Shown here: positions 1 to 64,000 of the stretch, in pieces
Layout of the letters: each line of letters opens with the position of its first letter
Numbering within the stretch: the stretch's first letter is position 1
Assembly (NCBI GenBank): GCA_965659595.1
Contig: CBFHWN010000001.1
Coordinates: 9,139 to 73,138 of the forward strand
DNA: 64,000 nt
Reading direction: 5' to 3'
Source: an uncultured Ilumatobacteraceae bacterium
GTDB lineage: Bacteria > Actinomycetota > Acidimicrobiia > Acidimicrobiales > Ilumatobacteraceae
The notes under the pieces: model-generated
Told to the model about the DNA's origin: nothing
Databases searched by the model: none
Seen by the model: only the letters and a program-made list of their open reading frames with translations
Made by a program: the position numbers and the translations under genes

Positions 1-865
1 GTTCGAGCGACTCGGCCCACTCGGGATCGGTGGGACGGTTGTTGCGAACGTCGATCGACGACGGCGTGCGCTGGAACACGAAGAGTTGCTTGGCGTGTTC
101 GCCGAGGTGCGGAACGCACTGCACAGCCGTGGCTCCGGTGCCAATGATGCCCACCCGCTTGTCGGCGAGTTTCGTGAGGCCGCCGTTCGACGACCCACCC
201 GTGTACTCGTAGTCCCAACGGCTCGTGTGGAACGAGTGACCGGCAAACGACTCGACACCGGCGATGCCGGGCAACTTCGGACGATGCAGAGGCCCGTTGG
301 CCATGATCACGAAACGAGCCCGCATCTGATCACCGCAATTGGTGGCGATGATCCATCGCGTATCGTCCTCGTCCCAACGGATCTCGGTCACCTCGGTCTG
401 GAAGCATGCATTGCGATACAGATCGAAGTGTCGACCGATCGCCTGACTGTGAGCGAGGATCTCGGGCGCCTTCGAATACTTCTCGGTCGGTATGTAGCCG
501 ATCTCTTCGAGGAGTGGCAGGTAAATGTACGACTCGACGTCGCACGCGGCTCCGGGATACCGATTCCAGTACCAGGTGCCGCCGAAATCACCGCCTTTCT
601 CGATCACGCGGATGTCTTCGACTCCGGCCTCACGCAGACGAGCACCGGCCAACAGGCCGCCGAAACCTCCGCCGACGATCACCACGTCGATCTCGTCGAA
701 CAATGGACCACGCTCCGCACGGGCCACGTAAGGATCCTCGAGATAGTGCGCGAACTGTCCGGTGATCTCGACGTACTGCTCGTTACCGTCGGTGCGCAGG
801 CGCTTGTCGCGCTCCAATCGGTACTTGTCGCGCAAGCCGTCGGGATCGAAGTCGATCGTCGTCAT
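1..865 (-). CDS. Baeyer-Villiger (flavin-dependent) monooxygenase; N-terminal part only, the C-terminus runs off the window start
   Basis: Not in the ORF track because there is no stop in the window. My translation from the ATG at 865-863 gives [10 protein letters not shown]..., then [12 protein letters not shown] (FAD GxGxxG), [15 protein letters not shown] (BVMO long fingerprint), [12 protein letters not shown] (FxGxxxHxxxWD) and [11 protein letters not shown] (NADPH GxGxxG). Confidence 0.85.
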
Positions 866-911
866 GTCGTACCCCCAGTCACGACCCGGCTCGGGTTCGA
901 GCCGAACACCT

Positions 912-2024
912 CTACATCGAAGTCAATAATGTCAGCGAATCGAGTTCGAGGCATTGCTGGCCGTATTGGGTGGCCATCCGGACGAACAGATCGTCGCCTC
1001 GCTCCGTTCTGGCCGCCATCGAGGTGGCCAACACCGTGATGGCCAGACCCCAGAACGATCCGAATCGGTAGTCGCGCCAGCAGGTCTCGGCGTCGTAGGT
1101 GATCCCGGTCGCCGTCAACTGACGTCGATACTCCTCCACCAAGTCACCTTCGATCCCGGCTCGACGGTCGGGGTCGCAACTACTGGCGATCACGTAGGCC
1201 ACGTCGACCATGCCCAGACCCTCGTTCGCCGTCTGCCAGTCGACCACCACGATCGGAGGCGCGCCTGCTTCGCGCGCGAGCAGGAAATTGTCGGGTCGGA
1301 AGTCGTAATGGGCAAGAGTGAGTGGCGTTCCGGTGCCTTGGGCCCAACGCTTCACGTTCTGTCCGAAGCTCTCGCAGATCCCGACGATCGACGCATCGAG
1401 ACGGGAACCGAGGCGATCGAGGAAAGCCGGTAACAACATGGAATAGATCATCTGCAGAGCGTCGGACCGCTCGTCGATCGTGGTCTGCGCCGACGCCGAC
1501 TGGGCGAGCGTCGTGTCCCCCCATCGAGGAGCGTGCAACTTCACGGCCTGTTCGATCGCCAATGCGGTCTCGTCGGCATTCAGACCGACGAAGTGATCGC
1601 CCTGTTCGGAACCCGACAGGTCTTCCATGATCAAACAGAAACCTTGTTCTTCCATACTCAGCGCCGCGTGGTAGCAGTGCGGTGCACGTACGTCGACCGT
1701 GTGAGCGAGGTTGCGATAGAAGTTCCACTCGGTCACGTACACGCTGCCGCCGAAGCCGGTCGCCCGTGCCGTTTCGTCAAGTGACGGGAACTTGCCCATG
1801 ATCGTGGCCGGACGGCCTTCCGGCCGATCCCATTCGAGGGCGAATCGTGCGTTGCACCCGGTCTGGCCGGTGCCGACGTAACCGGCGAATTCACATGTCT
1901 GCAACATCGCGCCCTGCGACAACCCGGAGGCTTCGAGAACTGCTCGCATCCATTCGGTCTCGATGGCTTCGGGGTCGCTGCGGATCCCGAGGTGATCGGG
2001 GAACTGTGGCGTGGTGTCGGTCAC
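912..2024 (-). CDS. Phosphotransferase-family protein (APH / choline-kinase-like kinase fold)
   Basis: 370-aa ORF with a GTG start. It has the kinase catalytic-loop-like HYDFRPDN and a downstream VVVDWQ (DxD-type region). The overall layout is typical of actinobacterial APH-family proteins. Confidence 0.75.
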
Positions 2025-2139
2025 GTGTCGGACGATAGTCCCCGGTCAGGATCGTCAAGTCATTCTCAATACGGGACATTCGAAACATTTCGCAAACTCG
2101 TACGGTTGTACCGTCGGAACACGAAAGCGGAGGTCACGA

Positions 2140-4623
2140 GTGAGAATCATCGGCGAAACGACGACGAGCGCAAGGAAGGCGTTCCGCTCGTTGGTCGCCG
2201 TCGCCGCGCTGGTCACCGCCGTCGGATCGACCCTCACCGCATCTCCGGCTGCCGCGTCTCTCCCGAGCCTCTCGAATGTCTCGAGCGACGTGACGAACGA
2301 CGATTCAGTCGATCGACTGATCGTGCGCCGACACACCGGACAGACGAGCGAAGCGGCACGAGTGTTTCTCGCCGACGTACACGCCATCAAGATCGATTCT
2401 CCGGTGGTGATCGGCGACCGCTTCGAGATCTTCGATCTCGACGGCCCGATCCCCTTCGGTGACGCAATCGCCCTAGCCGACGAACTCGTCGCACGACGTC
2501 TCGTCGAGAGCGCCGAGCCCGACGTGTTGCGCACGTCCACTGCCGTTCCGAACGATCCGCGCTACTCCGAGCAGTGGTATCTCCAGACTCCCGCTTCGAG
2601 CACCCAAGGCATCGACTTGCCGAGCGCGTGGGACTTCTCGCGCGGTACGTCGAACGTCGTCGTCGCCGTGATCGACACCGGCCGCCTCGATCATCCCGAG
2701 TTGTCCGGACGTCTGGTCGACGGTTACGACTTCGTGTCGCAGACCAAGAACAGCAAGGACGGCGACGGCTGGGATTCCGACGAGACCGACGTCGGCGACT
2801 GGTCGGAGTCCGACGATCCTCTGTACACCTGCACGGTCGGAGATCCGTTCAAGCCGAGTTCGTGGCACGGCACCCACGTGTCGGGCATCGTCGCCGCCAA
2901 CGGCAACAACTCGATCGGCATCACCGGCGTGGCTCCCAACGCCCGAATTCAACACGTTCGAGTGCTCGGCACCTGTGGTGGACGAACGTCCGACGAAGCA
3001 GTGGCCATCCGCTGGGCGGCTGGCCTCCCGGTCGACGGAGTCCCGCTCAATCCGACCCCGGCCAAGGTCATCAACTTGAGTCTCGGCTCGCAGACCGCCT
3101 GCGCCGCGGTCGAACAAGCCGCCATCAACGCTGCCGTTGCGGCCGGCGTCACGGTCGTGGTTGCGGCCGGCAACGCCGGACTCGACCTCGACACCAACAA
3201 CTTCGCGCCGTCGAAGTGCGACAACGTGATCAACGTGGCCGCTCTGCGCTACGACGGAAGTCGAGCGTCATACACCAACTACGGATCGAGTGTCGACGTC
3301 GCCGCACCTGGCGGCCCGGGCGGCATTCTCTCGTTGTCGAACGGCGGCACCCGCACCGCCGATTCGTCGTGGACCTACGGCTACAAGCAAGGCACGAGCA
3401 TGTCGACACCGATCGTGTCGGGTATCGCTGCACTGGTCTTGTCGGTGAACCCGAACCTGACGCCGGCCCAAGTGGAGGCGATCATCGAGTCGTCGGCTCG
3501 CCCCTTCCCCATCGGTGTCAGCACCCCGTGTTCGAGCAATCCGTCCGACACGTTCCACTGCGGATCGGGAATCGTCGATGCCGGCGCGGCCTTGCGACTG
3601 GCTGCGCAGCAGCTCCCGCAGAATTCCCCGCCGTCGACTCGCCTCGGTTCGACCGGTGATCGCTTCTCGACCAACCTCGCCGTCGAGGCACTCGCTGATC
3701 GCACCGACGTGATCCTCGTGAGCGGCTCGGTGTACCCCGACGGTCTGGCCGCCTCGGCTCTCGCCAAACAGGAGAACGCCGACATCGTGCTGGTTCCCCC
3801 GACCGGGCTCGGCTCCGCGCAGATCGCCACCATCGTGAACGAGAATCCGCAGACGGTGTGGATCCTCGGCGGCCCTCAAGCCGTTCCCACGTCGGTCGAG
3901 GCACAACTAACTACCGCCACGTCCCTCGGCGGCGCCGGAATCGATGCCTCCCGTATCGAACGGGTCTTCGGTGCCACGCGTTACGACACCGCCGTAGAAG
4001 TGTCCAAGCGCATCGACACGATTGCCTTCCTGGCCGCCCAACGGACCGCCATCGTCGTGCGCGGCGACAGTTTTGCCGATGCCGTCATCGCCGGACCGGC
4101 GGCCTTCGGAATCAGTGGTGGCATCGGATCCCATCCGGTGTTCCTCGTGAACCGCGACACGATTCCGGCGGGAGTGGTCGAGCAACTCCGTGACCGTCAG
4201 ATCACGAACGTTCTCGTTGTGGGTGGCACCTCGGTGGTGTCGGAGGCCGTGCGCCTCGGCATCCAGTCGCTCGGGATCAACACCACACGCGTGGCCGGAC
4301 CTGATCGTTATGCGACGGCCGCCGAACTCGGACAACTTCTCATCACACCGGTTCAGCTCGGTGGCTTCGGCTGGAACGCCGGTGACGTGGCCCTCGTCGA
4401 CATCTCCGATCCGTCGCTCGGTTTCGACGCCATCTCGGCCGTCGGCACGCTGGGCCCGACCCGTCGCATCCTCCTCGGTGTCACCCCACTGCGACTGCCG
4501 GCGTCCACCGCCTCCTATCTGGCCACGCTCACCGATCTCACGACTCGGTTCACGGTTATCGGAAGTGCTGCGGCGATCCCCGACTCGGTGATCACCGAAG
4601 CGGCGCGCGCCCTCGCCTCCTGA
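2140..4623 (+). CDS. Secreted S8 (subtilisin-family) serine peptidase with three C-terminal CWB2-type cell-wall-binding repeats
   Basis: Catalytic triad contexts are VIDTGRLDHPEL (Asp), HGTHVSGIVAA (His) and GTSMSTPIVSG (Ser). A signal peptide follows the GTG at 2140 (VRIIGETTTSARKAFRSLVAVAALVTAVG...AAA), and a GGAGG sits 6 nt upstream. The C-terminal ~300 aa contains three repeats with RF/RY-x-T-A signatures (DRFSTNLAVE, TRYDTAVEVS, DRYATAAELG). Confidence 0.9.
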   Translation: MRIIGETTTSARKAFRSLVAVAALVTAVGSTLTASPAAASLPSLSNVSSDVTNDDSVDRLIVRRHTGQTSEAARVFLADVHAIKIDSPVVIGDRFEIFDLDGPIPFGDAIALADELVARRLVESAEPDVLRTSTAVPNDPRYSEQWYLQTPASSTQGIDLPSAWDFSRGTSNVVVAVIDTGRLDHPELSGRLVDGYDFVSQTKNSKDGDGWDSDETDVGDWSESDDPLYTCTVGDPFKPSSWHGTHVSGIVAANGNNSIGITGVAPNARIQHVRVLGTCGGRTSDEAVAIRWAAGLPVDGVPLNPTPAKVINLSLGSQTACAAVEQAAINAAVAAGVTVVVAAGNAGLDLDTNNFAPSKCDNVINVAALRYDGSRASYTNYGSSVDVAAPGGPGGILSLSNGGTRTADSSWTYGYKQGTSMSTPIVSGIAALVLSVNPNLTPAQVEAIIESSARPFPIGVSTPCSSNPSDTFHCGSGIVDAGAALRLAAQQLPQNSPPSTRLGSTGDRFSTNLAVEALADRTDVILVSGSVYPDGLAASALAKQENADIVLVPPTGLGSAQIATIVNENPQTVWILGGPQAVPTSVEAQLTTATSLGGAGIDASRIERVFGATRYDTAVEVSKRIDTIAFLAAQRTAIVVRGDSFADAVIAGPAAFGISGGIGSHPVFLVNRDTIPAGVVEQLRDRQITNVLVVGGTSVVSEAVRLGIQSLGINTTRVAGPDRYATAAELGQLLITPVQLGGFGWNAGDVALVDISDPSLGFDAISAVGTLGPTRRILLGVTPLRLPASTASYLATLTDLTTRFTVIGSAAAIPDSVITEAARALAS

Positions 4624-4638
4624 TCATCGACACCCGTG

Positions 4639-4968
4639 TCAGGGCGCCGGACGGTGCAGCAGAACCGAGGCCACGTCGATGCGCAGAACGCCATCCGAAA
4701 CGTCGCCAGTTCCGTCGGCCACGATCGAGAAGTCGCCATATTCGTCCGACGGACTCGGCATCGGTGGCCACAAGAGAGTGACTCGACCGTCGACGGCCAC
4801 CCGATCCTTCAAAGACTGACTGGCCGTCGGAACGCTCACGATTGGGCCGTCGACCTCGTAACGATGAGCCACTGCGTGCACGCCCTCGTCGCGCACGGTC
4901 AGCACATAGACGAAATCACGCCCGCCGAGACGTTCGTCGATCTGCACGGGATCGACACGAACGCTCAC
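4639..4968 (-). CDS. Hypothetical small protein (109 aa), GTGA-coupled to the upstream nitroreductase gene
   Basis: Open frame with plausible GC3-rich codon usage. The GTG at 4968-4966 overlaps the nitroreductase TGA (4967-4965). The opposite-strand ORF (4636-4971) is Arg/His-rich and less protein-like. No recognisable motif. Confidence 0.45.
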   Translation of the reverse strand: MSVRVDPVQIDERLGGRDFVYVLTVRDEGVHAVAHRYEVDGPIVSVPTASQSLKDRVAVDGRVTLLWPPMPSPSDEYGDFSIVADGTGDVSDGVLRIDVASVLLHRPAP

Positions 4969-5642
4969 TGATGAACGCCCCACGAATCGAGATGGACCAG
5001 TTGGTCGGAGTCGAGTCGGTGAGCCGGTTTGAAGTCGTCACCGGTGTAATACGCCACCGGGAGGAGCGCCGTCTGCGTCCAGTCGTCGGGGATGCCGAGC
5101 AATGACGCGACCTCTTTTTCGTGGAAGAGGTGAATCGTCGTCCACGCCGTGCCGAGACCGCGGGCCCGTAACGCCAGCATGAAACTCCAGGCCGCTGGGA
5201 GAATCGAACCGTAGGTGCTCGCCTGAGCCACCACCATCGGAACCGACTCGACTCGGCCCTGCACACACGGGATCACGTGCACCGGAACGCGATCGAGGAC
5301 TTCGCCGAGATACGTGGCCGACTCCATCACTTTGGGCATCACGTGCTCGCGCGGGTCGCCAGGTGGCAACGGCGGTGGATAACCCGATCCCGACATGACT
5401 TCGGAACCGCGCCGATACGCGTCGGCGATGGCGGCCCGCTTGTCGGGATCGGTTACCACGACGAACGACCAGTTCTGAGCATTCGTGCCCGTCGGCGCCT
5501 GGAAGGCAATGTCGATGCACTCGCGTACAACCTCGATCTCGACCGGACGCTCGAGGTCGAGTCGCTTGCGGACCGACCGAGTGGTGGTCAGCAATTTGTC
5601 GGCCGAAGCACGATCGATACCAGGAACCTGTCGTCCGCTCAT
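4965..5642 (-). CDS. Nitroreductase-family protein
   Basis: 225 aa. It has the N-terminal RSVRKRL motif and APTGTNAQNWSFVVV, both typical of the NADH-oxidase/nitroreductase fold. Confidence 0.85.
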   Translation of the reverse strand: MSGRQVPGIDRASADKLLTTTRSVRKRLDLERPVEIEVVRECIDIAFQAPTGTNAQNWSFVVVTDPDKRAAIADAYRRGSEVMSGSGYPPPLPPGDPREHVMPKVMESATYLGEVLDRVPVHVIPCVQGRVESVPMVVAQASTYGSILPAAWSFMLALRARGLGTAWTTIHLFHEKEVASLLGIPDDWTQTALLPVAYYTGDDFKPAHRLDSDQLVHLDSWGVHQ

Positions 5643-5676
5643 GGGTCCGAGTCTTCCATGCGGGACAAATCCCGAC

Positions 5677-5705
5677 TTGTCTGATCGGTTTTTGCGGGTT
5701 ATAGT
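5677..5705 (+). promoter_or_regulatory. Putative SigA-type promoter for the peroxiredoxin gene (TTGTCT - 17 nt - TATAGT)
   Basis: TTGTCT at 5677-5682 and TATAGT at 5700-5705 have an exact 17-nt spacing, about 50 nt upstream of the ATG at 5757. Confidence 0.35.
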
Positions 5706-5715
5706 CCAGCAGGCG

Positions 5716-5731
5716 ATGCCGATCTCGGCAT
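5716..5731. promoter_or_regulatory. Inverted repeat ATGCCGA-TC-TCGGCAT just downstream of the putative -10; candidate operator
   Basis: Perfect 7-bp arms with a 2-nt spacer, read directly from the sequence. It lies between the predicted -10 and the peroxiredoxin start. Confidence 0.3.
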
Positions 5732-5756
5732 GACACCTGCAGAAAGGATCTCCGAC

Positions 5757-6389
5757 ATGGCACTTCGTCTCGGCGACACCGCCCCCGACTTCTCAGCCGA
5801 CACCACCCAGGGACGCATCTCGTTCCACGACTGGCTCGGCGACTCCTGGGGCGTTCTTTTCAGCCACCCCAAGGACTTCACCCCGGTCTGCACGACCGAA
5901 CTCGGCTACGTGGCTCGCATCAAACCCGAATTCGACAAGCGCAACGTCAAGGTGATCGGACTTTCGGTCGATCCAGTCGACAGTCACGTGGCCTGGGAAG
6001 GCGACATCGCCGAGACCCAAGGAACACCGGTGAACTTCCCGATGATCGGCGACCCGGATCGGACGGTGAGCGATCTGTACGACATGATCCACCCGAACGC
6101 CAACGACACCCTCACCGTGCGCAGCGTGTTCGTGATCGGCCCCGACAAGAAGATCAAGTTGACGATCACCTATCCGGCTTCCACGGGTCGAAATTTCGAC
6201 GAAGTCCTCCGAGTGATCGACTCGCTCCAACTCACCGCCAAACACAAAGTCGCCACCCCGGCCAACTGGACGAACGGTGAGAACGTCATCATCGGTGCAG
6301 CTGTCACCGACGACGAAGCACGACAGTTGTTCCCCCAGGGCTGGACCACCGTGAAGCCCTACTTGCGAGTTCTTCCGCAACCTAAGTGA
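5757..6389 (+). CDS. 1-Cys peroxiredoxin (Prx6-like)
   Basis: MALRLGDTAPDF... with the peroxidatic Cys context DFTPVCTTELG and no obvious resolving Cys. I placed the start at the internal ATG 5757, which matches the canonical family N-terminus. Confidence 0.9.
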   Translation: MALRLGDTAPDFSADTTQGRISFHDWLGDSWGVLFSHPKDFTPVCTTELGYVARIKPEFDKRNVKVIGLSVDPVDSHVAWEGDIAETQGTPVNFPMIGDPDRTVSDLYDMIHPNANDTLTVRSVFVIGPDKKIKLTITYPASTGRNFDEVLRVIDSLQLTAKHKVATPANWTNGENVIIGAAVTDDEARQLFPQGWTTVKPYLRVLPQPK

Positions 6390-6446
6390 CGAATTCGGCG
6401 TCGATCCCGTCGTAGTAACGCTCGAGGTAACGGGCAGACTGAGAAC

Positions 6447-7190
6447 ATGTCTCAGGTCGCCTCCCCCACCGTGGCCGCTGCTGCGGTCGACGCCTACAAG
6501 ATCTACGGCTCGAAGGACAGTGAAGTCCGAGCCCTGGACGGCATCACGATCACGTTCGACACCGGTCGGTTCACCGCGATCATGGGTCCCTCGGGTTCAG
6601 GCAAGAGCACGCTCATGCACTGTCTCGCCGGCCTCGACGACCTCACCTCGGGATCGGTTCGCATCGGCGACGACGACTTGGCCTCACTGAGCGACCGCCA
6701 ACTCACCGCACTCCGACGTGAGAAGGTGGGCTTCATCTTTCAGGCCTACAACCTGATTCCGACCCTCACTGCGCTCGAGAACATCACCTTGCCCCTCGAC
6801 CTCGGCAAGTCCGATCGCGATCAAGCCTGGATCGACACCGTCATCGACGCCGTGAACCTGCGCGATCGTCTCGACCATCGTCCAAGCGAGCTGTCGGGCG
6901 GTCAGCAGCAGCGAGTCGCCGTGGCTCGCGCACTGGCCAGCAAGCCCCACATCATCTTCGCCGACGAACCCACCGGCAACCTCGACAGTCGCACGGGTGC
7001 CGAGATCCTCACCTTCATGAAGAAGGCGGTGGCCGAACTCGGGCAGACGATCGTCATGGTGACCCACGATCCGGTGGCGGCCGCCTACGCCGATCGAGTC
7101 GTGTTCCTCGCCGACGGCAAAGTGGTCGACGAGATGATCGAACCCACGGCCGAACGAGTTCTCGATCGTATGAAGCAGTTCGGATCCTGA
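6447..7190 (+). CDS. ABC transporter ATP-binding protein (MacB/LolD/FtsE-like)
   Basis: Walker A GPSGSGKST, signature LSGGQQQRVAVARAL, Walker B IIFADEPTGNLD. Confidence 0.9.
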   Translation: MSQVASPTVAAAAVDAYKIYGSKDSEVRALDGITITFDTGRFTAIMGPSGSGKSTLMHCLAGLDDLTSGSVRIGDDDLASLSDRQLTALRREKVGFIFQAYNLIPTLTALENITLPLDLGKSDRDQAWIDTVIDAVNLRDRLDHRPSELSGGQQQRVAVARALASKPHIIFADEPTGNLDSRTGAEILTFMKKAVAELGQTIVMVTHDPVAAAYADRVVFLADGKVVDEMIEPTAERVLDRMKQFGS

Positions 7191-7198
7191 CGGTCCCC

Positions 7199-9772
7199 AT
7201 GGCCCGACCCGTCGTACGTCTCACACTTCGCGGCGTTCTCGCCCGGAAGTTCCGCATCCTCCTCACGACCCTTGCCGTGGTGAGCGGTGTGGCCTTCGTG
7301 TCGGGAGCGTTCATCCTCACCGACAGCGTGAAGAAGTCGATCAACGACCTCTTCGACGTGTTGAGCGAAGGCATCGATCTCGAGGTACGCAGTGTGGTGG
7401 CCTTCGGTGACCCGGCGCGTGCCGATCGCGACCCGATTCCGAACGAGCTCGTCGACACGATCGTGGTCGTCGACGGAGTGCGACAGGCCGAAGGCAACCT
7501 CTTGCGAACCGCCACAGTCATCAAGTCCGATGGCGAACCTCTTGCCACATCCGGTCCGTCGTTCGGTATCGCCTGGGTCGGACCCGACGGTCTCGACGGA
7601 CGAACCCTCATCGAAGGCCGCGCCGCCGTCACCGACGGCGAAGTCACCCTCGACAAATCGTCCGCTCGTCGAGCCGGCCACGAGATCGGCGACCTCATCA
7701 CCATTGTCGGTCCACGCGGCAAAGGCGACTTCACTCTCGTCGGCCTGACGGGTACCGGCGACACCGACGGTGGCGGTGGGGCATCGATTGCCGCCTTCGA
7801 CCCCGTGACCGCCGACTCTTTCCTCGGCGCTAACGGACTCGTCGACTCGATCTACATCGCTCTCAGTGATGGCGTGTCGGTGTCGCTCGTTCAGGACGAA
7901 CTCAACGCCATCCTGCCGAGCAACGTCGAAGTGATCACGGGCGAGCAGTCGGCGCGCGAAACCGCCGGCGCGATCAACGACATCATCGGCATTTTCGGCA
8001 ACGTTCTTCTGGGATTCGCCGCCGTGTCGTTGTTCGTGAGTGCATTCCTCATCTTCAACACCTTCGCCATCATCGTGAGTCAACGACTGCGCGAACTGGC
8101 GCTCTTGCGAGCAGTGGGCGCGAACGTCCGCCAGATCCGTTCGATGATCATCGGCGAATCGCTCATCGTGTCGGTCCTGGCCACCGTTCTCGGCATCTTC
8201 GGCGGCATGGGTGTGGCCGTCGGAATCGTGGCCCTCTTCAACGCAACCGGCGCCGCCTTCCCGTCCGCGTCTCTGATCGTCTCACTTCGCACCATTATCG
8301 TGTCGGTGCTCGTCGGCGTGGGCGTCACCGTGGCCGCCGCCGTCATCCCTGCGTTACGCGCCGGACGGATCCCGCCCGTCGCCGCCATGCGTCCCGAACT
8401 CGGTTTCTCCGCTCTGCAGAAGAATCGACGTCTCGTCGTCGGCACCGTGGTGTTCCTCCTCGGCCTGTCGGCTTTCACGTGGGGAGTGCTCGGACAGCCG
8501 GGGGGCGCGGCCGGAACTCTGTCCACGTCGGGCCTCGGCGCCGTTTTTCTCTTCCTCGGGGTGGCAAGTTTGTCGACAACCGTCGCTGCACCAGCCAGTC
8601 GCCTGATCAGTCGCCTGCTACCTCTCCCCATCTGGCCGATGACGCGATCGATCGCCGGACGACTCGGCAGTCGCAACGCCCAACGCACTCCTCGACGCAC
8701 GGCATCCACAGCCTCGGCTCTCATGATCGGCCTCGCCCTCGTGAGCACCGTCGCGGTCGTTGCGTCATCGATTCGCGAAACCTTCCGCGAACAGATCAGT
8801 CGCTCGGTGAGCGCCGACTTCTTCGTCACCAACGGGCCCTCCAATTTCCAGGGACTTCCGGTCGCCTTCGCCGAACGTTTGGCCGAGCTACCCGAGCTGT
8901 CCGCGGTCAGTCCATTCCGAGGTGCCGATGCCCTCGTGAACGGCGACCCGAAGGAGATCGGAGCGGTGCGCGGAAGTGCATTCGGTGGTCTGGTCGAACT
9001 CGACGTGCTGTCGGGATCGGTCGACTCCCTGGACGAGGGCAAGATCCTCCTCCATCGCGATCCGGCCAGTGACTACGGCGTCGACGTCGGAGACGAACTC
9101 ACCATCACGTGGCAGAACGGCACCGAATCGATCGTCGAAGTCGGCGGCGTGTACGGCGACTCCACCCTCGCCGGCAACTGGCTCGTCGGCATCGATCTGC
9201 TCGCCTCGGTCTCGACCGCCGAACCGGTCGACTTCTTCATCGGCGCCAAGATCGCCGACGGTGTCGAGATCCCCGTGGCGCGGGCAGCTGTCGAAACGGT
9301 GGCCGAAGACTTCCCGAGTGCCGAAGTTCAGGATCGGGCCGAGTTCCAGCAGAGCCAAGAGGACCAGATCGACCAGTTGCTCACGATCATCTACGGACTG
9401 CTCGCCATCTCGATCGCCATCGCCGTTCTGGGTATCGCCAACACCATGGCCCTCAGTGTTTTCGAACGCACCCGCGAGTTCGGACTCCTGCGCGCCGTCG
9501 GCATGAGCAAGCGAACGCTGAAGCGATCGATCCGGTGGGAGGCGATCATCGTCGCCGTCTTCGGAGCGTCGCTCGGCGTGGTCATCGGCGTTCCGCTCGG
9601 CCTTGCCGTCGCCTCGGTCCTCCCCGACACCATCGTGTCGACAGTGGTAGTTCCCTTCGGCACCATCGTCAACATCTTGATCGCCGCCATCGTGGTGGGA
9701 ATCGTGGCGGCCGTCGGTCCGGCTCGTCGGGCCGCCAAACTCGACGTCCTCGAGTCGATCTCAGCTCAGTAA
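7199..9772 (+). CDS. ABC transporter permease with duplicated FtsX/MacB-type domains
   Basis: 857 aa. It has two blocks of about 4 TM helices, each preceded by a large extracytoplasmic domain. It lies immediately downstream of the ATPase gene. Confidence 0.88.
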   Translation: MARPVVRLTLRGVLARKFRILLTTLAVVSGVAFVSGAFILTDSVKKSINDLFDVLSEGIDLEVRSVVAFGDPARADRDPIPNELVDTIVVVDGVRQAEGNLLRTATVIKSDGEPLATSGPSFGIAWVGPDGLDGRTLIEGRAAVTDGEVTLDKSSARRAGHEIGDLITIVGPRGKGDFTLVGLTGTGDTDGGGGASIAAFDPVTADSFLGANGLVDSIYIALSDGVSVSLVQDELNAILPSNVEVITGEQSARETAGAINDIIGIFGNVLLGFAAVSLFVSAFLIFNTFAIIVSQRLRELALLRAVGANVRQIRSMIIGESLIVSVLATVLGIFGGMGVAVGIVALFNATGAAFPSASLIVSLRTIIVSVLVGVGVTVAAAVIPALRAGRIPPVAAMRPELGFSALQKNRRLVVGTVVFLLGLSAFTWGVLGQPGGAAGTLSTSGLGAVFLFLGVASLSTTVAAPASRLISRLLPLPIWPMTRSIAGRLGSRNAQRTPRRTASTASALMIGLALVSTVAVVASSIRETFREQISRSVSADFFVTNGPSNFQGLPVAFAERLAELPELSAVSPFRGADALVNGDPKEIGAVRGSAFGGLVELDVLSGSVDSLDEGKILLHRDPASDYGVDVGDELTITWQNGTESIVEVGGVYGDSTLAGNWLVGIDLLASVSTAEPVDFFIGAKIADGVEIPVARAAVETVAEDFPSAEVQDRAEFQQSQEDQIDQLLTIIYGLLAISIAIAVLGIANTMALSVFERTREFGLLRAVGMSKRTLKRSIRWEAIIVAVFGASLGVVIGVPLGLAVASVLPDTIVSTVVVPFGTIVNILIAAIVVGIVAAVGPARRAAKLDVLESISAQ

Positions 9773-9785
9773 AGCCGCCGCGAAC

Positions 9786-10652
9786 TCAGCCGAAGTCGCG
9801 CAGGTCGTCGAAGATCTGTACGCGTCGACGCGCCGTTCGGGCCTCGTCGAGATAGCGCAGATCGGTCGAACGTTCGTCGTGCAGGGTCAGCAACGGGCGA
9901 TTCTCGAGCGTGCGCTGGCACCCCGGACACCAGTAGACGAGGCGGCCGTCATCACCTTCGTCGCAACCGATGGTGCCGTGGCAACGACGGCAGATCTGAC
10001 CGAGTCGTCCGTACACCTCGAGTCGTTCAGGCGCGTTCGACGAGAAACGACGGGCCAGATCGAGCAGATCGCGCCAGTCTTCGTCGTCGAGTTCGGAGCA
10101 CTCGGTGAAAGGATCGAGCGACATGGCCCACAGTGCTTCCGATCGCACCACGTTGCCGAGTCCGGTGACCACGTGCTGATCGCCGAGGACGTCGACCACG
10201 CGCGACTGGCTCGGCACTTCACCCGCGATGCGGTCGATCACGACGTCGAGATCGGCGCGCACCACGCGCAGATCAGGTCCGGCGCCACCGCGTAACGGAT
10301 GGCGACCGAGATCCGGGGTGCGGTACGTCTCGACATTCGCAGCGCCGAAACACACGGCGACTCGTCCGCCAGCCTCCACGACCACCCGGGCCGTCGCCAT
10401 GGGCTTCGTCCAGCGTTCCTCGTCGCGATACAAGTGCCATTCGCCACCCCACCGAAGGGACGAATCGAGGACGATGCCGTCGTCGAATTCGACGACGAGA
10501 CGCCGACGCTGGAATTCGACCGACTCGATCACGCTCGTCTCGGCCGGATGCGGGCCGATCGACAACGGTGCGTCGAAGCGAACGAGTGGTCGTCCGCACA
10601 TGGCAGTCCGCATGGCCGACCCCACGCGCTCGATGCCCCTCGCTGCGAACAC
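9786..10652 (-). CDS. Fpg/Nei-family (H2TH + zinc finger) protein with a degenerate N-terminus
   Basis: H2TH region DQHVVTGLGNVVRSEALW and C-terminal zinc finger CRRCHG...WCPGCQ. The N-terminus reads (V/M)FAARGIER... instead of MPEG/MPELPE. Confidence 0.75.
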   Translation of the reverse strand: MFAARGIERVGSAMRTAMCGRPLVRFDAPLSIGPHPAETSVIESVEFQRRRLVVEFDDGIVLDSSLRWGGEWHLYRDEERWTKPMATARVVVEAGGRVAVCFGAANVETYRTPDLGRHPLRGGAGPDLRVVRADLDVVIDRIAGEVPSQSRVVDVLGDQHVVTGLGNVVRSEALWAMSLDPFTECSELDDEDWRDLLDLARRFSSNAPERLEVYGRLGQICRRCHGTIGCDEGDDGRLVYWCPGCQRTLENRPLLTLHDERSTDLRYLDEARTARRRVQIFDDLRDFG

Positions 10653-10714
10653 GAGAACAAGAATAAAGAAGTTGACGCGATCCGTGGTGGACGCTCGGTC
10701 ACTACCCTTGCCGT

Positions 10715-11047
10715 ATGAGCGAAGGTCGCGACGAGGACGACAACCTCGAACCAGTGGAGCCTCTGTCCGCGGTGAGTGACGACGCTCAGATGATGGCCAC
10801 CGCCCGTCGGCGTTACGGCGCGGTGGGTGCCATGGTGGCCGGCGGCATGCTCGGCCTCGACCGCCTTCTCGGCCGCAAGCCGAAGGAGGAGTCGCCGGTC
10901 GTCTGGGAAACCTCGGGCGAACCCGAGGACATCGACCGGGGTATGACCATCGACATCGACGACGACACCTCAGTCGTCAGCCATCCCCAACGCGAACGAC
11001 GACGAACCGTGCGCCGTCGACGAAGCTCCGAGACCGACGCCGGATGA
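10715..11047 (+). CDS. Hypothetical acidic/basic small protein (110 aa)
   Basis: ATG ORF with one short hydrophobic segment (YGAVGAMVAGGMLGL) and an Arg-rich tail. No family recognised. Confidence 0.4.
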   Translation: MSEGRDEDDNLEPVEPLSAVSDDAQMMATARRRYGAVGAMVAGGMLGLDRLLGRKPKEESPVVWETSGEPEDIDRGMTIDIDDDTSVVSHPQRERRRTVRRRRSSETDAG

Positions 11048-11051
11048 CCGG

Positions 11052-11588
11052 TTACGGCAACTCGCCCACGTGACCGAGGGCGAGACGTAGCAGTCGATCC
11101 TGGCCACCGGTCATTTCCGAGGCGATGCGCGGGCTGGCCGCTTCGGCCGGAGTGAACCAGGCCAGGTCGAGTGCCTCCTGAGTCGGTGTGCACTCACCGT
11201 CGACCGGGACCACGTAAGCCAGGCTCACCGCATGGTGACGAGGATCGGTGAAACCGCTGATGTCGGGGTCGGGGAAGTACTCGGCAATCGTGAACGGAGC
11301 CGGGTGCGGAGGCACGCGCGGGAAAGCGAGCGGTCCGAGGTCTTTTTCGAGGTGCCGGATCAATGCATCGCGAACGCGCTCACCGTACAGCACACGACCG
11401 CTGACAAGCATGCGGCTGATCGAGCCGTCAGCGGCCACGCGCAGCAGAAGGCCCACCTGGGTCACGCGTCCCTGCGAGTCGACGCGAACAGGCACCGCGT
11501 CGACATACACCATGGGCACGTTCGCCCGTGCCTGGGCGAGTAGTTCGGGGCTGAGCCACGAGGTCCGGGTGTCGACGTGATCGGTCAC
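11052..11588 (-). CDS. NUDIX-fold protein with a degenerate Nudix box (DUF4916-like)
   Basis: GRVLYGERVRDALIRHLEKDLG fits G-x5-E-x7-R but has RHLEK in place of REUxEE. The GTG start sits 6 nt after the tag stop, with GGGAGA upstream. Confidence 0.6.
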   Translation of the reverse strand: MTDHVDTRTSWLSPELLAQARANVPMVYVDAVPVRVDSQGRVTQVGLLLRVAADGSISRMLVSGRVLYGERVRDALIRHLEKDLGPLAFPRVPPHPAPFTIAEYFPDPDISGFTDPRHHAVSLAYVVPVDGECTPTQEALDLAWFTPAEAASPRIASEMTGGQDRLLRLALGHVGELP

Positions 11589-11594
11589 AGTCGC

Positions 11595-12218
11595 TTATTC
11601 TCCCAAATTTCGCCGGCCGATGCCGGCAAATGCGGTGCGCGCCTCGTCGACCCGAGTCCGAATCGGGCAGGTGTCGGCATGATCGTTCACGAGGCCCATC
11701 GACTGCATGAAGGCGTACATCGTGGTGGGCCCGACGAACGACCAGCCCCGTCGCTTCAGATCCTTCGACAAGGCGACGGACTCCGGGCTGGTGGCGAGGA
11801 GACGAATCTCGTCCCAGGTGGGCGCATGACTCCGCGGATCCGGCTCGTACCGCCAGACGAAGTCGGCCAGAGATCCGAACTCGTCGACCAGTTCCGCCAC
11901 TCGGCCAGCGTTGCGAATGGTCGACTCGATCTTCCCCCGGTGCCGCACGATGCGCGCGTCGTCGAGAAGTTGTTGGACGTCACGCTCACCCATGATTGCC
12001 ACCCGAATCGGATCGAAGTCGAAGAAGACTTCGCGAAACGCCGGGCGCTTGTTGAGAATCGTCGACCACGACAGACCGCTCTGGAAGCCTTCGAGGCAGA
12101 TCTTCTCGAACAGGGTCCGGTCGTCCGCCACCGGAAAACCCCACTCGGTGTCGTGATAGCGGGTCATCGTCTCGGAGCCGATGGCCCACGGACAACGAGA
12201 GTCGGGCGTCGACGTCAT
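11595..12218 (-). CDS. tag: DNA-3-methyladenine glycosylase I
   Basis: Characteristic CPWA...YHDTEWGFP...FEKICLEGFQSGLSWSTIL block. It has an ATGA overlap with the upstream dioxygenase gene. Confidence 0.9.
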   Translation of the reverse strand: MTSTPDSRCPWAIGSETMTRYHDTEWGFPVADDRTLFEKICLEGFQSGLSWSTILNKRPAFREVFFDFDPIRVAIMGERDVQQLLDDARIVRHRGKIESTIRNAGRVAELVDEFGSLADFVWRYEPDPRSHAPTWDEIRLLATSPESVALSKDLKRRGWSFVGPTTMYAFMQSMGLVNDHADTCPIRTRVDEARTAFAGIGRRNLGE

Positions 12219-13075
12219 GCGGCGACAGGAACTTCGCCCTCGACGGTCGTGCGAGTGAGTTCACGCCGGAAGCCGGCGTAATCGTTGAGAGCCAGGTGCT
12301 GGGTCGAGCGGTTGTCCCACACCACCACGTCTCCGGACTGCCATCGGTGTCGATACGTGAGGACCGTGTCGGTCGTGTGCGCGTGTAGAAAGTTCAAGGT
12401 CTCGAGGGCTTCGGTGCGTTCCAGATCGTCGAGATCGCGTACATAGGCCCGATTGAAGAACAGAACCGTCTCACCGGTCTCAGGGTGACGACGCACCAAA
12501 GGGTGACGCCGCTCGTCGTTCGCCGAGTCGTCGCATTCGATCGCCATACCGCGCATACCCGAGTGAACCAGCTGCATCCGGCGCGAATACGCGTCGCGCG
12601 CGGTGTGAACGGCCTTCAAGGGTCGAAGCCTGTCCTGAACGGTGGCGTCGAGGGCGCGCCAGGCGGCCGACATCGACGCGAACACGGTGTCGCCACCGTA
12701 GGGAGGGACGTCGACGGCGGCCAGGATCGTGAACGACGGCGGCTTGTCGAGGAACGAGAAGTCGGAATGCCAGGCTCCGCCGAAGTTGAAGGCCGCTCCT
12801 TCGTCGGCCTCCTTCACCACCCGGATGACGTCCGGATGCTCGTCCATCGTGCGGACGAAGGGAGTGTCGGCCGACGGCCCGAGACGTCGCGAGAACTCCG
12901 ACTGCTCGGCCGGCGCGAGGTGCTGGTCGCGGAACACCGTCACCTCATGACGGCACATGGCTTCGCGCACAGCGGCCAATTCGCTCTCGGACAGGCGAGC
13001 GAGTTGCACCCCGAGGATCTCGGCGCCGAACACTCCGGTGACGGGACGGATCTCCACGGCCGAGACGCTAGCCAC
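12215..13075 (-). CDS. TauD/TfdA-family Fe(II)/2-oxoglutarate dioxygenase
   Basis: 286 aa with the HxD iron motif in GGAWHSDFSF and a family-typical C-terminal RxxxR region (RRELTRTTV). Confidence 0.85.
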   Translation of the reverse strand: MASVSAVEIRPVTGVFGAEILGVQLARLSESELAAVREAMCRHEVTVFRDQHLAPAEQSEFSRRLGPSADTPFVRTMDEHPDVIRVVKEADEGAAFNFGGAWHSDFSFLDKPPSFTILAAVDVPPYGGDTVFASMSAAWRALDATVQDRLRPLKAVHTARDAYSRRMQLVHSGMRGMAIECDDSANDERRHPLVRRHPETGETVLFFNRAYVRDLDDLERTEALETLNFLHAHTTDTVLTYRHRWQSGDVVVWDNRSTQHLALNDYAGFRRELTRTTVEGEVPVAA

Positions 13076-13113
13076 TTCGTTTCGGTCACCGCCCGAGAAC
13101 TACGGTGAGGATC

Positions 13114-13593
13114 ATGACCGATCTTGCGATCCCTCGCTTCGGCGAACTCCTCGGCCCGTACATCGCTCGGGTCGCACCCGAGACCATGCCGCGTTTCCTC
13201 GCTCTCCTCGAACGGGTCGCCGCCGACCGCTACCGACGTTGGGCCGACCAGCTGCCCGAGCACCGAGTGGGTCTCCTGCGCTGCGCCGACAGCGAGGACG
13301 AGATCGCCGATCACATCGACGGCGCCTTCGACCTCGACGAATCGCTACGTGAACAACTGGTCGCCCCGCTCCCTCAAGCCGTCCAGACGTATGACAAGTT
13401 GTTCGCCCCTCTTGCCATCTGGGATCAGTTGCGCATCCAGGCCGACGCCGAACGCCAAGGTGCGGCCGCCTGGCGAGGTATCGCGTCGCGGCACCCCGAT
13501 CCGGCCGTGATCGACATCCTCGAGACGTGCTCCCGACTCGAGGAGGCGTCGGCCGATTTCCTCGACGAACTGATCGCCTCCCACGCCCCCTGA
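13114..13593 (+). CDS. Hypothetical helical protein (159 aa)
   Basis: Clean ORF with GGTGAGG just upstream of ATG 13114. The sequence looks all-alpha. No motif recognised. Confidence 0.5.
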   Translation: MTDLAIPRFGELLGPYIARVAPETMPRFLALLERVAADRYRRWADQLPEHRVGLLRCADSEDEIADHIDGAFDLDESLREQLVAPLPQAVQTYDKLFAPLAIWDQLRIQADAERQGAAAWRGIASRHPDPAVIDILETCSRLEEASADFLDELIASHAP

Positions 13594-13615
13594 TCGACCT
13601 GTATCGTCGGCGCTC

Positions 13616-14800
13616 GTGTCCACGAGCCGCCTCATCAGAACTCTTCAGGCGGCGACGTTCGTCCTGGCCGCGTCCTACGGCGTCATGTTCACGATGCTCG
13701 ACGACTACCGCGACGAGTACGGCATCTCCGAGACGTCACTCGGTCTCGTGGTTGGTGTGGGCTTCTTCGCCTCGTTCGCGGCTCAACTGACTCTCGCGCC
13801 ACTCGCCGATCGGGGGCACGCGCGTCGACTGCTCGTGATCGGCTTCTCGTCGCTCGTGACCGGATGTGTCCTCATGGGATTCGGCACCACAGCCCTCATG
13901 ATCACGCTCGGACGCGTCCTCATGGGTATCGGCGCCGGCATGTCGCTTCCAGCCCTTCGCCGCATCATCATCGTCAGCGACCCCGACAACATGGGACTCA
14001 ACATGGGTCGACTCGTGAGCGTCGACGTGGCCGGCTTCGCCAGCGGACCAGTTCTGGCCGTGGCCACGGTCGAGCCGATCGGCATCCCGGCCCCGTTCGT
14101 CGTTCTCGCCGCTGCCACACTCGTCATCGCCACGCTTCTCTTCCGCAGCAACATCCCCGAGACCGCAACCGACGAGCGGTCGACCGAACGTTTCGCCTTC
14201 GATCTCCTCCGCAATCGAGGAGTCGCCGGCGGTGTTCTCATCGGACTCTCACTCTTCCTCATGATCGGCACGTTCGATTCGCTCTGGGCGATCATGATGG
14301 AAGACCTCGAAGCGCCGTCGTGGATGGCCAACATCGGCATCACGTTGTTCGCTCTGCCGATGGTCTTCCTCGGCCCCTACGGCGGGAAGTTGGCCCAACG
14401 CGTGGGCCCGTACCACGTCGGTGCGCTCGGCATGCTCGTCGGCGCGGTGTGCATGTCGTTCTACGGACTCCTCCCCAGTCCGTACCTCATGATGCTCGTC
14501 TTCTTGCTGCACGCGACCAACGACGGCTTCACCGTCACGAGTTCGAGTGTCGCGGTGGCCGAGGCGGCCCCTACCGAGCGTCAGGCCGGAGCCCAAGGAC
14601 TCCTCGGTGGCATGCAGACCCTCTTCGGTGGACTGGCGGCGTCGGCGGCCGGTTGGAGTTACGACAGCTTCGGTCGGGGTCCGACCTTCGTCGCCTCGTC
14701 GGTCGCCATCGTCGTGCTCGTCGGGTCGGGGTACGCCCTGGCCGGCTCCTATCGCACACGACGACCCGACGAGGATCCGGCTCCGGTGCTCTCGGCGTGA
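13616..14800 (+). CDS. MFS transporter
   Basis: 394 aa with about 12 hydrophobic segments and the MFS loop motif LADRGHARR between TM2 and TM3. Confidence 0.85.
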   Translation: MSTSRLIRTLQAATFVLAASYGVMFTMLDDYRDEYGISETSLGLVVGVGFFASFAAQLTLAPLADRGHARRLLVIGFSSLVTGCVLMGFGTTALMITLGRVLMGIGAGMSLPALRRIIIVSDPDNMGLNMGRLVSVDVAGFASGPVLAVATVEPIGIPAPFVVLAAATLVIATLLFRSNIPETATDERSTERFAFDLLRNRGVAGGVLIGLSLFLMIGTFDSLWAIMMEDLEAPSWMANIGITLFALPMVFLGPYGGKLAQRVGPYHVGALGMLVGAVCMSFYGLLPSPYLMMLVFLLHATNDGFTVTSSSVAVAEAAPTERQAGAQGLLGGMQTLFGGLAASAAGWSYDSFGRGPTFVASSVAIVVLVGSGYALAGSYRTRRPDEDPAPVLSA

Positions 14801-14812
14801 CAACATCGGAGC

Positions 14813-15289
14813 GTGGGTTTTCGCGACGGTGACGGCTGGGTCTTCTGCCAGAGATGTCAGGCTCGCCACTGGGGTCTCTACGGGGCCGCCGGATTGCTGA
14901 TGGTACGACGTGACCTCGAAACTCCTCACGTCCTTCTTCAACTTCGCGCCGCCTGGACCCACGGCGGAGGAACCTGGGCGATCCCCGGTGGTGCACTCGA
15001 TTCACACGAGGAGCCAATCGCGGCTGCAGTGCGCGAAGCGTGGGAAGAGGTCGGTATCGACATCGAGGGCATCGACGTGAAGGACGTCTTCCACGACGAC
15101 CATCTCAATTGGGCGTACTACACCGTGGTCGCGCACGTGGGCGCCGACGTGATCGTCTCGGAGGGCAACTACGAATCCGATGCCATCGAGTGGGTGGCGA
15201 TCGACGAGGTCGAGTCGTATCCGCTGCACACCGGATTGCGCAGCACGTGGCCGACCGTGAAGGAGATGGTGGCGGCTACTCTCCGGTGA
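14813..15289 (+). CDS. NUDIX hydrolase
   Basis: Intact Nudix box GGALDSHEEPIAAAVREAWEEVGI. Confidence 0.8.
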   Translation: MGFRDGDGWVFCQRCQARHWGLYGAAGLLMVRRDLETPHVLLQLRAAWTHGGGTWAIPGGALDSHEEPIAAAVREAWEEVGIDIEGIDVKDVFHDDHLNWAYYTVVAHVGADVIVSEGNYESDAIEWVAIDEVESYPLHTGLRSTWPTVKEMVAATLR

Positions 15290-16390
15290 ATGAAGACCAC
15301 CGCAGCAGTCCTCCGCGCGGGCAACGGCCCGTTCACGGTCGAAGAAATCGAACTGGGCGACCCCGGTCCCAACGAAGTCGTCGTGAAGGTCGTGGCCGCC
15401 GGAATGTGCCACACCGACTTGTTGTCGCGTGAACTTCCACCCGAATTCTTCGGTGGACCCCAGGTGTACGGACACGAAGGCGCCGGAGTCGTCGAAGTCG
15501 TCGGTTCGAACGTCACCTCGGTGAAACCCGGCGACAAGGTCGTCCTGTCGTTCAACTCGTGCGGCGCGTGCCCCTCGTGTCTCAAGCGTCGTTTTCCGTA
15601 CTGCTTCGACTTCCAATTGCACAACATGATCGGCGGACGCCCCGACGGCACGTCGGCCTTCACCGACTCCTCGGGTGCTCGCGTGGGCTCGCACTACTTC
15701 GGCCAGTCGTCGTTCGCCGCCCACACCGTGGTGGCCGAACGTTCGGTGGTCAAAGTCGACGACTCGGCACCCATCGAGCGCATGGGCCCACTCGGTTGCG
15801 GCATCCAGACCGGCGCCGGCGCGATTCTCAACACTCTCGCGGTGGAGGCCGGTTCGAGCGTCGTGATCACTGGTGCCGGTGCACTCGGACTGAGTGCTGT
15901 GATGGCTGCCAAGGCAGCCGGTGCCGGCACGATCATCGCCGTCGATCGCCACCAGTCACGACTCGACCTGGCCCAGAAATATGGCGCCACCCACACGTTG
16001 TCGGGTTCACCGGCCGAGATCACCGCCACCATTCGTGAAGCGACGGGCTACGGCAGCGACTACGCCTTCGACACCACCGGCAACGCCGCTCTCGTGCGCG
16101 CCAGTCACGACGCACTGAACGTGACGGGCACCATTGCTCTCGCCGGCGTCGGCTTCGGCGATCTCACGATCGACTTCCTGTCGATGATCAGTGGTCGCAC
16201 CATCACGGGCGTGATGGAAGGCGACTCGATCCCCCAGGAATTCATCCCCCGTCTGGCCGCGCTCAACGCCGAGGGCAAGTTTCCGTATCACGAACTCATC
16301 ACCGAGTTCCCGCTCGATCGGATCAACGAGGCCGAAGCCGCCAGTGCGAACGGGTCAGTCATCAAACCCGTTCTCCTGATGCCCCACTGA
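15290..16390 (+). CDS. Zinc-type NAD(P)-dependent alcohol dehydrogenase (aryl-alcohol dehydrogenase-like)
   Basis: GMCHTDL, GHEGAGVV and the structural-zinc Cys cluster CGACPSCLKRRFPYC, plus the Rossmann motif GAGALGLSAV. The ATG immediately follows the NUDIX TGA. Confidence 0.9.
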   Translation: MKTTAAVLRAGNGPFTVEEIELGDPGPNEVVVKVVAAGMCHTDLLSRELPPEFFGGPQVYGHEGAGVVEVVGSNVTSVKPGDKVVLSFNSCGACPSCLKRRFPYCFDFQLHNMIGGRPDGTSAFTDSSGARVGSHYFGQSSFAAHTVVAERSVVKVDDSAPIERMGPLGCGIQTGAGAILNTLAVEAGSSVVITGAGALGLSAVMAAKAAGAGTIIAVDRHQSRLDLAQKYGATHTLSGSPAEITATIREATGYGSDYAFDTTGNAALVRASHDALNVTGTIALAGVGFGDLTIDFLSMISGRTITGVMEGDSIPQEFIPRLAALNAEGKFPYHELITEFPLDRINEAEAASANGSVIKPVLLMPH

Positions 16391-16473
16391 TCACTGGGAA
16401 CTGGTGTTCTGGTGAGGAAATTTCACCGTATGGGTCAAGATCCCGCGCCAGATCACCGGGTTACGGTGGGGAC

Positions 16474-17364
16474 ATGTCCGAGATCCCCCGATTCGACCGA
16501 TCGTCGTCGGCCACCGAGATCGTCGAGGCCTTCCGCACCGCTGGCTGTGCCGTGATCGAACGGCTGGTCGACCCCGAAGTGGTCGATCGGGTTCGCGGCG
16601 AGATGGATCCGCACATCGCCGCCACGCCCACCGGCGGCGACGACTTCTCGGGTCGCAACACCACCCGAACCGGCGCCTTGCTCGCCCGTTCCCGGTCGAG
16701 TGTCGACATGGTGGCCAACCCCCTCGTCCTCGAGGTGGCCGAGAGCGTGCTGTCCCCCAATGCCAGCAGTTTCCAATTGCACCTCACCCAGATCATCGCG
16801 ATCGGTCCCGGTTCGACTGAGCAACCACTGCACCGAGACCAGTGGTGCTTCGACTTCTTCCCGTTCCCCGAAGACATGGACGTCGAGGTCTCGACCATCT
16901 GGGCGCTCGACGACTTCACCGAGGAGAACGGTGCCACCCGCATCATTCCCGGTTCGATGCTCGACCCGAAGGAGGCGTGCGCCGATGTTCACCGGGCGGT
17001 TCCGGCGACGATGCCGAAGGGTTCGGTCGTGTTGTACAGCGGTCGCACCATCCACGGAGGCGGCGCCAATCGCTCCGACAAGATTCGTCACGCGCTGAAC
17101 GTCGACTACGTCCTCGGTTGGTTGCGACAAGAGGAGAACCAGTACCTGTCGTGCCCGCCCGACGTGGCGCGCACGTTGCCCGAGCGAGTGCAAAAGCTCG
17201 CCGGCTACGCGCTCGGTGCCTACGCACTCGGCTACGTCGACGACGTCCGCGATCCGCGCGACTTCCTCGCCGGAGTGTCGGGAACGTCGTCGTTCGGCGG
17301 CGACACGATGGGCAACGCGCACTTCGGAGGCGCGTCGTTCAGCTCGCCGAACGATCCACGCTGA
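16474..17364 (+). CDS. Phytanoyl-CoA dioxygenase (PhyH)-family Fe(II)/2OG oxygenase
   Basis: 296 aa with HRDQ (HxD) and a distal HGGGAN. The N-terminus is typical of PhyH-family proteins. Confidence 0.78.
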   Translation: MSEIPRFDRSSSATEIVEAFRTAGCAVIERLVDPEVVDRVRGEMDPHIAATPTGGDDFSGRNTTRTGALLARSRSSVDMVANPLVLEVAESVLSPNASSFQLHLTQIIAIGPGSTEQPLHRDQWCFDFFPFPEDMDVEVSTIWALDDFTEENGATRIIPGSMLDPKEACADVHRAVPATMPKGSVVLYSGRTIHGGGANRSDKIRHALNVDYVLGWLRQEENQYLSCPPDVARTLPERVQKLAGYALGAYALGYVDDVRDPRDFLAGVSGTSSFGGDTMGNAHFGGASFSSPNDPR

Positions 17365-17367
17365 ACA

Positions 17368-18222
17368 TCACGCGATCAGGACGGCTTCGTCACCGACCGA
17401 GAAGGTTCCCGGCTTGACGATGCGCGCGTACGCACCGACGTTCTGATCGAGGTCGCGCACGATGTGGCGCAAGATGGCCCGATCCTCCGGAACGTCGTCG
17501 TTCACGGCCTGAGTGACCATGACACAACGCGGGCACGGTCCGATGAACTCGAACTCGGCAGTACCGATCGTCATTCGACGGCCCGTCCAGCCGAACTCCG
17601 GATGGCCGACTTCATCGCCGGTGTCGATCACGAAGTTCGGCCGGAAACGGCGCACGTCGACCACCGAGTCAGGAACCGCATCGGTCAACGAACGCAGAGC
17701 CGACGTGGTCATGATCATGAGCGGCCAGCAGTCGTAGTACGTGCCGGGCGGCGATTCGAACTCCATGATCACCGGCGGAAACTGACCAAGATCGGGCAGC
17801 GGTTCGTCGTCGTCACGTCCGAAGATCGATCGCAACTCCGCCATCACGTCGTCGGAATCGGGACGGCCGCGACGGTAGTGATCGAGATCACCGGCCGGAC
17901 GCAGATGCTGTAGTGCCACCTGCCGTCCGAGTTCGTCGCTCAGCACTGCATCGAGATCGAGATCGTCGGTCGTGAATCGGCGTCCGTCGGGAAACTCGAT
18001 CTCGACGACGTCGTCGACTCCACGAGCATCGGGATCGACACGACGGGCGGCCAGGCGCATGAGCCCACCGATCTTCTTCGCACCGCGAATTCCACCACTG
18101 TCGAGATCGCGAACGGCCCAGATGCGATCGCCCACCAGGCCGAGTTCGTCGAGTACGGCCGAGTCGACCGTCCCGCCGATCATCGACTTGACCGGGTGAA
18201 TCCAGATCTGTGAGACGTGCAC
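17368..18222 (-). CDS. MOSC domain-containing protein (N-terminal beta-barrel + MOSC)
   Basis: The N-terminal IWIHPVKSM and the conserved Cys context GPCPRCVMV. Confidence 0.85.
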   Translation of the reverse strand: MHVSQIWIHPVKSMIGGTVDSAVLDELGLVGDRIWAVRDLDSGGIRGAKKIGGLMRLAARRVDPDARGVDDVVEIEFPDGRRFTTDDLDLDAVLSDELGRQVALQHLRPAGDLDHYRRGRPDSDDVMAELRSIFGRDDDEPLPDLGQFPPVIMEFESPPGTYYDCWPLMIMTTSALRSLTDAVPDSVVDVRRFRPNFVIDTGDEVGHPEFGWTGRRMTIGTAEFEFIGPCPRCVMVTQAVNDDVPEDRAILRHIVRDLDQNVGAYARIVKPGTFSVGDEAVLIA

Positions 18223-18235
18223 GACGACAGCTCGG

Positions 18236-19453
18236 TCAGCGCTGCGTGCCGACCTTCAGGTCCTTGAAGGGCATGTCCTTGTCGACCATCGGTTCACGGG
18301 GCAAGCCGAGGACTCGGTCACCGATGATGTTCTTCTGGATCTCGTCGGTCCCGCCGGCGATACCGGACTGGAAGCTGTTGAGGAGTCGCTTCGACCATGC
18401 TTCTCCGCGGCTCGACGTACCTTCCCAGGCATCGGTCTCGGGACCGACGAGTCGACTGATGAGCGGGCGCATCATCCAGGCGATGCGCGAACCGTGCAAC
18501 TTACCGAGCGAGCCGCCGGGTCCCGGCACACGTCCGGCCTTCATCTCGGCGCGGGTGCGCATGGCAACCAACGACTTGGTGGTCTCTTCGCTGTAGAGCT
18601 TCATGAGGTCCTGGCGAACGACCGGATCGGAGATCTTGCCGTTCTTCTTGGCCACTTCGATCAGGCCGTCGGCGAGCGTGTGGGTAACACCGCTCGTGGA
18701 TCCGGTACCGATGGCCACGCGCTCGAACATGAGCATGGCCGTCGCCTGGTTCCAACCGTTGTTGAGCTCGCCGAGTAACCACGACTTCGGGATGCGCACG
18801 TCGGTGAGGAAGATCTCGTTGAAGTGCTTGCCGCCGTCGATCTGGTGAATCGGACGAATTTCGACACCCGGGGCCTTCATGTCGATGATGAACATCGAGA
18901 TTCCGGCGTGCTTGGGGGCTTCTGGATTGGTGCGAGCGATGATCACGCCGTACTCGCACACGTGCGCGAGAGTCGTCCACACTTTCTGGCCGTTGAGGAC
19001 CCACTCGTCGCCGTCGAGCTCGGCCTTGGTTTGCAGACTCGCTACATCAGATCCGGCACCTGGTTCGGAGAACATCTGACACCACATCGTGCGACCGGCG
19101 ATGTTGTCGGGCATGAACTGCTTCTTCTGCTCCTCGGTACCGAACTGGTTGAGAACCGGAAGGCACATACCATGGCTGATGACCAACTCGTAGGTCATGT
19201 CGGGACACGTGCCGTATTCCTCGCGGTAGATGCGCTCGTGTCCCTTGGTGAGTCCGGCGCCGCCGTACTCAGTCGCATAGGTGAGACCGGCCAACCCGGC
19301 CGCCGCGAGCTTCTGCTGAAAGGCACGTCCGGTCTCGATCGAGTTGACGCCCCGTTCGCTGCCCGTCGCGTTCTGGGCGAGAAATTCGCGAACTTTGGCG
19401 CGGAAGGCCTCGGTATCGGCCGGTGACAACGTCTCTTCAGTAGCAGCACTCAT
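18236..19453 (-). CDS. Acyl-CoA dehydrogenase
   Basis: 405 aa with the typical ACAD N, middle and C-terminal layout. The C-terminal IAGGTDEIQKNIIG lacks the YEG catalytic Glu position. Confidence 0.9.
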   Translation of the reverse strand: MSAATEETLSPADTEAFRAKVREFLAQNATGSERGVNSIETGRAFQQKLAAAGLAGLTYATEYGGAGLTKGHERIYREEYGTCPDMTYELVISHGMCLPVLNQFGTEEQKKQFMPDNIAGRTMWCQMFSEPGAGSDVASLQTKAELDGDEWVLNGQKVWTTLAHVCEYGVIIARTNPEAPKHAGISMFIIDMKAPGVEIRPIHQIDGGKHFNEIFLTDVRIPKSWLLGELNNGWNQATAMLMFERVAIGTGSTSGVTHTLADGLIEVAKKNGKISDPVVRQDLMKLYSEETTKSLVAMRTRAEMKAGRVPGPGGSLGKLHGSRIAWMMRPLISRLVGPETDAWEGTSSRGEAWSKRLLNSFQSGIAGGTDEIQKNIIGDRVLGLPREPMVDKDMPFKDLKVGTQR

Positions 19454-19522
19454 GGCCGAATTCTGCCACTGGCCACCCCTCGACAGCCCTATCGGAGGTC
19501 GTGACGGGGATCTCGCCCGAGG

Positions 19523-20731
19523 TCAGAAGCGGACCGGCATCGAGTGGATACCGGCGATGAAGCTCGAATGCATGCGCTCGGCCACGCCATTGGATTCGAG
19601 ATGAGGCATTCGAGTCAGGATTTCCCGGAACATCACCATCAACTCCACTCGAGCCACGTGCATACCGAGGCACAAGTGGGGACCGCCCGCGCCGAAGGCA
19701 ACGTGCGGGTTGGGGTCGCGTGCGACGTCGAATTCGTCAGCCCGATCGAACACGTCCTCGTCACGATTGGCCGATCCGTAGAACATCACCACTCGATCGC
19801 CCTTCGGAATCTTCTGACCACGAATTTCGACGTCCTCCATGACGGTGCGCTTGAAGTGGGCCACGGGGCTCGTGTACCTGAGCATCTCTTCGATCGCCGT
19901 CGGCAGTAGTCCGTCGACATCAGCCATCAACTTCGTTCGTTGATCGGGATGATCGAAGAGGAGTTGCATCCCAGCGGCCAGCAGATTACGAGTCGTATCA
20001 CCTCCGGCGTTCACGAGCAGAAGGAAGAACCACTGGAACTCGGAGTCGGTGAGGCGATCGCCGTCGATCTCGGCTTCTACGAGAAGGGTCGCCAGATCGT
20101 CGCTCGGATTCGAGCGTTTGAAGTCGGCCACCGACTGCGCATAGCCGAGCATCTCCCCGATCGCGGCCATCTTGACCTCGGGCGGTGCGACGGTGTCGTC
20201 GTTCGTGTGCATGATCTCGGTGAGGTCGTAGAGACGTTCGCCATCGACGCGAGGCATCCCCATGAGTTCGGCGATCAGCCCGGACGGAAGACGGCCGGCG
20301 ATCTCGCTCACGAAATCGCACTCACCACGTTCGATCACTGCGTCGACAATCTCGCGTGCGAGTTCTTCGATGCGAGGACGCAACAAAGGCGCGTTCTTCG
20401 GGGTGAAACCGCGGCTCACGAGCAACTTGAAACGATCGTGTTGCGGTGGATCCATGTTGAGCATCATCTGCCGACCGGCGAACAGATTGGCCTCGTCGGG
20501 ATCGGGAAGCATCGACGTCTTCTCGTACGAACTGAAGATCTTCGGCGAGCGGCTCACCGTCTTCACGTCGTCGTACTTGGTGAGCGCCCAGAAACCCGGG
20601 CCGCTCTCCGGTGGCTCGTGGTGCCAGAAGACGGGCTCGTTGGCTCGCAACCAGGCGTACTGTTCCCACGGGTGCCCGCGCTGGGCGAACACCTCGGGCG
20701 AGATCAGGTCGATCTGTTCGGCTGTGATCAC
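19523..20731 (-). CDS. Cytochrome P450
   Basis: Heme loop FGAGGPHLCLGMHVAR, ExxR in EEMLRY, and I-helix LLLVNAGGDTT. The GTG start is preceded by GGGAGGGG. Confidence 0.92.
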   Translation of the reverse strand: MITAEQIDLISPEVFAQRGHPWEQYAWLRANEPVFWHHEPPESGPGFWALTKYDDVKTVSRSPKIFSSYEKTSMLPDPDEANLFAGRQMMLNMDPPQHDRFKLLVSRGFTPKNAPLLRPRIEELAREIVDAVIERGECDFVSEIAGRLPSGLIAELMGMPRVDGERLYDLTEIMHTNDDTVAPPEVKMAAIGEMLGYAQSVADFKRSNPSDDLATLLVEAEIDGDRLTDSEFQWFFLLLVNAGGDTTRNLLAAGMQLLFDHPDQRTKLMADVDGLLPTAIEEMLRYTSPVAHFKRTVMEDVEIRGQKIPKGDRVVMFYGSANRDEDVFDRADEFDVARDPNPHVAFGAGGPHLCLGMHVARVELMVMFREILTRMPHLESNGVAERMHSSFIAGIHSMPVRF

Positions 20732-20765
20732 GTTCCCCTCCCGAACGCGTCGAAACGTCGTGAGT

Positions 20766-22325
20766 TCAGGGTCCGACGACGTCGGCGAACTGGACGCGCA
20801 GATCCTTCTTCAGTGCCTTGCCCGACGGATTGCGCGGCACGACGTCGACGAAGCGCACCGCCACCGGCTGCTTGAAGCGTGCCAACTTGCCTTCGCAGTG
20901 GGCCAGCACGTCGGCCTCGGTGAGTGCGGAATCCTTCTTCACCACGATCGCGAGCGGCGACTCGCCCCACTTCTGCGAAGGGATGCCGATGACCGCCGTC
21001 TCGGTGACACCGGGGTGACTCATGATCACGTTCTCGATCTCGGCCGGGTACACGTTCTCTCCACCCGAGATGATCATGTCCTTGATGCGGTCCTGGATGA
21101 AGACGTAGCCCTCCTCGTCCATGATTCCGCCGTCACCGGTGTGCAGCCAGCCGTCCTTCAGAGCATCAGCGGTGGCGTCGGGACGATTCCAGTACCCGAG
21201 CATGATGTGGCCGCCGCGCACGAGAACTTCACCCGATTCGTTGGGGGCACATTCGGTGCCGTCAGGGCGCACGATCTTCACGTCGGAAAGGAAGAAGCTC
21301 TTGCCCGTCGATCCAGCCTTCTCGAGTGCGTCGGCCGGCATCGTCACACAGGCTGGACCACACGTCTCGGTGAGTCCATACACCTGGCTGATCTCGATAC
21401 CGATCTTGTAGTACGCCTCGATCAAGGGAACCGGGACCGGCGCCGCCCCCGTCAACAGCCATCGCACATGTTCGTGCTTGTGCTTCGCAGGGTCGTGCAC
21501 GAGCAACATGAACTGAAGCATGGCCGGAACGAGGAGTCCGTTGTTGATGCGCTCCGAGTCGATGAGTTCCCAGACCTTGGTCGGGTCGAACGCCTTCATG
21601 AGAACGTGAGTTCCACCGATGAAGATCGTGCCGAGTGCCGGTGTGAGGGCACCCACATGGAACATGGGCATCGGGTTGATGTAGCGATCGCCCTGTCCGA
21701 GATCGGCCGTCGTGCACATGGTGGCCAAAGCCCAGTACTGCGTGTCGTGCGAGTGCATGACACCCTTCGGCAAGCCCGTCGTGCCCGAGGTGTACATGAT
21801 GTAGAGGAGGTCGTCACCCGATGCCGTGACCGGCGGTTCGATGGGCTGTTCCTTGGCCGACTCGGCCACGTAGTCGTGCGCGAAGTCGGGCTTGTTCGCC
21901 GCCGATCCGACGTAGAGCCACGCACTGACGTCGGTCTTGGAGCCGCGCGACTGCAGGTCGACGGCGACCGGTGCGAACTCTTCACCGAACACGAGTGCGG
22001 TGGTGCCCGAGTCCTTCAGGATGAACTCGAGTTCGTCGGCGACGAGACGCCAGTTCAGCGGAACGATGACCGCGCCGAGTTTTGCCGTGGCGAAGAACGA
22101 CGTGAGGTACTCGGCCGAGTTCATGAGGAGAAGGCCGACGCGGTCGCCTTTCTTCACTCCGGCGCGCATCAGGAGCTGCGCGGCTTTGTTGGTCTCGGCG
22201 TTGAGTTCGGCATAGGTGTACCGGCGCTCGGCGGCGACGTCGTACAAGGCCTCCATCTTCGCGTTCACGTGAGCGCGGCGGGCGAGCAGATTTCCGATGT
22301 TGATCGCTGTCGTCATACCCGACAT
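20766..22325 (-). CDS. AMP-dependent acyl-CoA synthetase/ligase
   Basis: AMP-binding motif YTSGTTGLPKGVMHSH, plus TGDGG and a C-terminal PRNPSGKALKK. Confidence 0.9.
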   Translation of the reverse strand: MSGMTTAINIGNLLARRAHVNAKMEALYDVAAERRYTYAELNAETNKAAQLLMRAGVKKGDRVGLLLMNSAEYLTSFFATAKLGAVIVPLNWRLVADELEFILKDSGTTALVFGEEFAPVAVDLQSRGSKTDVSAWLYVGSAANKPDFAHDYVAESAKEQPIEPPVTASGDDLLYIMYTSGTTGLPKGVMHSHDTQYWALATMCTTADLGQGDRYINPMPMFHVGALTPALGTIFIGGTHVLMKAFDPTKVWELIDSERINNGLLVPAMLQFMLLVHDPAKHKHEHVRWLLTGAAPVPVPLIEAYYKIGIEISQVYGLTETCGPACVTMPADALEKAGSTGKSFFLSDVKIVRPDGTECAPNESGEVLVRGGHIMLGYWNRPDATADALKDGWLHTGDGGIMDEEGYVFIQDRIKDMIISGGENVYPAEIENVIMSHPGVTETAVIGIPSQKWGESPLAIVVKKDSALTEADVLAHCEGKLARFKQPVAVRFVDVVPRNPSGKALKKDLRVQFADVVGP

Positions 22326-22335
22326 CGTGTCACAG

Positions 22336-22347
22336 GAAACCGGTTTC
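22336..22347. promoter_or_regulatory. Perfect 12-bp palindrome GAAACCGGTTTC, 10 nt upstream of the CoA-ligase start
   Basis: Read directly from the sequence. It lies in the 36-nt gap between the lipoprotein stop and the ligase ATG. Confidence 0.25.
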
Positions 22348-22361
22348 GGGTAGAGCCGGGC

Positions 22362-23951
22362 TCAAGGAAGCGGATACCCCGCGGCCGAGGCCTTCACCGC
22401 ATCGGCGTCCTCGGGCAGGATCGCACCGTTGGCCACGGCGCTGTCGACCGCTGCATCCCACTTCGCCCGGAAGTCGGCTTTGTCGGCGTACAGGCTGGCC
22501 AATTGCTCGTCGGTGAACGAGGCCGTAGTGCCGAACAGTCCGCAGAAGCTCTCACCCGACTGGCCGAGACCCGACAACGCGGCTACCGGTACATCGACAT
22601 GGGGAGTACGAATGCCACCGAGGGCATTGCCGTTCGCGTCGAGTTCGTATCCGGTGAGATCGGCGTTGGCCTCCAACTTCGGTGTGGAGGCTGGAGCCAC
22701 TCCGGTGCGAACCCAGTTGTCGAGGGCGCGCACCGCAGCGCGCAACACGTACGTGTGCGGACCGGCATTGATCGGCTTCTCACAGGTCACGATCCCGAAG
22801 TACACAGAAGAAGGAGCGTCGAGCATGGCCGCGAACAGTGCATCGTCACCTCCACCGTCGCCGGTATCGGTCTCGCTGATCCCGAGGCTGTACGCGTCGG
22901 CGTGGGCGGTCCCGGTCACTTCCCAACTGCGGAAATTGTCGGTCGCGGGCTGTTCGGCGCGGCGATACCCGAGGCGGTCACCCACCACGTCGGTCTCGGC
23001 CGAAAACACCAGAACCGGACGTCCGACATCGCGGATCTGCGCGATCTCGGGTCCGGTCACGCTCGGTCGCGGCTCGGAGAGCAGATTGGCGGCACGGGCT
23101 CCGCGACTGTGGACCAGATACGCGTGGTACACGTCGTGAAGCGGTGCAAGCGCATTGATGTAACTGGTGAGTCGGAACGCCGATTGCGACTCACCAGCCG
23201 CGATCACGCGCTCGGGTGTGAGGCCGCCGAGCAGTGTCGACGACTCGTTCCACACGAGAGCACCTATCTGGCTGAACATGTCGTAGCTGTAGTCGTCGCC
23301 GGGATGATTCAACGTTTCGTACCGTTCGGGGTCGGCAATCTTCAGCACCCGTGGTGCCCCGGTCGGATTGCCGCCGCCTTCCACGCCGACGCGCTGGGCC
23401 GAGACACCGACCCACACCATGCCCGAACGCAAGATCTCGTTCTTGGCCAGATCGAACGACGGCGACACGTCGAGGCCGGCCGTCACGTTCAGCCACTCGA
23501 CCATGACGGTTCCGTTGAAGCGGGCCGGATCTTCCGGCGCGCGCACCACGATGCGCGTGGCGTAGTCGGCGGTGTCGTGCGGAGCGACGGACCACTCGCC
23601 GTCGGTCGAGAGTTCGGTGTCGGACGTATAACTCGACGCCGTGCCGCGCACGAAGAATTCGTTCTCGGTGTATTCCCACGTCGTCACGTCGAACGGGCTG
23701 ACTCCGAGGACCACTTCGCCGAGCCCACCGGTGATCGGACCTTCGATGGCCGCCGCCGCCACGTCGGTGAGAGTCGGCCTCGTCGGCGCGTACGGGGCCT
23801 CGCTCGTGGTGGTGGTCGGCGCCTCGGTAGCGACCGGGGCCACCGAGGTCTCAGTTGCCACGGTCGGAGCCACCGAATCGCTGGATCCACCGTCGTCACC
23901 ACCACACGCAACAAGGAGCAGGCAAACAGCGGGGATCAAGCGTCGCATCAT
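22362..23951 (-). CDS. Secreted lipoprotein, possibly an alpha/beta-hydrolase-like enzyme
   Basis: Lipobox MMRRLIPAVCLLLVAC|GG after the internal ATG 23951, followed by a Thr/Ala/Pro-rich linker. GESQSA is a nucleophile-elbow-like motif. The function call is weak. Confidence 0.65.
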   Translation of the reverse strand: MMRRLIPAVCLLLVACGGDDGGSSDSVAPTVATETSVAPVATEAPTTTTSEAPYAPTRPTLTDVAAAAIEGPITGGLGEVVLGVSPFDVTTWEYTENEFFVRGTASSYTSDTELSTDGEWSVAPHDTADYATRIVVRAPEDPARFNGTVMVEWLNVTAGLDVSPSFDLAKNEILRSGMVWVGVSAQRVGVEGGGNPTGAPRVLKIADPERYETLNHPGDDYSYDMFSQIGALVWNESSTLLGGLTPERVIAAGESQSAFRLTSYINALAPLHDVYHAYLVHSRGARAANLLSEPRPSVTGPEIAQIRDVGRPVLVFSAETDVVGDRLGYRRAEQPATDNFRSWEVTGTAHADAYSLGISETDTGDGGGDDALFAAMLDAPSSVYFGIVTCEKPINAGPHTYVLRAAVRALDNWVRTGVAPASTPKLEANADLTGYELDANGNALGGIRTPHVDVPVAALSGLGQSGESFCGLFGTTASFTDEQLASLYADKADFRAKWDAAVDSAVANGAILPEDADAVKASAAGYPLP

Positions 23952-24005
23952 GTGTGCGCAACGTAGTCCGCCACCCGGAACGATGTTGGATCGGCGACTT
24001 GATAG

Positions 24006-24021
24006 ATACCCCATAGGGTAT
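24006..24021. promoter_or_regulatory. Inverted repeat ATACCC-CATA-GGGTAT (CsoR/RcnR/CstR-operator-like) in the divergent promoter region
   Basis: Two 6-bp perfect arms in an AT-flanked context (AGATACCCCATAGGGTATATAAGG), 14 nt upstream of the rhodanese ATG at 24035. Confidence 0.35.
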
Positions 24022-24034
24022 ATAAGGTGAACCC

Positions 24035-24460
24035 ATGAACCGCCGACGAATGATCCTCTCCCTCGCTGGACTCACCCTCGCCCTCGGCCCCATGGTTGGC
24101 TGTGGAGGAGACAGCTCGGCCACCCCGGAACAGCCCGCCGTGGCCGCCGACCCATCAAGCACAAACTCTTCAGACGAAGCACCCGCAAAGGACACTCGCA
24201 TGATCATCGACGTTCGCACGCCCGCCGAATTCACCGGCGGCCACCTCGACGGGGCCGTCAACATCGACATCCAGTCCCCCGATTTCGCAAGCCAAATCGA
24301 CGCTCTCGACCGCAATGGCTCCTACGTCGTGTACTGCCGTAGCGGTAACCGCTCGGGGATGGCCATGACCCAGATGCTCGATATGGGCTTCACCGACGTG
24401 AGCAACGCCGGCAGTGTCGAGGAGGCGTCGAACAGCCTCGGTATCGCCGTCGTCAACTGA
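24035..24460 (+). CDS. Single-domain rhodanese (sulfurtransferase) lipoprotein
   Basis: Lipobox LGPMVGC|GG and the rhodanese active-site loop YCRSGNRSG, preceded by DVRTPAEFTGGH. Confidence 0.85.
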   Translation: MNRRRMILSLAGLTLALGPMVGCGGDSSATPEQPAVAADPSSTNSSDEAPAKDTRMIIDVRTPAEFTGGHLDGAVNIDIQSPDFASQIDALDRNGSYVVYCRSGNRSGMAMTQMLDMGFTDVSNAGSVEEASNSLGIAVVN

Positions 24461-24462
24461 TC

Positions 24463-25176
24463 ATGTCCGAGTCGCGCATCGTCGTCCAAAGGGCCGACTC
24501 TCGACCGCACACGAACATCTCGTGGCTCGACAGTCGGCATTCGTTCAGCTTCGGATCGCACTGGGATCCGAACAACACCGGGCATGGACTCCTGCTCGTC
24601 AACAACGACGACGTCGTGCGCGCTGGTAGTGGATTCGACACGCATCCCCACCAGGACATGGAGATCGTCACCTGGGTCCTCGACGGTGAACTCGAGCACA
24701 AGGACAGTGAAGGCAACCGCGGACTCCTCTACCCCGGTCTCGCGCAGCGCATGTCGGCCGGCACGGGTATCTGGCACTCCGAAATGAACCCGAACGGCGA
24801 CACCGACGTGCACTTCGTGCAGATGTGGGTGCTTCCCGACACTGAACGGGTCGATCCGAGCTATCAGCAGCTCGACATCAACAGCGAACTCGCCAAGGGT
24901 GGCCTCGTGCCGATCGCATCCGGGAAAGGTCACGACGCGGCCATCAGCATTCGTCAGCGCGACGCCATCCTGTGGGGCGGACGTCTCATGGCCGGAGAGA
25001 CCGTTCGCGTTCCCGACGACCGACACGTCCACATGTTCCTCGCTCGTGGTTCGGCGTCGCTCGATCACGCCGGTGAACTCGCAACGGGCGATGCTGCTCG
25101 GCTGTTCTCGGTGGGCGACATCGGTCTCGTGGCTGGTGACGACGGCGCCGAGGTGCTCGTCTGGGCCACGGCCTGA
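24463..25176 (+). CDS. Pirin-family protein
   Basis: Cupin metal motif HPHQDMEIVTWVLDGELEHKDS and the typical length (237 aa). It starts 3 nt after the rhodanese stop. Confidence 0.9.
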   Translation: MSESRIVVQRADSRPHTNISWLDSRHSFSFGSHWDPNNTGHGLLLVNNDDVVRAGSGFDTHPHQDMEIVTWVLDGELEHKDSEGNRGLLYPGLAQRMSAGTGIWHSEMNPNGDTDVHFVQMWVLPDTERVDPSYQQLDINSELAKGGLVPIASGKGHDAAISIRQRDAILWGGRLMAGETVRVPDDRHVHMFLARGSASLDHAGELATGDAARLFSVGDIGLVAGDDGAEVLVWATA

Positions 25177-25206
25177 GGCCCGAATCACGGCAACTACTGT
25201 TCGTCC

Positions 25207-25617
25207 ATGCCCAACCAGCACTCAGCCGAGGCCGCCGTCGCCGCCCACGTCGACGCTTGGAACTCGATGGATCGCGACAGTTGGGTCGGGCTCTTCTCTC
25301 CTGACGTGGTGTTCGAAGATCCGGTCGGCGCACCACCAAAAGTGGGCCTCGATGCGGTGCACAAGACGTGGGATCGCTCGTTCACGCCGGGTCGTCGATG
25401 GACTCTGCATCCTCGACAGATCGTGGCCGGAGGTGACGTGGAGGCCGCCGTCGTCATGCACAACGTCGGCGAACTCGACGACAAACGCGTGGAAGTGAGC
25501 AGTGTCGAAATCTTCTCAGTCGATACGAACGGCCTCATCGTGCGCATCCGAGCGTTCTTCGATCAGCCGACCGAGTTCACTCTCGCCGACTGGTTCACTC
25601 CCGAACGCTCGGAATGA
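25207..25617 (+). CDS. NTF2/SnoaL-like (ketosteroid-isomerase-like) protein
   Basis: 136 aa. The N-terminal AAVAAHVDAWNSMDRDSW...DVVFEDP pattern is typical of SnoaL-like folds. Confidence 0.72.
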   Translation: MPNQHSAEAAVAAHVDAWNSMDRDSWVGLFSPDVVFEDPVGAPPKVGLDAVHKTWDRSFTPGRRWTLHPRQIVAGGDVEAAVVMHNVGELDDKRVEVSSVEIFSVDTNGLIVRIRAFFDQPTEFTLADWFTPERSE

Positions 25618-25626
25618 TCCTCGCCA

Positions 25627-26391
25627 TCAGACGGTGAGTGTGTTGATGAAGATCTGCCACGCGAGAGCCGACTTCGCCGTGAGACTCAGGATCAGATACA
25701 CCTTCTCGCCGAAGAGGTAGTCGGCCCACTTGCCGATGCGCTTGTACTGGAGCCACTGGTTGAGAGCGAAGCAGTTGAAGAACACGAAGATGCTGGCGAA
25801 GATGCCGTAGACGAAGTTCGGCATGTCACTGCCAGGACCGATGAGGTAGATCAAGAGTCCGATCCACGGTGCCACTCCGGCGATGCAGCCGAACCAGAAC
25901 GGCGCCCACCACACTTTCTTGCCCGGCTCGTTGACGACTTCCATCACCCAGCCGAACAGGATCATCGCCACGTTGGCGCCCGCGATGGCGATGAGCCCGG
26001 CCACGTCACCGATCCCAAAGATCATGGCGATGAGAAGGATCATCAGAGTCGACGACAACGAGTACTCGACCCAGCGGAAACGATTCACTTCTCGTTCGAG
26101 TCCGGCCACGTAGCGAGAGCGGCCCCATGGCGATGCGACGAGCACGTGAAAGATTGCCGACAGAATCAGGAAGCCGAAAACTCCGTACGCAATACGTACG
26201 TCGAAGAGGCGATCGAGTCGTTCGATGTCGAGCCGACCATTGGGTGCGTCGTTCCAGAAGAAGCTCGTGACCGGAAGTGTGAAGTCGTTGGCCGCAACCA
26301 ATACGACGACGGCCTGAACGGCGTGAAGGACTGCAGCTCCGACGTTGAGTCGCTGGAGTCGTGACTGCCTTGCCTGATCGATTGTCGACAT
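25627..26391 (-). CDS. Heliorhodopsin (7-TM retinal-binding protein)
   Basis: 254 aa, near-colinear with heliorhodopsin 48C12 as I recall it. Shared blocks include ANDFTLP, FRWVEYSLSS (counterion Glu109), ILFGW, PFWFGCIAGVAPWIGLLIYLIGPGS, FFNCFALNQWLQYK and LSLTAKSALAWQIF (Schiff-base Lys240, codon 25674-25672). His23 and His82 are retained. GAGGAGG lies upstream of the ATG. Confidence 0.9.
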   Translation of the reverse strand: MSTIDQARQSRLQRLNVGAAVLHAVQAVVVLVAANDFTLPVTSFFWNDAPNGRLDIERLDRLFDVRIAYGVFGFLILSAIFHVLVASPWGRSRYVAGLEREVNRFRWVEYSLSSTLMILLIAMIFGIGDVAGLIAIAGANVAMILFGWVMEVVNEPGKKVWWAPFWFGCIAGVAPWIGLLIYLIGPGSDMPNFVYGIFASIFVFFNCFALNQWLQYKRIGKWADYLFGEKVYLILSLTAKSALAWQIFINTLTV

Positions 26392-26484
26392 GAGTACCTC
26401 CTCGGTCCGAGGTCGAGCCTACGGAATTCGTGGTGTCGGCGAGTTCGAGAACGAAAGATCGACCACCTCTGTTACCGTTCTCGC

Positions 26485-28392
26485 GTGACTCTCGACATCA
26501 GCCAGAAGGACGCCACCGTCCACACGTCGTCGTTCAATCGCTCACGGGAGTTCAATCTCGACCCGGCCGACTTCGATCGAGCACAGCGAGGCTGGATCGC
26601 CTCACTTGCCGACGTTCACGTGCGCGACAACGAAGGCCGAACGGCGAGCAACATCGGGCGCTACGACTTCCTCCACGACGACTACCCCGACACCGTCCAC
26701 CCAAGTCTGTGGAGACAGGCCCGCCTCAACGCCCATCACGGTCTCTTCGAGGTGGCCGAAGGCGTGTGGCAGGTACGCGGCTACGACATCTCCAACATCA
26801 CGTTCGTACGCGGCGAAGAGGGATGGATCGTGATCGATCCACTCACGGTGGAAGCGACTGCTCGGGCTGCCTACGACCTCGTGACCGAACACCTCGGCCA
26901 TCGTCCGGTCACCGCCGTCATCTACACCCACTCGCACGCCGATCACTTCGGCGGCGTTCTCGGTGTCACCTCACAGGCCGACGTCGATGCCGGCAAATGT
27001 CGGGTGATCGCGCCGGTCGGATTCCTGCATGAGACAGTCGGCGAGAACGTCATCGCCGGCGTCGCTATGGGTCGGCGCGCCACCTACCAGTTCGGACCTC
27101 TCCTTCCGAGTGGACCCAAAGGGCACGTCAACTGCGGACTCGGACTGTCGATTCCGGTCGGGCCCCCTGGACTCATCGCACCCACCGAGGACGTCATCGA
27201 AACGGGTGAGATCAAGGTCGTCGACGGAGTTCGCATCGAATTCCAGCTCACACCCGAGACCGAAGCGCCGGCCGAGATGAACTTCTTCTTCCCCGACCAG
27301 GGGTGGTTGTGCATGGCCGAGAACTGCTCGCACACCATGCACAATCTCGTCCCGATCCGAGGAGCGCTGGTGCGCGACTCGTTGTCGTGGTCGAAGTACA
27401 TCAACGAAGCGATCGAACTGTTCGGTTCGCGCACCGAGGTGATGTTCACGTCGCACAACTGGCCTCGTTGGGGAGCCGACGACGTGCACGGGTTCTTGTC
27501 TCTGCAACGCGACATGTACCGCTGGATCCACGACCAGACCATGCGACACGCGAATCTTGGTTTCACCCCGCTCGAGATCTCTGAACATCTGGAACTCCCC
27601 GAGGAGTTCCTCGCCGAGACCCACACGCGCGGCTACTACGGCGACCTCGTGCACAACTCGAAGGCCGTGTACCAGCGCTATCTCAGTTGGTACGACGCCA
27701 ACCCGGCCAACTTGAACAAGTTGCCACCGACCGAAGCCGGGAGGCGTTATGTCGAATTGGCCGGCGGACCGGCCGCGTTGCTCGTCACAGCTCGGCGCGC
27801 CTTCGACGCCGGCGACTATCGCTGGGTCGCCGAACTCGTCAACCATCTGGTGTTCGCCGACCCTTCCAACGAGGAAGCTCGATCGCTCCAGGCCGACACT
27901 CTGGAACAACTCGGCTACCAGAGTGAGTCGACCACCTTCCGCAACGCGTATCTCATGGGCGCGCAAGAGCTCCGGCACGGCCCCCCACAACTAGGAAATT
28001 CCACCGTCCGTGGTCGAGGCATCCTCGCCGCCATGACGATCGAACAGATCTTCGACACTCTTGCCGTCCGACTGAAGGCCGAAGCCGTCGTCGGGGTGAA
28101 ACTTTCGGTCAATTGGACCTTTCCCGATCTGACCGGAAGCCTCGACGAGAAGTGGGTGCTCGCGGTGTCGAATCGAACGATGTACTCGGTACGGGGACGA
28201 CACGACGACGATGCCGTTGCAACTCTTCGACTCGATCGTTCACTGTTGATCCGGATCATCACTCAGGAGACGTCGTTCGTGGACGAGATCGGTGCTGGGA
28301 ACATCATTCTCGACGGGGATGCTGGTGCGCTGTTGACGGTGTTCGGCAACCTCGACGTTTTCATGGGCGGCTTCACCATCGTCGAACCCTGA
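26485..28392 (+). CDS. MBL-fold alkyl/aryl-sulfatase (SdsA1-like: MBL + dimerisation + SCP2-like domain)
   Basis: MBL motif [11 protein letters not shown]. The length (635 aa) and the C-terminal region are typical of type III alkylsulfatases. Confidence 0.85.
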
Positions 28393-28420
28393 AAGTGACG
28401 CCCTCTGGTTGAATGGGGAC

Positions 28421-29836
28421 ATGACGTCACTGGCCGAAAACGACAACGTTTCCACTCCGACTGCAGTCTCCTCCATCCCGGGCATCGTGGCCGGAGTGCG
28501 CCACACCTTCGGGAGCCGGGTCACCCGACCGCTGTCGTGGCGTAAGAAGCAGCTCGAGCGCATGATCGCCATGCTCGAAGAGAACGAGTCTGCATTCTCA
28601 GATGCCCTGGCCGCCGATCTCGGCAAGCCGGCCATCGAGGGCTACATCACCGACATCGCATTCGTCATCGGTGAAGTGAAATTGATGTTGAAGAACCTCC
28701 GTCGCTGGAACCGACCCGAGCGCGTGCGCACACCCGTGGTCGCCATGCCGGCATCGTCGAAGCGAATTCCCGAACCACTCGGAGTCGTCCTCGTGATCGC
28801 CCCGTGGAACTATCCGGTTCAGCTTCTGCTCGTTCCGGCCGCCGGCGCGATCGCGGCCGGCAACGCCGTCGTCATGAAGCCCTCCGAAGTGTCGTCGGCG
28901 ACCTCGGCCCTTCTCGCCCGACTCGTTCCGAAGTATCTCGACTCGTCGGCCATCGCTCTCGTCGAAGGGGACGTTCCCGAAACCACGGCCTTGCTCGCTG
29001 AACGCTTCGACCACATTTTCTATACGGGCAACGGAACCGTGGGCCGGGTGGTAATGAGAGCGGCCGCCGAGAACCTGACTCCGGTGACTCTCGAACTCGG
29101 CGGCAAGAGCCCGACCATCGTCCACTCGTCGGCCGATCTCGAGGTGAGCGCCAAACGGATCGCCTGGGGCAAGTGGCTCAATGCCGGACAGACCTGCGTG
29201 GCTCCCGACTACGTCCTCGTCGAAAAAGCCGTCGAAACGGAGTTCGTCGATCACCTCCGGGCGGCCATCACCGAGTTCTACGGAGACGACCCGCGCACGA
29301 GCGGAAGTTTCGGGCGCATCGTGTCGGACCGACACTTCGATCGCCTGACCGCTCTCATAGCGGGGGGCCACGTGATCGTCGGCGGTGACACCGACCGCGC
29401 CGAGCGCTACATCTCTCCCACCGTCGTCGCCGACGTCGACCTATCGTCACCGCTCATGAGCGAAGAGATCTTCGGTCCGATCCTGCCGATCGTGCCGGTC
29501 GACTCGATTCGCGACGCCATCGCATTCGTCAACTCCAGGCCGCATCCACTCGCTCTCTACGTGTTCGCCGAAAAGAAGTCGGTAGTCGACGAAGTACTCA
29601 CCCACACGACCGCCGGTGGTGTCACGGTCAATGGAACTCTCATGCATCTCACGAGTCCGTATCTGCCCTTCGGCGGAATCGGTGAAAGCGGTATGGGCGC
29701 TTATCACGGTGAAACCGGAGTACGGATCTTCCAGCACCGCAAGCCAGTTCTCTCCCGCAGCACCAAAGTCGATCCATCACTCGCCTATCCCCCCTACACC
29801 GAGCGCAAGGCCAAGATCTTCCGGAAGGTTCTCTGA
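28421..29836 (+). CDS. Aldehyde dehydrogenase (ALDH3-like)
   Basis: ELGGKSP (general-base Glu), [11 protein letters not shown] (catalytic Cys) and [11 protein letters not shown] chose the ATG at 28421 over the TTG at 28409. Confidence 0.9.
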
Positions 29837-29837
29837 C

Positions 29838-30182
29838 ATGGACGTCGTCAACACCGTCCTCAGCATCCTTCTCGCCTTCTTCTGCGCAACGTCGGCCCTC
29901 GCCGACTTCCGCGGCGTTCCACAGATCCTGCAGACGATGGAGCGGTTACGCATGCCGGTTCGTCTCGTGCCGGCTCTCGGAGTGGCCAAACTGGCCGCGT
30001 CGGGTGGCCTTCTCGTCGGACTCGGCATCGAACGGCTCGGCACTTTCACCGCACTCTGTCTGTCGATCTATTTCGTGCTCGCCGTCGGCGCCCACCTTCG
30101 AGTGAGAGATGCTGTCACCGAGACGATTCCAGCCCTCGTGATGCTCGGTCTGAGCGTCGCCACCTTTGCGACCTCGATCTGA
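29838..30182 (+). CDS. DoxX-family small membrane protein
   Basis: 114 aa with four hydrophobic helices. The ATG follows 1 nt after the ALDH TGA. Confidence 0.7.
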   Translation: MDVVNTVLSILLAFFCATSALADFRGVPQILQTMERLRMPVRLVPALGVAKLAASGGLLVGLGIERLGTFTALCLSIYFVLAVGAHLRVRDAVTETIPALVMLGLSVATFATSI

Positions 30183-30188
30183 CCCGAG

Positions 30189-30629
30189 TCAGGCCGACGG
30201 CACCTCGGTGGTGCCACCGCTCATGATGTACTCGATCCACCACGACGGGGCGTTGTCGAGCAGATTTCCGAGATGCGAGTAGTCGTGCCACCGACGGATC
30301 AAACCATCACGAACTTCCATGACCGATGTGAAGGGGTGAACGATGACCTCGCCGGTCGGAAAATGCCATTCCTCTTTGTGCTCGGTGATCACCACGTCGC
30401 CGTCGGCCAACACGAGTCCGGGCACGTGGACCATCTTGGCGGTCGGACCGAGGCCCAGTTCGAGACGCTCGGCGATGGCACGGCCACCCACCACTGGAGG
30501 CACGGCTCCGACATCCATGTACTCGGCGTCGTCGGCGAATTGCCCGGCGACTCCGCTCCAGTCCTTGGCGTACATCATCTCCCAGTGGCGTTCGACGACA
30601 CGTCGATTGGCGTCGGCAGATGAACTCAT
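30189..30629 (-). CDS. NTF2/SnoaL-like protein (limonene-1,2-epoxide-hydrolase-like)
   Basis: 146 aa from the internal ATG 30629, which makes an ATGA overlap with the TetR stop. The N-terminal NRRVVERHWEMMYAKDW pattern is family-typical. Confidence 0.7.
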   Translation of the reverse strand: MSSSADANRRVVERHWEMMYAKDWSGVAGQFADDAEYMDVGAVPPVVGGRAIAERLELGLGPTAKMVHVPGLVLADGDVVITEHKEEWHFPTGEVIVHPFTSVMEVRDGLIRRWHDYSHLGNLLDNAPSWWIEYIMSGGTTEVPSA

Positions 30630-31261
30630 GACTTTCCCTTCTTCGGCGACAGGAGATGACGCAGGGTTTCGATGGCGACGTCGACCCAATGGTTGTCGGC
30701 ATCGGGTTCGCCGCCCACGTCGACGAGAACCCGTCCAACCAGGATCGACTGAACGAAATAGGCGATTCCGGTCAAGTCACCTCGAGGCGCAATGACGCCC
30801 CGATCACGAAGCATGCCGAGCGTCTCGGCCAAGTGGGCCGTTCCTCGGACTTGCTGCTCCTGCAGACTGGAAGCGAGCGCCGGGATGCTGTCGGCAGCCA
30901 CGAGCGACGACAGGCGACGGAGGCGCCGCTCCTGTCCGGCTTCGTCGCCGTCGATTCGCATGGCGAATTCGATAACCCCCAGAACCTCGTCGAAGTCGTT
31001 GGCTTCGAGAAGATACTTCCGCATGCCCCGAAGTTCCGAGGCTTGACTCTCGACCCAGTGCTCGAGCTCGATCGTGGCGATCAGGCCGGCCCGACTTCCG
31101 AAGTGGTGGTACACCGAACTGCGCGCGACACCCGACGATTCGATGACTCGGTCGAGGTTGAAGCGAACCGGGCCGATCGCCTCGAGTTCGGCACGAGCGA
31201 ATTGGAGCACGATTTCGATCGTGGCGAGGCCGTCGGATCTCTTGCGCAGCGGCTCCCCCAT
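30626..31261 (-). CDS. TetR/AcrR-family transcriptional regulator
   Basis: N-terminal HTH block FNLDRVIESSGVARSSVYHHFGSRAGL, with a helical C-terminal ligand domain. Confidence 0.85.
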   Translation of the reverse strand: MGEPLRKRSDGLATIEIVLQFARAELEAIGPVRFNLDRVIESSGVARSSVYHHFGSRAGLIATIELEHWVESQASELRGMRKYLLEANDFDEVLGVIEFAMRIDGDEAGQERRLRRLSSLVAADSIPALASSLQEQQVRGTAHLAETLGMLRDRGVIAPRGDLTGIAYFVQSILVGRVLVDVGGEPDADNHWVDVAIETLRHLLSPKKGKS

Positions 31262-31285
31262 CGATTCGAGGTTAGATCGGATCGG

Positions 31286-33598
31286 TCAGCTGACAGAACC
31301 CCGGCCCCGAATGCGGTGCTCACCGGGGCCCACGAGGTTTTCGACTCCCTCGATGACAACTGTTGCTCGAACCGGGGTCGATACCTCGATTCCGTCGGCG
31401 TCGACACGTACCTCGATCCGACCGGCGGGCGTGGGACACGATCCTTCGGCCCACTCCAAGGATCCGAGAGATGGCTCGATACGCACCGACGCGAAGCCAG
31501 GTTCGTCGGGAACGATGCCAAGGACGTGCTGGATCACGTCGCGTGTCGGAGTGCTCGACCAGCCGTGACAACGCGTTCCTCCGTACCACGTCTCACCGAA
31601 CGAGGTCGCGCAACGGGCGAGGAGATCTTCCCAATCGAGCAACAAGTCCGGCAGCAAGTCGGATCGGCCGGCGTCGGCGAGAGCATCGTGCACCACGTAC
31701 CGAAAGAACGGTTGGGCGCGCACGATCTGACGTTCGGTGTCCCACCAGGGTTCGGGATGGCCCGTGTAGAGGTACACGCCACCGAGTTCGGTTTCGGTGC
31801 CGGGATCACTCGGGCCATCCGCTCGAGCGAAGGCGGCGTGGACGAGATGTTCGTCGTCGGTCACGACCTCGACCAGACGGCTCCAACGTTCACGAGGCGC
31901 GAGCCGGCCGACGATTGCCGAACTCTGCGCGTGCTGAGACGCCATCGGCAACCGACGATCGCCGATCACACTGTCGACGTAGAGACGTCTTTCCGGATCC
32001 CAGAATCGTTCGAAAGCCTCGACGAGACGGGCGTGACGACCGCGTGCCCACGCCGAGCGACCGGTGTCGCCCAGCCATTCGCTCATCTCGGCGAACTCGA
32101 GGAGTGAACGACCCCACAATCCGGCGATTGTGGAGTTCGCGCCGTCGCTGTGCACGGAACTCCAGTCGATGAGGACCCAACCCGGCATCTCGACCGGAAG
32201 TCCGGTCCGATCGGTGCGATCGTTGAACCAGCGCAACACTCCCTCGACGACCGGCAGGAGACCACGGATCTCATCTCGGTCCCCGCAGTGCCGATACAGG
32301 TTGTGTACAGAATGAATCCAGTGGAGTGCCCAATCGGGAACGATCGACATGTCGTCGTGTTCGATCTCGCCGGCCACCGACATGGGAATCATCCCGTCGG
32401 CCCGCGGCGACGCCGCCAGAATCGGATGCCAGCGTGCCAACGACCAGTCGTCGTTCGTCGTCAAGTCGACGAGTTGATGAACCACCGAGTCGCCCGTCCA
32501 GGCCCGCTGCTCACGGGTCGGACAGTCGACGTAGGAGTCGAGCGAGCTGATCGACACGGTACGACGGCCGACCTCGACGATGCGGTCGAGTCGTGAATCG
32601 GACGAACGGAACGAGTGCTCCCCTGCCACTGGGTGCAATCGCTCGACGATCGACACTGCGTGCACCGTCACGTCGTCATTCGCTCCCGACACACGAACGC
32701 CGTGCAGGCCGAACAAATCGACCGATTCGATCGTTCGACTCGTGCCATCGAGCACGATGAACAACGACGAGTCGTAGGCCTCGTCGGCCGGACGGTCGTC
32801 GTCGAGTCGTTCGGCACCGTGCAGTTGCACGATCGCTCCGGCTGGCCCCTCGACCTCGACGAGAAGAGTGCCGACCACGATGCGATCGGCCACGAACTCC
32901 CCGGGTCGAATTTCACGAAGTGGGATCACGGTGGGGTGCGGGCGAGACGTCGGCCGACCGGCCCAGGGACCCACCGGGTATGTGGGTGGCACTTTTCGTC
33001 CTGATCCACCGAAGACCGTAGCCCGTTGTTCCCGAACCAGCGGCCAGGAGGCCGACTGGTCGTCGGTTTTCCAACTCTCCGGGAGTGAACGAAGGTCGAT
33101 CAGTTCGTCACCTCGCTTCAGCAGACTGAAACTCGGCATCGCCGACCAGCCGCGCAAGATGGTTCCCGACCACGAGCCGTCCGAGACGACGATCCGGCCG
33201 TCACCCAGATGCGCTTCGAAGACGATGGCACCAGTTCGAAGATCGACCGATGGAGGGAGCGGCATCGACCAGGCCGTGGCATCCACGTCGGCCGTGGCAA
33301 GAACCGCGATCTCGTTACGTCCGACACGAAGGTACGGCGCGATGTCGGCGTCGTCCCACCGCATCCGGCGCGGGTTCACACGTACCGGACCCCGGCCGAC
33401 TTCGTGTCCGTTCACGTACCAAGTGGCCCGACCGATGACCGCCAAGCGGGCGGATACCACCGACGGAACCTCGTCGAGGTCGAACGACGTGCGGAACGCC
33501 GCGGTCCGACGCTGCGTCTCGTGTTCCCAGTCGGTGGACCGGTGCGGCCAGATCCACCGAGCGGACCAACGTCCGTCGGGGAAGTCGAGTTCGGGCAC
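31286..33598 (-). CDS. GH78-like alpha-L-rhamnosidase / six-hairpin glycosidase family protein
   Basis: 770 aa. The N-terminal W..RWIWP...ARLAVIGRATWYVNGHEVG resembles the rhamnosidase N-domain, and a large C-terminal (alpha/alpha)6-like region follows. Confidence 0.72.
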   Translation of the reverse strand: MPELDFPDGRWSARWIWPHRSTDWEHETQRRTAAFRTSFDLDEVPSVVSARLAVIGRATWYVNGHEVGRGPVRVNPRRMRWDDADIAPYLRVGRNEIAVLATADVDATAWSMPLPPSVDLRTGAIVFEAHLGDGRIVVSDGSWSGTILRGWSAMPSFSLLKRGDELIDLRSLPESWKTDDQSASWPLVREQRATVFGGSGRKVPPTYPVGPWAGRPTSRPHPTVIPLREIRPGEFVADRIVVGTLLVEVEGPAGAIVQLHGAERLDDDRPADEAYDSSLFIVLDGTSRTIESVDLFGLHGVRVSGANDDVTVHAVSIVERLHPVAGEHSFRSSDSRLDRIVEVGRRTVSISSLDSYVDCPTREQRAWTGDSVVHQLVDLTTNDDWSLARWHPILAASPRADGMIPMSVAGEIEHDDMSIVPDWALHWIHSVHNLYRHCGDRDEIRGLLPVVEGVLRWFNDRTDRTGLPVEMPGWVLIDWSSVHSDGANSTIAGLWGRSLLEFAEMSEWLGDTGRSAWARGRHARLVEAFERFWDPERRLYVDSVIGDRRLPMASQHAQSSAIVGRLAPRERWSRLVEVVTDDEHLVHAAFARADGPSDPGTETELGGVYLYTGHPEPWWDTERQIVRAQPFFRYVVHDALADAGRSDLLPDLLLDWEDLLARCATSFGETWYGGTRCHGWSSTPTRDVIQHVLGIVPDEPGFASVRIEPSLGSLEWAEGSCPTPAGRIEVRVDADGIEVSTPVRATVVIEGVENLVGPGEHRIRGRGSVS

Positions 33599-33604
33599 CA
33601 GTCA

Positions 33605-34063
33605 CTACTTCTCGGCGGCCTGCACGAAGTTGTCGAGGGTGACTTCCATGTTGCGACGGTTGTGACTCGCCCGGTCGGCGACACCACTCACGACCTTGCC
33701 CAGCTTCGACGAGAAGCCACTGCGATGATCGATCCACGAATGCGTCACCCGGCAACCGGTGGCCGTCGGCTCGACTTCGTACACCCAATCGCACCAGTTT
33801 TTGCCGAACACCACGAGTCCGAACGAGAACTTTCGCGGCGGGTCGAAGGCGTTGACTTTCACGACGGTCGACCACGACTTCTTGCCGTTCGAGTTGCGTC
33901 CTTTGAAGTTCGCACCGACGGCCGGCCCGGTGGCGCCTTTCACCCATTCGCCGCCCTTGTTCTCGGGTGACCATTCACCCATACGCGGCAGATCGGTAAC
34001 GAGTGCCCACACCTTGTCGGCTGACGCAGCGATGTCACGAGATACGGAGACGGCATCGCTCAT
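33605..34063 (-). CDS. SRPBCC (START/polyketide-cyclase-like) family protein
   Basis: About 152 aa with the family-typical SRDIAASADKVWALVTDLPRMGEWSPE. The start is either ATG 34063 or GTG 34075. Confidence 0.8.
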   Translation of the reverse strand: MSDAVSVSRDIAASADKVWALVTDLPRMGEWSPENKGGEWVKGATGPAVGANFKGRNSNGKKSWSTVVKVNAFDPPRKFSFGLVVFGKNWCDWVYEVEPTATGCRVTHSWIDHRSGFSSKLGKVVSGVADRASHNRRNMEVTLDNFVQAAEK

Positions 34064-34067
34064 GGTG

Positions 34068-35804
34068 TCACTCACCCACCAGTTCCTTGCGGAGTTCGCG
34101 TTTCAGGAATTTGCCGCTCGCATTACGCGGAATGGGCTCGTCACGGAACCAGATCTTCGACGGGATCTTGTGCTTGGCGAGCGATACGGCGAGGAAGGAG
34201 CGCAATTCGTCGTCGGACACCGACTTGCCCGGTGCCAGCACGATGCAGGCCGCCACTTCTTCACCGAGACGCTCGTCGGGGATGCCGAACACTGCGGCCT
34301 CGCCGATGGCATCGTGCCGATAGATGGCGGCTTCGACTTCTGAGCAGTAGACGTTCTCCCCACCGCGAATCACCATGTCCTTCGCCCGATCGACGATGTA
34401 CACGAACCCGTCCTGGTCGATGCGCGCAATGTCTCCGGTGTTGAGCCAGCCGTCCTTGATCGACTCGGCCGTCGCTTCAGGCCGGTTGAGGTAGCCCTTG
34501 ATGACGATCGAACCCTTGACACACAAGATGCCGGTCAGGTTGGGATCGCGGGGCAGATCGTTGCCCTCCTCGTCGACGAGCTTGGCCTCGAGGGTGGGAA
34601 CGACCGGTCCGCACGACGACGGCTTCGTGGTGTACCAGAGCGACGTGTTGGCGGTGATGATGCCGTGCGTCTCGGTCATGCCATAGCCGGTGGTGGGCGT
34701 ACCCGACTCGAGTTCCTTGTCGATCTTCTCGACGAGGTCGGGCTGGACAGCCGCGCCACCACCACTGATAGCGCCGAGTGACGACACGTCGCGCTTCTTC
34801 CAGTCGGGATGCATGATGAGTTCTCGACCCATCGTGGGAACCCCGGAGAAGTTGGTGGCCTTCTCACGTTCGATGAGCTCGATGGCACGGGCCGGATCCC
34901 ACTTGTACATGAGGACGACGGCACCGCCGACGAGTGTGGCCGGATGCAGGATGCAGTTGCAGGCGGTCACGTGGAAGAGAGGTGTGGGCGCCATGAACAC
35001 CGGGGAGAGAGCCGGCGGAGACGGCGGTGCTTCGGCAAGATCGCCAGCCGCAAGGGCCTTGGCGATACCCGCCGACGCCGCGCCGGTCATGGCGGCGATG
35101 TTCATGACGTTGTCGACCGAGCCGCGGTGATGCAGCTGAGCACCCTTCGGAAAGCCCGTGGTGCCCGAGGTGTAGAAGATCGTGGCATCGTCGTCGGGAT
35201 CGATCTCGACCGGCGGCAACACACCCGGATCGGCCGTGGCCATGATGTCGGTCCAGCGGAATCCGCCGGCCGGAACCGGCCGGTCGGTGCGTACCGTGAT
35301 CACCGGAACATCGAACGTCGTCGGCATCTGTCCGAAGCGCTCGAGCCGCTCGTCGTCGACGATGAGCATCTTGGGCTGGCTGTCGTTGAGTGCGTATTCC
35401 ATTTCGACCGGCGTCCACCAGGCGTTCATGCCGACACATGCCACGCCGATCGACACACACGTCCAGTAGGTGACGACCCACTCGGGATAGTTGCGGGTGG
35501 AGATCGCCACGCGGTCGCCGCGCTGCACGCCGTTGTCGGCCAGGAACTGCGCGAGTTTGCGCACCTGAGCGTGAATCTCGGTGTACGTGTACGACTCGTC
35601 CTCGTACACCACGTACTTCTTGTCACCGTGGGCGGCGGTCATCTCCCAGACCACTCGCATGTTGGGCGGAGCCCCGGCGAAGGTCTTGACCTCCACACCT
35701 CTCACGGTGGTGGTGGTGACGGCGAACGGAGAGCCGGGGCCCTCCAGTTCCTGACGGGCGGCGATGTAATGGTCGATCACGCCTCTCATCGTGGCCGATG
35801 ACAC
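34068..35804 (-). CDS. AMP-dependent acyl-CoA synthetase
   Basis: FYTSGTTGFPKGAQLHH, TGDIARIDQDGF and C-terminal PRNASGKFLKR. Confidence 0.9.
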   Translation of the reverse strand: MSSATMRGVIDHYIAARQELEGPGSPFAVTTTTVRGVEVKTFAGAPPNMRVVWEMTAAHGDKKYVVYEDESYTYTEIHAQVRKLAQFLADNGVQRGDRVAISTRNYPEWVVTYWTCVSIGVACVGMNAWWTPVEMEYALNDSQPKMLIVDDERLERFGQMPTTFDVPVITVRTDRPVPAGGFRWTDIMATADPGVLPPVEIDPDDDATIFYTSGTTGFPKGAQLHHRGSVDNVMNIAAMTGAASAGIAKALAAGDLAEAPPSPPALSPVFMAPTPLFHVTACNCILHPATLVGGAVVLMYKWDPARAIELIEREKATNFSGVPTMGRELIMHPDWKKRDVSSLGAISGGGAAVQPDLVEKIDKELESGTPTTGYGMTETHGIITANTSLWYTTKPSSCGPVVPTLEAKLVDEEGNDLPRDPNLTGILCVKGSIVIKGYLNRPEATAESIKDGWLNTGDIARIDQDGFVYIVDRAKDMVIRGGENVYCSEVEAAIYRHDAIGEAAVFGIPDERLGEEVAACIVLAPGKSVSDDELRSFLAVSLAKHKIPSKIWFRDEPIPRNASGKFLKRELRKELVGE

Positions 35805-35853
35805 ACGTACCCAGCAACGTGAGCCCGCCTTTTCGGAGGACGTTTCCCTGGCC

Positions 35854-37581
35854 TCACCGAGATTCGAGTGCTGCGACCGACTCGACTCGCCAGCCCCGCC
35901 CTGACAACCCGTCGTCCAGCCAGCGCCGCAGGGCCAAGGTGGCTTTCACGTCGTCGGCGTTGTACCGCAGAAGTTTGTCGGCCATCGCCTCTCGATCGGG
36001 GTGATCAGGGTCGCAGGCGATGCGGTACCAGAGGATGGAGTTGGCACCGCCGGCGTCCTCGGCGTCCCAGGCGAACCCCGACAGTGGGGCGAGGTCCTTG
36101 AGGCCGAGCCGACGCGTGGGCCAGTGGAATCGCTTGGCGAGGTCGTGCATGTCGACCCACCAGTCGTTCGCGACCAGAGCACCGATCTGGTCCACTGACG
36201 GAACACCTGGGGCACCATTGGCCCGAGCCGAGGCTTCTTTCATCCGCGGAATCTCGGCGAAGCCGCCCGAATAGCAGTAGACCGCAATGGTTCGCCCCTC
36301 GCTCTCGACACGCTCGACTGTCAGATGCAGCCAGGTCCAGAAGTCGGCGAGTAGTCGGGCCTCGACCTGCGAGTCGGTGCGGTCGTACGAGTGGAACGAG
36401 AGATACTCGCCATCGGTCCAGTGACCATCGGTCGTGCGCTCACTGATCCAACAGCCGTACATGTAGACGATGTCGTCGTTCTCGATATCGAAATCGATCT
36501 CGACGTCGGCGCGTGGCATCACCACCCGCTCGGCGTGACGCTTCAGATAGGGACGGCCGTCGTCGCGCAGGAAAACCCGGGCGGTGTCGATGTGGGTGGC
36601 GAGTTGGGAATAAGTGGGTACCGGATTGTGGTCGAGGTGCACCGGGTCGAGCGCGGCCAACTGCGGAATGGTCTCGATTCCCCCTTCGGCCAATTTGCGA
36701 ACGGCGAGAACGCCGACTCCTTGCAACAGCGACACGTGCTGTTCGGCGACGAGTTCGGACTCGCACACGTCGTGCCAGCGGCACGTCTTGCACTCGTCGC
36801 GATACACGGGCCGGGTGTGCGGTCGGTCGTCGTTGCGAATGGCGAGGACGGCCGCCCAACGCGCCGTCCACTCGGCAGTTGCCTGGGCGAGAAGCGAGTC
36901 CTTGCCCTCGTCGAGCAACCGCCAGGTGACACCCAGACCGCCACCGTCGGGACCGGGGTTGATGGTGCCCCCGACGGGCGGGATCTCGGGCGCGTACCCG
37001 AGGTCGACCAACATCAGCCAGTAGTGCGCGAGTTGCAGACCGTGATCGGACTTCGCCTTTCCCGGTCCGAGCTCGGTGGGAGCGGCCGCTTCGAACCACG
37101 GTTCGGCGAGCGACGACACGGGCCAGGGTCGGGGTTTGGCCGACCCTTCGAGTGGTTTGGAGTTCTTCACGTCGACCGGCAGATAGGCCCACTTGCCATT
37201 GTCCATCTTCTGGTCGCCGAAGCGAACGAGGACGTCGGGACGACCGCCTCGATGTTCGATCACCGGCAGCGACGCACCGATGATCAGACGATCGCCGCGG
37301 ATCATGGCCGCCACCGTGGCCTCGTCGACGTCGTCGAACAGTCGCATCGACGACACACCGTGAAGCCGTGACAACTCGTCGAAGACCTCCGATTCGAAGT
37401 CAAGACCCTCGTCGAAGCGCATCTGCTGCTGATCGTCGACCGGAAGGAGAGCGAGGCCGTCGTAACGCTCGTTGCGGTCGTTGACCTCGCGATGAGCGCA
37501 CCCCACCACGAAACGCGAACCTCCGAGGTCGGAAGCCTCGAGAGCCGAGGAATCGAAGTGGTCAGCGGACGACGAGGCCAT
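35854..37581 (-). CDS. RecB-like nuclease (Cas4-type PD-(D/E)XK with Fe-S Cys cluster) fused to an RNase-H-like (YprB/DEDD-type) exonuclease domain; TM0106-family architecture
   Basis: N-terminal half: GGRPDVLV (Asp), PVDVKNSK (D-x-K), QLAHYW (QxxxY), CKTCRWHDVC (C-x2-C-x5-C) and an N-terminal Cys (VVGCAH). C-terminal half: EIDFDIEND (DxE), YCYSGGFAE and YNADDVKAT. Confidence 0.8.
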   Translation of the reverse strand: MASSSADHFDSSALEASDLGGSRFVVGCAHREVNDRNERYDGLALLPVDDQQQMRFDEGLDFESEVFDELSRLHGVSSMRLFDDVDEATVAAMIRGDRLIIGASLPVIEHRGGRPDVLVRFGDQKMDNGKWAYLPVDVKNSKPLEGSAKPRPWPVSSLAEPWFEAAAPTELGPGKAKSDHGLQLAHYWLMLVDLGYAPEIPPVGGTINPGPDGGGLGVTWRLLDEGKDSLLAQATAEWTARWAAVLAIRNDDRPHTRPVYRDECKTCRWHDVCESELVAEQHVSLLQGVGVLAVRKLAEGGIETIPQLAALDPVHLDHNPVPTYSQLATHIDTARVFLRDDGRPYLKRHAERVVMPRADVEIDFDIENDDIVYMYGCWISERTTDGHWTDGEYLSFHSYDRTDSQVEARLLADFWTWLHLTVERVESEGRTIAVYCYSGGFAEIPRMKEASARANGAPGVPSVDQIGALVANDWWVDMHDLAKRFHWPTRRLGLKDLAPLSGFAWDAEDAGGANSILWYRIACDPDHPDREAMADKLLRYNADDVKATLALRRWLDDGLSGRGWRVESVAALESR

Positions 37582-38872
37582 GATCTTCGTGATACTTCCA
37601 GAACTTGGTGTGCTGGGCGTGACCGCGCCCCACCACGTCGTCGCGTCCGAGTGCTTGATCGGCCGCTGGCAAGTGGGAGTCGAGTGTGTGACCCACGCCG
37701 TCTCGAGTGACGAAGAAGCAGGCCGAGCGATGTCGAGATGCCATCACGCACAGTCGGCCGGTCTCGAGATCGAACGAACTCGGTACGAGAACTCCCGACA
37801 GCGGATGCACGGCGATCATGACAGGACGTTGCAGACCCTGCCACCGTTCGGGTGTGGTCACCCGAATCCCATCGGACCCCACGAGACGCGACGGCAGAGC
37901 TCGCTCGATGGCCGAATTCATGAGATTGTGCGTCGACGAGATACCGATGTGACCCGGTGCGAGCGGGCGCGCAGCGTCGCGCTCGTGAGACTCGGACGAG
38001 AACACGCACTGCAGATCGATGAGTCGCTCGGCGAGGTGAGCCACCAGTTCGGCGAGTTCGGTGTCGGGGTCGACGGCAGCACCCGATGTGTCGGTGGGAT
38101 GCGTGAGCACGACCGTCGACGACTCCTGGATCGCTCCGACGGCCCGGTCGACGGAGGAGTCGGGATCGAGCGGACGCATCGGGCGCAGGAATCGCTCCCC
38201 CGGCTCAGCCTTCGCTTCGAAGTGAAAGTCGTAAAAGTTGCGCACGAGTCCCACCGAATCGTGGGGAAGTCGCCAACAGGTGTCGAGATGCAGTTCAGTG
38301 GTGATGGCTCGTAATTCAGGATTGGAGAGAATGACGTCGGGTGCCGGTCGGTGCGGCGCCACCGGTGACACCTCCCAGCGGTCGACGTCGACCGACACGA
38401 CCGGCGGGATCTGACCCGGATCGCCGATGAGGACGAAACGCGCTGCGACATCGCGCAAGGTGAGAAGGTCGGCCCAGGTCATCTGCCACCCTTCGTCGAC
38501 GAACACCACGTCGTACGACTGGTCGTCGTCGGTGATGGCCCATTTCGACACCGTGGCCACCACGATGGAGGGGCCGGCTGGTAGAGCGTCGCGATCGGAG
38601 ATCACGATCACGTTGGGAGGCAGTTCACCGCGATAGCGAGACGACGAAAAGCGCACGATCTCGACCTGCGGGTACGTCTCGGCGATCTGTTCACACAGGT
38701 CGTCGACCTGGTTGTTGGTCTGAGCGGCTACGACCACTCGAAGTTCGGAATCGATGACGACCGCCAACGATTGCACGAGGTTGAACGACTTGCCCGAGCC
38801 GGGAGGCGCCTTCACCACACACAGGCGCCGGTCGGACACGAGGAACGACCGGAGGTCGTCGACAACGCTCAT
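37562..38872 (-). CDS. Compact SF1 helicase / AAA ATPase (DNA2/Upf1/RecD-like)
   Basis: 436 aa from ATG 38872. Walker A KAPPGSGKS, motif Ia VVAAQTNNQVD, Walker B VVFVDEGWQ, motif III LIGDPGQIPP, motif V/VI-like TTPERWQGLQRPVMI and RLCVMASRHR. It has an ATGA overlap with the upstream gene and a 20-nt overlap with the downstream gene. Confidence 0.8.
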   Translation of the reverse strand: MSVVDDLRSFLVSDRRLCVVKAPPGSGKSFNLVQSLAVVIDSELRVVVAAQTNNQVDDLCEQIAETYPQVEIVRFSSSRYRGELPPNVIVISDRDALPAGPSIVVATVSKWAITDDDQSYDVVFVDEGWQMTWADLLTLRDVAARFVLIGDPGQIPPVVSVDVDRWEVSPVAPHRPAPDVILSNPELRAITTELHLDTCWRLPHDSVGLVRNFYDFHFEAKAEPGERFLRPMRPLDPDSSVDRAVGAIQESSTVVLTHPTDTSGAAVDPDTELAELVAHLAERLIDLQCVFSSESHERDAARPLAPGHIGISSTHNLMNSAIERALPSRLVGSDGIRVTTPERWQGLQRPVMIAVHPLSGVLVPSSFDLETGRLCVMASRHRSACFFVTRDGVGHTLDSHLPAADQALGRDDVVGRGHAQHTKFWKYHEDHGLVVR

Positions 38873-40353
38873 TGGTCGACCTCGACCGACTCGAGGACCA
38901 CACCGTCGTCGTCGTAGGCCGCGTGTCGAGACGGTGGCGACAAAAGGAACGAAGTGATGTCGCGGTCGACCTGCACCCGCGCCGCCTTGATCTTCTTGCG
39001 CATCACTCCGAACGGTGCGTCGGGCAACAGGACGAGTCTGACGCCAGTCCACCGAGCGTCACCCGATGCCCTTTCGAGAGGAGCCGAGGATTTGGCTCGC
39101 TTCCATTTGGGGAAGAGGGTCAGGCGACGTCCTTCGAGGTCGACCTCGATCACGTCGAGGCGCATGTTCGGATGACCGGCGATCGTCAGCGTCTTTCCGG
39201 CCTCGATGGTCGTGAGATCGGGGTACGTGTAATGAACGGACCATTCGTCAGCCGCCACCACCCTCACCTCGGCAATGATTCCCTTGCCGGCCGCCAGCTC
39301 TTCTCGTTGGAGCTCTCGGTCTCCGTGAACCAACAAGAAACGTGCTTCGTCGTCATCGGCCACGCGAGCGTGATACGAACCGGCGGCCGCGCGCGCATTG
39401 TGATCGGTGAACACGTTCGGCCAGTAGGGCGGCAGGCCGGCCGCCTCGTTCATGGCTCTCTCTCCCCACGCCAGGTAGAACGACTTGGCGCTGGATGTCA
39501 CGAGTTTGGCCAGGCCGACGTTCGGACGTCGGCGGTCGGAGCGCAGTTGGGTGATCACTGATGCGGTGAGATTCCATCGACGTTCGAGTTCAGCCGTGAG
39601 CACCTGATGAATCGACCGTGCCGTTGCCTCGGAACGATCTTCGCCCCATGACGACACGAGCGGCTGGAGGTCTCGGCGTTCGCTCTCGGGATCGAGCGCG
39701 GTCGACACCGACAGACGTTCGGCCTCGTGCGCCGCGGCCCAGCGATCGTCGCGTGAACCTTCGGTACGCAGCCAAGCCAACAGGTGACCAAGATGCGCCT
39801 GTCGCACCGGTGACGTGGGGAAGACGTAGGCCGAACGCAAGGCGTCGGTAGCGGTGGCGACCACCTGTTGACCTGGTCGTTGCGCCTCGAGAAACAACGC
39901 GTTGCACAGATTGCCGAGTGCTCGTAACGAAACGACATCGGAACGTTCCCAGCGTGTGCGCGCGTAGGCGGCGGCGAGGAACTGGATCATTTCGAGGTGA
40001 GTGGCTCCGGGCAGCCAGAGTTGGCGCAACGACTGCGTCTGAAAACCGCCCGGACCATCGGCATGCCACTGCGGATGTCGAAAGTGCCGCAGGAAGACGG
40101 GTGCGACGTCGATCATCATGTCGGCGACCAGATCGCGGTTGCGGGCTTCGGGAACCGTGACGACGGTGGGTCCGTCGGCCAACGTTCCGACGGCCACTCC
40201 CCACGGACGGGATTCACCACCCATGCGAAGGAACGCCGCGATCAGAACGTCGTCGTCGCCGGCCACGTGACGATTGATCGAGGCCCCACGATCGGTGGGG
40301 TGCCCGACGTGCCAGGTCTGGATCCGGCGGGTGGTCTCGAGATCGCCGCTCAT
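38869..40353 (-). CDS. Hypothetical protein (494 aa), no recognisable domain
   Basis: Long clean ORF with ATGA overlaps at both ends (40350-40353 and 38869-38872). The composition is protein-like. I found no catalytic or nucleotide-binding motif. Confidence 0.7.
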   Translation of the reverse strand: MSGDLETTRRIQTWHVGHPTDRGASINRHVAGDDDVLIAAFLRMGGESRPWGVAVGTLADGPTVVTVPEARNRDLVADMMIDVAPVFLRHFRHPQWHADGPGGFQTQSLRQLWLPGATHLEMIQFLAAAYARTRWERSDVVSLRALGNLCNALFLEAQRPGQQVVATATDALRSAYVFPTSPVRQAHLGHLLAWLRTEGSRDDRWAAAHEAERLSVSTALDPESERRDLQPLVSSWGEDRSEATARSIHQVLTAELERRWNLTASVITQLRSDRRRPNVGLAKLVTSSAKSFYLAWGERAMNEAAGLPPYWPNVFTDHNARAAAGSYHARVADDDEARFLLVHGDRELQREELAAGKGIIAEVRVVAADEWSVHYTYPDLTTIEAGKTLTIAGHPNMRLDVIEVDLEGRRLTLFPKWKRAKSSAPLERASGDARWTGVRLVLLPDAPFGVMRKKIKAARVQVDRDITSFLLSPPSRHAAYDDDGVVLESVEVDQ

Positions 40354-41429
40354 GGAAGCTCCGGCAATCCGTCGTCGAGTCGGGCGAGCAGATCGCTCTC
40401 GACACGTGTTGTCGGTGCAGCACCGGCGAGAAGTTCGTCGAGTCGCGCGAGCGACACGCCGTTCAGGAATTTCTCGACGTCGTCACCGAGCACGACACCG
40501 CGTCCGAGTTCACGCGCGCGCTCGTGGCAAAATTCGGCCCGTTCACAAAAGGTGAGACACGAATCCTGAAAATACGTGTCCGCGTGGCTCACGAGATCGA
40601 AGAGGGACTCGGGATCGTCGTCGTCTCCCGAGCCGTACTGGCCGTCGAGCAGATGAGCCGACTCCTCCATGAGTTCGAACCCGCGCTCGGCACGCGCGAG
40701 TTGATACGCAAGGTCTTCACCACTGCGCACACTCGGCTGATTGGAGCCTGGGTACGTGAGAACGAGAAATCCAGTGCGCGAGACGTGAACTCGATCGGAC
40801 AGTCCGAGACCGGCAAGGGTGACGTCGAGAGCATGGACGTAAAGGCCCATCTGGGCGCGAGCCGTGGCCAGATCGTGACGGCCGGTGTGGCCACCTTGAT
40901 CGGCGTAGGTCTTGATCTCGCCGACCGCAATCATCGGAGTGGGACCCGAGGTCTGCACAGCTAGGACGTCGATGATGAGAATGGCCTCCGGCAGCATGAT
41001 GCCGCGCGGGATGCGCACCGTGAGACTGGAGACGACACCGTCGAAACGCCGACCCTCAGCGAGAGCGACGAGGAACTCGTGGCCGTGCCGAACAGCATCG
41101 TCAAGATCGACGAGCGAGCCACCGTTGGCGCTCGTACGGTGATCGACGAAATCGGACGACTGCTCGGAGATCACTTCGGCACGAACGAGTGCGTCGAGAA
41201 GGCGTGCTCCCCCGTCACGCACGAGTCCGTCTTCGAAGCTTCGACCGCGTGCGAGGGCGAACACCGATTGTCCGTCACGCGGTGCCGACGGATTCTCACG
41301 GCGAGCGACTGCGCCCATCTTCACGTTGTGCACGGCCGACACGACGTTGGCGTGACACTGCGGGTTACGCGCCCACTGCTCGAAACGACGCCTGGTCTCT
41401 CGAGTCGATCGTTGGTTCGTCCCGTTCAC
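40350..41429 (-). CDS. PD-(D/E)XK nuclease with Cas4/AddB-like four-Cys (iron-staple) signature
   Basis: IIDVLAV (Asp), AVGEIKTY (E-x-K) and ARAQMGLYVHAL (QxxxY). There is one N-terminal Cys (NPQCH) and three C-terminal Cys (CLTFCERAEFC). The GTG start at 41429 has no SD, so the transcript may be leaderless. Confidence 0.7.
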   Translation of the reverse strand: MNGTNQRSTRETRRRFEQWARNPQCHANVVSAVHNVKMGAVARRENPSAPRDGQSVFALARGRSFEDGLVRDGGARLLDALVRAEVISEQSSDFVDHRTSANGGSLVDLDDAVRHGHEFLVALAEGRRFDGVVSSLTVRIPRGIMLPEAILIIDVLAVQTSGPTPMIAVGEIKTYADQGGHTGRHDLATARAQMGLYVHALDVTLAGLGLSDRVHVSRTGFLVLTYPGSNQPSVRSGEDLAYQLARAERGFELMEESAHLLDGQYGSGDDDDPESLFDLVSHADTYFQDSCLTFCERAEFCHERARELGRGVVLGDDVEKFLNGVSLARLDELLAGAAPTTRVESDLLARLDDGLPELP

Positions 41430-41445
41430 GTGGCGAACGTACCAA

Positions 41446-41463
41446 AGGGGTGTGCGAACCCCT
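41446..41463 (-). terminator. Short GC hairpin (AGGGGT-6 nt-ACCCCT, then TTTGG) between the methyltransferase gene and the nuclease operon
   Basis: A perfect 6-bp stem read from the sequence, followed on the minus strand by a weak T-tract. It may be a weak terminator or attenuator. Confidence 0.3.
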
Positions 41464-41481
41464 GAGTGAAGTCGACGCAGC

Positions 41482-42099
41482 TCAGAAGGGCTTCAGGGCG
41501 ACGAATTGGACGACTGAACTCACTCCGTCGTGCAGTGGGCCTTCTTGGATCGGCCGCTCGAGGGAGCGGTGCACGTCGAGTTGCCATCCGGCGAACGCTG
41601 CTTCGAGTTCGGACAGCTCGACCGTGAGGTCGGAGTCCTGCGGGCCGCCCACACCCCGACCGATGTTGGCGGCGTCATACGACTCGACGACGAAACGCCC
41701 TCCTGGCCGCAGAGCGCGTCGGACGTTGTCGTGCTCTTCGATCCGCACTGCGGACGGCACATGACAAAAGATCGAGACGATCGAGTCCACGGCTTCGTCT
41801 CCCATGTCGTAGGTCGCAAGATCGGCCACGCGTGCGTCGATATTCACGCCCCGTTCAGCCGCCAGACGGCGGGCCTTGTCGACCCCGACCGGACTGAGGT
41901 CGATGGTGGTCACCCGATGGCCGAGTTGCGCGAGGAATACACCGTTGCGGCCTTCGCCGTCGCCGAGGACCAAGGTGTCGCCGATCGTCAGGTCACCGGA
42001 GACATCGCGGAGAAAGTCGTTGACTTCGGTGCCGAAGGCGTACTCGTCAGCGCCGTAGCGCTGATCCCAGAACTCACCAGGCGACGACATATCGGTCAT
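41482..42099 (-). CDS. Class I SAM-dependent methyltransferase (small-molecule type, TehB/Methyltransf_11-like)
   Basis: 205 aa from ATG 42099, which makes an ATGA overlap with the upstream stop. Motif I is [11 protein letters not shown], and the N-terminal [14 protein letters not shown] is typical of this family. Confidence 0.85.
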
Positions 42100-44654
42100 A
42101 CGAAGAAGTCGCGTAGCGCAGCGGCCATCTGGTCGCGCACTGGCCGCCCCGACGGCAGCACGTCGACCATGCCGACCGACGTGTGCGTGTGGCCTCGTGC
42201 CTGGATGTGCTGAACCTGAACACCGGCCGCCTTCAGAGCCTGCGCGTAGGCATTGCCCTCGTCCCGCAACGGGTCGTATTGCGCGGTCACGATGGCGACC
42301 GGCGGCAGACCCGCTAGCGACTCGGCGAGGAGCGGCGACGCCTTCGGATGCGAGCGATCCGATGGGTCGGCGTAATGGTTCCAGAACCAATTCATCAACG
42401 CCTTCGTGAGCACGTAGCCCTCACCGTTCTCATGCATCGACGGGTACTCCTTCGAGCCATCGGTGGCCGGAGTCAGGAGCAACTGACCCTTGAGCACTGG
42501 TCCTCCGTTATCGCGGGCCAGCTGGGCCGACACCGTCGCCACGTTGCCACCGGCGCTCCAACCGGCCACGGCGATACGCGCCGGGTCTCCGCCGAGTGAC
42601 GCGGCATTCGCAGCTACCCATTGCAGTGCGGCATAGGCGTCGTCTGCCGCAGCCGGGAAACGATGTTCGGGCGCATGCCGGTAGTTGACGGACACGATCA
42701 CGACACCTGCCTTGACGCACAGGTCACGACACAGTGGATCGTCGGACGTGTGACTGCCGATCACCCAGCCACCGCCGTGGTAGTAGACCACCACCGGATG
42801 CGGTCCGGGCGACGCCGGCCGATAAAGGCGGTATTCGATGGGCCCGTCGGCTCCCGGAAGGGTGCCGTCGACGATCTCTCCCACCTCGGGCCCGGGAGGA
42901 CGTACCGTCGACGACATGTCCATGAACATGCGAGCGTCGGGCGGTGACATCGATTCGATGGGTGGCAAATCCAGCATCGCCATGGCCTCGAGCAGCATTT
43001 CGACGTCGGGCTGAATCTCACGAACCAGGCCCTCGTTCTTCGACGACGCACCCGAACCGGCCAGTTCGAAACCGAGATAATCCCGCGCCCGCACTTCGTC
43101 GCAGATCCTTCGATAGCGGCCGACGCCGCCGATGTAGGGGAACAGAACACGCGGCTTGCCGGGAACATTGGCTCCCATGTACCACGAGTTGGTGTCTTGG
43201 AAGAGTGTGATGTCAGCGCAATCGGCACAGTGCTGACGCCAGCCCTCCTCGGCCATCGGCGTGGGTTCGATCGTGTCAAGGCCCTTGTCGCGCATGTCGA
43301 CGATCGTGTCGCGGATCCACTCCACGTGCTGCTCGATCGACATCATCATGTTCGACAGCACCGACGGGCTTCCCGGACCGGTGATCATGTAGAGGTTGGG
43401 GAAACCCACCGACGTGAGTCCGAGATACGTGAGTGGTCCGTTCTCCCATTTCTCCTTGAGAGTGAGGCCGTCCTTACCAGTGATGTCGACGGCCACGATC
43501 GCACCAGTCATGGCATCGAAACCCGTGGCATAGATGATCGAATCGAACTCCTTCGATTCGTCGCCGAAGTCGATACCGGTCTCGGTGATCGAGCGGATGG
43601 ACTTGGTGTTCAAATCGACCAACCGAACGTGCGGAAGATTGAACGTCTCGTAGTAGTTCGTGTCCATGCACGGACGCTTGGTGCCGTACGGGTATCCCCG
43701 CGGACTGAGAAGTTCGGCCGTCTGAGGATCCTTCACGATCGACCGGATCTTGCCGCGCACGAACTCGGCCACGACCTCATTTGCTTCACGACTCGTGCCG
43801 GCATCCATGAAGGTGGCGCCCACCGCCAGCAACTCACCGCGCTGCCACGATTGCTCGAGGAGAGCATTGGCTTCGTCGCGCGGTATGGCGAGTGCCGACA
43901 CCGTCGACGGAGTGACGGGCACACCCGAATACGAGAGCCGAGACTCGGCTTCGTACGTAGCACGATCGGCCTTCAATCGAGCCGCACGATCGGCCGGCTG
44001 AGGTCCGTTGAGCGCTGGCACCGAGAAGTTGGGTGTGCGCTGGAAGATCACGAGTTCCTTCGCCTGTTCGGCGATGTGCGGAATCGACTGGATACCCGAC
44101 GATCCGGTGCCGATCACCGCCACGCGCTGTCCGGTGAAGTCGACTCCTTCGTGTGGCCAACGGCCCGTCACATAAACCGGGCCCTGATAACGCCCGGTTC
44201 CCGAAATGTCGGGGTCCTTCGGGACCGACAGACAACCGGTGGCCATCACGTAGTGACGACACGTGATCGTCTCCCCCGTCGACGTGTGCACATGCCATCG
44301 CTTGGCGACCTCGTCCCACTCGGCGCTCTCGACCTTCACCTCGAAGTCGATACCCGAATACAGATCGTGCTTCTTCGCGACGAACTGCGCGTACTCGAGG
44401 ATCTCGGGTTGCGCGGCGTGCTTTTCCGACCACGTCCACTGCTCGTGCAGTTCGGGATCCCAGGTGTACTGGTAGTCGGTGGTGGCGATGTCACAACGCG
44501 CACCCGGGTAGCGGTTCCAGTACCACGTGCCGCCGACGTCCTTGCCGGTTTCGAGCACACGCGACGAGAAACCGTTCTTGCGGAGCTCGTGCAACAAATA
44601 CATGCCGGCGAATCCAGCTCCCACCACCACGACGTCGACATCGTTCTTGGCCAT
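42096..44654 (-). CDS. Fusion protein: N-terminal Baeyer-Villiger monooxygenase + C-terminal HSL-family (family IV) alpha/beta-hydrolase esterase
   Basis: BVMO part: [39 protein letters not shown] and [12 protein letters not shown]. Esterase part: [13 protein letters not shown] (HGGG oxyanion hole), GWSAGGN (GxSxG), DPLRDEG (Asp) and GHTH (His). The start is ATG 44654 or GTG 44675. Confidence 0.85.
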
Positions 44655-44753
44655 ACCCCTCGTACCCCCTGCCACCGGTCCCCGACCGGCGACGCCACGA
44701 GTTTCGCAGATCAGCCCCGGTGGCTCAATGTCGACCCGGGGGAAAGGATCGGA

Positions 44754-45158
44754 TCAGACGGCGCCGGTTCGCTTGTCGATGTGGGTTTCGACCAGTTCCA
44801 CCACGTAGCCATCGAGATCGATCACGAAGGCGACGGTCACCGGCCAGCGATCGAGGCGAGTGGGTTCCATCTGCGACGTGGCGCCAGCGGCGATGCAGCG
44901 GTCGTAGATCTCCTGACAGTCGTCGACGTTCATGTAGATCTTCCACAGGGCGAAACCGTGATCTATGAGTTGGCGACTTTCGTAGCGCTCGGCTAGTTGG
45001 AGCCGCCCTCCCCCTTTGTCGGCGGCGAGAACGATCTCGTGAACGTCGGGAATCTCGGTGCGACTCTGCACCTTGAGCCCGATCGCCTCGGTGTAGAAGC
45101 GCTCGGACTTCTCGATGTCATCGACGTAGATGCAGTACTGCCCGACGGTGGTGGCCAT
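44754..45158 (-). CDS. VOC (glyoxalase/bleomycin-resistance/dioxygenase) family protein
   Basis: 134 aa with the paired beta-alpha-beta-beta-beta pattern. The N-terminal YVDDIEKSERFYTEAIGL is typical. Confidence 0.82.
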   Translation of the reverse strand: MATTVGQYCIYVDDIEKSERFYTEAIGLKVQSRTEIPDVHEIVLAADKGGGRLQLAERYESRQLIDHGFALWKIYMNVDDCQEIYDRCIAAGATSQMEPTRLDRWPVTVAFVIDLDGYVVELVETHIDKRTGAV

Positions 45159-45180
45159 GGTCCTCTCCTAGTGGGAACGA

Positions 45181-46515
45181 TCAGAACGGATACAGCGGGA
45201 AATCGTGGCCGGTGAGCCAATGACGACCTACCTCTTTGGCCTGCGCCCAACGAGCGATCAGGTCGTCTTCGCTGCGATCATCGGTGAGCTGACCGAGGTC
45301 GGTGGGCCGGTGGCCGATCCGCTCGGCGATCGGGCGCAGAGTTTCGACGTCGAATCCGAACACGTCGGCCGCCGACTCACCGAGCATGCGACGAGTTTCG
45401 TGCACCGGGATGTCGTGGAACGTCGCCTTCAACGCTTCGAAGGTGGCCGGCCAGGTTCCCTCCGGATGCGGGAAGTCGGTTCCCCACAGCATGTTGTCGA
45501 TACCGATCTCGTATCGCATACCGAGTTCGCGGCGCTTCACGTTCGCTAGACCCGTGAAACAGTTGCGATCGACGATTTCGCTCGGAAGCATGTCGACTTT
45601 TCCGGCGAAGACACCTTTGCCGAGCTTCTCAGCGCCTTTCTGACCCATCCAGAGGCGATCCCACGACCACAGCAACTGCGGCAACCACCAGCACCCGCCC
45701 TCGGTCGCACAGAACTTCAGACCTGGGAAGCGAGTGAACACACCCGACCAGAGCATGAACCACATGGGCCGAGCCGGGAACCACGTCACTTCAGTGACGT
45801 AGATGCCGAGATGGTCGCCGTACAGATCGCGTTCGGCCGAACCCGAGTGCGTCACGATCGGCATCTGGTATTCCTCACACCGCGCCCACACCGGGTCATA
45901 TCGACGATCGTGATACGGAGCCTGATTGCACCAACGGGCGGGAATCATCACAGCACCGAGTCCGTGCTCCTTGGCCCAGTCGATCTCGGCGAGAACGTCG
46001 TCGAGATCGCCCGTGATCGGAACGAGTGCCACGCCGCAGCGACGGCCGGGGCTCGTGGCGACCAGTTCGCTCAACCAACGGTTGTGCGCCTTCGAACCGG
46101 CGAGCCCGAGTTCGGGATCGAGATCGCCCGACAACCCGAGTCCGGCTCCGAACGGGACCGCGGTGCGGCTCTCGACGGCGTCGGCGTCGGGATACACGAC
46201 CTCAGCCGCTACTCCGTCGGCGTCGAGCGTGAGATCGCGACGATCGGCATCCCAGCCGCCAGCGAGTTCTTCACCGTGCTCGTCGAACCAGTTCTGGGCG
46301 AACTTCGAATCGCGTACACCCAACTTGGTGGACGCCTCGATGAGAGCCTGCTGCTGTTCGAGAAATTCGTCGAGCTGCGGCCAGTACTTCTTCTCGAGAT
46401 ACGTGCGGTACTGCTCGGTGGGCAGTCCGGCATGGCTGTCGGCAGCGACGATCACGTACGGATCGTTGACCGATCCATGATCGACCGATGCTGCTCTGTC
46501 CTCGGTGACGGTCAT
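45181..46515 (-). CDS. Amidohydrolase-2 family protein (ACMSD/decarboxylase-hydratase-like)
   Basis: 444 aa with N-terminal ADSHAG and C-terminal WGTDFPHPE metal-ligand contexts. AGGAGG lies upstream of the ATG. Confidence 0.85.
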   Translation of the reverse strand: MTVTEDRAASVDHGSVNDPYVIVAADSHAGLPTEQYRTYLEKKYWPQLDEFLEQQQALIEASTKLGVRDSKFAQNWFDEHGEELAGGWDADRRDLTLDADGVAAEVVYPDADAVESRTAVPFGAGLGLSGDLDPELGLAGSKAHNRWLSELVATSPGRRCGVALVPITGDLDDVLAEIDWAKEHGLGAVMIPARWCNQAPYHDRRYDPVWARCEEYQMPIVTHSGSAERDLYGDHLGIYVTEVTWFPARPMWFMLWSGVFTRFPGLKFCATEGGCWWLPQLLWSWDRLWMGQKGAEKLGKGVFAGKVDMLPSEIVDRNCFTGLANVKRRELGMRYEIGIDNMLWGTDFPHPEGTWPATFEALKATFHDIPVHETRRMLGESAADVFGFDVETLRPIAERIGHRPTDLGQLTDDRSEDDLIARWAQAKEVGRHWLTGHDFPLYPF

Positions 46516-46525
46516 GATGTTCCTC

Positions 46526-47782
46526 CTAGGCCGCGTTCTGCGGGGCGAATGCCGGACACTTGTAGGCCTCGAGCGGAATCTCGGCCCGATCGACGAGTTG
46601 ATGGATATCGGCCACCTTCGGGCCGTACTGCGCGGCCAATGGCGCCAAGGCGTCGAGGTCGAAGCCGTACAGACGGGCGGCGTTGCCGCCGACCATCATC
46701 GCCGTCTCGTCGACTGAGACCGGTCCGAAGGCCAGACGAAGCGCGAGTTCTGAATACGGTGTGCTTGCTTCCTTGTGGGGATAGTCGGCGCCCCACATGA
46801 TGCGATCGACACCGACCTCGTGTCGTAAGAGAACTTCGTTCGGACGGATGAAGCTCGCGCCGATATTGCATTGACGAGCCCAGTACTCACTCGGCTTGGC
46901 GGATAGGCCAGTGACAATCGCCCGGCCCCATTCGGCCTCCTGCGATCCGGTGGCGGTCGCCATGCGATCGAAGAAGAAATCGAGTCGCTTCAACTCGTCG
47001 GGAACCCATGCGGTGCCCTGCTCGGTGAAGACCAACTGGAGGTCGGGGTGGCGATCGAGTGCACCGCCCACAACGAGATGGGTGAGAGCACGATGAGCGA
47101 ACCACGACACTTCGAGCATGAAGATCACCGCGTCGAGATCTTCGGGGCCCATCGGCGGTGATGCGGACCCGGTGTGGTGGTTGAGCGGCATGCCGAGTTC
47201 TTCGCACACCTGCCAGAGCGGCTCGTAGTACGGCTCGTACAACTGCGGGGCTTCACCACCCGGAGGTGTTCCGGGAAGCAACACCCCACCACGAAGACCG
47301 TTCTCGCGAGCCCAACGGATCTCGGCGACAGTTGCGTCCATGTCGAGCATGTTGATCTGCGCCACTCCGGCTCGACGGCCGGGCGTCTCGTTGCAGAAGT
47401 CGGCGAGCCAGCGGTTGTGCGCCTGAAGTCCGGCCCAACGCCTTTCAGCATCGGCTTTCGTCATGGCCGGAGGCTGCGTGGTGAGTGACGACTTCGGGTA
47501 GAAGGGCGGAACGGTGTTCGGGAAGATCACCTCGGCGACGATTCCGTCCTGCAAGAGATCGCCGTCTCGACGGGACGAACTCCAATTGCGCGGACCAAGA
47601 TCACCTTCCAGGTCGGGATACGGATTCTCGTACGATGCCGACCAGGCATCGAAATCGTCGAGCCACTTCGACTCGAGATACGCGCGATAGTCGGGGATGT
47701 CTCCCCCGGCATGACCGTCGGATGACACGACGATGTACCGATCGTCCCCTGCGGAATCGGTGACCACTGCTGATCTTGTCAC
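46526..47782 (-). CDS. Amidohydrolase-2 family protein (paralogue of the downstream gene)
   Basis: 418 aa with SSDGHAG and WGADYPHKE. It is colinear with the 45181-46515 product. The GTG start is preceded by GGAGGGGG. Confidence 0.85.
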   Translation of the reverse strand: MTRSAVVTDSAGDDRYIVVSSDGHAGGDIPDYRAYLESKWLDDFDAWSASYENPYPDLEGDLGPRNWSSSRRDGDLLQDGIVAEVIFPNTVPPFYPKSSLTTQPPAMTKADAERRWAGLQAHNRWLADFCNETPGRRAGVAQINMLDMDATVAEIRWARENGLRGGVLLPGTPPGGEAPQLYEPYYEPLWQVCEELGMPLNHHTGSASPPMGPEDLDAVIFMLEVSWFAHRALTHLVVGGALDRHPDLQLVFTEQGTAWVPDELKRLDFFFDRMATATGSQEAEWGRAIVTGLSAKPSEYWARQCNIGASFIRPNEVLLRHEVGVDRIMWGADYPHKEASTPYSELALRLAFGPVSVDETAMMVGGNAARLYGFDLDALAPLAAQYGPKVADIHQLVDRAEIPLEAYKCPAFAPQNAA

Positions 47783-47858
47783 GACGAGAACCCCCTCCGT
47801 TCGTGCACGACATTTCGACGGTACCAGTCACTGCTAGTCGAGAAAATACCCACTTGCT

Positions 47859-47900
47859 AGGTTCACCACAAACCGGTGCGTCGAGGTTCACCACGAACCG
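47859..47900. repeat. Tandem 17-nt direct repeats AGGTTCACCAC(A/G)AACCG with 25-nt periodicity in a divergent promoter region
   Basis: Copy 1 is at 47859-47875 and copy 2 at 47884-47900, with one mismatch. Copy 2 contains the perfect inverted repeat GGTTC-ACCAC-GAACC. The second copy ends 14 nt before the SDR ATG (47915). Confidence 0.45.
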
Positions 47901-47914
47901 AGGACATTCGATCG

Positions 47915-48799
47915 ATGGGGGTACTCGTGAAACAACTGAACAATCGCGTCGCCGTGGTGACCGGAGGAGCCGGCGGAATCGGACGGGCCATGGTCGAGAG
48001 ATTCCTCGACGAGGGCATGAAGGTCGTGGTCGCCGACATCGACGAGGCCCTGTTGAACTCGGCGGTCGACGAACTCTCGACGAAAGGGGGCGACGTCATC
48101 GGAGTACCGACCGACGTGTCACGTCTGGAATCGGTCGAAAACCTCCGCGATCGAACTCTCGAACGCTTCGACGGGGTGCACCTGGTGTGCAACAACGCCG
48201 GCGTCGCGTCGGGTGCCTTCGGCCGGATCTGGGAACACGAGGTGAACGACTGGCGTTTCGCCTTCAGTGTTCACGTGTATGGCGTGATCAATGGCATCAA
48301 GGCGTTCGTTCCCACCATGCTCGAACGCGGCGATGAAGGCCACGTCGTCAACACCTCGTCGCACAACGGAGGTTTCGCTCCCATTGCCACCGCTGCCACG
48401 TATGCCACGTGCAAGAGCGCCGTCGTCACGATTTCCGAATGCCTCTGGGGACAACTACGTGAGGTGGGCAGTGACATCGGCGTCTCGGTCCTCTTCCCGA
48501 GTGGAAAGACGAAAGGGCTCCTCGACACCGGAATCTGGAAGACACGAGAGCGACCGTCCGAATATTCGACCGATAAGCCCGTCGACACCGGATCGAAGAT
48601 GCAGGAGTGGATCAAGTCGATGGAGGCCGCCGGAACTCCTGTCACCTTCACACCGTTGACCGAAGTGGCCGACACCGTGATCGACGGCTTGATCAATGAT
48701 CGCTTCTGGATGGTCGAGGAAGGCCGTTTCGAAGACATGGTTCGCATGCGAGCCGACGTGATGCTGAAACGCGCTGCCCCGTCGTACCCGCGTTCGTGA
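47915..48799 (+). CDS. SDR-family oxidoreductase
   Basis: VTGGAGGIGRA (TGxxxGxG), NNAG and YATCKSAV (YxxxK). Confidence 0.88.
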   Translation: MGVLVKQLNNRVAVVTGGAGGIGRAMVERFLDEGMKVVVADIDEALLNSAVDELSTKGGDVIGVPTDVSRLESVENLRDRTLERFDGVHLVCNNAGVASGAFGRIWEHEVNDWRFAFSVHVYGVINGIKAFVPTMLERGDEGHVVNTSSHNGGFAPIATAATYATCKSAVVTISECLWGQLREVGSDIGVSVLFPSGKTKGLLDTGIWKTRERPSEYSTDKPVDTGSKMQEWIKSMEAAGTPVTFTPLTEVADTVIDGLINDRFWMVEEGRFEDMVRMRADVMLKRAAPSYPRS

Positions 48800-48845
48800 C
48801 TCGTCGGCCCGAGGCCCAACCTTTCCACCGGTAGCGTCGCACGAT

Positions 48846-49817
48846 GTGACACTCTGTTCTTCAGACACCTCGGTATCCGCCCGAAACCTCGTCAAAACGT
48901 ACGGCGAGGTCACCGCACTCGCCGGGCTCGATCTCGACGTACCGGGGGGAACCGTGCTCGGATTGCTCGGCCCGAATGGCGCCGGCAAGACGACCGCTGT
49001 CTCGATTCTCACGACACTCGTGCACCCCGATTCGGGCTCAGCACAGGTTGCCGGCGTCGACGTCATCGCCGATCCCCGCGGAGTTCGCTCTCGCATCGGA
49101 CTCTCGGGGCAGTACGCAGCCGTCGACGAACATCTCACTGCGACCGAGAATCTCGAGATGATCGGCTGTCTGTACGGGATGCCACGACGCGAGGCCCGTC
49201 GACGAGGACTCGAACTACTCGAGCAGTTCCGCCTCATGGAAGCGTCCGATCGACCGCTCAAGACGTTTTCGGGCGGTATGCGACGGCGTATCGACCTGGC
49301 GGGTGCATTGGTCGCCGACCCTCCGGTGTTGTTCCTCGATGAACCAACCACCGGTCTCGACCCGCGTAGCCGTGGTGAACTCTGGGATGCGATCCGTGAT
49401 CGCGTCAAGGGCGGTACCACGGTTCTTCTCACCACGCAGTATCTCGAAGAGGCCGATCAGCTGGCCGACGAGATCGTCGTGATCGACCACGGCCGCGCCA
49501 TAGCCAAAGGCACCGCTGAAGAGTTGAAGCGCCGCGTGGGCGGTGAACACCTCGACGTGCACGTGAGTGGTGAAGGCGCCGTCGCCACGACCGAGTCGAT
49601 TCTCACCAACGTCGCCACCGGTCCACTCCGCATCCACCACGACGACGGTGAACTCTCCGCTCCCGTGTCCAACGGAGTAGAAGCGCTGTCCGCGGTTCTA
49701 CGTGAACTCGAATCGCGACACGTGAACATCGTCGACATCGGACTACGTCGACCCACTCTCGACGACGTGTTCATGGAACTCACCGGTCACGAAGCCGAAG
49801 CAGAGGCGGCGTCATGA
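48846..49817 (+). CDS. ABC transporter ATP-binding protein (DrrA/ABC-2 type)
   Basis: Walker A GPNGAGKTT, signature FSGGMRRRIDLAGAL, Walker B VLFLDEPTTGLD. Confidence 0.9.
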   Translation: MTLCSSDTSVSARNLVKTYGEVTALAGLDLDVPGGTVLGLLGPNGAGKTTAVSILTTLVHPDSGSAQVAGVDVIADPRGVRSRIGLSGQYAAVDEHLTATENLEMIGCLYGMPRREARRRGLELLEQFRLMEASDRPLKTFSGGMRRRIDLAGALVADPPVLFLDEPTTGLDPRSRGELWDAIRDRVKGGTTVLLTTQYLEEADQLADEIVVIDHGRAIAKGTAEELKRRVGGEHLDVHVSGEGAVATTESILTNVATGPLRIHHDDGELSAPVSNGVEALSAVLRELESRHVNIVDIGLRRPTLDDVFMELTGHEAEAEAAS

Positions 49818-50605
49818 GCCTCTTACGCGATTCGGCCACCATCGCACGCCGCAACGTGATCCGCATCCATCGCGTCCCCGACGTGATGGCCTTCGTCGTC
49901 GTTCAGCCGATCATGTTCGTGCTCTTGTTCGCCTACGTGTTCGGCGGATCCATCGACATTCCGGGTGGCAATTACCGCGAGTTCCTGATGGCCGGCATCT
50001 TCTCGCAGACCGTCGTGTTCGGAGCCACGTTCACTGGTGCCGGTCTCGCTGAAGACATGCAAAAGGGTCTCATCAACCGGTTCCGCTCGCTTCCGATGTC
50101 TCGATCCGCTGTAGTTGCCGGTCGAACCGTGAGCGATGTCGTGTACAACGCTCTCTCGATCGTCGTCATGTCTTTGGCCGGCTTGGCCGTCGGCTGGCGA
50201 ATCCGCGGCTCGATTCTCGACGCCGTGATCGCCTTCGCACTATTGCTCTTCTTCGCCTATTCCTTCTCGTGGGTGATGGCCTGCATCGGACTGCTCGTGC
50301 CGACCCCCGAAGTGGTCAACAACGCAACGTTCGTGGTTCTGTTTCCGCTCACGTTCATCGCCAACACCTTCGTACCGTCCGACAACCTGCCCGGCGTCTT
50401 GAAGCCCATCGCCGAATGGAATCCGGTGTCGACACTCACACAGGCCGTCCGCGAGGGATTCGGTAACCTGCCGGCTGGGACTCCTGAGCCGTCGGCGTGG
50501 CCGTTGCAGAACGCCACGCTCTACACACTGTTGTGGGCCTTCTTACTGATCGGCGTGTTCGCACCGATCGCCACACGCTTGTATCAGCGCGCCGGCGCCC
50601 GCTGA
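49814..50605 (+). CDS. ABC-2 type transporter permease
   Basis: 263 aa with 6 TM segments and a 4-nt overlap with the ATPase gene. Confidence 0.87.
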   Translation: MSLLRDSATIARRNVIRIHRVPDVMAFVVVQPIMFVLLFAYVFGGSIDIPGGNYREFLMAGIFSQTVVFGATFTGAGLAEDMQKGLINRFRSLPMSRSAVVAGRTVSDVVYNALSIVVMSLAGLAVGWRIRGSILDAVIAFALLLFFAYSFSWVMACIGLLVPTPEVVNNATFVVLFPLTFIANTFVPSDNLPGVLKPIAEWNPVSTLTQAVREGFGNLPAGTPEPSAWPLQNATLYTLLWAFLLIGVFAPIATRLYQRAGAR

Positions 50606-50608
50606 CGA

Positions 50609-51823
50609 CTACTCGATGCGCAGACCCGAGATTGCGCGAGCGATCACCAGCTGCTGAATTTCACTCGTGCCCTCGAAGATGGTGTGAATCTTCGCGTCTC
50701 GGTGCATGCGCTCGACGTGGTACTCACGGGTGTAGCCGTAGCCGCCGAGGATCTGAATGGCCTCTTCGGTCACGCGCACGGCAGTCTCCGACGCGTAGTA
50801 CTTGCTCATCGAACCTTCACCGTTCTTGAAACCGCCGTTGCGAGCCAACCATGCGGCGCGCCAGATGAGTAGACGAGCCGCGTCGATCTGAGTGACCATG
50901 TTGGCCAACTTGAACGCAATCGCCTGGTTCATGATGATCGGCTTGCCGAACGCCACGCGCTCCTTGGCGTAATCGAGAGCGATCTCGTACGCACCGCGGG
51001 CAATACCTAGCGCCTGCGCGCCCACCGCCGGACGAGTCGCTTCGAAAGTCTTCATGGCCGGCTGAGCCTCACCGGTACGACCGGCTTCGCGCGCCCGAGC
51101 CAATTTGGCGTCGAGTTTCTCCTTGCCACCGAGCAGACAACGGCCCGGGACTCGCACGTCGTCAAGGACGACTTCTGCGGTGTGCGACGCCTTGATGCCG
51201 TGCTTCTTGTACTTCTGGCCCTGCGACAGACCCTTGGTTCCGGGCGGCACCACGAACGAAGCCTGGCCGCGACCCTTCAGTTCCGGGTCGACCGCCGCCA
51301 CCACCACGTGAACGTCGGCGATTCCACCGTTGGTGATCCAAGCCTTGGTGCCGTTCAGTGCCCACTCGTCATTGGCCTCGTCGTACACCGCACGCGTGCG
51401 AAGAGACGACACGTCGGAACCGGCGTCGGGCTCGCTCACGCAGAAGGCGCCGAGCTTCACGTCATCGGCAGTGCCGTAGCACTGGGGCACCCACTCGATC
51501 ACTTGCTCGGGAGTTCCGTTACCGCTGATACCGGCGGCGGCGAGACCCGAGCCCATGATGGCCATACCGAGACCGGCATCACCCCAGAAGATCTCTTCGA
51601 TGGCCACCGGCAACGTGAGTCCGGAGTTGTCGCCCATGGCGTTCATCATGAAGTCGACGCCGTAGAGCCCGATCTTGGCGGCCTCCTGCACGATCGGCCA
51701 TGGGAACTCCTCACGGTCGTCCCACTCTTCGGCCGCCGGGCGCATGACGTCCTTGGCGAACTCGTGGATCCAGTCCTTCAACTGGATCTGGTCGTCGTTG
51801 AGAGAAAGGTTGAAGTCGGCCAT
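50609..51823 (-). CDS. Acyl-CoA dehydrogenase (canonical, with catalytic Glu in the FEGTSEIQ context)
   Basis: 404 aa with CVSEPDAGSD and a C-terminal IFEGTSEIQQLVIAR. Confidence 0.9.
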   Translation of the reverse strand: MADFNLSLNDDQIQLKDWIHEFAKDVMRPAAEEWDDREEFPWPIVQEAAKIGLYGVDFMMNAMGDNSGLTLPVAIEEIFWGDAGLGMAIMGSGLAAAGISGNGTPEQVIEWVPQCYGTADDVKLGAFCVSEPDAGSDVSSLRTRAVYDEANDEWALNGTKAWITNGGIADVHVVVAAVDPELKGRGQASFVVPPGTKGLSQGQKYKKHGIKASHTAEVVLDDVRVPGRCLLGGKEKLDAKLARAREAGRTGEAQPAMKTFEATRPAVGAQALGIARGAYEIALDYAKERVAFGKPIIMNQAIAFKLANMVTQIDAARLLIWRAAWLARNGGFKNGEGSMSKYYASETAVRVTEEAIQILGGYGYTREYHVERMHRDAKIHTIFEGTSEIQQLVIARAISGLRIE

Positions 51824-51830
51824 ACCCCAA

Positions 51831-51848
51831 GGTTACCCATGGGTAACC
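51831..51848. promoter_or_regulatory. Perfect 18-bp palindrome GGTTACCCATGGGTAACC, 7 nt upstream of the ACAD start
   Basis: Read directly from the sequence. It lies in the 75-nt divergent intergenic region between the ACAD (minus strand) and the membrane protein (plus strand). Confidence 0.45.
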
Positions 51849-51898
51849 GCTCAGGCCACTCCTGGTTCGTCTCGACTGAGCCCTGGCAGACTCGACAC

Positions 51899-52966
51899 AT
51901 GGCGTCCCCCCAGCCGGTGAACTCCTTCAGCCTGAGAGGAGTGCTGGTCGCGCTCGTGGTCGGCCTCGGAGTGCTGCATCTTCTGGTGGCCGTCGGTCGG
52001 GCCCATGACTGGGCCGTCGAGGGAGCCACTCTCGCTGCCACCGGACTGATCCATTTCGTCGCAGCCTTCGGACTCATGACCACTCGTCGACCCCGCGGAT
52101 ACTTCGTCGTTCTCGTCTGGCTCACCGTGACCGCCGCTGCGCTCGTGTACACGCGTACCGTCGGCTACGTATTCGGGCCCTTTTCGGGATACGCGCCATC
52201 GTTGTCGTCGTACGAGTTCACCGTTCTCGGACTGTCGCTCGCCGCTGCCGCCCTCATCGTCGGCGTACTTCTCGTCGACCTCGACGTCGCCGGTGACCCC
52301 GGATGGCGATTCGACACCATCGCACCGGCCATCGTGGTCATTGCCGCCATCCCGGGGTTGGCCGCCTCCAGTTGGGTTGACAATGCCTCGAGCCTGGCCG
52401 GCACCGGACATGTTCACTACTCGTCGACTCTTGCGATCGGCAGCGACGATCTGTCATGGGACGATCGCACTGCCCTCGGTGAGGAAGTAGCGCGTGCGCG
52501 CGAGATCGCGCTGTCGTACCCGACACTCGAATCTGCACTTGATGCCGGCTGGGTCGTGTCCGGACAGTCGGCACGCGGAGCTGGTCAGATGGTCGTCGAC
52601 GCGTCACGCGACTTTCGCACGATGGTGTTCGACGTCGAGTCTCCGCAAGGGCTGATCTACGCGTCATCCGACCCCACTGCTCCCGTGGTCGGCGTTCAGT
52701 ATTCCCAGTGGGTGTCGAGCGACATCGGGCCATCAGGGTTCGTCGGGCAAGAGTCTCTCTGGCATCTCCATGGCGCTACCTGCGTCGTCGAGGGCCCGAT
52801 GGGTGATTACGCAGTTCCCCTCGACGAACCCACGACCGGATCAGGTTGCCAAAACGTGAATGGAACCCGAGACGACACCGTCGCGTACATGATTCGGGCC
52901 TGGGTCGTGCCGGGTTGGGAGAATCCGTACGGGACTTTCGCCCACGACCACCCGGCTCTCGGCTGA
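51899..52966 (+). CDS. Hypothetical membrane protein (about 5 TM helices + ~190-aa extracytoplasmic C-terminal domain)
   Basis: 355 aa from the internal ATG 51899. The upstream part of the track ORF (51182-51898) is antisense to the ACAD gene. No motif recognised. Confidence 0.6.
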   Translation: MASPQPVNSFSLRGVLVALVVGLGVLHLLVAVGRAHDWAVEGATLAATGLIHFVAAFGLMTTRRPRGYFVVLVWLTVTAAALVYTRTVGYVFGPFSGYAPSLSSYEFTVLGLSLAAAALIVGVLLVDLDVAGDPGWRFDTIAPAIVVIAAIPGLAASSWVDNASSLAGTGHVHYSSTLAIGSDDLSWDDRTALGEEVARAREIALSYPTLESALDAGWVVSGQSARGAGQMVVDASRDFRTMVFDVESPQGLIYASSDPTAPVVGVQYSQWVSSDIGPSGFVGQESLWHLHGATCVVEGPMGDYAVPLDEPTTGSGCQNVNGTRDDTVAYMIRAWVVPGWENPYGTFAHDHPALG

Positions 52967-52975
52967 CGCGGAGTT

Positions 52976-55006
52976 TCAGGAAGCTCGGCGATTACGGCCG
53001 CCGCGGGAGATCTTCTTCTTGTGCTCGAGGAAGTCGACGAGCAGATAGTCCCCCAGGTTGTCACTACTCGTCAGGAACGCGCGACCGCCGTTGAGCGACG
53101 ACATTTGCTCGACGAAACGCCTGAGGTACACGTCGGCGTCGAGCATGAAGGTGTTGATCCGGATGTTCTCTTTCGAACAGCGAACGGCTTCACGCAAGGT
53201 GGCCTCGACGGTGAGTTGCTGGGCCTCGTAGCCGTCGAAGTAGGTGAACCATGCTTCTCCGTACGGCGTGATGTGCGCCGTCGGCTCACCATCGGTGATC
53301 ATGATGATCTGCTTGTTGCCGTGCTGACGCGCCAACATCTTGCGCGCGAGTCCGAGCGCATGATGCATGTTGGTTCCCTGCATCCCGGGGATGGTGGCCT
53401 CGACGAGTTCGTCGGCCTTGATCTCCCAGGCCACGTGGCCGAACATCAAAATTCCGAGATAGTCGCGCGGATACTGCGACGAGATGAGCGACTGCAAAGC
53501 GACGGCAACCTTCTTGGCCGGACCCCAACGGTCGTCGCGATACATCGAGTACGACGCGTCGAGCATGAGAACCGTGGCCGAACGCGTGAGGTGTTCGGTG
53601 CGCTCGATCTCGAAATCGTCGGGCGACAATCGAATGGGCGTACCTTTTCCGCCTCGATTGAGCGCGTTGCGAATGGTCCGCTGCAGATCGAGGTTGAACG
53701 GATCGCCATACTCGTACGGCTTGGTGTCGTAAGTGCGTTCGTGACCTTGACCGATCGGACTGATCTGGTGCTGACCCAATTTGTCCTTGGCGAGCCGTGA
53801 GAACATGTCGCGCAAAGCCTTCGAGCCGATCTGGCGCATACCCTTGGGGGTGACTTCGAGCTTGCCTTCCTTCTGACGGATGAGGCCCTCGCGCTCGAGC
53901 TCCTGCACCAACTTCGACAACTTGTCCATGGCATTCGCCACGTCGTCACCCATGAGATCTCGCACTCGATCCATGTCGGCCTCGGCCAACTGCTGCGGTG
54001 TGGAGGGATTGCGCATCAGGTCTTCCAACTGGTCGAGGTCGCCGAGATCGCGCATGGTTTGCATGGCCTGCTCGAACCCCATCGGACCCTGGCCTTGCAT
54101 CTCGTAACCCTGTTCCCACGGCAACGACGGAAACATCGACTGCATGTTCGCGCTCAGCTGGCCCATCTGCTGTTGCAGGTCCATGTCCTGCATGAGCTGT
54201 TGCGACAACTCCTCGAGCTGGGCTCGCTGTTCGGGCGACATCGAGTTGTACATGGCCTGGGCGGCCGCCATCCGTTGGGCGATGTTTTCGAGTAGTTCTT
54301 CGATCGTCTGCGGGTTCTCGGGGAAGAAGTCGCCATACTCCTTCATGAAGTCGTCGAAGCCGGGATCCTCACCGCGCTGGTGCTTGTCGATCATCTCGTT
54401 CAGCGCGGTCATCATCTCTTTCATGCGCTGCATGTCCTGCGGCGTCATGTTCTGGATGGCCGACGACATCTGATCGACCATTTGCTGAGCGAGTTGATTG
54501 CGGAGTTTGTCCTTCAACTGCTCGAACCGCTGCTCGGCTTCCTTCGACTCGAAGTCGTAGGCGTCGAGCTCGCGCACCTTGCCGGCCAGGTCGTCGGGGA
54601 GCATGTCGAGCCGGAAGTTGCGATCTTCGGCCGACCTTTGAGCACTCTCCTGACGACGGGAGTCGGCGCTCTTGTTGGCATCGCGCACCGACTGGTCGAT
54701 CGCGTGACGCTCCTCGTCGACGATGTCGTTCAGCTCGTCGGCAATCTCCTTGTAGACACCGCCCAAGTCGCCTCGATCGAGCAGTTCTTGGCGACGCTCC
54801 TTCATACGTTTGCGCATCTCTTGCAGCCCCATCAGGCGCTCACCGTTCGGATCGGTGAGGCCACGGTTCATGAGGCGCCGCAGGGCACTGCGGAGGTCGC
54901 CGTAGGCGAGGAGGTCGTCCGACATCTCCTCGAACAAGGAGGTGTTGTCGAGGTCGAAGCCCTGCTGAGTGCCGTCCCAGCGCGAGTAGGTGAACCGACC
55001 AGCCAT
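52976..55006 (-). CDS. VWA domain-containing protein with a long coiled-coil/Gln-Met-rich central region
   Basis: The C-terminal VWA domain has the MIDAS residues LMLDASYSM (DxSxS), GTN and ITDGEPT. The N-terminal SRWDGTQQGF block is typical of actinobacterial VWA proteins. Confidence 0.8.
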   Translation of the reverse strand: MAGRFTYSRWDGTQQGFDLDNTSLFEEMSDDLLAYGDLRSALRRLMNRGLTDPNGERLMGLQEMRKRMKERRQELLDRGDLGGVYKEIADELNDIVDEERHAIDQSVRDANKSADSRRQESAQRSAEDRNFRLDMLPDDLAGKVRELDAYDFESKEAEQRFEQLKDKLRNQLAQQMVDQMSSAIQNMTPQDMQRMKEMMTALNEMIDKHQRGEDPGFDDFMKEYGDFFPENPQTIEELLENIAQRMAAAQAMYNSMSPEQRAQLEELSQQLMQDMDLQQQMGQLSANMQSMFPSLPWEQGYEMQGQGPMGFEQAMQTMRDLGDLDQLEDLMRNPSTPQQLAEADMDRVRDLMGDDVANAMDKLSKLVQELEREGLIRQKEGKLEVTPKGMRQIGSKALRDMFSRLAKDKLGQHQISPIGQGHERTYDTKPYEYGDPFNLDLQRTIRNALNRGGKGTPIRLSPDDFEIERTEHLTRSATVLMLDASYSMYRDDRWGPAKKVAVALQSLISSQYPRDYLGILMFGHVAWEIKADELVEATIPGMQGTNMHHALGLARKMLARQHGNKQIIMITDGEPTAHITPYGEAWFTYFDGYEAQQLTVEATLREAVRCSKENIRINTFMLDADVYLRRFVEQMSSLNGGRAFLTSSDNLGDYLLVDFLEHKKKISRGGRNRRAS

Positions 55007-55073
55007 GGCCGCACGCTAGCCCTGAGAGAACGACCGGCGGCCCTCGGGCTCGACCGGTAGCCTGACTCCGACC

Positions 55074-55619
55074 ATGAAAGTCCAGCGAACCTTCGTTTTT
55101 GTCGACCTCTCGGGGTTCACGAAGTTCACCGCCACTCACGGCGACTCCTCGGCCGGTGACATTCTCACCCGGTTTCGAGCCCAGGTTCGCGACGAGGCGG
55201 CCAAGTGCGGAGTACGCGTCGACAAGTGGCTCGGTGATGGATGCATGATCGTGGCCGTCGAACAAGAGCAAGGCATCCGTTTCGCCCTCGACTTGCAGCG
55301 CAAATGCGAGGACGTATGTGCCCCCCTGAAGGTTCGAGTCGGCATCGCCACCGGTGAAGTTCTCATGTTTCAGGGAGAGGACTACATCGGCAGCTCGGTC
55401 AATCAGGCCTCACGTCTGTGCGACGCCGCCGAATCCGACGAGGTTCTGATCGCTCGAACCGACATGCCCCGACCACCCCGCGGAGTGAACGAACACAATC
55501 ACGCCCCACTCACGTTGCGCGGTCTCGGCACGATCGACGTCGTGCACCTCACGGCCGAGAAGTCGCTCGGTGGTCTGCACGACACCGGCGAACTTTGGAC
55601 TCGTCTTCCCTACGTCTGA
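55074..55619 (+). CDS. Minimal class III adenylate/guanylate cyclase catalytic domain protein
   Basis: 181 aa with FVFVDLSGFT and KWLGDGCMIV (metal-binding Asp residues) and VRVGIATGEV...GSSVNQASRL. Confidence 0.85.
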   Translation: MKVQRTFVFVDLSGFTKFTATHGDSSAGDILTRFRAQVRDEAAKCGVRVDKWLGDGCMIVAVEQEQGIRFALDLQRKCEDVCAPLKVRVGIATGEVLMFQGEDYIGSSVNQASRLCDAAESDEVLIARTDMPRPPRGVNEHNHAPLTLRGLGTIDVVHLTAEKSLGGLHDTGELWTRLPYV

Positions 55620-55625
55620 TCGACC

Positions 55626-56720
55626 GTGATCGAACTCGGAGCTTCGCTCCCCGGCCTCGTCGCCCTCGGAACCTCGCCCACCTCGGACGTCGACGGCGTT
55701 CCGTCATCCGGTAACGGGTTCCAAACTCGTTTCGCCGACGATCTCGACGCCTTGGCGGCCCATGGCGTACGGCATCTGCGGTTGGGCTTCGATTGGTCGC
55801 GCCTCCAGCCGCGTTCGGGGATGGGGGACGAACTCAACGGCGAGTGGGTCGAGTGGTACCGGGACGTGATGGCCGCCGCACGGGCTTCAGGAATCAGTGT
55901 GTGGGCCGGACTCCTCGAACGTCACGTACCTCAGTGGTTCGACGACGAGCGAGGTTTCCGCGATGTCAAAACAGCCGATCGGTACTGGCCCCGTTTCGTG
56001 GAGTCGTCGGCTGATGCTTTCGGCGACCTGCTTTCGGGGTGGTTCCCCATCGACGATCCCATCGGATATGCGGCCCGTCTCGAACCCGACGACGTCGTAC
56101 GCCATGGTGAAGTCGTCGACATCATGGTGCGCGCGTGGCGAGACGCGTGGCGCGTGTTGCGAGGAGGACCGCCGGTCGCCGGTTCATTCTCGATCCGCAC
56201 TGTGCGACCCGTCGACGAGACGGTTCCGGCCGCCGAAGCTGCACGTCGTGAAGATCATCTCCGGTGGCGAACGTTTCTCCGAGGGCTGCGCGACGGAACA
56301 CTTGTCATTCCCGGGCGCGCCGATCGAGAAGTACCCGACTTGGCCGGGGCGATCGACGTGATCGGTGTGCGACTCCGAACCGATCTCGGATCCGATCCGA
56401 CCATCGATGACGAGTCTCTCCGCCGCTGGCAGGAGCGCGCGGTCATGATGCTGCACCGAGTCACTGACGAAGGACCCGATCTGCCGATCACCATCGCTGC
56501 GTACCGCGTGAGTCGGTCACGTCGATCCGAGAACGCTCGCGACGCCGAGGTCCTGACCGAGGCCACCAAGCGAGCTGTCGACCAGGTGGTGTCCGACGGC
56601 ATCGCGATCACGAGCGTGTTCGTCGAGCCGGGTATCGCCGCCACCAAGACGACCCAGGAGTCGGCCTTTCTCGACTGGGATCGCCATCCCACTCCCCTCG
56701 CTTCCGCCTGGATCCGCTGA
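55626..56720 (+). CDS. GH1-like (TIM-barrel) protein lacking both catalytic glutamates
   Basis: GH1-like blocks HGVRHLRLGFDWSRLQP and WYRDVMAAARASGI. The NEP position reads WFPIDDP and the ITENG position reads PITIAAY. It is short for the family (364 aa). Confidence 0.65.
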   Translation: MIELGASLPGLVALGTSPTSDVDGVPSSGNGFQTRFADDLDALAAHGVRHLRLGFDWSRLQPRSGMGDELNGEWVEWYRDVMAAARASGISVWAGLLERHVPQWFDDERGFRDVKTADRYWPRFVESSADAFGDLLSGWFPIDDPIGYAARLEPDDVVRHGEVVDIMVRAWRDAWRVLRGGPPVAGSFSIRTVRPVDETVPAAEAARREDHLRWRTFLRGLRDGTLVIPGRADREVPDLAGAIDVIGVRLRTDLGSDPTIDDESLRRWQERAVMMLHRVTDEGPDLPITIAAYRVSRSRRSENARDAEVLTEATKRAVDQVVSDGIAITSVFVEPGIAATKTTQESAFLDWDRHPTPLASAWIR

Positions 56721-56736
56721 TTCTCGGTGTTCTGAC

Positions 56737-57663
56737 TTATTTGATTGCGGTGGGGGCGACGGGGCCACCGAGACCGCGGGTGAACGGCAACGGTGTGGCC
56801 GTCAACAAGAAGTCGTACTGACCGTCGGCCGCGCAATCGGCCGCCAACTCATCGAGCACCCAGTTCTGACCCTGTGTGAGGCCGATGTCGCGAATGTTCA
56901 CCATGTGCACGGGCAACAGTGCTGCCGGATCTTCGGGCGGATAGCACTCGAACACGATCGTGTCGGTTGCGACGATCGCGACGTCGTGATCGCGAATCCA
57001 CTCGACACTCTTCAAACCGATGCCAGGAGTCGGATGCGAGTAGTGCACCTTGTCGCCCACTCGTAGCCAATGCATCTGACCGGTACGGACGCACACGATG
57101 TCGCCGGGCATCACCGTGACGCCCGCCTTCGCTGCCGCCGCATCGAGATCGTCGCCGGTCACCGCATACATATCGTCGAAATGGTCGACTCCGTGAAGAC
57201 GTGCGATGTCGAGAAGCACACCGCGTGACACGACAGGGCCCACCTTCTCGATCCCGAGTTCATGGCTACCGGCTTCGTCGACCGTGCTCATGGGCACACC
57301 GTTGTAGAGCAATCCGTCGTATCCGACGTGGGCGAGTGAGTCGAGATGAGTGGACGCCTGGACTCCCATCGACACCGCATCGTCGCTCGACGTGAAGTCG
57401 CCCGGGTCACCCGTGAGCGATTGATTGATCGACACCATCGTACGCTCCGGATTGATTCGGCCGGGTATGTAGCCGAGTTGCATCCCGTCCTCGTCGAAGG
57501 GGTACGTGAGCGAGAACACCTTGCCCTGCCGCGCCGCCGCTATCCCACGTCGCACTGCGGCTTCATCGATCAGGTTGAGGGTGCCGCGCCGATCGTCGGC
57601 TCCCCATCGGCCCCAGTTCGACACCTTGGCGGCGAGTTCGTGGACGTAGTCGGGAAGTGCCAT
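56737..57663 (-). CDS. Cyclase-family protein (kynurenine-formamidase-like metal hydrolase)
   Basis: 308 aa with a STHLDSLAH (HxxxDxxxH-like) motif. The N-terminal WGRWGADDRRGTLNL is typical of this family. Confidence 0.82.
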   Translation of the reverse strand: MALPDYVHELAAKVSNWGRWGADDRRGTLNLIDEAAVRRGIAAARQGKVFSLTYPFDEDGMQLGYIPGRINPERTMVSINQSLTGDPGDFTSSDDAVSMGVQASTHLDSLAHVGYDGLLYNGVPMSTVDEAGSHELGIEKVGPVVSRGVLLDIARLHGVDHFDDMYAVTGDDLDAAAAKAGVTVMPGDIVCVRTGQMHWLRVGDKVHYSHPTPGIGLKSVEWIRDHDVAIVATDTIVFECYPPEDPAALLPVHMVNIRDIGLTQGQNWVLDELAADCAADGQYDFLLTATPLPFTRGLGGPVAPTAIK

Positions 57664-57667
57664 GTGA

Positions 57668-58708
57668 TCAACCGTTCACCAGTTCGGCCATGGTTCGCAA
57701 CGTTTCGGGTGAGCCACCGACGATGAGGGTGGTCACGCGACTCTCGCGCCAGGCCGCAAGGTCGTCCTTGATCTTGGCCGGCGGACCAACGAGGCAGATC
57801 TCGTCGACCATCGCGTTCGGAACCGACGCGATCGCCTCGGACTGTTTGCCGTTCAAGAAGAGATCTTGAATGCGATCGACCGCTTCTTCGTAACCGAGGC
57901 GACGAAATACGTCGGCGTGGAAGTTCATCTCCTGCGCACCCATACCACCCACGTAGAGAGCGAGTGTCGGGCGCACGCGGTCGTAAGCACGCTCGATGTC
58001 GTCGTCGATCGCAATGGTGGCGGTCGCCAGAATCTCGAAGTCGTCAGGCCGGCGACGAGCAGTCGGTCGCGCGAAACCCTCCTCGAGCGACGACGCGTAC
58101 AACTCTTCGTGGCGCGGCGCATAGAAGATCGGGAACCAGCCGTCGGCGATCTCAGCGGCCAACGCCACGTTCTTCGGTCCTTCGGCCCCGAGAAAGATCG
58201 GCACGTCGGACCGCAGCGGATGGGTCATCACGTTCAGCGCCTTGCCAAGACCAAGGCCGTCACGAGCTGGGATCGGGTACTCCGGTCCGTCGTTGGTGAG
58301 TCGCTCTTCGCGGGCCAAGATCTTACGAACGATGCCGACGTACTCGCGCGTGCGAGCCAGTGGCTTGTTGAACCGCTGTCCGTACCAGCCCTCGACCACC
58401 TGCGGACCCGACACGCCGAGACCGAGGCAGAATCGGCCACCCGACAGGTGATCCATGGTGATGGTGGCCATGGCGGTCGCCGACGGCGTACGCGCCGAGA
58501 TCTGCACGATGTTCGTGCCGAGTCGCAACTTCGAGGTGCCCGCTCCCCACCAGGCGAGTGGCGAAATGGCGTCGCTCCCCCAGGATTCGGCAGTCCAGGC
58601 CGAGTCGTAGCCGAGTCCTTCGATCATCGTCAAGGTTTCGGGAACTCCGGCCGGCATGGAACGCCCCCAGTACCCGATGTGCCAACCGAGTTTCAGATCG
58701 TGTGCCAT
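57668..58708 (-). CDS. Luciferase-like monooxygenase (LLM) family oxidoreductase, probably F420-dependent (Rv3520c-like)
   Basis: 346 aa from ATG 58708, with GGGGGAGG upstream. The N-terminal KLGWHIGYWG and the TIM-barrel LLM layout match the family. Confidence 0.8.
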   Translation of the reverse strand: MAHDLKLGWHIGYWGRSMPAGVPETLTMIEGLGYDSAWTAESWGSDAISPLAWWGAGTSKLRLGTNIVQISARTPSATAMATITMDHLSGGRFCLGLGVSGPQVVEGWYGQRFNKPLARTREYVGIVRKILAREERLTNDGPEYPIPARDGLGLGKALNVMTHPLRSDVPIFLGAEGPKNVALAAEIADGWFPIFYAPRHEELYASSLEEGFARPTARRRPDDFEILATATIAIDDDIERAYDRVRPTLALYVGGMGAQEMNFHADVFRRLGYEEAVDRIQDLFLNGKQSEAIASVPNAMVDEICLVGPPAKIKDDLAAWRESRVTTLIVGGSPETLRTMAELVNG

Positions 58709-58730
58709 CGGTAAAACCTCCCCCGTCGCT

Positions 58731-58750
58731 CTCACGGTAGTTCCCGTGAG
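58731..58750. promoter_or_regulatory. Inverted repeat CTCACGG-N6-CCGTGAG in the divergent LLM/ACAD promoter region
   Basis: Perfect 7-bp arms read from the sequence. A related half-site, GTTCGCCGTGA, recurs about 25 nt downstream. Confidence 0.3.
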
Positions 58751-58811
58751 CAGTTGGCCGTCAACGGTTCGCCGTGAACAGAAGCAGTCGAGCGTGATAG
58801 GACAGAAGACC

Positions 58812-59987
58812 ATGGAGATCGGATACACGCCCGACCAAGAGGCGCTGCGCGCCGAACTGCGCAGCTACTACGACGGATTGCTCGACGAGGCGACGGTGGC
58901 CGAACTCGGCACCAGCCACGGCATCGGGGTCGCTCCCCGTCGCGTCTGGAAGCAAATGTGCGCCGATGGCTGGGCCGGCATCGGATGGCCGAAGGAATAC
59001 GGCGGTCAAGGTCGTAGCGCGATCGAGCAGTTCATCTTCTTCGACGAGTCGATGCGAGCCGGCGCGCCGGTCCCGATGTTGAGCATCAACACGGTGGGCC
59101 CCACCCTCATGAACTTCGGAACTCAGGAACAGAAGGATTTCTTCCTGCCGAAGATTCTCACTGGTGACCTGCACTTCTGCATCGGCTATTCCGAACCCGG
59201 TGCGGGAACCGACCTGGCGTCGCTCCAGACGAAAGCAGTACGCGACGGTGATCAGTACGTGGTGAACGGACAGAAGATGTGGACGTCGTTGTCGAGCGAT
59301 GCCGACTACTGCTGGCTTGCCGTACGCACCGACTCCGACGCACCCAAGCACAAGGGCATCTCCATTCTCATCATGCCGATGGACACGCCCGGCATCTCGC
59401 TGCAGCCCCTCAATCTGATCGGCGAGCACGACATCAACGCCATGTATCTCGACGACGTCCGTATCCCAGTGGCCAACTGTGTGGGCGGCGAGAACAAGGG
59501 CTGGACGCTCATCACCAATCAGCTCAACCACGAACGCGTTACCTTGTGCTCGACCGGTGTCGTCGAACGGGCCCTCACCGACACTCTCGAGTGGGCCAAG
59601 AACACCACCCTTCCCGATGGCCGTCGGGTGGCCGACCAGGAATGGGTGCAGCTCAACCTGGCTCGCGTGCACGCCAAACTCGACGTCCTCCGTCTCATGA
59701 ACTGGCAGTCGGCTTGGGAAGCCACTCAAGGCGTCCTCGACGTGGGCCACTGTTCGGCCATCAAGGTGTACGGAACCGAGTTCTACCTCGAAGCTTTCCG
59801 CCTGCTGTTCGAAATCCTCGGCCCACCCGGATACCTGAAGGGTGGAACGCCCGGTTCGATCCTGAAGGCCCGACTCGAGAACTTGTACCGAGGAATGCTC
59901 ATCCTCACGTTCGGCGGAGGTACCAACGAAATGCAGCGCGATCTCATCACGATGTTCTCGCTCGGATTCCCGAGGGCGGCCCGCTGA
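58812..59987 (+). CDS. Acyl-CoA dehydrogenase (alpha-type subunit of a probable heteromeric ACAD)
   Basis: 391 aa from ATG 58812, with CIGYSEPGAGTDL. The C-terminus reads FGGGTNEMQRDLI, so there is no Glu at the YEG position. Confidence 0.88.
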   Translation: MEIGYTPDQEALRAELRSYYDGLLDEATVAELGTSHGIGVAPRRVWKQMCADGWAGIGWPKEYGGQGRSAIEQFIFFDESMRAGAPVPMLSINTVGPTLMNFGTQEQKDFFLPKILTGDLHFCIGYSEPGAGTDLASLQTKAVRDGDQYVVNGQKMWTSLSSDADYCWLAVRTDSDAPKHKGISILIMPMDTPGISLQPLNLIGEHDINAMYLDDVRIPVANCVGGENKGWTLITNQLNHERVTLCSTGVVERALTDTLEWAKNTTLPDGRRVADQEWVQLNLARVHAKLDVLRLMNWQSAWEATQGVLDVGHCSAIKVYGTEFYLEAFRLLFEILGPPGYLKGGTPGSILKARLENLYRGMLILTFGGGTNEMQRDLITMFSLGFPRAAR

Positions 59988-61033
59988 TGGATTTCTCCTT
60001 CTCTTCCGATCAGAACGAACTGCGTGCCCTCACGCGTCAGATCCTCACCGATGCCTGCACGACCGAGCATCTGAAGGCCGTGATGCGCACCGACAGCGCG
60101 ACCGACCTTGCTTTGTGGAAGACGTTGGCCGACGCCGGCCTCGTGGGGATCGGGCTGCCCGAATCGGTGGGTGGAGGCGGACTCGGTCTCACCGAAGTGG
60201 CCATCGTGCTCGAGGAGATCGGCCGCATGGCGGCACCCGTTCCAGCCTTCGCTGTCATGGCACTGGCGTCGCCGGCTCTGGCGAACCAGCCTGCGTTACT
60301 GGAAGGCGTGGCCTCGGGCGACACGATCGTGACCGCTGCGATCCACGAACCAATCGGTGATCCGCATTCGCCCTCCACTTCCGTCGTCGACGGCAAGATC
60401 ACCGGCATCAAAGTGTGCGTTCCGCACGGACTGCTCGCCACGCGATTCGTCGTCACCGCCGCCGACGGCGTGTATTGCGTGGAGGCCAACGACCCCAAGG
60501 TGCGGGTCACGCGGCAGGACACCACATCAGGCGTGCCCGATGCACTCGTCGAGTTCGACGAAGCCAAGGCCACGTGCGTGGGCGGGCCTGCAGCCACCGA
60601 ACAAATCATCGCGCTCGGTTCAATCGGCGCGAGTGTGATGGTCGCCGGAGCCTGCGACGCCGCATTACGTCTCACAGCCGACTACACCAAGTCGCGTCAG
60701 CAGTTCGACAAGGCCATCGCCACGTTCCAAGCCGTGAGCCAACGCGCCGGCGACGCCTACATCGACACCGAAGCCGTTCGTCTCACGGCGTGGCAGGCGG
60801 TGTGGCGCACCGAGAACGGATTGCCGTCGGCCGAAGCCGTCTTGTCGGCCAAATTCTGGGCCGCCGAAGGCGCGTGGCGCGTGATGCACGCCGCTCATCA
60901 CCTCCACGGAGGAGTGGGAGTCGACCGCGATTACCCCCTACATCGTTACTTCTTGTTGCACAAGCAACTCGAGTTACAGCTCGGGTCGACACAGCCGAGT
61001 CTCGTTCGTCTCGGGCGACTCCTCGTCTCCTAA
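59987..61033 (+). CDS. Acyl-CoA dehydrogenase-family protein (shorter, beta-type subunit)
   Basis: 348 aa. Its ATG overlaps the upstream TGA by 1 nt (TGATG). It has an ACAD fold but divergent FAD and catalytic positions. Confidence 0.8.
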   Translation: MDFSFSSDQNELRALTRQILTDACTTEHLKAVMRTDSATDLALWKTLADAGLVGIGLPESVGGGGLGLTEVAIVLEEIGRMAAPVPAFAVMALASPALANQPALLEGVASGDTIVTAAIHEPIGDPHSPSTSVVDGKITGIKVCVPHGLLATRFVVTAADGVYCVEANDPKVRVTRQDTTSGVPDALVEFDEAKATCVGGPAATEQIIALGSIGASVMVAGACDAALRLTADYTKSRQQFDKAIATFQAVSQRAGDAYIDTEAVRLTAWQAVWRTENGLPSAEAVLSAKFWAAEGAWRVMHAAHHLHGGVGVDRDYPLHRYFLLHKQLELQLGSTQPSLVRLGRLLVS

Positions 61034-61043
61034 CATCGACTCG

Positions 61044-61712
61044 ATGTCGAACCCGAACCCGATCCTTCCTCCCGATCCCGATCTGCCTCTCATCCATACG
61101 CGCAACTATGAAGTGCGCGCCTACAAGGTGAGCGACTCCGAGATCCTGTTGCGAGGGGCGGTGCGCGACGACAAGGCACCAGGCCTGTACGTCGAAGGCG
61201 ATCCCGAGCCGCTCACGATTCATCACATGGTCGTCGAACTACGAGTGTCGTATCCCATGTTCGAGATTCTCGATGCGACCACCGAGTTGAAGGAGTTCCC
61301 CCACCACGAGTGTCCGGGAATCGCGCCGCACTATCGCAAACTGATCGGTCTCTCGATCGCCCGCGGATTCACCCACAAGGTGCGCGAACTCTTCGGCGGA
61401 CCACGCGGCTGCACTCACACCACGGCTCTCCTCCAAGCGATGGGTCCGGTCGCCATCCAATGCGGATGGAGCATGCGCGTGATGGCCATGAAGGAGGCGG
61501 CCGAGAGCGGTGCCCCCACACCCGAGTTCTCCCCCGAAGCACGTGAGCGGGCCTTCGCCACCAACCTCAACACCTGCCACATCTGGGACGAGGACGGTGA
61601 GCAAGTTCGCCTCATTCGCTCTGGCGGCACGCTCGGAGCACCTCTGTCGGTGAGCAAACGGCTCGAGAAGCTCGGTCGCTCACCCGACGAGTGGGAGACC
61701 TCGCGGGGTTAG
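61044..61712 (+). CDS. DUF2889-like protein
   Basis: 222 aa with a conserved-looking core FGGPRGCTHTTALLQAMGP. The family assignment is from memory and has moderate certainty. Confidence 0.6.
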   Translation: MSNPNPILPPDPDLPLIHTRNYEVRAYKVSDSEILLRGAVRDDKAPGLYVEGDPEPLTIHHMVVELRVSYPMFEILDATTELKEFPHHECPGIAPHYRKLIGLSIARGFTHKVRELFGGPRGCTHTTALLQAMGPVAIQCGWSMRVMAMKEAAESGAPTPEFSPEARERAFATNLNTCHIWDEDGEQVRLIRSGGTLGAPLSVSKRLEKLGRSPDEWETSRG

Positions 61713-61721
61713 AGCCGAAGT

Positions 61722-63311
61722 TCAGCCGATGAGGCGAACAGCCTCTTCCTTGGCCCACTTGTAGTCGGCTTTGCCAACCGGGGTGCGCACGACTTCGTCG
61801 ACCACGAACACTGCCTTGGGCGCCTTGTAATCGGCGACGAGGGTGCGGGTGTGCGCGACTACTTCTTCGTTGGTGACCGAGGTTCCGGGTCGCAACTGAA
61901 TGAGCGCCGTCACCTGCTCACCCCAACGCTCGTTCGGCGTACCGATCACGACGGCGTCGAACACCGACGGATGCTGCTTGAGAGCAGCCTCGACCTCTTC
62001 GGGATAGATCTTCTCGCCACCCGAATTGATGCACACCGAACCACGACCGAGAACCGTGATCATCCCGTCTTCTTCGATCTGCGCGAAGTCGCCCGGAATG
62101 ACCCATCGCTTGCCGTCGTAAGTGGGGAAGGTGGCTGCCGTCTTCTCGGGATCCTTGTAGTAACCGAGCGGGATGTATCCGCTACGCGCCAACTTGCCCA
62201 CTTCGCCGACAGCACAGACCCGCCCGTCATCGGACAGCACTGTGGTGTCGGGGCCGGTCTGGAACTTGGGCGCCGACATCGGACTCCCGTCGTCAGCCCG
62301 AGTGCCAGCGGCACCGGTCTCGGTGGCTCCATAACTGTCCATGATCACGATGTTGGGAAGCGCAGCTCGCAACTGCTCGCGCACACCTGTCGAGAGTGGT
62401 GCCCCACCGTTGCCGACCGAGAACAACATCGACATGTCGTACGCCGACGGATCGGCGAGCAACGCCTCAGCGATGGGTCGCGCCATGGCGTCGCCGATGG
62501 TCGACAACGTGTTGGTCTTGGCTCGCGACGCGAGACCGAGAACTTCGTGCGCATCGAACCGACGGCGGCTGTACATGACGAACGCACCGCCGCCGATGAT
62601 GGCGTTGCCCATCACCCACTGGCTGCCGCCGTGCATAATCGGGCCGATCCCCATGAGCCGCATCTTGAACTGAGCCGCAGCAGCTTCTTCACCGAGCAAC
62701 TCGATGCGATCGATCGGCCGGTTGGCGCGCATCGAGTTCATGGCACCGAGAATCACGTCCTCCGACCGCCACATCACTCCCTTCGGCATCCCTGTTGTTC
62801 CACCGGTGTAGAGGATGTAGGGATCGTCGCCCGAGCGACCGGGGAAGTCGCGATCGGGTGACGCGGCTGCCAAAGCCGCCTCGTACTGCTCGCCCAACAC
62901 GATCACGTTCTTCAACCGGGGAAGATCGGAACGAATCGACTCGACCATGTCGACGAATTCGGGGCTCGTGACCACGACCACGCAGTCGGCATTGTCGTAG
63001 AGGTAACGGAGTTCGGCCTCGACGTAGCGGTAGTTGACGTTGACCGCGGCTGCTCCGATCTTGGCGCACCCCCAGAACGCTTCGACCCACTCATGGCAGT
63101 TGTAGGCGTGAACACCGACGTGTTGGCCGCGCTCGACGCCGAGTGACAGAAGATGATTGGCGAAGCGCGTCGCCCGCTCGTCGAGTTGTGCATACGTGTA
63201 CTCGACCTCGTTGGTCACCAGTGCGAGATCGTCGGGCACGGCGTCGGCGAGCACCTCGATGGCATCACCGAGGTTGATGCTCCGCGGGTACGACTTATGG
63301 GCCACTTTCAT
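61722..63311 (-). CDS. Acyl-CoA synthetase (FadD3/medium-chain type, AMP-binding)
   Basis: LYTGGTTGMPKGVMWRS and the GEKIYPEEVE hinge region. GAAGGAG lies upstream of the ATG, which makes an ATGA overlap with the upstream gene. Confidence 0.9.
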   Translation of the reverse strand: MKVAHKSYPRSINLGDAIEVLADAVPDDLALVTNEVEYTYAQLDERATRFANHLLSLGVERGQHVGVHAYNCHEWVEAFWGCAKIGAAAVNVNYRYVEAELRYLYDNADCVVVVTSPEFVDMVESIRSDLPRLKNVIVLGEQYEAALAAASPDRDFPGRSGDDPYILYTGGTTGMPKGVMWRSEDVILGAMNSMRANRPIDRIELLGEEAAAAQFKMRLMGIGPIMHGGSQWVMGNAIIGGGAFVMYSRRRFDAHEVLGLASRAKTNTLSTIGDAMARPIAEALLADPSAYDMSMLFSVGNGGAPLSTGVREQLRAALPNIVIMDSYGATETGAAGTRADDGSPMSAPKFQTGPDTTVLSDDGRVCAVGEVGKLARSGYIPLGYYKDPEKTAATFPTYDGKRWVIPGDFAQIEEDGMITVLGRGSVCINSGGEKIYPEEVEAALKQHPSVFDAVVIGTPNERWGEQVTALIQLRPGTSVTNEEVVAHTRTLVADYKAPKAVFVVDEVVRTPVGKADYKWAKEEAVRLIG

Positions 63312-64000
63312 TCTCCTTCGTAGCCGTCGAGCATGTCGGTGAAACCGTACTTGTGGTGCGGTCCGATCGCCATGTTCTCGAAGAGTCCATATCCGACGTG
63401 GGTCCGACCGTCGCGATCGGTGTAGGTGAAGCGGGCACCGTTGTCGACGATTCCGAACAAGCGCATCGCTCCTTCAGGTGTTGTGGTGTCGAGTGCGAAG
63501 TTTTGTACGACGAGTGGGCCCTGCCACATTCCGTGCCGCCAGTCGGCGTCGTATCCATACCCGGTACCAACACCCACGTGCACGGGGATGAGAGGTTCGA
63601 TCAGCAAGTCGAACACGAAACCATCGTCGGCAACCACCCGGAAGTCGGCGCCGGTGCAGAAACGTGAGCCTTTCCGATAGTGCAGATCGTGCTCGGGGCG
63701 GCCGAGGTGCTCGATCCGTCCGTCGTTCCAGATACGAGTCGCTTCCTCCATCACCCGAGACCCGTCCGGGTTCTCCTGCACGATGATCATGAGCGAATGG
63801 TCGTCGAAACGAACCGGCGTGTAGATCCAGAACCAGCTGAAAGGATTCGACGCGCGAATACCTGCCGGTTCGCTCTCTCCCACCGGCCGTACTCCCCACG
63901 AACGGTCGCGAGTTCCCCACCATTGATCAGATGTCAGCGAGAAGCTCTTGCCGCCGACAGTGAGGGATCCGTCCCATCCGCCGGTCTGGGCCAGACGACA
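63308..64000 (-). CDS. Hypothetical protein; C-terminal part only, the N-terminus lies beyond the window end
   Basis: The frame stays open from 63883 to 64000 with a protein-like sequence (...GGWDGSLTVGGKSFSLTSDQWWGTRDRSWGVRP...). No motif recognised. Confidence 0.55.
   Translation of the reverse strand, partial: CRLAQTGGWDGSLTVGGKSFSLTSDQWWGTRDRSWGVRPVGESEPAGIRASNPFSWFWIYTPVRFDDHSLMIIVQENPDGSRVMEEATRIWNDGRIEHLGRPEHDLHYRKGSRFCTGADFRVVADDGFVFDLLIEPLIPVHVGVGTGYGYDADWRHGMWQGPLVVQNFALDTTTPEGAMRLFGIVDNGARFTYTDRDGRTHVGYGLFENMAIGPHHKYGFTDMLDGYEGE

Follow-up and report, generated by a model that had tools for sequence, protein, structure and literature searches.

Described heliorhodopsins

Heliorhodopsins (HeRs) are membrane proteins that bind retinal and sense light. 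Two HeRs of known structure serve as the nearest references for the gene described here: 48C12, from an uncultured freshwater actinobacterium (PDB 6SU3, 6SU4, 6UH3 and 9LJJ), and TaHeR, from the Thermoplasmatales archaeon SG8-52-1 (PDB 6IS6, 7U55 and 7CLJ). In 48C12 the polar Schiff-base cavity comprises His23, His80, Asn101, Tyr108, Asn16, Glu230, Arg104 and Tyr92 (PMC7049168). Regulation of a partner has been reported for three other members of the same protein family, namely AbHeR with glutamine synthetase (PMC9529153), TfHeR with photolyase (PMC9769723) and OcHeR with the OmrDE ABC exporter (PMC11109279). The viral proton-transporting V2HeR3 (PMC9448325) belongs to subfamily 2. According to two sources (PMC7049168; bioRxiv 10.1101/2025.11.27.691015), the retinal pocket of subfamily 2 is very different, with His at 48C12 positions 162/166 and no analogue of Asn138, and the fenestration motif is missing from its members.

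The window, which is the whole 64-kb stretch of DNA that was analysed (63% GC), encodes a HeR with 54% identity to 48C12 over 239 aligned residues. The two proteins are separated by three short indels, all of them in loops; the AB loop of the window HeR is two residues longer and its EF loop four residues shorter. The window HeR has Thr115 in place of Ser113 of 48C12, and Thr238 in place of Val239, two positions ahead of the lysine. Both proteins come from the same phylum and the same freshwater habitat type, and both fall in group A, or subfamily 1; they differ in class, the window HeR being of the Acidimicrobiia type. TaHeR, at about 42% identity in a structural alignment, shares with the window HeR the Lys, Glu and His residues and the fenestration, but it is archaeal, has other loop lengths and is a member of group B, the more diverse of the two groups. 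V2HeR3 has the Pfam family and the overall fold in common with the window protein. The partner genes of AbHeR, TfHeR and OcHeR are included in the helR operon, whereas the helR of the window stands alone between genes of the opposite strand.

Gene identification and family assignment

The coding sequence occupies positions 25627..26391 of the minus strand, starts with ATG and encodes 254 aa plus a stop codon. The preliminary description had read it as a heliorhodopsin gene, and the profile searches bear this out: Pfam PF18761 matched at 322.4 bits (E=2e-96, model positions 1-242/242, cut-off 26.7), and the NCBIfam equivalog NF038020, 'heliorhodopsin HeR', scored 301.7 bits against a cut-off of 100. 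The four motifs quoted in that description are located at residues 105-114, 164-182, 204-217 and 235-248. A search of the PDB returned 48C12 (6SU3/6UH3/9LJJ) at E~1e-71, TaHeR (6IS6) at 1e-56 and the eukaryotic Cv06 (9VFC) at 6e-46. It is practically certain that the gene product is a heliorhodopsin.

In every defining feature that a sequence can reveal, the protein is a canonical HeR of the 48C12 type, from group A / subfamily 1. The gene is also of a known kind, since the equivalog model recognises it and since both its stand-alone position and the absence of nearby retinal genes are published norms. It has 6013 homologues at E<1e-10, an identical protein is already deposited in NCBI, and the protein is also present in Logan assemblies. 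The GC3 of the gene, 0.78, resembles that of the neighbouring genes.

A relative with 94% identity bears the name 'MAG: heliorhodopsin HeR [Ilumatobacteraceae bacterium]', and the 90% cluster of the protein contains an Actinomycetota MAG protein. The genome loci that combine an 89-94% identical HeR with full synteny belong to MAGs of Acidimicrobiia or Actinomycetota, and by these relatives the host would be a monoderm, as expected for the HeR family. An F420-dependent LLM enzyme in the window was also counted towards an actinobacterial host. A literature search combining heliorhodopsin and Ilumatobacteraceae found no paper. The best overall explanation of the locus, which we consider very probable, is a canonical group-A HeR of a freshwater actinobacterium of the Acidimicrobiia/Ilumatobacteraceae type, which would act with a partner that is not encoded locally.

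Fold and membrane topology

The AlphaFold2 model, computed from an alignment of 26 homologues, reached a mean pLDDT of 84 and a pTM of 0.81. It presents seven helices and an AB beta-hairpin with strands at residues 38-43 and 60-66, and superposes on 48C12 (6SU3) with a TM-score of 0.90 and on TaHeR (6IS6) with 0.88. Structures of type-1 rhodopsins gave TM-scores of 0.45-0.67 at 11-17% identity. Identity as a type-1 microbial rhodopsin was ruled out by the lack of a PF01036 match in the Pfam scan of the protein, by these TM-scores of at most 0.67 and by Ser236 at the Asp212 position.

Lysine and arginine residues are distributed unequally between the two faces of the protein, with 13 on the side of the N-terminus and the BC, DE and FG loops, against 4 on the side of the AB, CD and EF loops and the C-terminus. 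By the positive-inside rule this asymmetry predicts a cytoplasmic N-terminus, and therefore the inverted topology that had been attributed to the protein through its family.

Key residues and retinal pocket

A list of 41 key residues of 48C12 was taken from Kovalev et al. 2020 (PMC7049168) and mapped through the pairwise alignment. It spans the Schiff-base set, the water-filled Schiff-base cavity, the hydrophobic barrier, the Glu149 region and the pocket walls, as well as the surface polar clusters, Pro40, the Pro172 pi-bulge and the dimer residues. All but one of the 41 are identical in the window HeR, the sole change being that of Ser113 to Thr115.

The retinal Schiff-base lysine corresponds to Lys240 in helix G (48C12 Lys241; codon AAG at 25672..25674, minus strand), which is invariant across the 26 homologues. 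The Schiff-base counterion is Glu109 in helix C (48C12 Glu107; codon GAG at 26065..26067, minus strand). The surroundings of the counterion are kept, with E109, S236, S78 and S113 at the places of 48C12 E107, S237, Ser76 and Ser111; the helix-G position thus holds Ser236 where type-1 rhodopsins have the Asp212-type carboxylate. The cavity residues H23, H82, N103, Y110, N16, E229, R106 and Y94 are all identical to those of 48C12. The roles that the preliminary description gave to Lys240 and Glu109 therefore hold in the alignments to 48C12 and TaHeR, and the two histidines that it listed, His23 and His82, are present at those positions and match His23 and His80 of 48C12.

Across the alignment of the 26 homologues (64-94% identity) the key positions are invariant or nearly so, which indicates purifying selection on the functional residues.

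The fenestration motif is intact, with F165, C169, G172, F205, N206 and A209 corresponding to 48C12 F162, C166, G169, F206, N207 and A210. Since the window HeR has F165, C169 and N140, unlike the members of subfamily 2, ion transport is not expected from its sequence.

A role in light harvesting has to be considered at this point. A 2025 preprint (bioRxiv 10.1101/2025.11.27.691015) proposes a xanthophyll antenna for 91% of HeRs and defines the carotenoid motif, in 48C12 numbering, as an aromatic pair at 162/206, small residues at 166/210 and Gly169. The window HeR keeps this proposed motif in full, as a predicted site made of F165/F205, C169/A209 and G172. It could then be a 'two-antenna' light harvester that recruits a xanthophyll of external origin to the lateral fenestration, beside the retinal ring, and a window free of carotenoid genes would be in keeping with a host lacking pigment genes of its own. 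We regard this as an improbable account of the protein. The proposal is based on structures, sequence motifs and docking, and it leaves unstated the use of the absorbed energy, so that it supplements the sensor model and does not replace it; besides, missing crt genes in 64 kb are uninformative about the genome.

Proposed mode of action

By extrapolation from 48C12 at 54% identity, all-trans retinal would be bound covalently at K240 with Glu109 as the counterion. By the same analogy the protein would absorb green to yellow light and pass through a slow photocycle, on the scale of seconds, with no net ion transport. In its long-lived state it may then act by direct contact on a partner protein, the gene of which would lie elsewhere, and change the activity of that partner. 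For this sensor-regulator mode, proposed by analogy, we see roughly an even chance; for the family, hypotheses of an enzymatic, a lipid-remodelling and an antenna role have been put forward as well.

Two of these hypotheses would make the HeR a light-dependent enzyme or a factor of membrane-lipid remodelling, and not a sensor. The enzymatic one invokes a Schiff-base cavity occupied by carbonate or nitrate (Kovalev 2020, PMC7049168), and the lipid one fatty-acid modification (Chazan 2021, bioRxiv 10.1101/2021.02.16.431466). Every residue of the Schiff-base cavity is kept in the window HeR, and the gene belongs to a block with many enzymes of lipid and isoprenoid catabolism (acyl-CoA ligases, ACAD, P450, PhyH and ALDH), both of which agree with such a role. 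That block, however, is ordinary actinobacterial content and is linked to the HeR only in its own lineage, while the families that are statistically linked to HeRs, DegV and DUF2177 (Chazan 2021), are absent from the window; moreover, the cited HeR literature reports no enzymatic activity for any HeR. An enzymatic or lipid-remodelling role is thus quite unlikely, and the sensor-regulator mode is kept as the working model.

Gene arrangement and intergenic region

On one side of the HeR gene are found genes for a rhodanese (24035-24460), a pirin (24463-25176) and a SnoaL_2 protein (25207-25617), all on the plus strand and forming a group (24035..25617) convergent with the HeR gene; the stop codon of the SnoaL_2 gene is 9 bp from that of the HeR gene. 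On the other side, a divergent operon on the plus strand (26485..30182) encodes an alkyl sulfatase of the metallo-beta-lactamase type (26485-28392), which begins 93 bp from the HeR start, an ALDH (28409-29836) and a DoxX_2 protein (29838-30182). These genes were assigned by Pfam scans.

The HeR gene is, by this arrangement, a single-gene unit, because its upstream neighbour is divergent across a 93-bp gap and its downstream neighbour is convergent across a 9-bp gap. The strands and gaps agree with the earlier reading of a monocistronic gene divergent from an alkyl-sulfatase-ALDH-DoxX operon, and the Pfam scans with that of a rhodanese-pirin-SnoaL group beside it. Both flanking genes being on the opposite strand, helR has no co-transcribed partner gene. 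A stand-alone helR is the majority arrangement in a published survey (275/448; PMC11109279). Glutamine synthetase and photolyase were absent in Pfam scans of the approximately 60 called genes of the window. Among the ten partner groups of PMC11109279, only the alpha/beta hydrolase has a family member within 4 kb (22362-24014), which sits past three opposite-strand genes and belongs to a different family, Abhydrolase_10.

The divergent intergenic region of 93 bp (26392..26484) is common to the HeR gene and the alkyl-sulfatase operon. The HeR gene would be transcribed alone, from a promoter within this region. A Shine-Dalgarno sequence, GAGGAGG (26397..26403, minus strand), lies 5 nt upstream of the HeR ATG and is conserved, in the intergenic alignment, in every locus with a HeR identity of 89% or more. 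The hexamer TAGGCT (26416..26421, minus strand) precedes the ATG by about 27 nt. The actinobacterial -10 pattern is TAnnnT, and this pattern together with conservation makes TAGGCT a candidate -10 element of the HeR gene. The block ATTCCGTAGGCTCG is conserved in the six aligned loci with at least 89% HeR identity (the window, L002, L005, L009, L010 and L031). On the sulfatase side, TACCGT (26473-26478) is found 6 nt ahead of the GTG start, which has no Shine-Dalgarno sequence, and this suggests a leaderless sulfatase transcript. A sigma-70 consensus scan and a terminator scan found nothing.

A regulatory element shared by the HeR gene and the sulfatase was rejected as a candidate. Only the -10-like and Shine-Dalgarno elements are conserved within the group of at least 89% identity, and no palindromic or common operator was seen in the HeR-sulfatase intergenic alignment.

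Conservation of the gene neighbourhood

The preliminary description suggested that the genes beside the HeR may hint at a light-regulated partner. Seventeen neighbours from the window were compared by tblastn with 88 related loci, 8 of them obtained through exact-protein look-ups of close homologues and 80 through a scan of one genome per species; the 80 scanned loci span 52-94% HeR identity.

All loci with a HeR at least 89% identical keep the whole neighbour block, with individual exceptions: in L005 an extra alpha/beta hydrolase is inserted between SnoaL and pirin, and L002 misses DoxX. Among the 88 loci, rhodanese, pirin and SnoaL occur as a group only at this level of identity; SnoaL alone recurs in one locus of about 71% (L011). 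A lineage at about 70% HeR identity (L006-8, L011, L012 and L013) retains the divergent sulfatase and DoxX on one side and an AMP-ligase/P450/ACAD/MOSC/PhyH block on the other. It is devoid of rhodanese, pirin and ALDH, and it has lost SnoaL in all but one locus. The divergent gap between the HeR and sulfatase genes measures 69-163 bp in the loci of at least 89% and in this lineage.

Beyond these clades the arrangement was not recovered. Fifteen other loci at 65-72% identity, with sufficient upstream flank, have neither the sulfatase nor the rhodanese-pirin-SnoaL group, although one of them, L032, carries an ALDH homologue (67%) upstream. Some 55 loci below 65% HeR identity had no adjacent sulfatase, and the other window genes gave few matches there, weak and scattered. 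When the three genes flanking the HeR on either side in 73 loci were clustered without use of annotation, no family was present in more than 11 loci, and the top families were those of the window's own clade.

These results bear on the view that the HeR works with its neighbours, according to which the light-activated protein would bind and regulate either the divergent alkyl sulfatase/ALDH/DoxX enzymes or the rhodanese-pirin-SnoaL group, the latter for example in a response linked to light or oxidative stress. The HeR-sulfatase pair is indeed kept in all loci of at least 89% and in the lineage of about 70%, even where the other side has been replaced, and pirin, rhodanese and DoxX have loose ties to redox stress, which has been described as a theme in the surroundings of HeR genes. 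The sulfatase adjacency is nevertheless no better than background synteny, because the lineage of about 70% keeps the surrounding catabolic block equally. The adjacency is missing from the 15 loci and the approximately 55 loci mentioned above, and the convergent group is confined to the closest relatives, among which an insertion and a DoxX loss occur even so. The genes are on opposite strands, with no co-transcription and no conserved shared operator. Finally, sulfatase, pirin, rhodanese and DoxX are absent from two published surveys of HeR neighbours (one of them PMC11109279). A working relation of the HeR with these neighbours is hence very unlikely.

The same low probability applies to its most specific form, in which the pairing of the HeR with the cytoplasmic type-III alkyl sulfatase, kept in two lineages of freshwater bacteria of the Ilumatobacteraceae type, would be a functional link, bringing a module for alkyl sulfates and aldehyde detoxification under light control; we doubt it strongly. 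Such a link might run through the shared bidirectional promoter region or through direct binding and, if true, would represent a new class of partner beyond the three known.

The evidence for a neighbour as partner was accordingly rejected, the links being confined to the clade of the window and one sister lineage that is syntenic in general. The neighbourhood represents lineage-level synteny and no HeR-specific association, and a partner is not identifiable from the locus; a HeR with a non-local partner is retained as the preferred reading.

Retinal and carotenoid genes

Pfam scans of the approximately 60 called genes in the 64-kb window returned no SQS_PSY, Amino_oxidase, polyprenyl_synt, BCD/Blh, RPE65 or Bac_rhodopsin, in agreement with the earlier statement that crtE/B/I/Y and blh-like genes are lacking there. 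No crt or blh/brp gene is adjacent to the HeR gene, so that the locus does not have the arrangement of a retinal biosynthesis cluster. The single match to Lycopene_cycl was below threshold (18.7 against 23.4 bits) and was discarded as a cross-match to the Rossmann portion of a protein that fuses a flavin monooxygenase with an esterase (42096-44675). Stretches without a called gene are shorter than 600 bp, save one that contains an F420-dependent LLM oxidoreductase, and searches of the unannotated ORFs with NCBIfam and PADLOC revealed no hidden retinal or carotenoid genes.

The significance that the preliminary description implied for this absence is not sustained. Across thousands of HeR loci, blh is rare among the neighbours (Chazan et al. 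2021, bioRxiv 10.1101/2021.02.16.431466), and the genome-wide co-occurrence of HeR and blh is found mostly where a type-1 rhodopsin is also present (same source). Candidatus Actinomarinales have a HeR and a proton pump without retinal synthesis genes (PMC7771536). Some rhodopsin-bearing actinobacteria are without blh, and a freshwater actinobacterium of this sort still produces retinal by an unknown route (PMC7734400). The absence of nearby retinal-synthesis genes is the published norm for HeRs and is not notable; as blh is rarely linked to HeR, the 64-kb window is uninformative on the retinal supply of a genome of several Mb. Retinal would be supplied, as usual for HeRs, from genes elsewhere in the genome, by an unknown pathway or from the environment.

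A further reading of these data would be a colourless apoprotein in an organism without access to retinal, its gene functionless or decaying. The lack of retinal and carotenoid genes in the window and the lack of blh in some rhodopsin-bearing actinobacteria (PMC7734400) point in that direction, but the ORF is intact, its functional residues are invariant in the 26 homologues, and many related MAGs and metagenomes retain the gene, which has thousands of homologues. Actinobacteria lacking blh have, in addition, been shown to produce or take up retinal (PMC7734400). We give this reading almost no credence and maintain that of a functional, retinal-binding HeR as the expected one.

Because the gene is stand-alone, its neighbours are lineage-limited and missing retinal genes are the norm, the locus adds little on the role of HeRs, and the physiological role of the family becomes no more testable through it. 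Its value is that of one more canonical 48C12-type HeR from an abundant freshwater actinobacterial lineage, with little beyond correct annotation. In practice, the protein offers one more candidate that could be expressed for spectroscopy or for screens of partners in Acidimicrobiia.

Other features of the window

Scans of the entire window for Rfam families and tRNAs detected no RNA genes. Two ABC systems are present (6447-9772 and 48846-50605), both more than 15 kb from the HeR gene. The gene content of the window is mostly catabolic and includes acyl-CoA ligases, acyl-CoA dehydrogenases, P450, PhyH, amidohydrolases and F420 enzymes.

Conservation of the heliorhodopsin locus

Downstream of the heliorhodopsin gene, the block at 16474–24014 encodes PhyH, MOSC, acyl-CoA dehydrogenase, P450 and AMP-ligase proteins and presents the most stable synteny of the region in the comparison of the window with the related loci L002–L012. 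Its proteins are 74–91% identical in the lineage whose heliorhodopsin reaches only about 70%, and on these identities the heliorhodopsin gene is among the faster-evolving genes of the block.

On the other side of the heliorhodopsin gene lies the divergent alkyl-sulfatase gene, at whose start (26473–26487, plus strand) a TACCGT sequence, which is a TAnnnT-type element, ends 6 nt 5′ of the GTG codon. There is no Shine-Dalgarno sequence ahead of this codon, and the block GAACGGTAACAGAG at the start is kept in close relatives, which together suggest that the alkyl-sulfatase mRNA is leaderless. A heliorhodopsin–alkyl sulfatase pair occurs on each of two contigs of MAG ZLKRG39 (L012 and L013, with heliorhodopsins 70% and 69% identical to that of the window, respectively), and the repetition could reflect either strain heterogeneity of the bin or a true duplication.

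Close homologues of the window's actinobacterial heliorhodopsin are also carried by MAG records titled 'uncultured Bifidobacterium sp.' (L031, L016, L024 and L033) and 'Acidobacteria bacterium' (L017 and L030), and by one labelled 'Verrucomicrobiales' (L083). In L031, the heliorhodopsin is 91% identical and the gene-for-gene synteny with the window is complete. The taxon labels of these records are implausible. Mislabelling or contamination of the bins is the probable explanation, and this bears on claims of heliorhodopsins in diderms.

Other genes of the window

The GC3-based gene calling of the window left out two real genes, both on the minus strand. The first encodes an F420-dependent LLM oxidoreductase (57668–58828; TIGR03559, 453 bits); the second is a SnoaL_2/limonene-epoxide-hydrolase-like gene (30189–30689), whose 5′ end overlaps the stop of the TetR gene (30626–31261).

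The ORFs at 37580–38314 (plus strand) and at 38869–40353, 40350–41429 and 41520–41819 (minus strand) show coding-like GC3 and returned no matches in Pfam, NCBIfam or PADLOC. Since the GC3 of the three longer ones (0.68–0.73) is below that of the surrounding genes, this run may be an acquired island.

The minus-strand gene at 42096–44675 encodes a natural fusion of 859 aa, in which a flavin-dependent monooxygenase (Pyr_redox_3/FMO-like domain, residues about 14–220) is followed by a C-terminal Abhydrolase_3 esterase domain (residues 629–832). This domain order would suit Baeyer-Villiger oxidation and then ester hydrolysis by a single polypeptide. At 52976–55006 (minus strand), a 676-aa protein presents a weak VWA_2 domain as its sole domain, its HemN_C and cobaltochelatase-like matches being both sub-threshold; its gene is adjoined by that of a small adenylate/guanylate-cyclase-domain protein (55074–55619).

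Follow-up and report, generated by a model that had tools for sequence, protein, structure and literature searches.

What kind of machine is encoded by four overlapping minus-strand genes of an uncultured Ilumatobacteraceae bacterium, and does it correspond to any system that already has a name? The genes lie within a DNA stretch of 64,000 nucleotides, which was analysed as a whole (the window). A first-pass annotation had described them as a translationally coupled operon that combines two nucleases, a helicase and a protein of no recognisable motif, matching no named system and possibly serving either repair or defence. ORF calling returned the four reading frames proposed there, on the same strand and with the same boundaries:

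40350-41429, minus strand: gene A, GTG start, 359 aa
38869-40353, minus strand: gene B, 494 aa
37562-38872, minus strand: gene C, 436 aa counted from its ATG
35854-37581, minus strand: gene D, 575 aa

Mechanically, the ORF of gene C continues up to a GTG at 39052; the start at the methionine that yields 436 aa is supported because homologues start there, right behind the stop codon of gene B. The proposed coupling was read at all three junctions, as two ATGA overlaps and one overlap of 20 nt:

40350-40353, minus strand: A/B junction, ATGA stop/start overlap, reading CCATGAGC at 40353-40350
38869-38872, minus strand: B/C junction, ATGA stop/start overlap, reading CAATGAGC at 38872-38869
37562-37581, minus strand: C/D junction, 20-nt overlap, with the ATG of gene D at 37581, 20 nt upstream of the TGA of gene C (37562-37564)

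The four genes are flanked on both sides by minus-strand genes, with a gap of 52 nt to the upstream methyltransferase gene and of 49 nt to the downstream acyl-CoA ligase gene, and neither a promoter nor a terminator consensus could be identified. Spacing alone does not set A-D apart as an isolated operon. As described earlier, the neighbours in the window are metabolic, and neither a tRNA nor an integrase gene is present in these flanks.

Outside the window, genes A, B and C were found to be colinear and co-oriented in all of the 77 independent genome loci found, which span at least six phyla and include Acidimicrobiia, Gemmatimonadota, Planctomycetota, Acidobacteriota, Burkholderiales, Myxococcota and Solirubrobacterales among their sources. 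Gene D was present, and coupled, in each of the 39 acidimicrobial loci that reach beyond C and in none of the 26 loci of other phyla, which makes it an accessory confined to the acidimicrobial lineage. What evolves as a unit is therefore the core of three genes, A-B-C, without D; the suggested co-occurrence was borne out, for all four genes in Acidimicrobiia and for the core across phyla. Fusion proteins joining A to B (P0248, P0327 and P0328) or B to C (P0359 and P0376) keep the gene order of the operon; these are metagenomic gene calls, some of them possibly frameshift artefacts, and a full A-B-C fusion was never seen. Catalytic residues, on whose conservation the initial reading depended, are kept in the homologue alignments of A, C and D, and the recurrence of gene order together with motif conservation is far beyond chance.

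A longer same-strand gene run with short gaps, as seen in the window, would fit an accidental adjacency of four genes that form no functional unit. This explanation is effectively refuted by the gene order kept across phyla, the start/stop overlaps and the fusion proteins.

No conserved flanking genes were found around the A-B-C loci. Decayed copies are present in two loci (L074 and L077), with gene A of L074 frameshifted. About 49 of the matched GTDB species representatives are acidimicrobial; thus, the module is clade-restricted and not universal.

Based on its sequence and AF2 model, A is predicted to be a PD-(D/E)XK nuclease of the Cas4/AddB/DNA2 type, with a 1+3 Cys pattern and a putative 4Fe-4S cluster. 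A search of Pfam, NCBIfam, PADLOC and PHROGs gave no match to A, nor did a search of 50,697 phages. Foldseek analysis of the model, which has a confident core, revealed that A best matches MGME1 (2.8e-4), with Cas4 SSO0001, AdnAB, Cas4-Cas1-Cas2, RecE, RecB, AddB and Dna2 as other top matches. In an alignment of 14 sequences from several phyla (identity down to 24%), no substitution is seen at C25, D154, E171, K173, Q193 and Y197, and conservation of C291, C295 and C301 reaches 90% or more, the sole exception being the frameshifted L074 copy. Fold and residue conservation agree with the original call of A, which had been made from its motifs:

40911-40970, minus strand: catalytic core of A, D154...E171-x-K173 (IIDVL...GEIKTY), invariant in alignments A3 and A5
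40527-40559, minus strand: C-terminal Cys triad of A, C291-x3-C295-x5-C301, with its partner C25 at 41355-41357

The product of gene D matched none of the PADLOC models. It is predicted to combine a TM0106-family RecB-like nuclease with an RNase-H-like exonuclease domain, an assignment already made in the annotation and sustained both by a score of 161.7 bits against NCBIfam TIGR03491 (cut-off 97.45) and by invariant residues in the two domains:

36742-37581, minus strand: N-terminal Cas4-like PD-(D/E)XK domain of D with a putative Fe-S cluster, aa 1-280, carrying invariant residues
35917-36519, minus strand: C-terminal RNase-H-like DEDD exonuclease domain of D, aa 355-555, Pfam RNase_H_2 (2.1e-8)

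Among 31 homologues, the invariant residues are C28, D116, D137, K139, Q183, Y187, C264, C267 and C273 in the nuclease domain, and D363, D365, E367, Y540 and D544 in the exonuclease domain. The latter domain presumably belongs to the YprB/MrfB repair-type exonucleases. A and D had been announced as two distinct Fe-S nucleases; the nuclease assignments stood, and the Fe-S clusters are putative, as judged from Cys patterns and fold.

C is predicted to be a minimal SF1B (UPF1/DNA2-like) helicase that consists of two RecA domains only. It matches Pfam AAA_11 with 50.7 bits (cut-off 27) as well as AAA_30, and a profile search against all PDB sequences gave the helicase domain of DNA2 as the best match (1.6e-15), with IGHMBP2 and Upf1 next. 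Across 70 homologues, helicase motifs I, Ia, II, III, V and VI show virtually no variation, in line with the first description of C as a compact SF1 helicase:

38786-38809, minus strand: Walker A of C, APPGSGKS, aa 22-29, with P23, P24, G25, G27 and K28 invariant

According to the literature, a stalk and barrel preceding RecA1 are the hallmark of UPF1/DNA2-like helicases (PMC11090510). Since C begins at the Walker A motif, it is without this stalk/barrel.

RNA is often the substrate of UPF1-like helicases, which counts against a DNA2-like reading of C. A system that targets RNA, with C as a UPF1/Mokosh-MkoA-like RNA helicase and the nucleases degrading transcripts, would agree with the RNA helicases IGHMBP2, Upf1 and Sen1 being, besides DNA2, the closest sequence relatives of C, and with MkoA being its best PADLOC match (3.8e-12, partial). 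However, the MkoA match is confined to helicase motifs, the DNA enzyme DNA2 tops the profile search, the partners of C are Cas4/AddB-type and DEDD DNA nucleases, SbcCD occurs in the sister clade, and Bad, compared below, is a DNA translocase; we consider RNA targeting highly improbable.

B is an orphan protein of no recognisable family. Just as no motif had been recognised in it at first, no family match was obtained in any library searched (Pfam, NCBIfam, PADLOC and PHROGs), and neither PDB sequences, searched with a B profile, nor 72,556 plasmids and 50,697 phages, searched for window-type B, gave a match. A profile search of 1.84 billion representative proteins revealed 467 relatives, among them the A-B and B-C fusions. 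The AF2 prediction of B, which is confident (pLDDT 89, pTM 0.87), resembled no PDB or BFVD structure over its full length, with the C-terminal beta-barrel as the only exception:

40009-40353, minus strand: N-terminal alpha/beta domain of B, aa 1-115, in the predicted structure, with an invariant RMGGESRPW motif
39289-40005, minus strand: helical middle of B, aa 117-355, containing long paired helices as well as invariant QRPGQQ and HGDRELQxEEL
39019-39279, minus strand: C-terminal six-stranded beta-barrel of B, aa 359-445, with strands in the AF2 model

Over about 90 residues, the barrel matches those at the N termini of F1-ATPase subunits (Foldseek probability 1.0); this match is of the generic F1-ATPase crown type. 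The model also gave weak hints towards nidovirus and endornavirus replicases.

Directly upstream of C, B ends in long helices followed by the six-stranded barrel. We propose that the barrel is a detached stalk/1B-type accessory module of helicase C, and that B is a nuclease-motor scaffold, the positional equivalent of the Bad central domain. Against such a split-DNA2 reading, neither sequence comparison nor Foldseek matched B to the barrel/stalk region of Dna2.

The explanation that we favour, with somewhat better than even confidence, is that A-B-C is a DNA2/Bad-like helicase-nuclease split into three subunits, to which D adds an extra nuclease for the second strand. C would be the ATP-driven SF1B motor, probably moving 5'->3' on single-stranded DNA, and A would cut the strand passed to or from it. 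B would bridge the two, its C-terminal helices and barrel supplying the stalk/barrel module missing from C, and its N-terminal two thirds holding A and possibly recognising the substrate. The complex would engage DNA at a free end or a 5' tail and break it down while unwinding. In Acidimicrobiia, the window included, D would contribute another Cas4-like nuclease together with a DEDD exonuclease of 3'-5' polarity, and both strands at a duplex end may be destroyed, as in the AddAB/RecBCD design.

The surroundings of the module differ by lineage, being of the housekeeping kind in the clade of the window and defence islands beyond Acidimicrobiia. Outside Acidimicrobiia, the module is flanked by genes for ZorB (Zorya), GmrSD, AbiTii, PtuA-like ATPases (Septu), type I and III methyltransferases (restriction-modification), SIR2, PD-T4-6 kinases and HEC-05. 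A distant sister operon, found in Streptomyces, Nocardia and Amycolatopsis, adjoins Wadjet, BREX, McrBC, type I RM, DarTG and Mrr, and is mostly paired with SbcCD, which is likewise an end-processing nuclease. Beside BRIGADE defence loci, the occurrence of a DNA2-like helicase/nuclease fusion has been reported. Among 117 flanking ORFs of 20 diverse acidimicrobial loci, no defence genes were found, PADLOC matching only an RmuC domain; these flanks are housekeeping (murI-type racemase, Ham1/RdgB, RNase PH, PilT-like ATPase and Met aminopeptidase), with photolyase-related DPRP (four times) and RmuC (three times) as DNA-related genes. The synteny of metabolic genes around the operon is preserved in close relatives of the window's clade. 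Since the acidimicrobial flanks hold no defence genes, the defence reading is carried over from other lineages; both sides of the original repair-or-defence alternative stand, their contexts now split by clade.

It is possible, if rather doubtful, that the acidimicrobial four-gene operon is a housekeeping machine for double-strand-break resection and repair which replaces AddAB, AdnAB or RecBCD and has no dedicated immunity role. The housekeeping and DNA-related flanks, the synteny among close relatives, the metabolic surroundings in the window, the presumed repair type of the D exonuclease domain, the pairing of the sister operon with SbcCD and the logic of AddAB (two nucleases plus a motor) all point in this direction. 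On the other hand, the A-B-C core is sporadic across phyla and resides in defence islands elsewhere, the module is restricted to certain clades, and some copies have decayed.

Highly improbable is a module that serves its own replicon, by processing its ends or by handling DNA of plasmids, conjugation or linear telomeres. The sister operon is located at, or less than about 50 kb from, the ends of linear Streptomyces replicons in three loci (L078, L081 and L088) and occurs on plasmids as well, and C-like helicases are common on megaplasmids of Rhodococcus, Mycobacterium and Arthrobacter; but other sister loci are mid-chromosomal, Streptomyces chromosome arms accumulate accessory and defence genes anyway, the acidimicrobial loci sit in core chromosomal contexts, and window-type B was absent from the plasmids and phages searched, as was A from the phages.

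Returning to the split DNA2/Bad-like machine, the family is probably a previously unnamed DNA-end-degrading machine of immunity or repair. Taken as a family, the module behaves like mobile cargo of defence islands, where it would most probably destroy linear or replicating foreign DNA. The window copy would be a chromosomally fixed derivative that may retain a defence role, or combine defence with break processing like RecBCD. The three-gene core, so far unnamed, is found in several bacterial phyla, frequently in the company of anti-virus genes.

As suspected at the outset, no named system fits the locus, and PADLOC gave no match to A, B or D. The combination does have a precedent, as DNA2 and Bad, neither of them considered in the first-pass annotation, share its domain order. 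Bad of Geobacillus stearothermophilus (WP_053413574; 1245 aa) consists of an Fe-S RecB nuclease, a bioinformatically unassignable central domain of ~500 aa with only a coiled coil predicted, and an SF1B helicase; it translocates 5'->3', prefers 5' overhangs, and has a sporadic distribution and an unknown physiological role (PMC7430649). Like A-B-C, Bad and DNA2 have a nuclease with four Cys, an unassigned central part and an SF1B helicase in the same N-to-C order, and Bad further resembles A-B-C in size (1245 aa versus 1289 aa in total), distribution and unknown role. The helical middle of B is likened to the coiled-coil central domain of Bad by description and position, not by sequence. In contrast to both enzymes, A-B-C are three separate translationally coupled proteins, the acidimicrobial version carries the additional dual nuclease D, and the module is clade-restricted, whereas eukaryotic DNA2 is essential and universal in eukaryotes (PMC7430649).

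AddAB, AdnAB and RecBCD are likewise multi-subunit helicase-nucleases. A shares the Fe-S "iron-staple" PD-(D/E)XK nuclease with AddB and AdnAB (Foldseek matches; the cluster is putative in A), C shares the SF1B motor with RecD, and, only with D present, two nuclease activities for two strands resemble AddAB and RecBCD, the latter having a second role as a defence against linear phage DNA. However, A-B-C has neither an SF1A UvrD-like motor nor a RecC/AddB-type inactivated-helicase scaffold, the fold of B is unrelated, and AddAB/RecBCD subunits in NCBIfam and Pfam gave no match beyond a marginal RecD motif match.

What A and the N-terminal part of D have in common with Cas4 and solo-Cas4 is the fold, D...ExK, QxxxY and 1+3 Cys, but no CRISPR array, cas genes or Cas4 HMM matches are found here, and A differs in its 359 aa, long N-terminal extension and C-x3-C-x5-C spacing. 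The A-B-C context also differs from the helicase contexts described for Cas4-like proteins, namely fusion or operon with UvrD, and YprA (PMC5704561). D passes the cut-off of the TM0106 family, and its C-terminal domain (RNase_H_2, a YprB-type DEDD exonuclease) resembles YprB/MrfB of the MrfAB mitomycin-repair pair, but its partner helicase is SF1B and not of the SF2 YprA/MrfA type. TM0106-family proteins usually stand alone, whereas D is translationally coupled to the helicase-nuclease genes A-B-C.

Druantia III DruE-DruH, Hachiman, Mokosh, Zorya ZorD and Nhi/Hna likewise join an ATP-driven translocase to nucleases at DNA ends or forks. By PADLOC, they share no homologue with A, B or D; Druantia and Hachiman use SF2 helicases, and MkoA of Mokosh resembles C in helicase motifs alone. 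Nevertheless, these defence systems share residence in defence islands with A-B-C outside Acidimicrobiia, and Druantia III, in which exonuclease processing by DruH licenses DruE, is, at the level of function, a close parallel to D plus A-B-C.

The four tightly packed genes described in the first-pass annotation were recovered at identical positions, all on the minus strand of the window:

40350–41429, minus strand: gene A, encoding a putative Cas4/AddB-type nuclease of 359 aa
38869–40353, minus strand: gene B, encoding an orphan protein of 494 aa
37562–38872, minus strand: gene C, encoding an SF1B helicase of 436 aa
35854–37581, minus strand: gene D, encoding a TM0106-family nuclease of 575 aa

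At the A/B and B/C junctions, stop and start codons overlap as ATGA, and the overlap between C and D is 20 nt long. The G–C content of the window is 62–65%, with no compositional break at the locus. The gap between A and the upstream gene, for a SAM-dependent methyltransferase, is 52 nt, and a gene for an acyl-CoA ligase begins 49 nt past D; both lie on the same (minus) strand. Scans for promoters, terminators, tRNAs and Rfam families revealed no element at the operon boundaries. The flanking genes were said at first reading to be metabolic, and those annotated across the window agree with this, as they encode an alkyl sulfatase, an aldehyde dehydrogenase, a rhamnosidase-like protein, a monooxygenase-esterase fusion and amidohydrolases.

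Some features of the surrounding region concern gene calling. The upstream methyltransferase ORF, when delimited mechanically (41482–42390, minus strand), has 302 aa and a TTG start, while its Pfam domains fit a protein of about 203 aa with a start near 42093; in the longer form, the ORF runs into the end of the monooxygenase gene and has probably been extended too far. The monooxygenase gene (42096–44675, minus strand), two genes upstream of A, encodes an 859-aa protein in which a flavin (Baeyer-Villiger-type) monooxygenase is fused to an alpha/beta-hydrolase esterase, and is about 91% conserved in the closest relatives (loci L001 and L049). Long antisense or out-of-frame ORFs of up to 326 aa lie over real genes (36391–37371, 37580–38314 and 38872–39561, all on the plus strand, and others); these are high-G+C artefacts, and can imitate gene fusions.

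Bioinformatics analysis assigned protein C to the Pfam family AAA_11 (50.7 bits against a cut-off of 27), with a match to AAA_30 as well, and helicase motifs I, Ia, II, III, V and VI are invariant or nearly invariant in 70 homologues. When a profile of 15 diverse C homologues was compared with all PDB sequences, the best match was the helicase domain of mouse DNA2 (E-value, 1.6e-15), followed by IGHMBP2 (3e-15), Upf1/Nam7 (about 1e-13), Sen1, Aquarius and nsp13. With 436 aa, C is a minimal helicase, and its Walker A motif occupies residues 22–29, thus leaving nothing ahead of the first RecA domain. In UPF1/DNA2-like helicases, stalk helices and a beta-barrel (1B/OB) are joined ahead of RecA1 (PMC11090510). 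Protein C has neither element, whereas a barrel and preceding helices are located at the C-terminus of a separate protein, B, encoded just before C.

Protein B was noted at first reading as lacking any recognizable motif, and the searches bear this out at the level of family libraries, PDB profiles and full-length structure: it has no match in Pfam, NCBIfam, PADLOC or PHROGs, and the comparison of its profile with PDB sequences returned noise only, with no DNA2 chains among the matches. Its fold is confidently predicted (pLDDT, 89; pTM, 0.87) and, according to the model, comprises an alpha/beta domain at the N-terminus, a long stretch of helices in the middle and a six-stranded beta-barrel at the C-terminus. 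A Foldseek search of this model against PDB and BFVD found no full-length relative (best TM-scores, approximately 0.1–0.17), and DNA2 was absent from the top 50 matches. The sole match was that of the barrel, which aligns in a generic manner with the crown barrels of F1-ATPase subunits. A 494-aa fold predicted with such confidence and having no counterpart in PDB or BFVD would be worth solving in its own right.

In protein A, residues D154, E171, K173, Q193 and Y197, which constitute a D...(D/E)xK motif and a QxxxY motif, do not vary among the 36 close and 14 cross-phylum sequences compared. Its cysteines follow a 1+3 pattern, in which C25 is invariant and conservation is 90% or higher at C291, C295 and C301, although the C-x3-C-x5-C spacing differs from the canonical C-x2-C-x5-C of Cas4/AddB/DNA2-type nucleases. 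This conservation holds in homologues from other phyla at 24–50% identity. No match at E ≤ 0.1 was found for A in Pfam, NCBIfam, PADLOC or PHROGs, families of the PDDEXK_1 and Cas_Cas4 type included, and its profile returned only noise from PDB sequences. The AlphaFold model of A has a confident core and an overall pLDDT of 70, low around the cysteines, as expected for a model built without a cluster. Almost all of the top 30 Foldseek matches to this model are PD-(D/E)XK exonucleases, among them MGME1, Cas4 SSO0001, AdnAB, Cas4-Cas1-Cas2, RecE, RecB, AddB and Dna2, with modest E-values (2.8e-4 and weaker). Judged by its motifs, 1+3 cysteines and predicted fold, A has the features of the Cas4/AddB/DNA2-type nucleases, with a putative Fe-S cluster and putative activity.

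Protein D had been described as a TM0106-type nuclease combined with an RNase-H-like domain, and both parts were confirmed by its score against NCBIfam TIGR03491 (TM0106 RecB-like nuclease; 161.7 bits against a cut-off of 97.45) and by a C-terminal Pfam RNase_H_2 domain, which follows the N-terminal Cas4-like Fe-S-type nuclease domain. The 1+3 cysteines, nuclease residues and DEDD residues of D are invariant in 31 homologues. The predicted catalytic residues are conserved in A (36 close and 14 cross-phylum sequences), C (70) and D (31).

For the survey of loci, one genome per GTDB species was scanned, which returned 77 loci. In every one of these with a long enough contig, A lies directly upstream of B and C directly downstream, on the same strand. 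The hosts are Acidimicrobiia, mostly freshwater Ilumatobacteraceae/acIV MAGs, and, beyond this class, Gemmatimonadota (Palauibacter), Planctomycetota, Acidobacteriota, Burkholderiales, Myxococcota/Polyangiales and Solirubrobacterales. The profile of B detected 467 relatives, nearly all of about 500 aa, among 1.84 billion representative proteins. Gene D follows C in all 39 acidimicrobial loci reaching past C and in none of the 26 loci from other phyla, in which no conserved fourth gene or flank was found. Thus, of the four-gene association proposed initially, the A-B-C part recurs in several phyla and D belongs to it in Acidimicrobiia only; the evolutionary unit is A-B-C. Apparent conserved flank clusters outside Acidimicrobiia were rejected as antisense high-GC ORFs or as products of close relatives. 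The titles of eight public records (L002, L006, L007, L015, L022, L024, L034 and L070) read 'uncultured Bifidobacterium sp.' or 'Bifidobacterium breve', yet these loci clearly carry acidimicrobial versions of the operon, and the labels look like placeholder or erroneous taxonomy on acidimicrobial MAGs.

Natural fusions, accepted only if a protein aligned to both partners, were found in five representative proteins, three joining A to B (P0248, P0327 and P0328) and two joining B to C (P0359 and P0376), always in operon order. No full A-B-C fusion was present among the best 150 of the 467 B relatives. A 942-aa ORF resembling a B-C fusion in L062 (10072–12900) was rejected as a high-GC artefact after a frame check. 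The fusions, together with the start/stop overlaps, argue for a single physical complex in which A, B and C act together. The module is decaying in L074 (8881–12242) and L077 (8836–12948), with the C-terminus of A frameshifted, B reduced to fragments and no D; the system can thus be lost and is not essential.

The genomic neighbourhood differs between the two groups of hosts. Outside Acidimicrobiia, where the module is surrounded by defence genes, 107 flanking ORFs from 19 loci were scanned with Pfam and PADLOC. The Pfam matches included ResIII (three), N6_Mtase/HsdM, GmrSD, SIR2, AAA_15, AAA_21 and nSTAND (two each), and an IS21 helper (one); those of PADLOC included type I methyltransferases (MTase_I, three), type III methyltransferases, PtuA (two), PD-T4-6 (two), HEC-05, MADS components and ZorB, and AbiTii was also counted. 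GmrSD, AbiTii and a Septu-like ATPase are among the genes located directly downstream of A-B-C. The 117 ORFs flanking 20 acidimicrobial loci served as an internal control and gave no defence match except for an RmuC domain. The acidimicrobial flanks are of housekeeping nature (glutamate racemase, Ham1/RdgB, RNase PH, PilT-like ATPase, uridine kinase, a photolyase-related protein and RmuC), and the downstream synteny is kept in close relatives of the window. Such surroundings would suit a purely housekeeping repair role in the window's clade, which, set beside the defence genes flanking the module elsewhere, we regard as less likely. The two kinds of flanks suggest that the family acts as mobile defence cargo, of which the version in the window is a stable chromosomal resident. 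In the window's genome, it could be a fixed defence system of streamlined genomes having no defence islands, or a repair/recombination machine derived from, or ancestral to, a defence module; like RecBCD, it could be both.

In tblastn searches, B had no match in either plasmids or phages, and A had none in phages. A weak tblastn match of A pointed to a Streptomyces plasmid with three overlapping genes, labelled in RefSeq as two hypothetical proteins and an 'AAA domain-containing protein'. Profile comparison confirmed the first two as distant counterparts of A and B (A' and B'; hhalign probabilities, 96.7 and 95.1, respectively), and C' is 35% identical to C (1e-57). More than 1100 relatives of B' occur in Streptomyces, Kitasatospora, Nocardia, Amycolatopsis, Micromonospora and other genera, all unnamed ('hypothetical') and with no Pfam domain. 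The gene order in this sister clade is X-A'-B'-C', where X is a clade-specific protein of 264–284 aa, for which no family and no counterpart in window-type loci were found; X, A' and B' have no PADLOC match. The operon is usually divergent from an SbcD-SbcC pair, which co-varies with it, and its neighbours include Wadjet, BREX, McrBC, type I RM, NACHT/STAND proteins and transposases. Loci with the sister operon are as follows:

L078, 3212–7207: sister operon
L080/L081, 7971–12845: sister operon
L082, L086, L087 and L088: sister operon

In Micromonospora (L084, 11506–19601; L085, 10309–18419), an insert of about 8 kb, encoding a CYTH protein, a PLD/DUF3427 helicase, DarT-Macro (DarTG) and an Mrr-type nuclease, separates B' from the C' helicase gene; here, the sister operon itself serves as an insertion site for defence genes.

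The sister operon and SbcCD of Streptomyces are found at or very near the ends of replicon records: L081 spans 11,849,789–11,871,297 of an 11,904,336-nt record, L088 is the last 20 kb of a 9.27-Mb chromosome, and L078 is the last 12 kb of a 186-kb plasmid record. This may indicate a link to the ends of linear replicons, or merely the accessory nature of chromosome arms; the loci in Amycolatopsis, Micromonospora and Dactylosporangium are mid-chromosomal. C-like helicases of 30–33% identity are also common on megaplasmids of Rhodococcus, Mycobacterium, Arthrobacter and Euzebya (71 plasmid records), each preceded by an ORF of about 65 aa and a hypothetical protein of 400–450 aa:

L089, 5422–8143: megaplasmid C-like helicase locus
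L090, 5382–8131: megaplasmid C-like helicase locus
L091, 5293–8185: megaplasmid C-like helicase locus

The hhalign comparison of the Euzebya partner protein (L091) with A or B was not significant, and one stretch of it resembles the QRPGQQ...WL region of B/B'.

In the mechanism we propose, C would start at a free end or a 5' tail and travel along ssDNA 5'->3', a polarity taken from its family, and A would cleave the strand tracked by C. Protein B would join A and C, serving as a bridge and as the detached accessory module of C, and may gate access. Where D is present, its second PD-(D/E)XK nuclease and 3'-5' exonuclease would render both strands of a duplex end degradable, as in AddAB; SbcCD may have an accessory end-processing role comparable to that of D in the actinomycete clade. 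On balance, it is somewhat probable that the module is a defence-derived, split DNA2-like machine for degrading DNA ends. More tentatively, and with doubt prevailing, A-B-C could represent an unrecognised innate immune family that spans phyla and whose sister clade is frequent in Streptomyces, Nocardia, Amycolatopsis and Micromonospora. Its DNA2-like enzyme would be divided into three subunits, with B as the sensing or regulatory one that permits the nuclease-helicase to act on foreign DNA ends, and the lineage partners (D; SbcCD and X) would prepare the substrate. If so, this would assign bacterial DNA2-like (Bad-type) enzymes their first physiological role. As a defence system, the module would also be a further unnamed one with several genes that PADLOC, NCBIfam and Pfam do not cover, and would extend the theme of DNA-end processing that licenses immune nucleases (Druantia III, RecBCD). 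A repair machine in Acidimicrobiia would reveal how DNA breaks are resected in abundant freshwater actinobacteria, and would exemplify the domestication of a defence module, or the reverse.

The closest comparison is with Bad, the bacterial DNA2-like enzyme of Geobacillus stearothermophilus, a 1245-aa protein with an N-terminal Fe-S nuclease, a central domain and a C-terminal SF1B helicase (Wilkinson et al., PMC7430649). Nothing beyond a short coiled coil could be deduced for its central domain; the enzyme is a 5'->3' ssDNA translocase and helicase and an ssDNA endonuclease, prefers 5' overhangs, and has a sporadic distribution and an unknown physiological role (PMC7430649). DNA2 and Bad pair an Fe-S RecB-type nuclease with a UPF1/DNA2-like SF1B helicase, and A and C together give the same pairing. 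However, Bad and DNA2 are single polypeptides, while A-B-C is divided into three ORFs with ATGA overlaps. The summed length of A, B and C (1289 aa) is close to that of Bad, the order of the parts is equal, and the central portion is comparable, as far as Bad is known from its published description. Based on the shared order and size, the lack of stalk and barrel in C, and the presence of such elements at the end of B, just before C, we interpret A-B-C as a split DNA2/Bad-like machine, in which B is a candidate counterpart of the Bad central domain. The biochemistry of bacterial DNA2-like helicase-nucleases is characterised and their cellular role is not. This operon family offers a genetic handle, with a split version and its natural fusions, clear genomic associations and cultured sister-clade hosts (Streptomyces, Nocardia).

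The named end-resection machines are more distant. AddAB, AdnAB and RecBCD have an SF1A UvrD-like motor and a homologous scaffold, whereas C is an SF1B helicase and the fold of B is unmatched; HMMs for UvrD, AddA, AddB, RecB and RecC (Pfam, NCBIfam) gave no match to the operon proteins. The first reading could place the operon in no named defence system, and PADLOC-DB v2 gives none either: A, B and D, as well as A and B proteins from other phyla, have zero matches, and C has only partial helicase-motif matches (MkoA, RecD-like). Proteins A and B, the A-B-C module and the four-gene operon are unnamed in Pfam, NCBIfam (June 2026), PADLOC v2, PHROGs and the searchable literature. The enzymology (DNA2/Bad, AddAB-like) is already known; the split architecture, the orphan protein B, the lineage-specific accessory nucleases and the association with defence islands are new.
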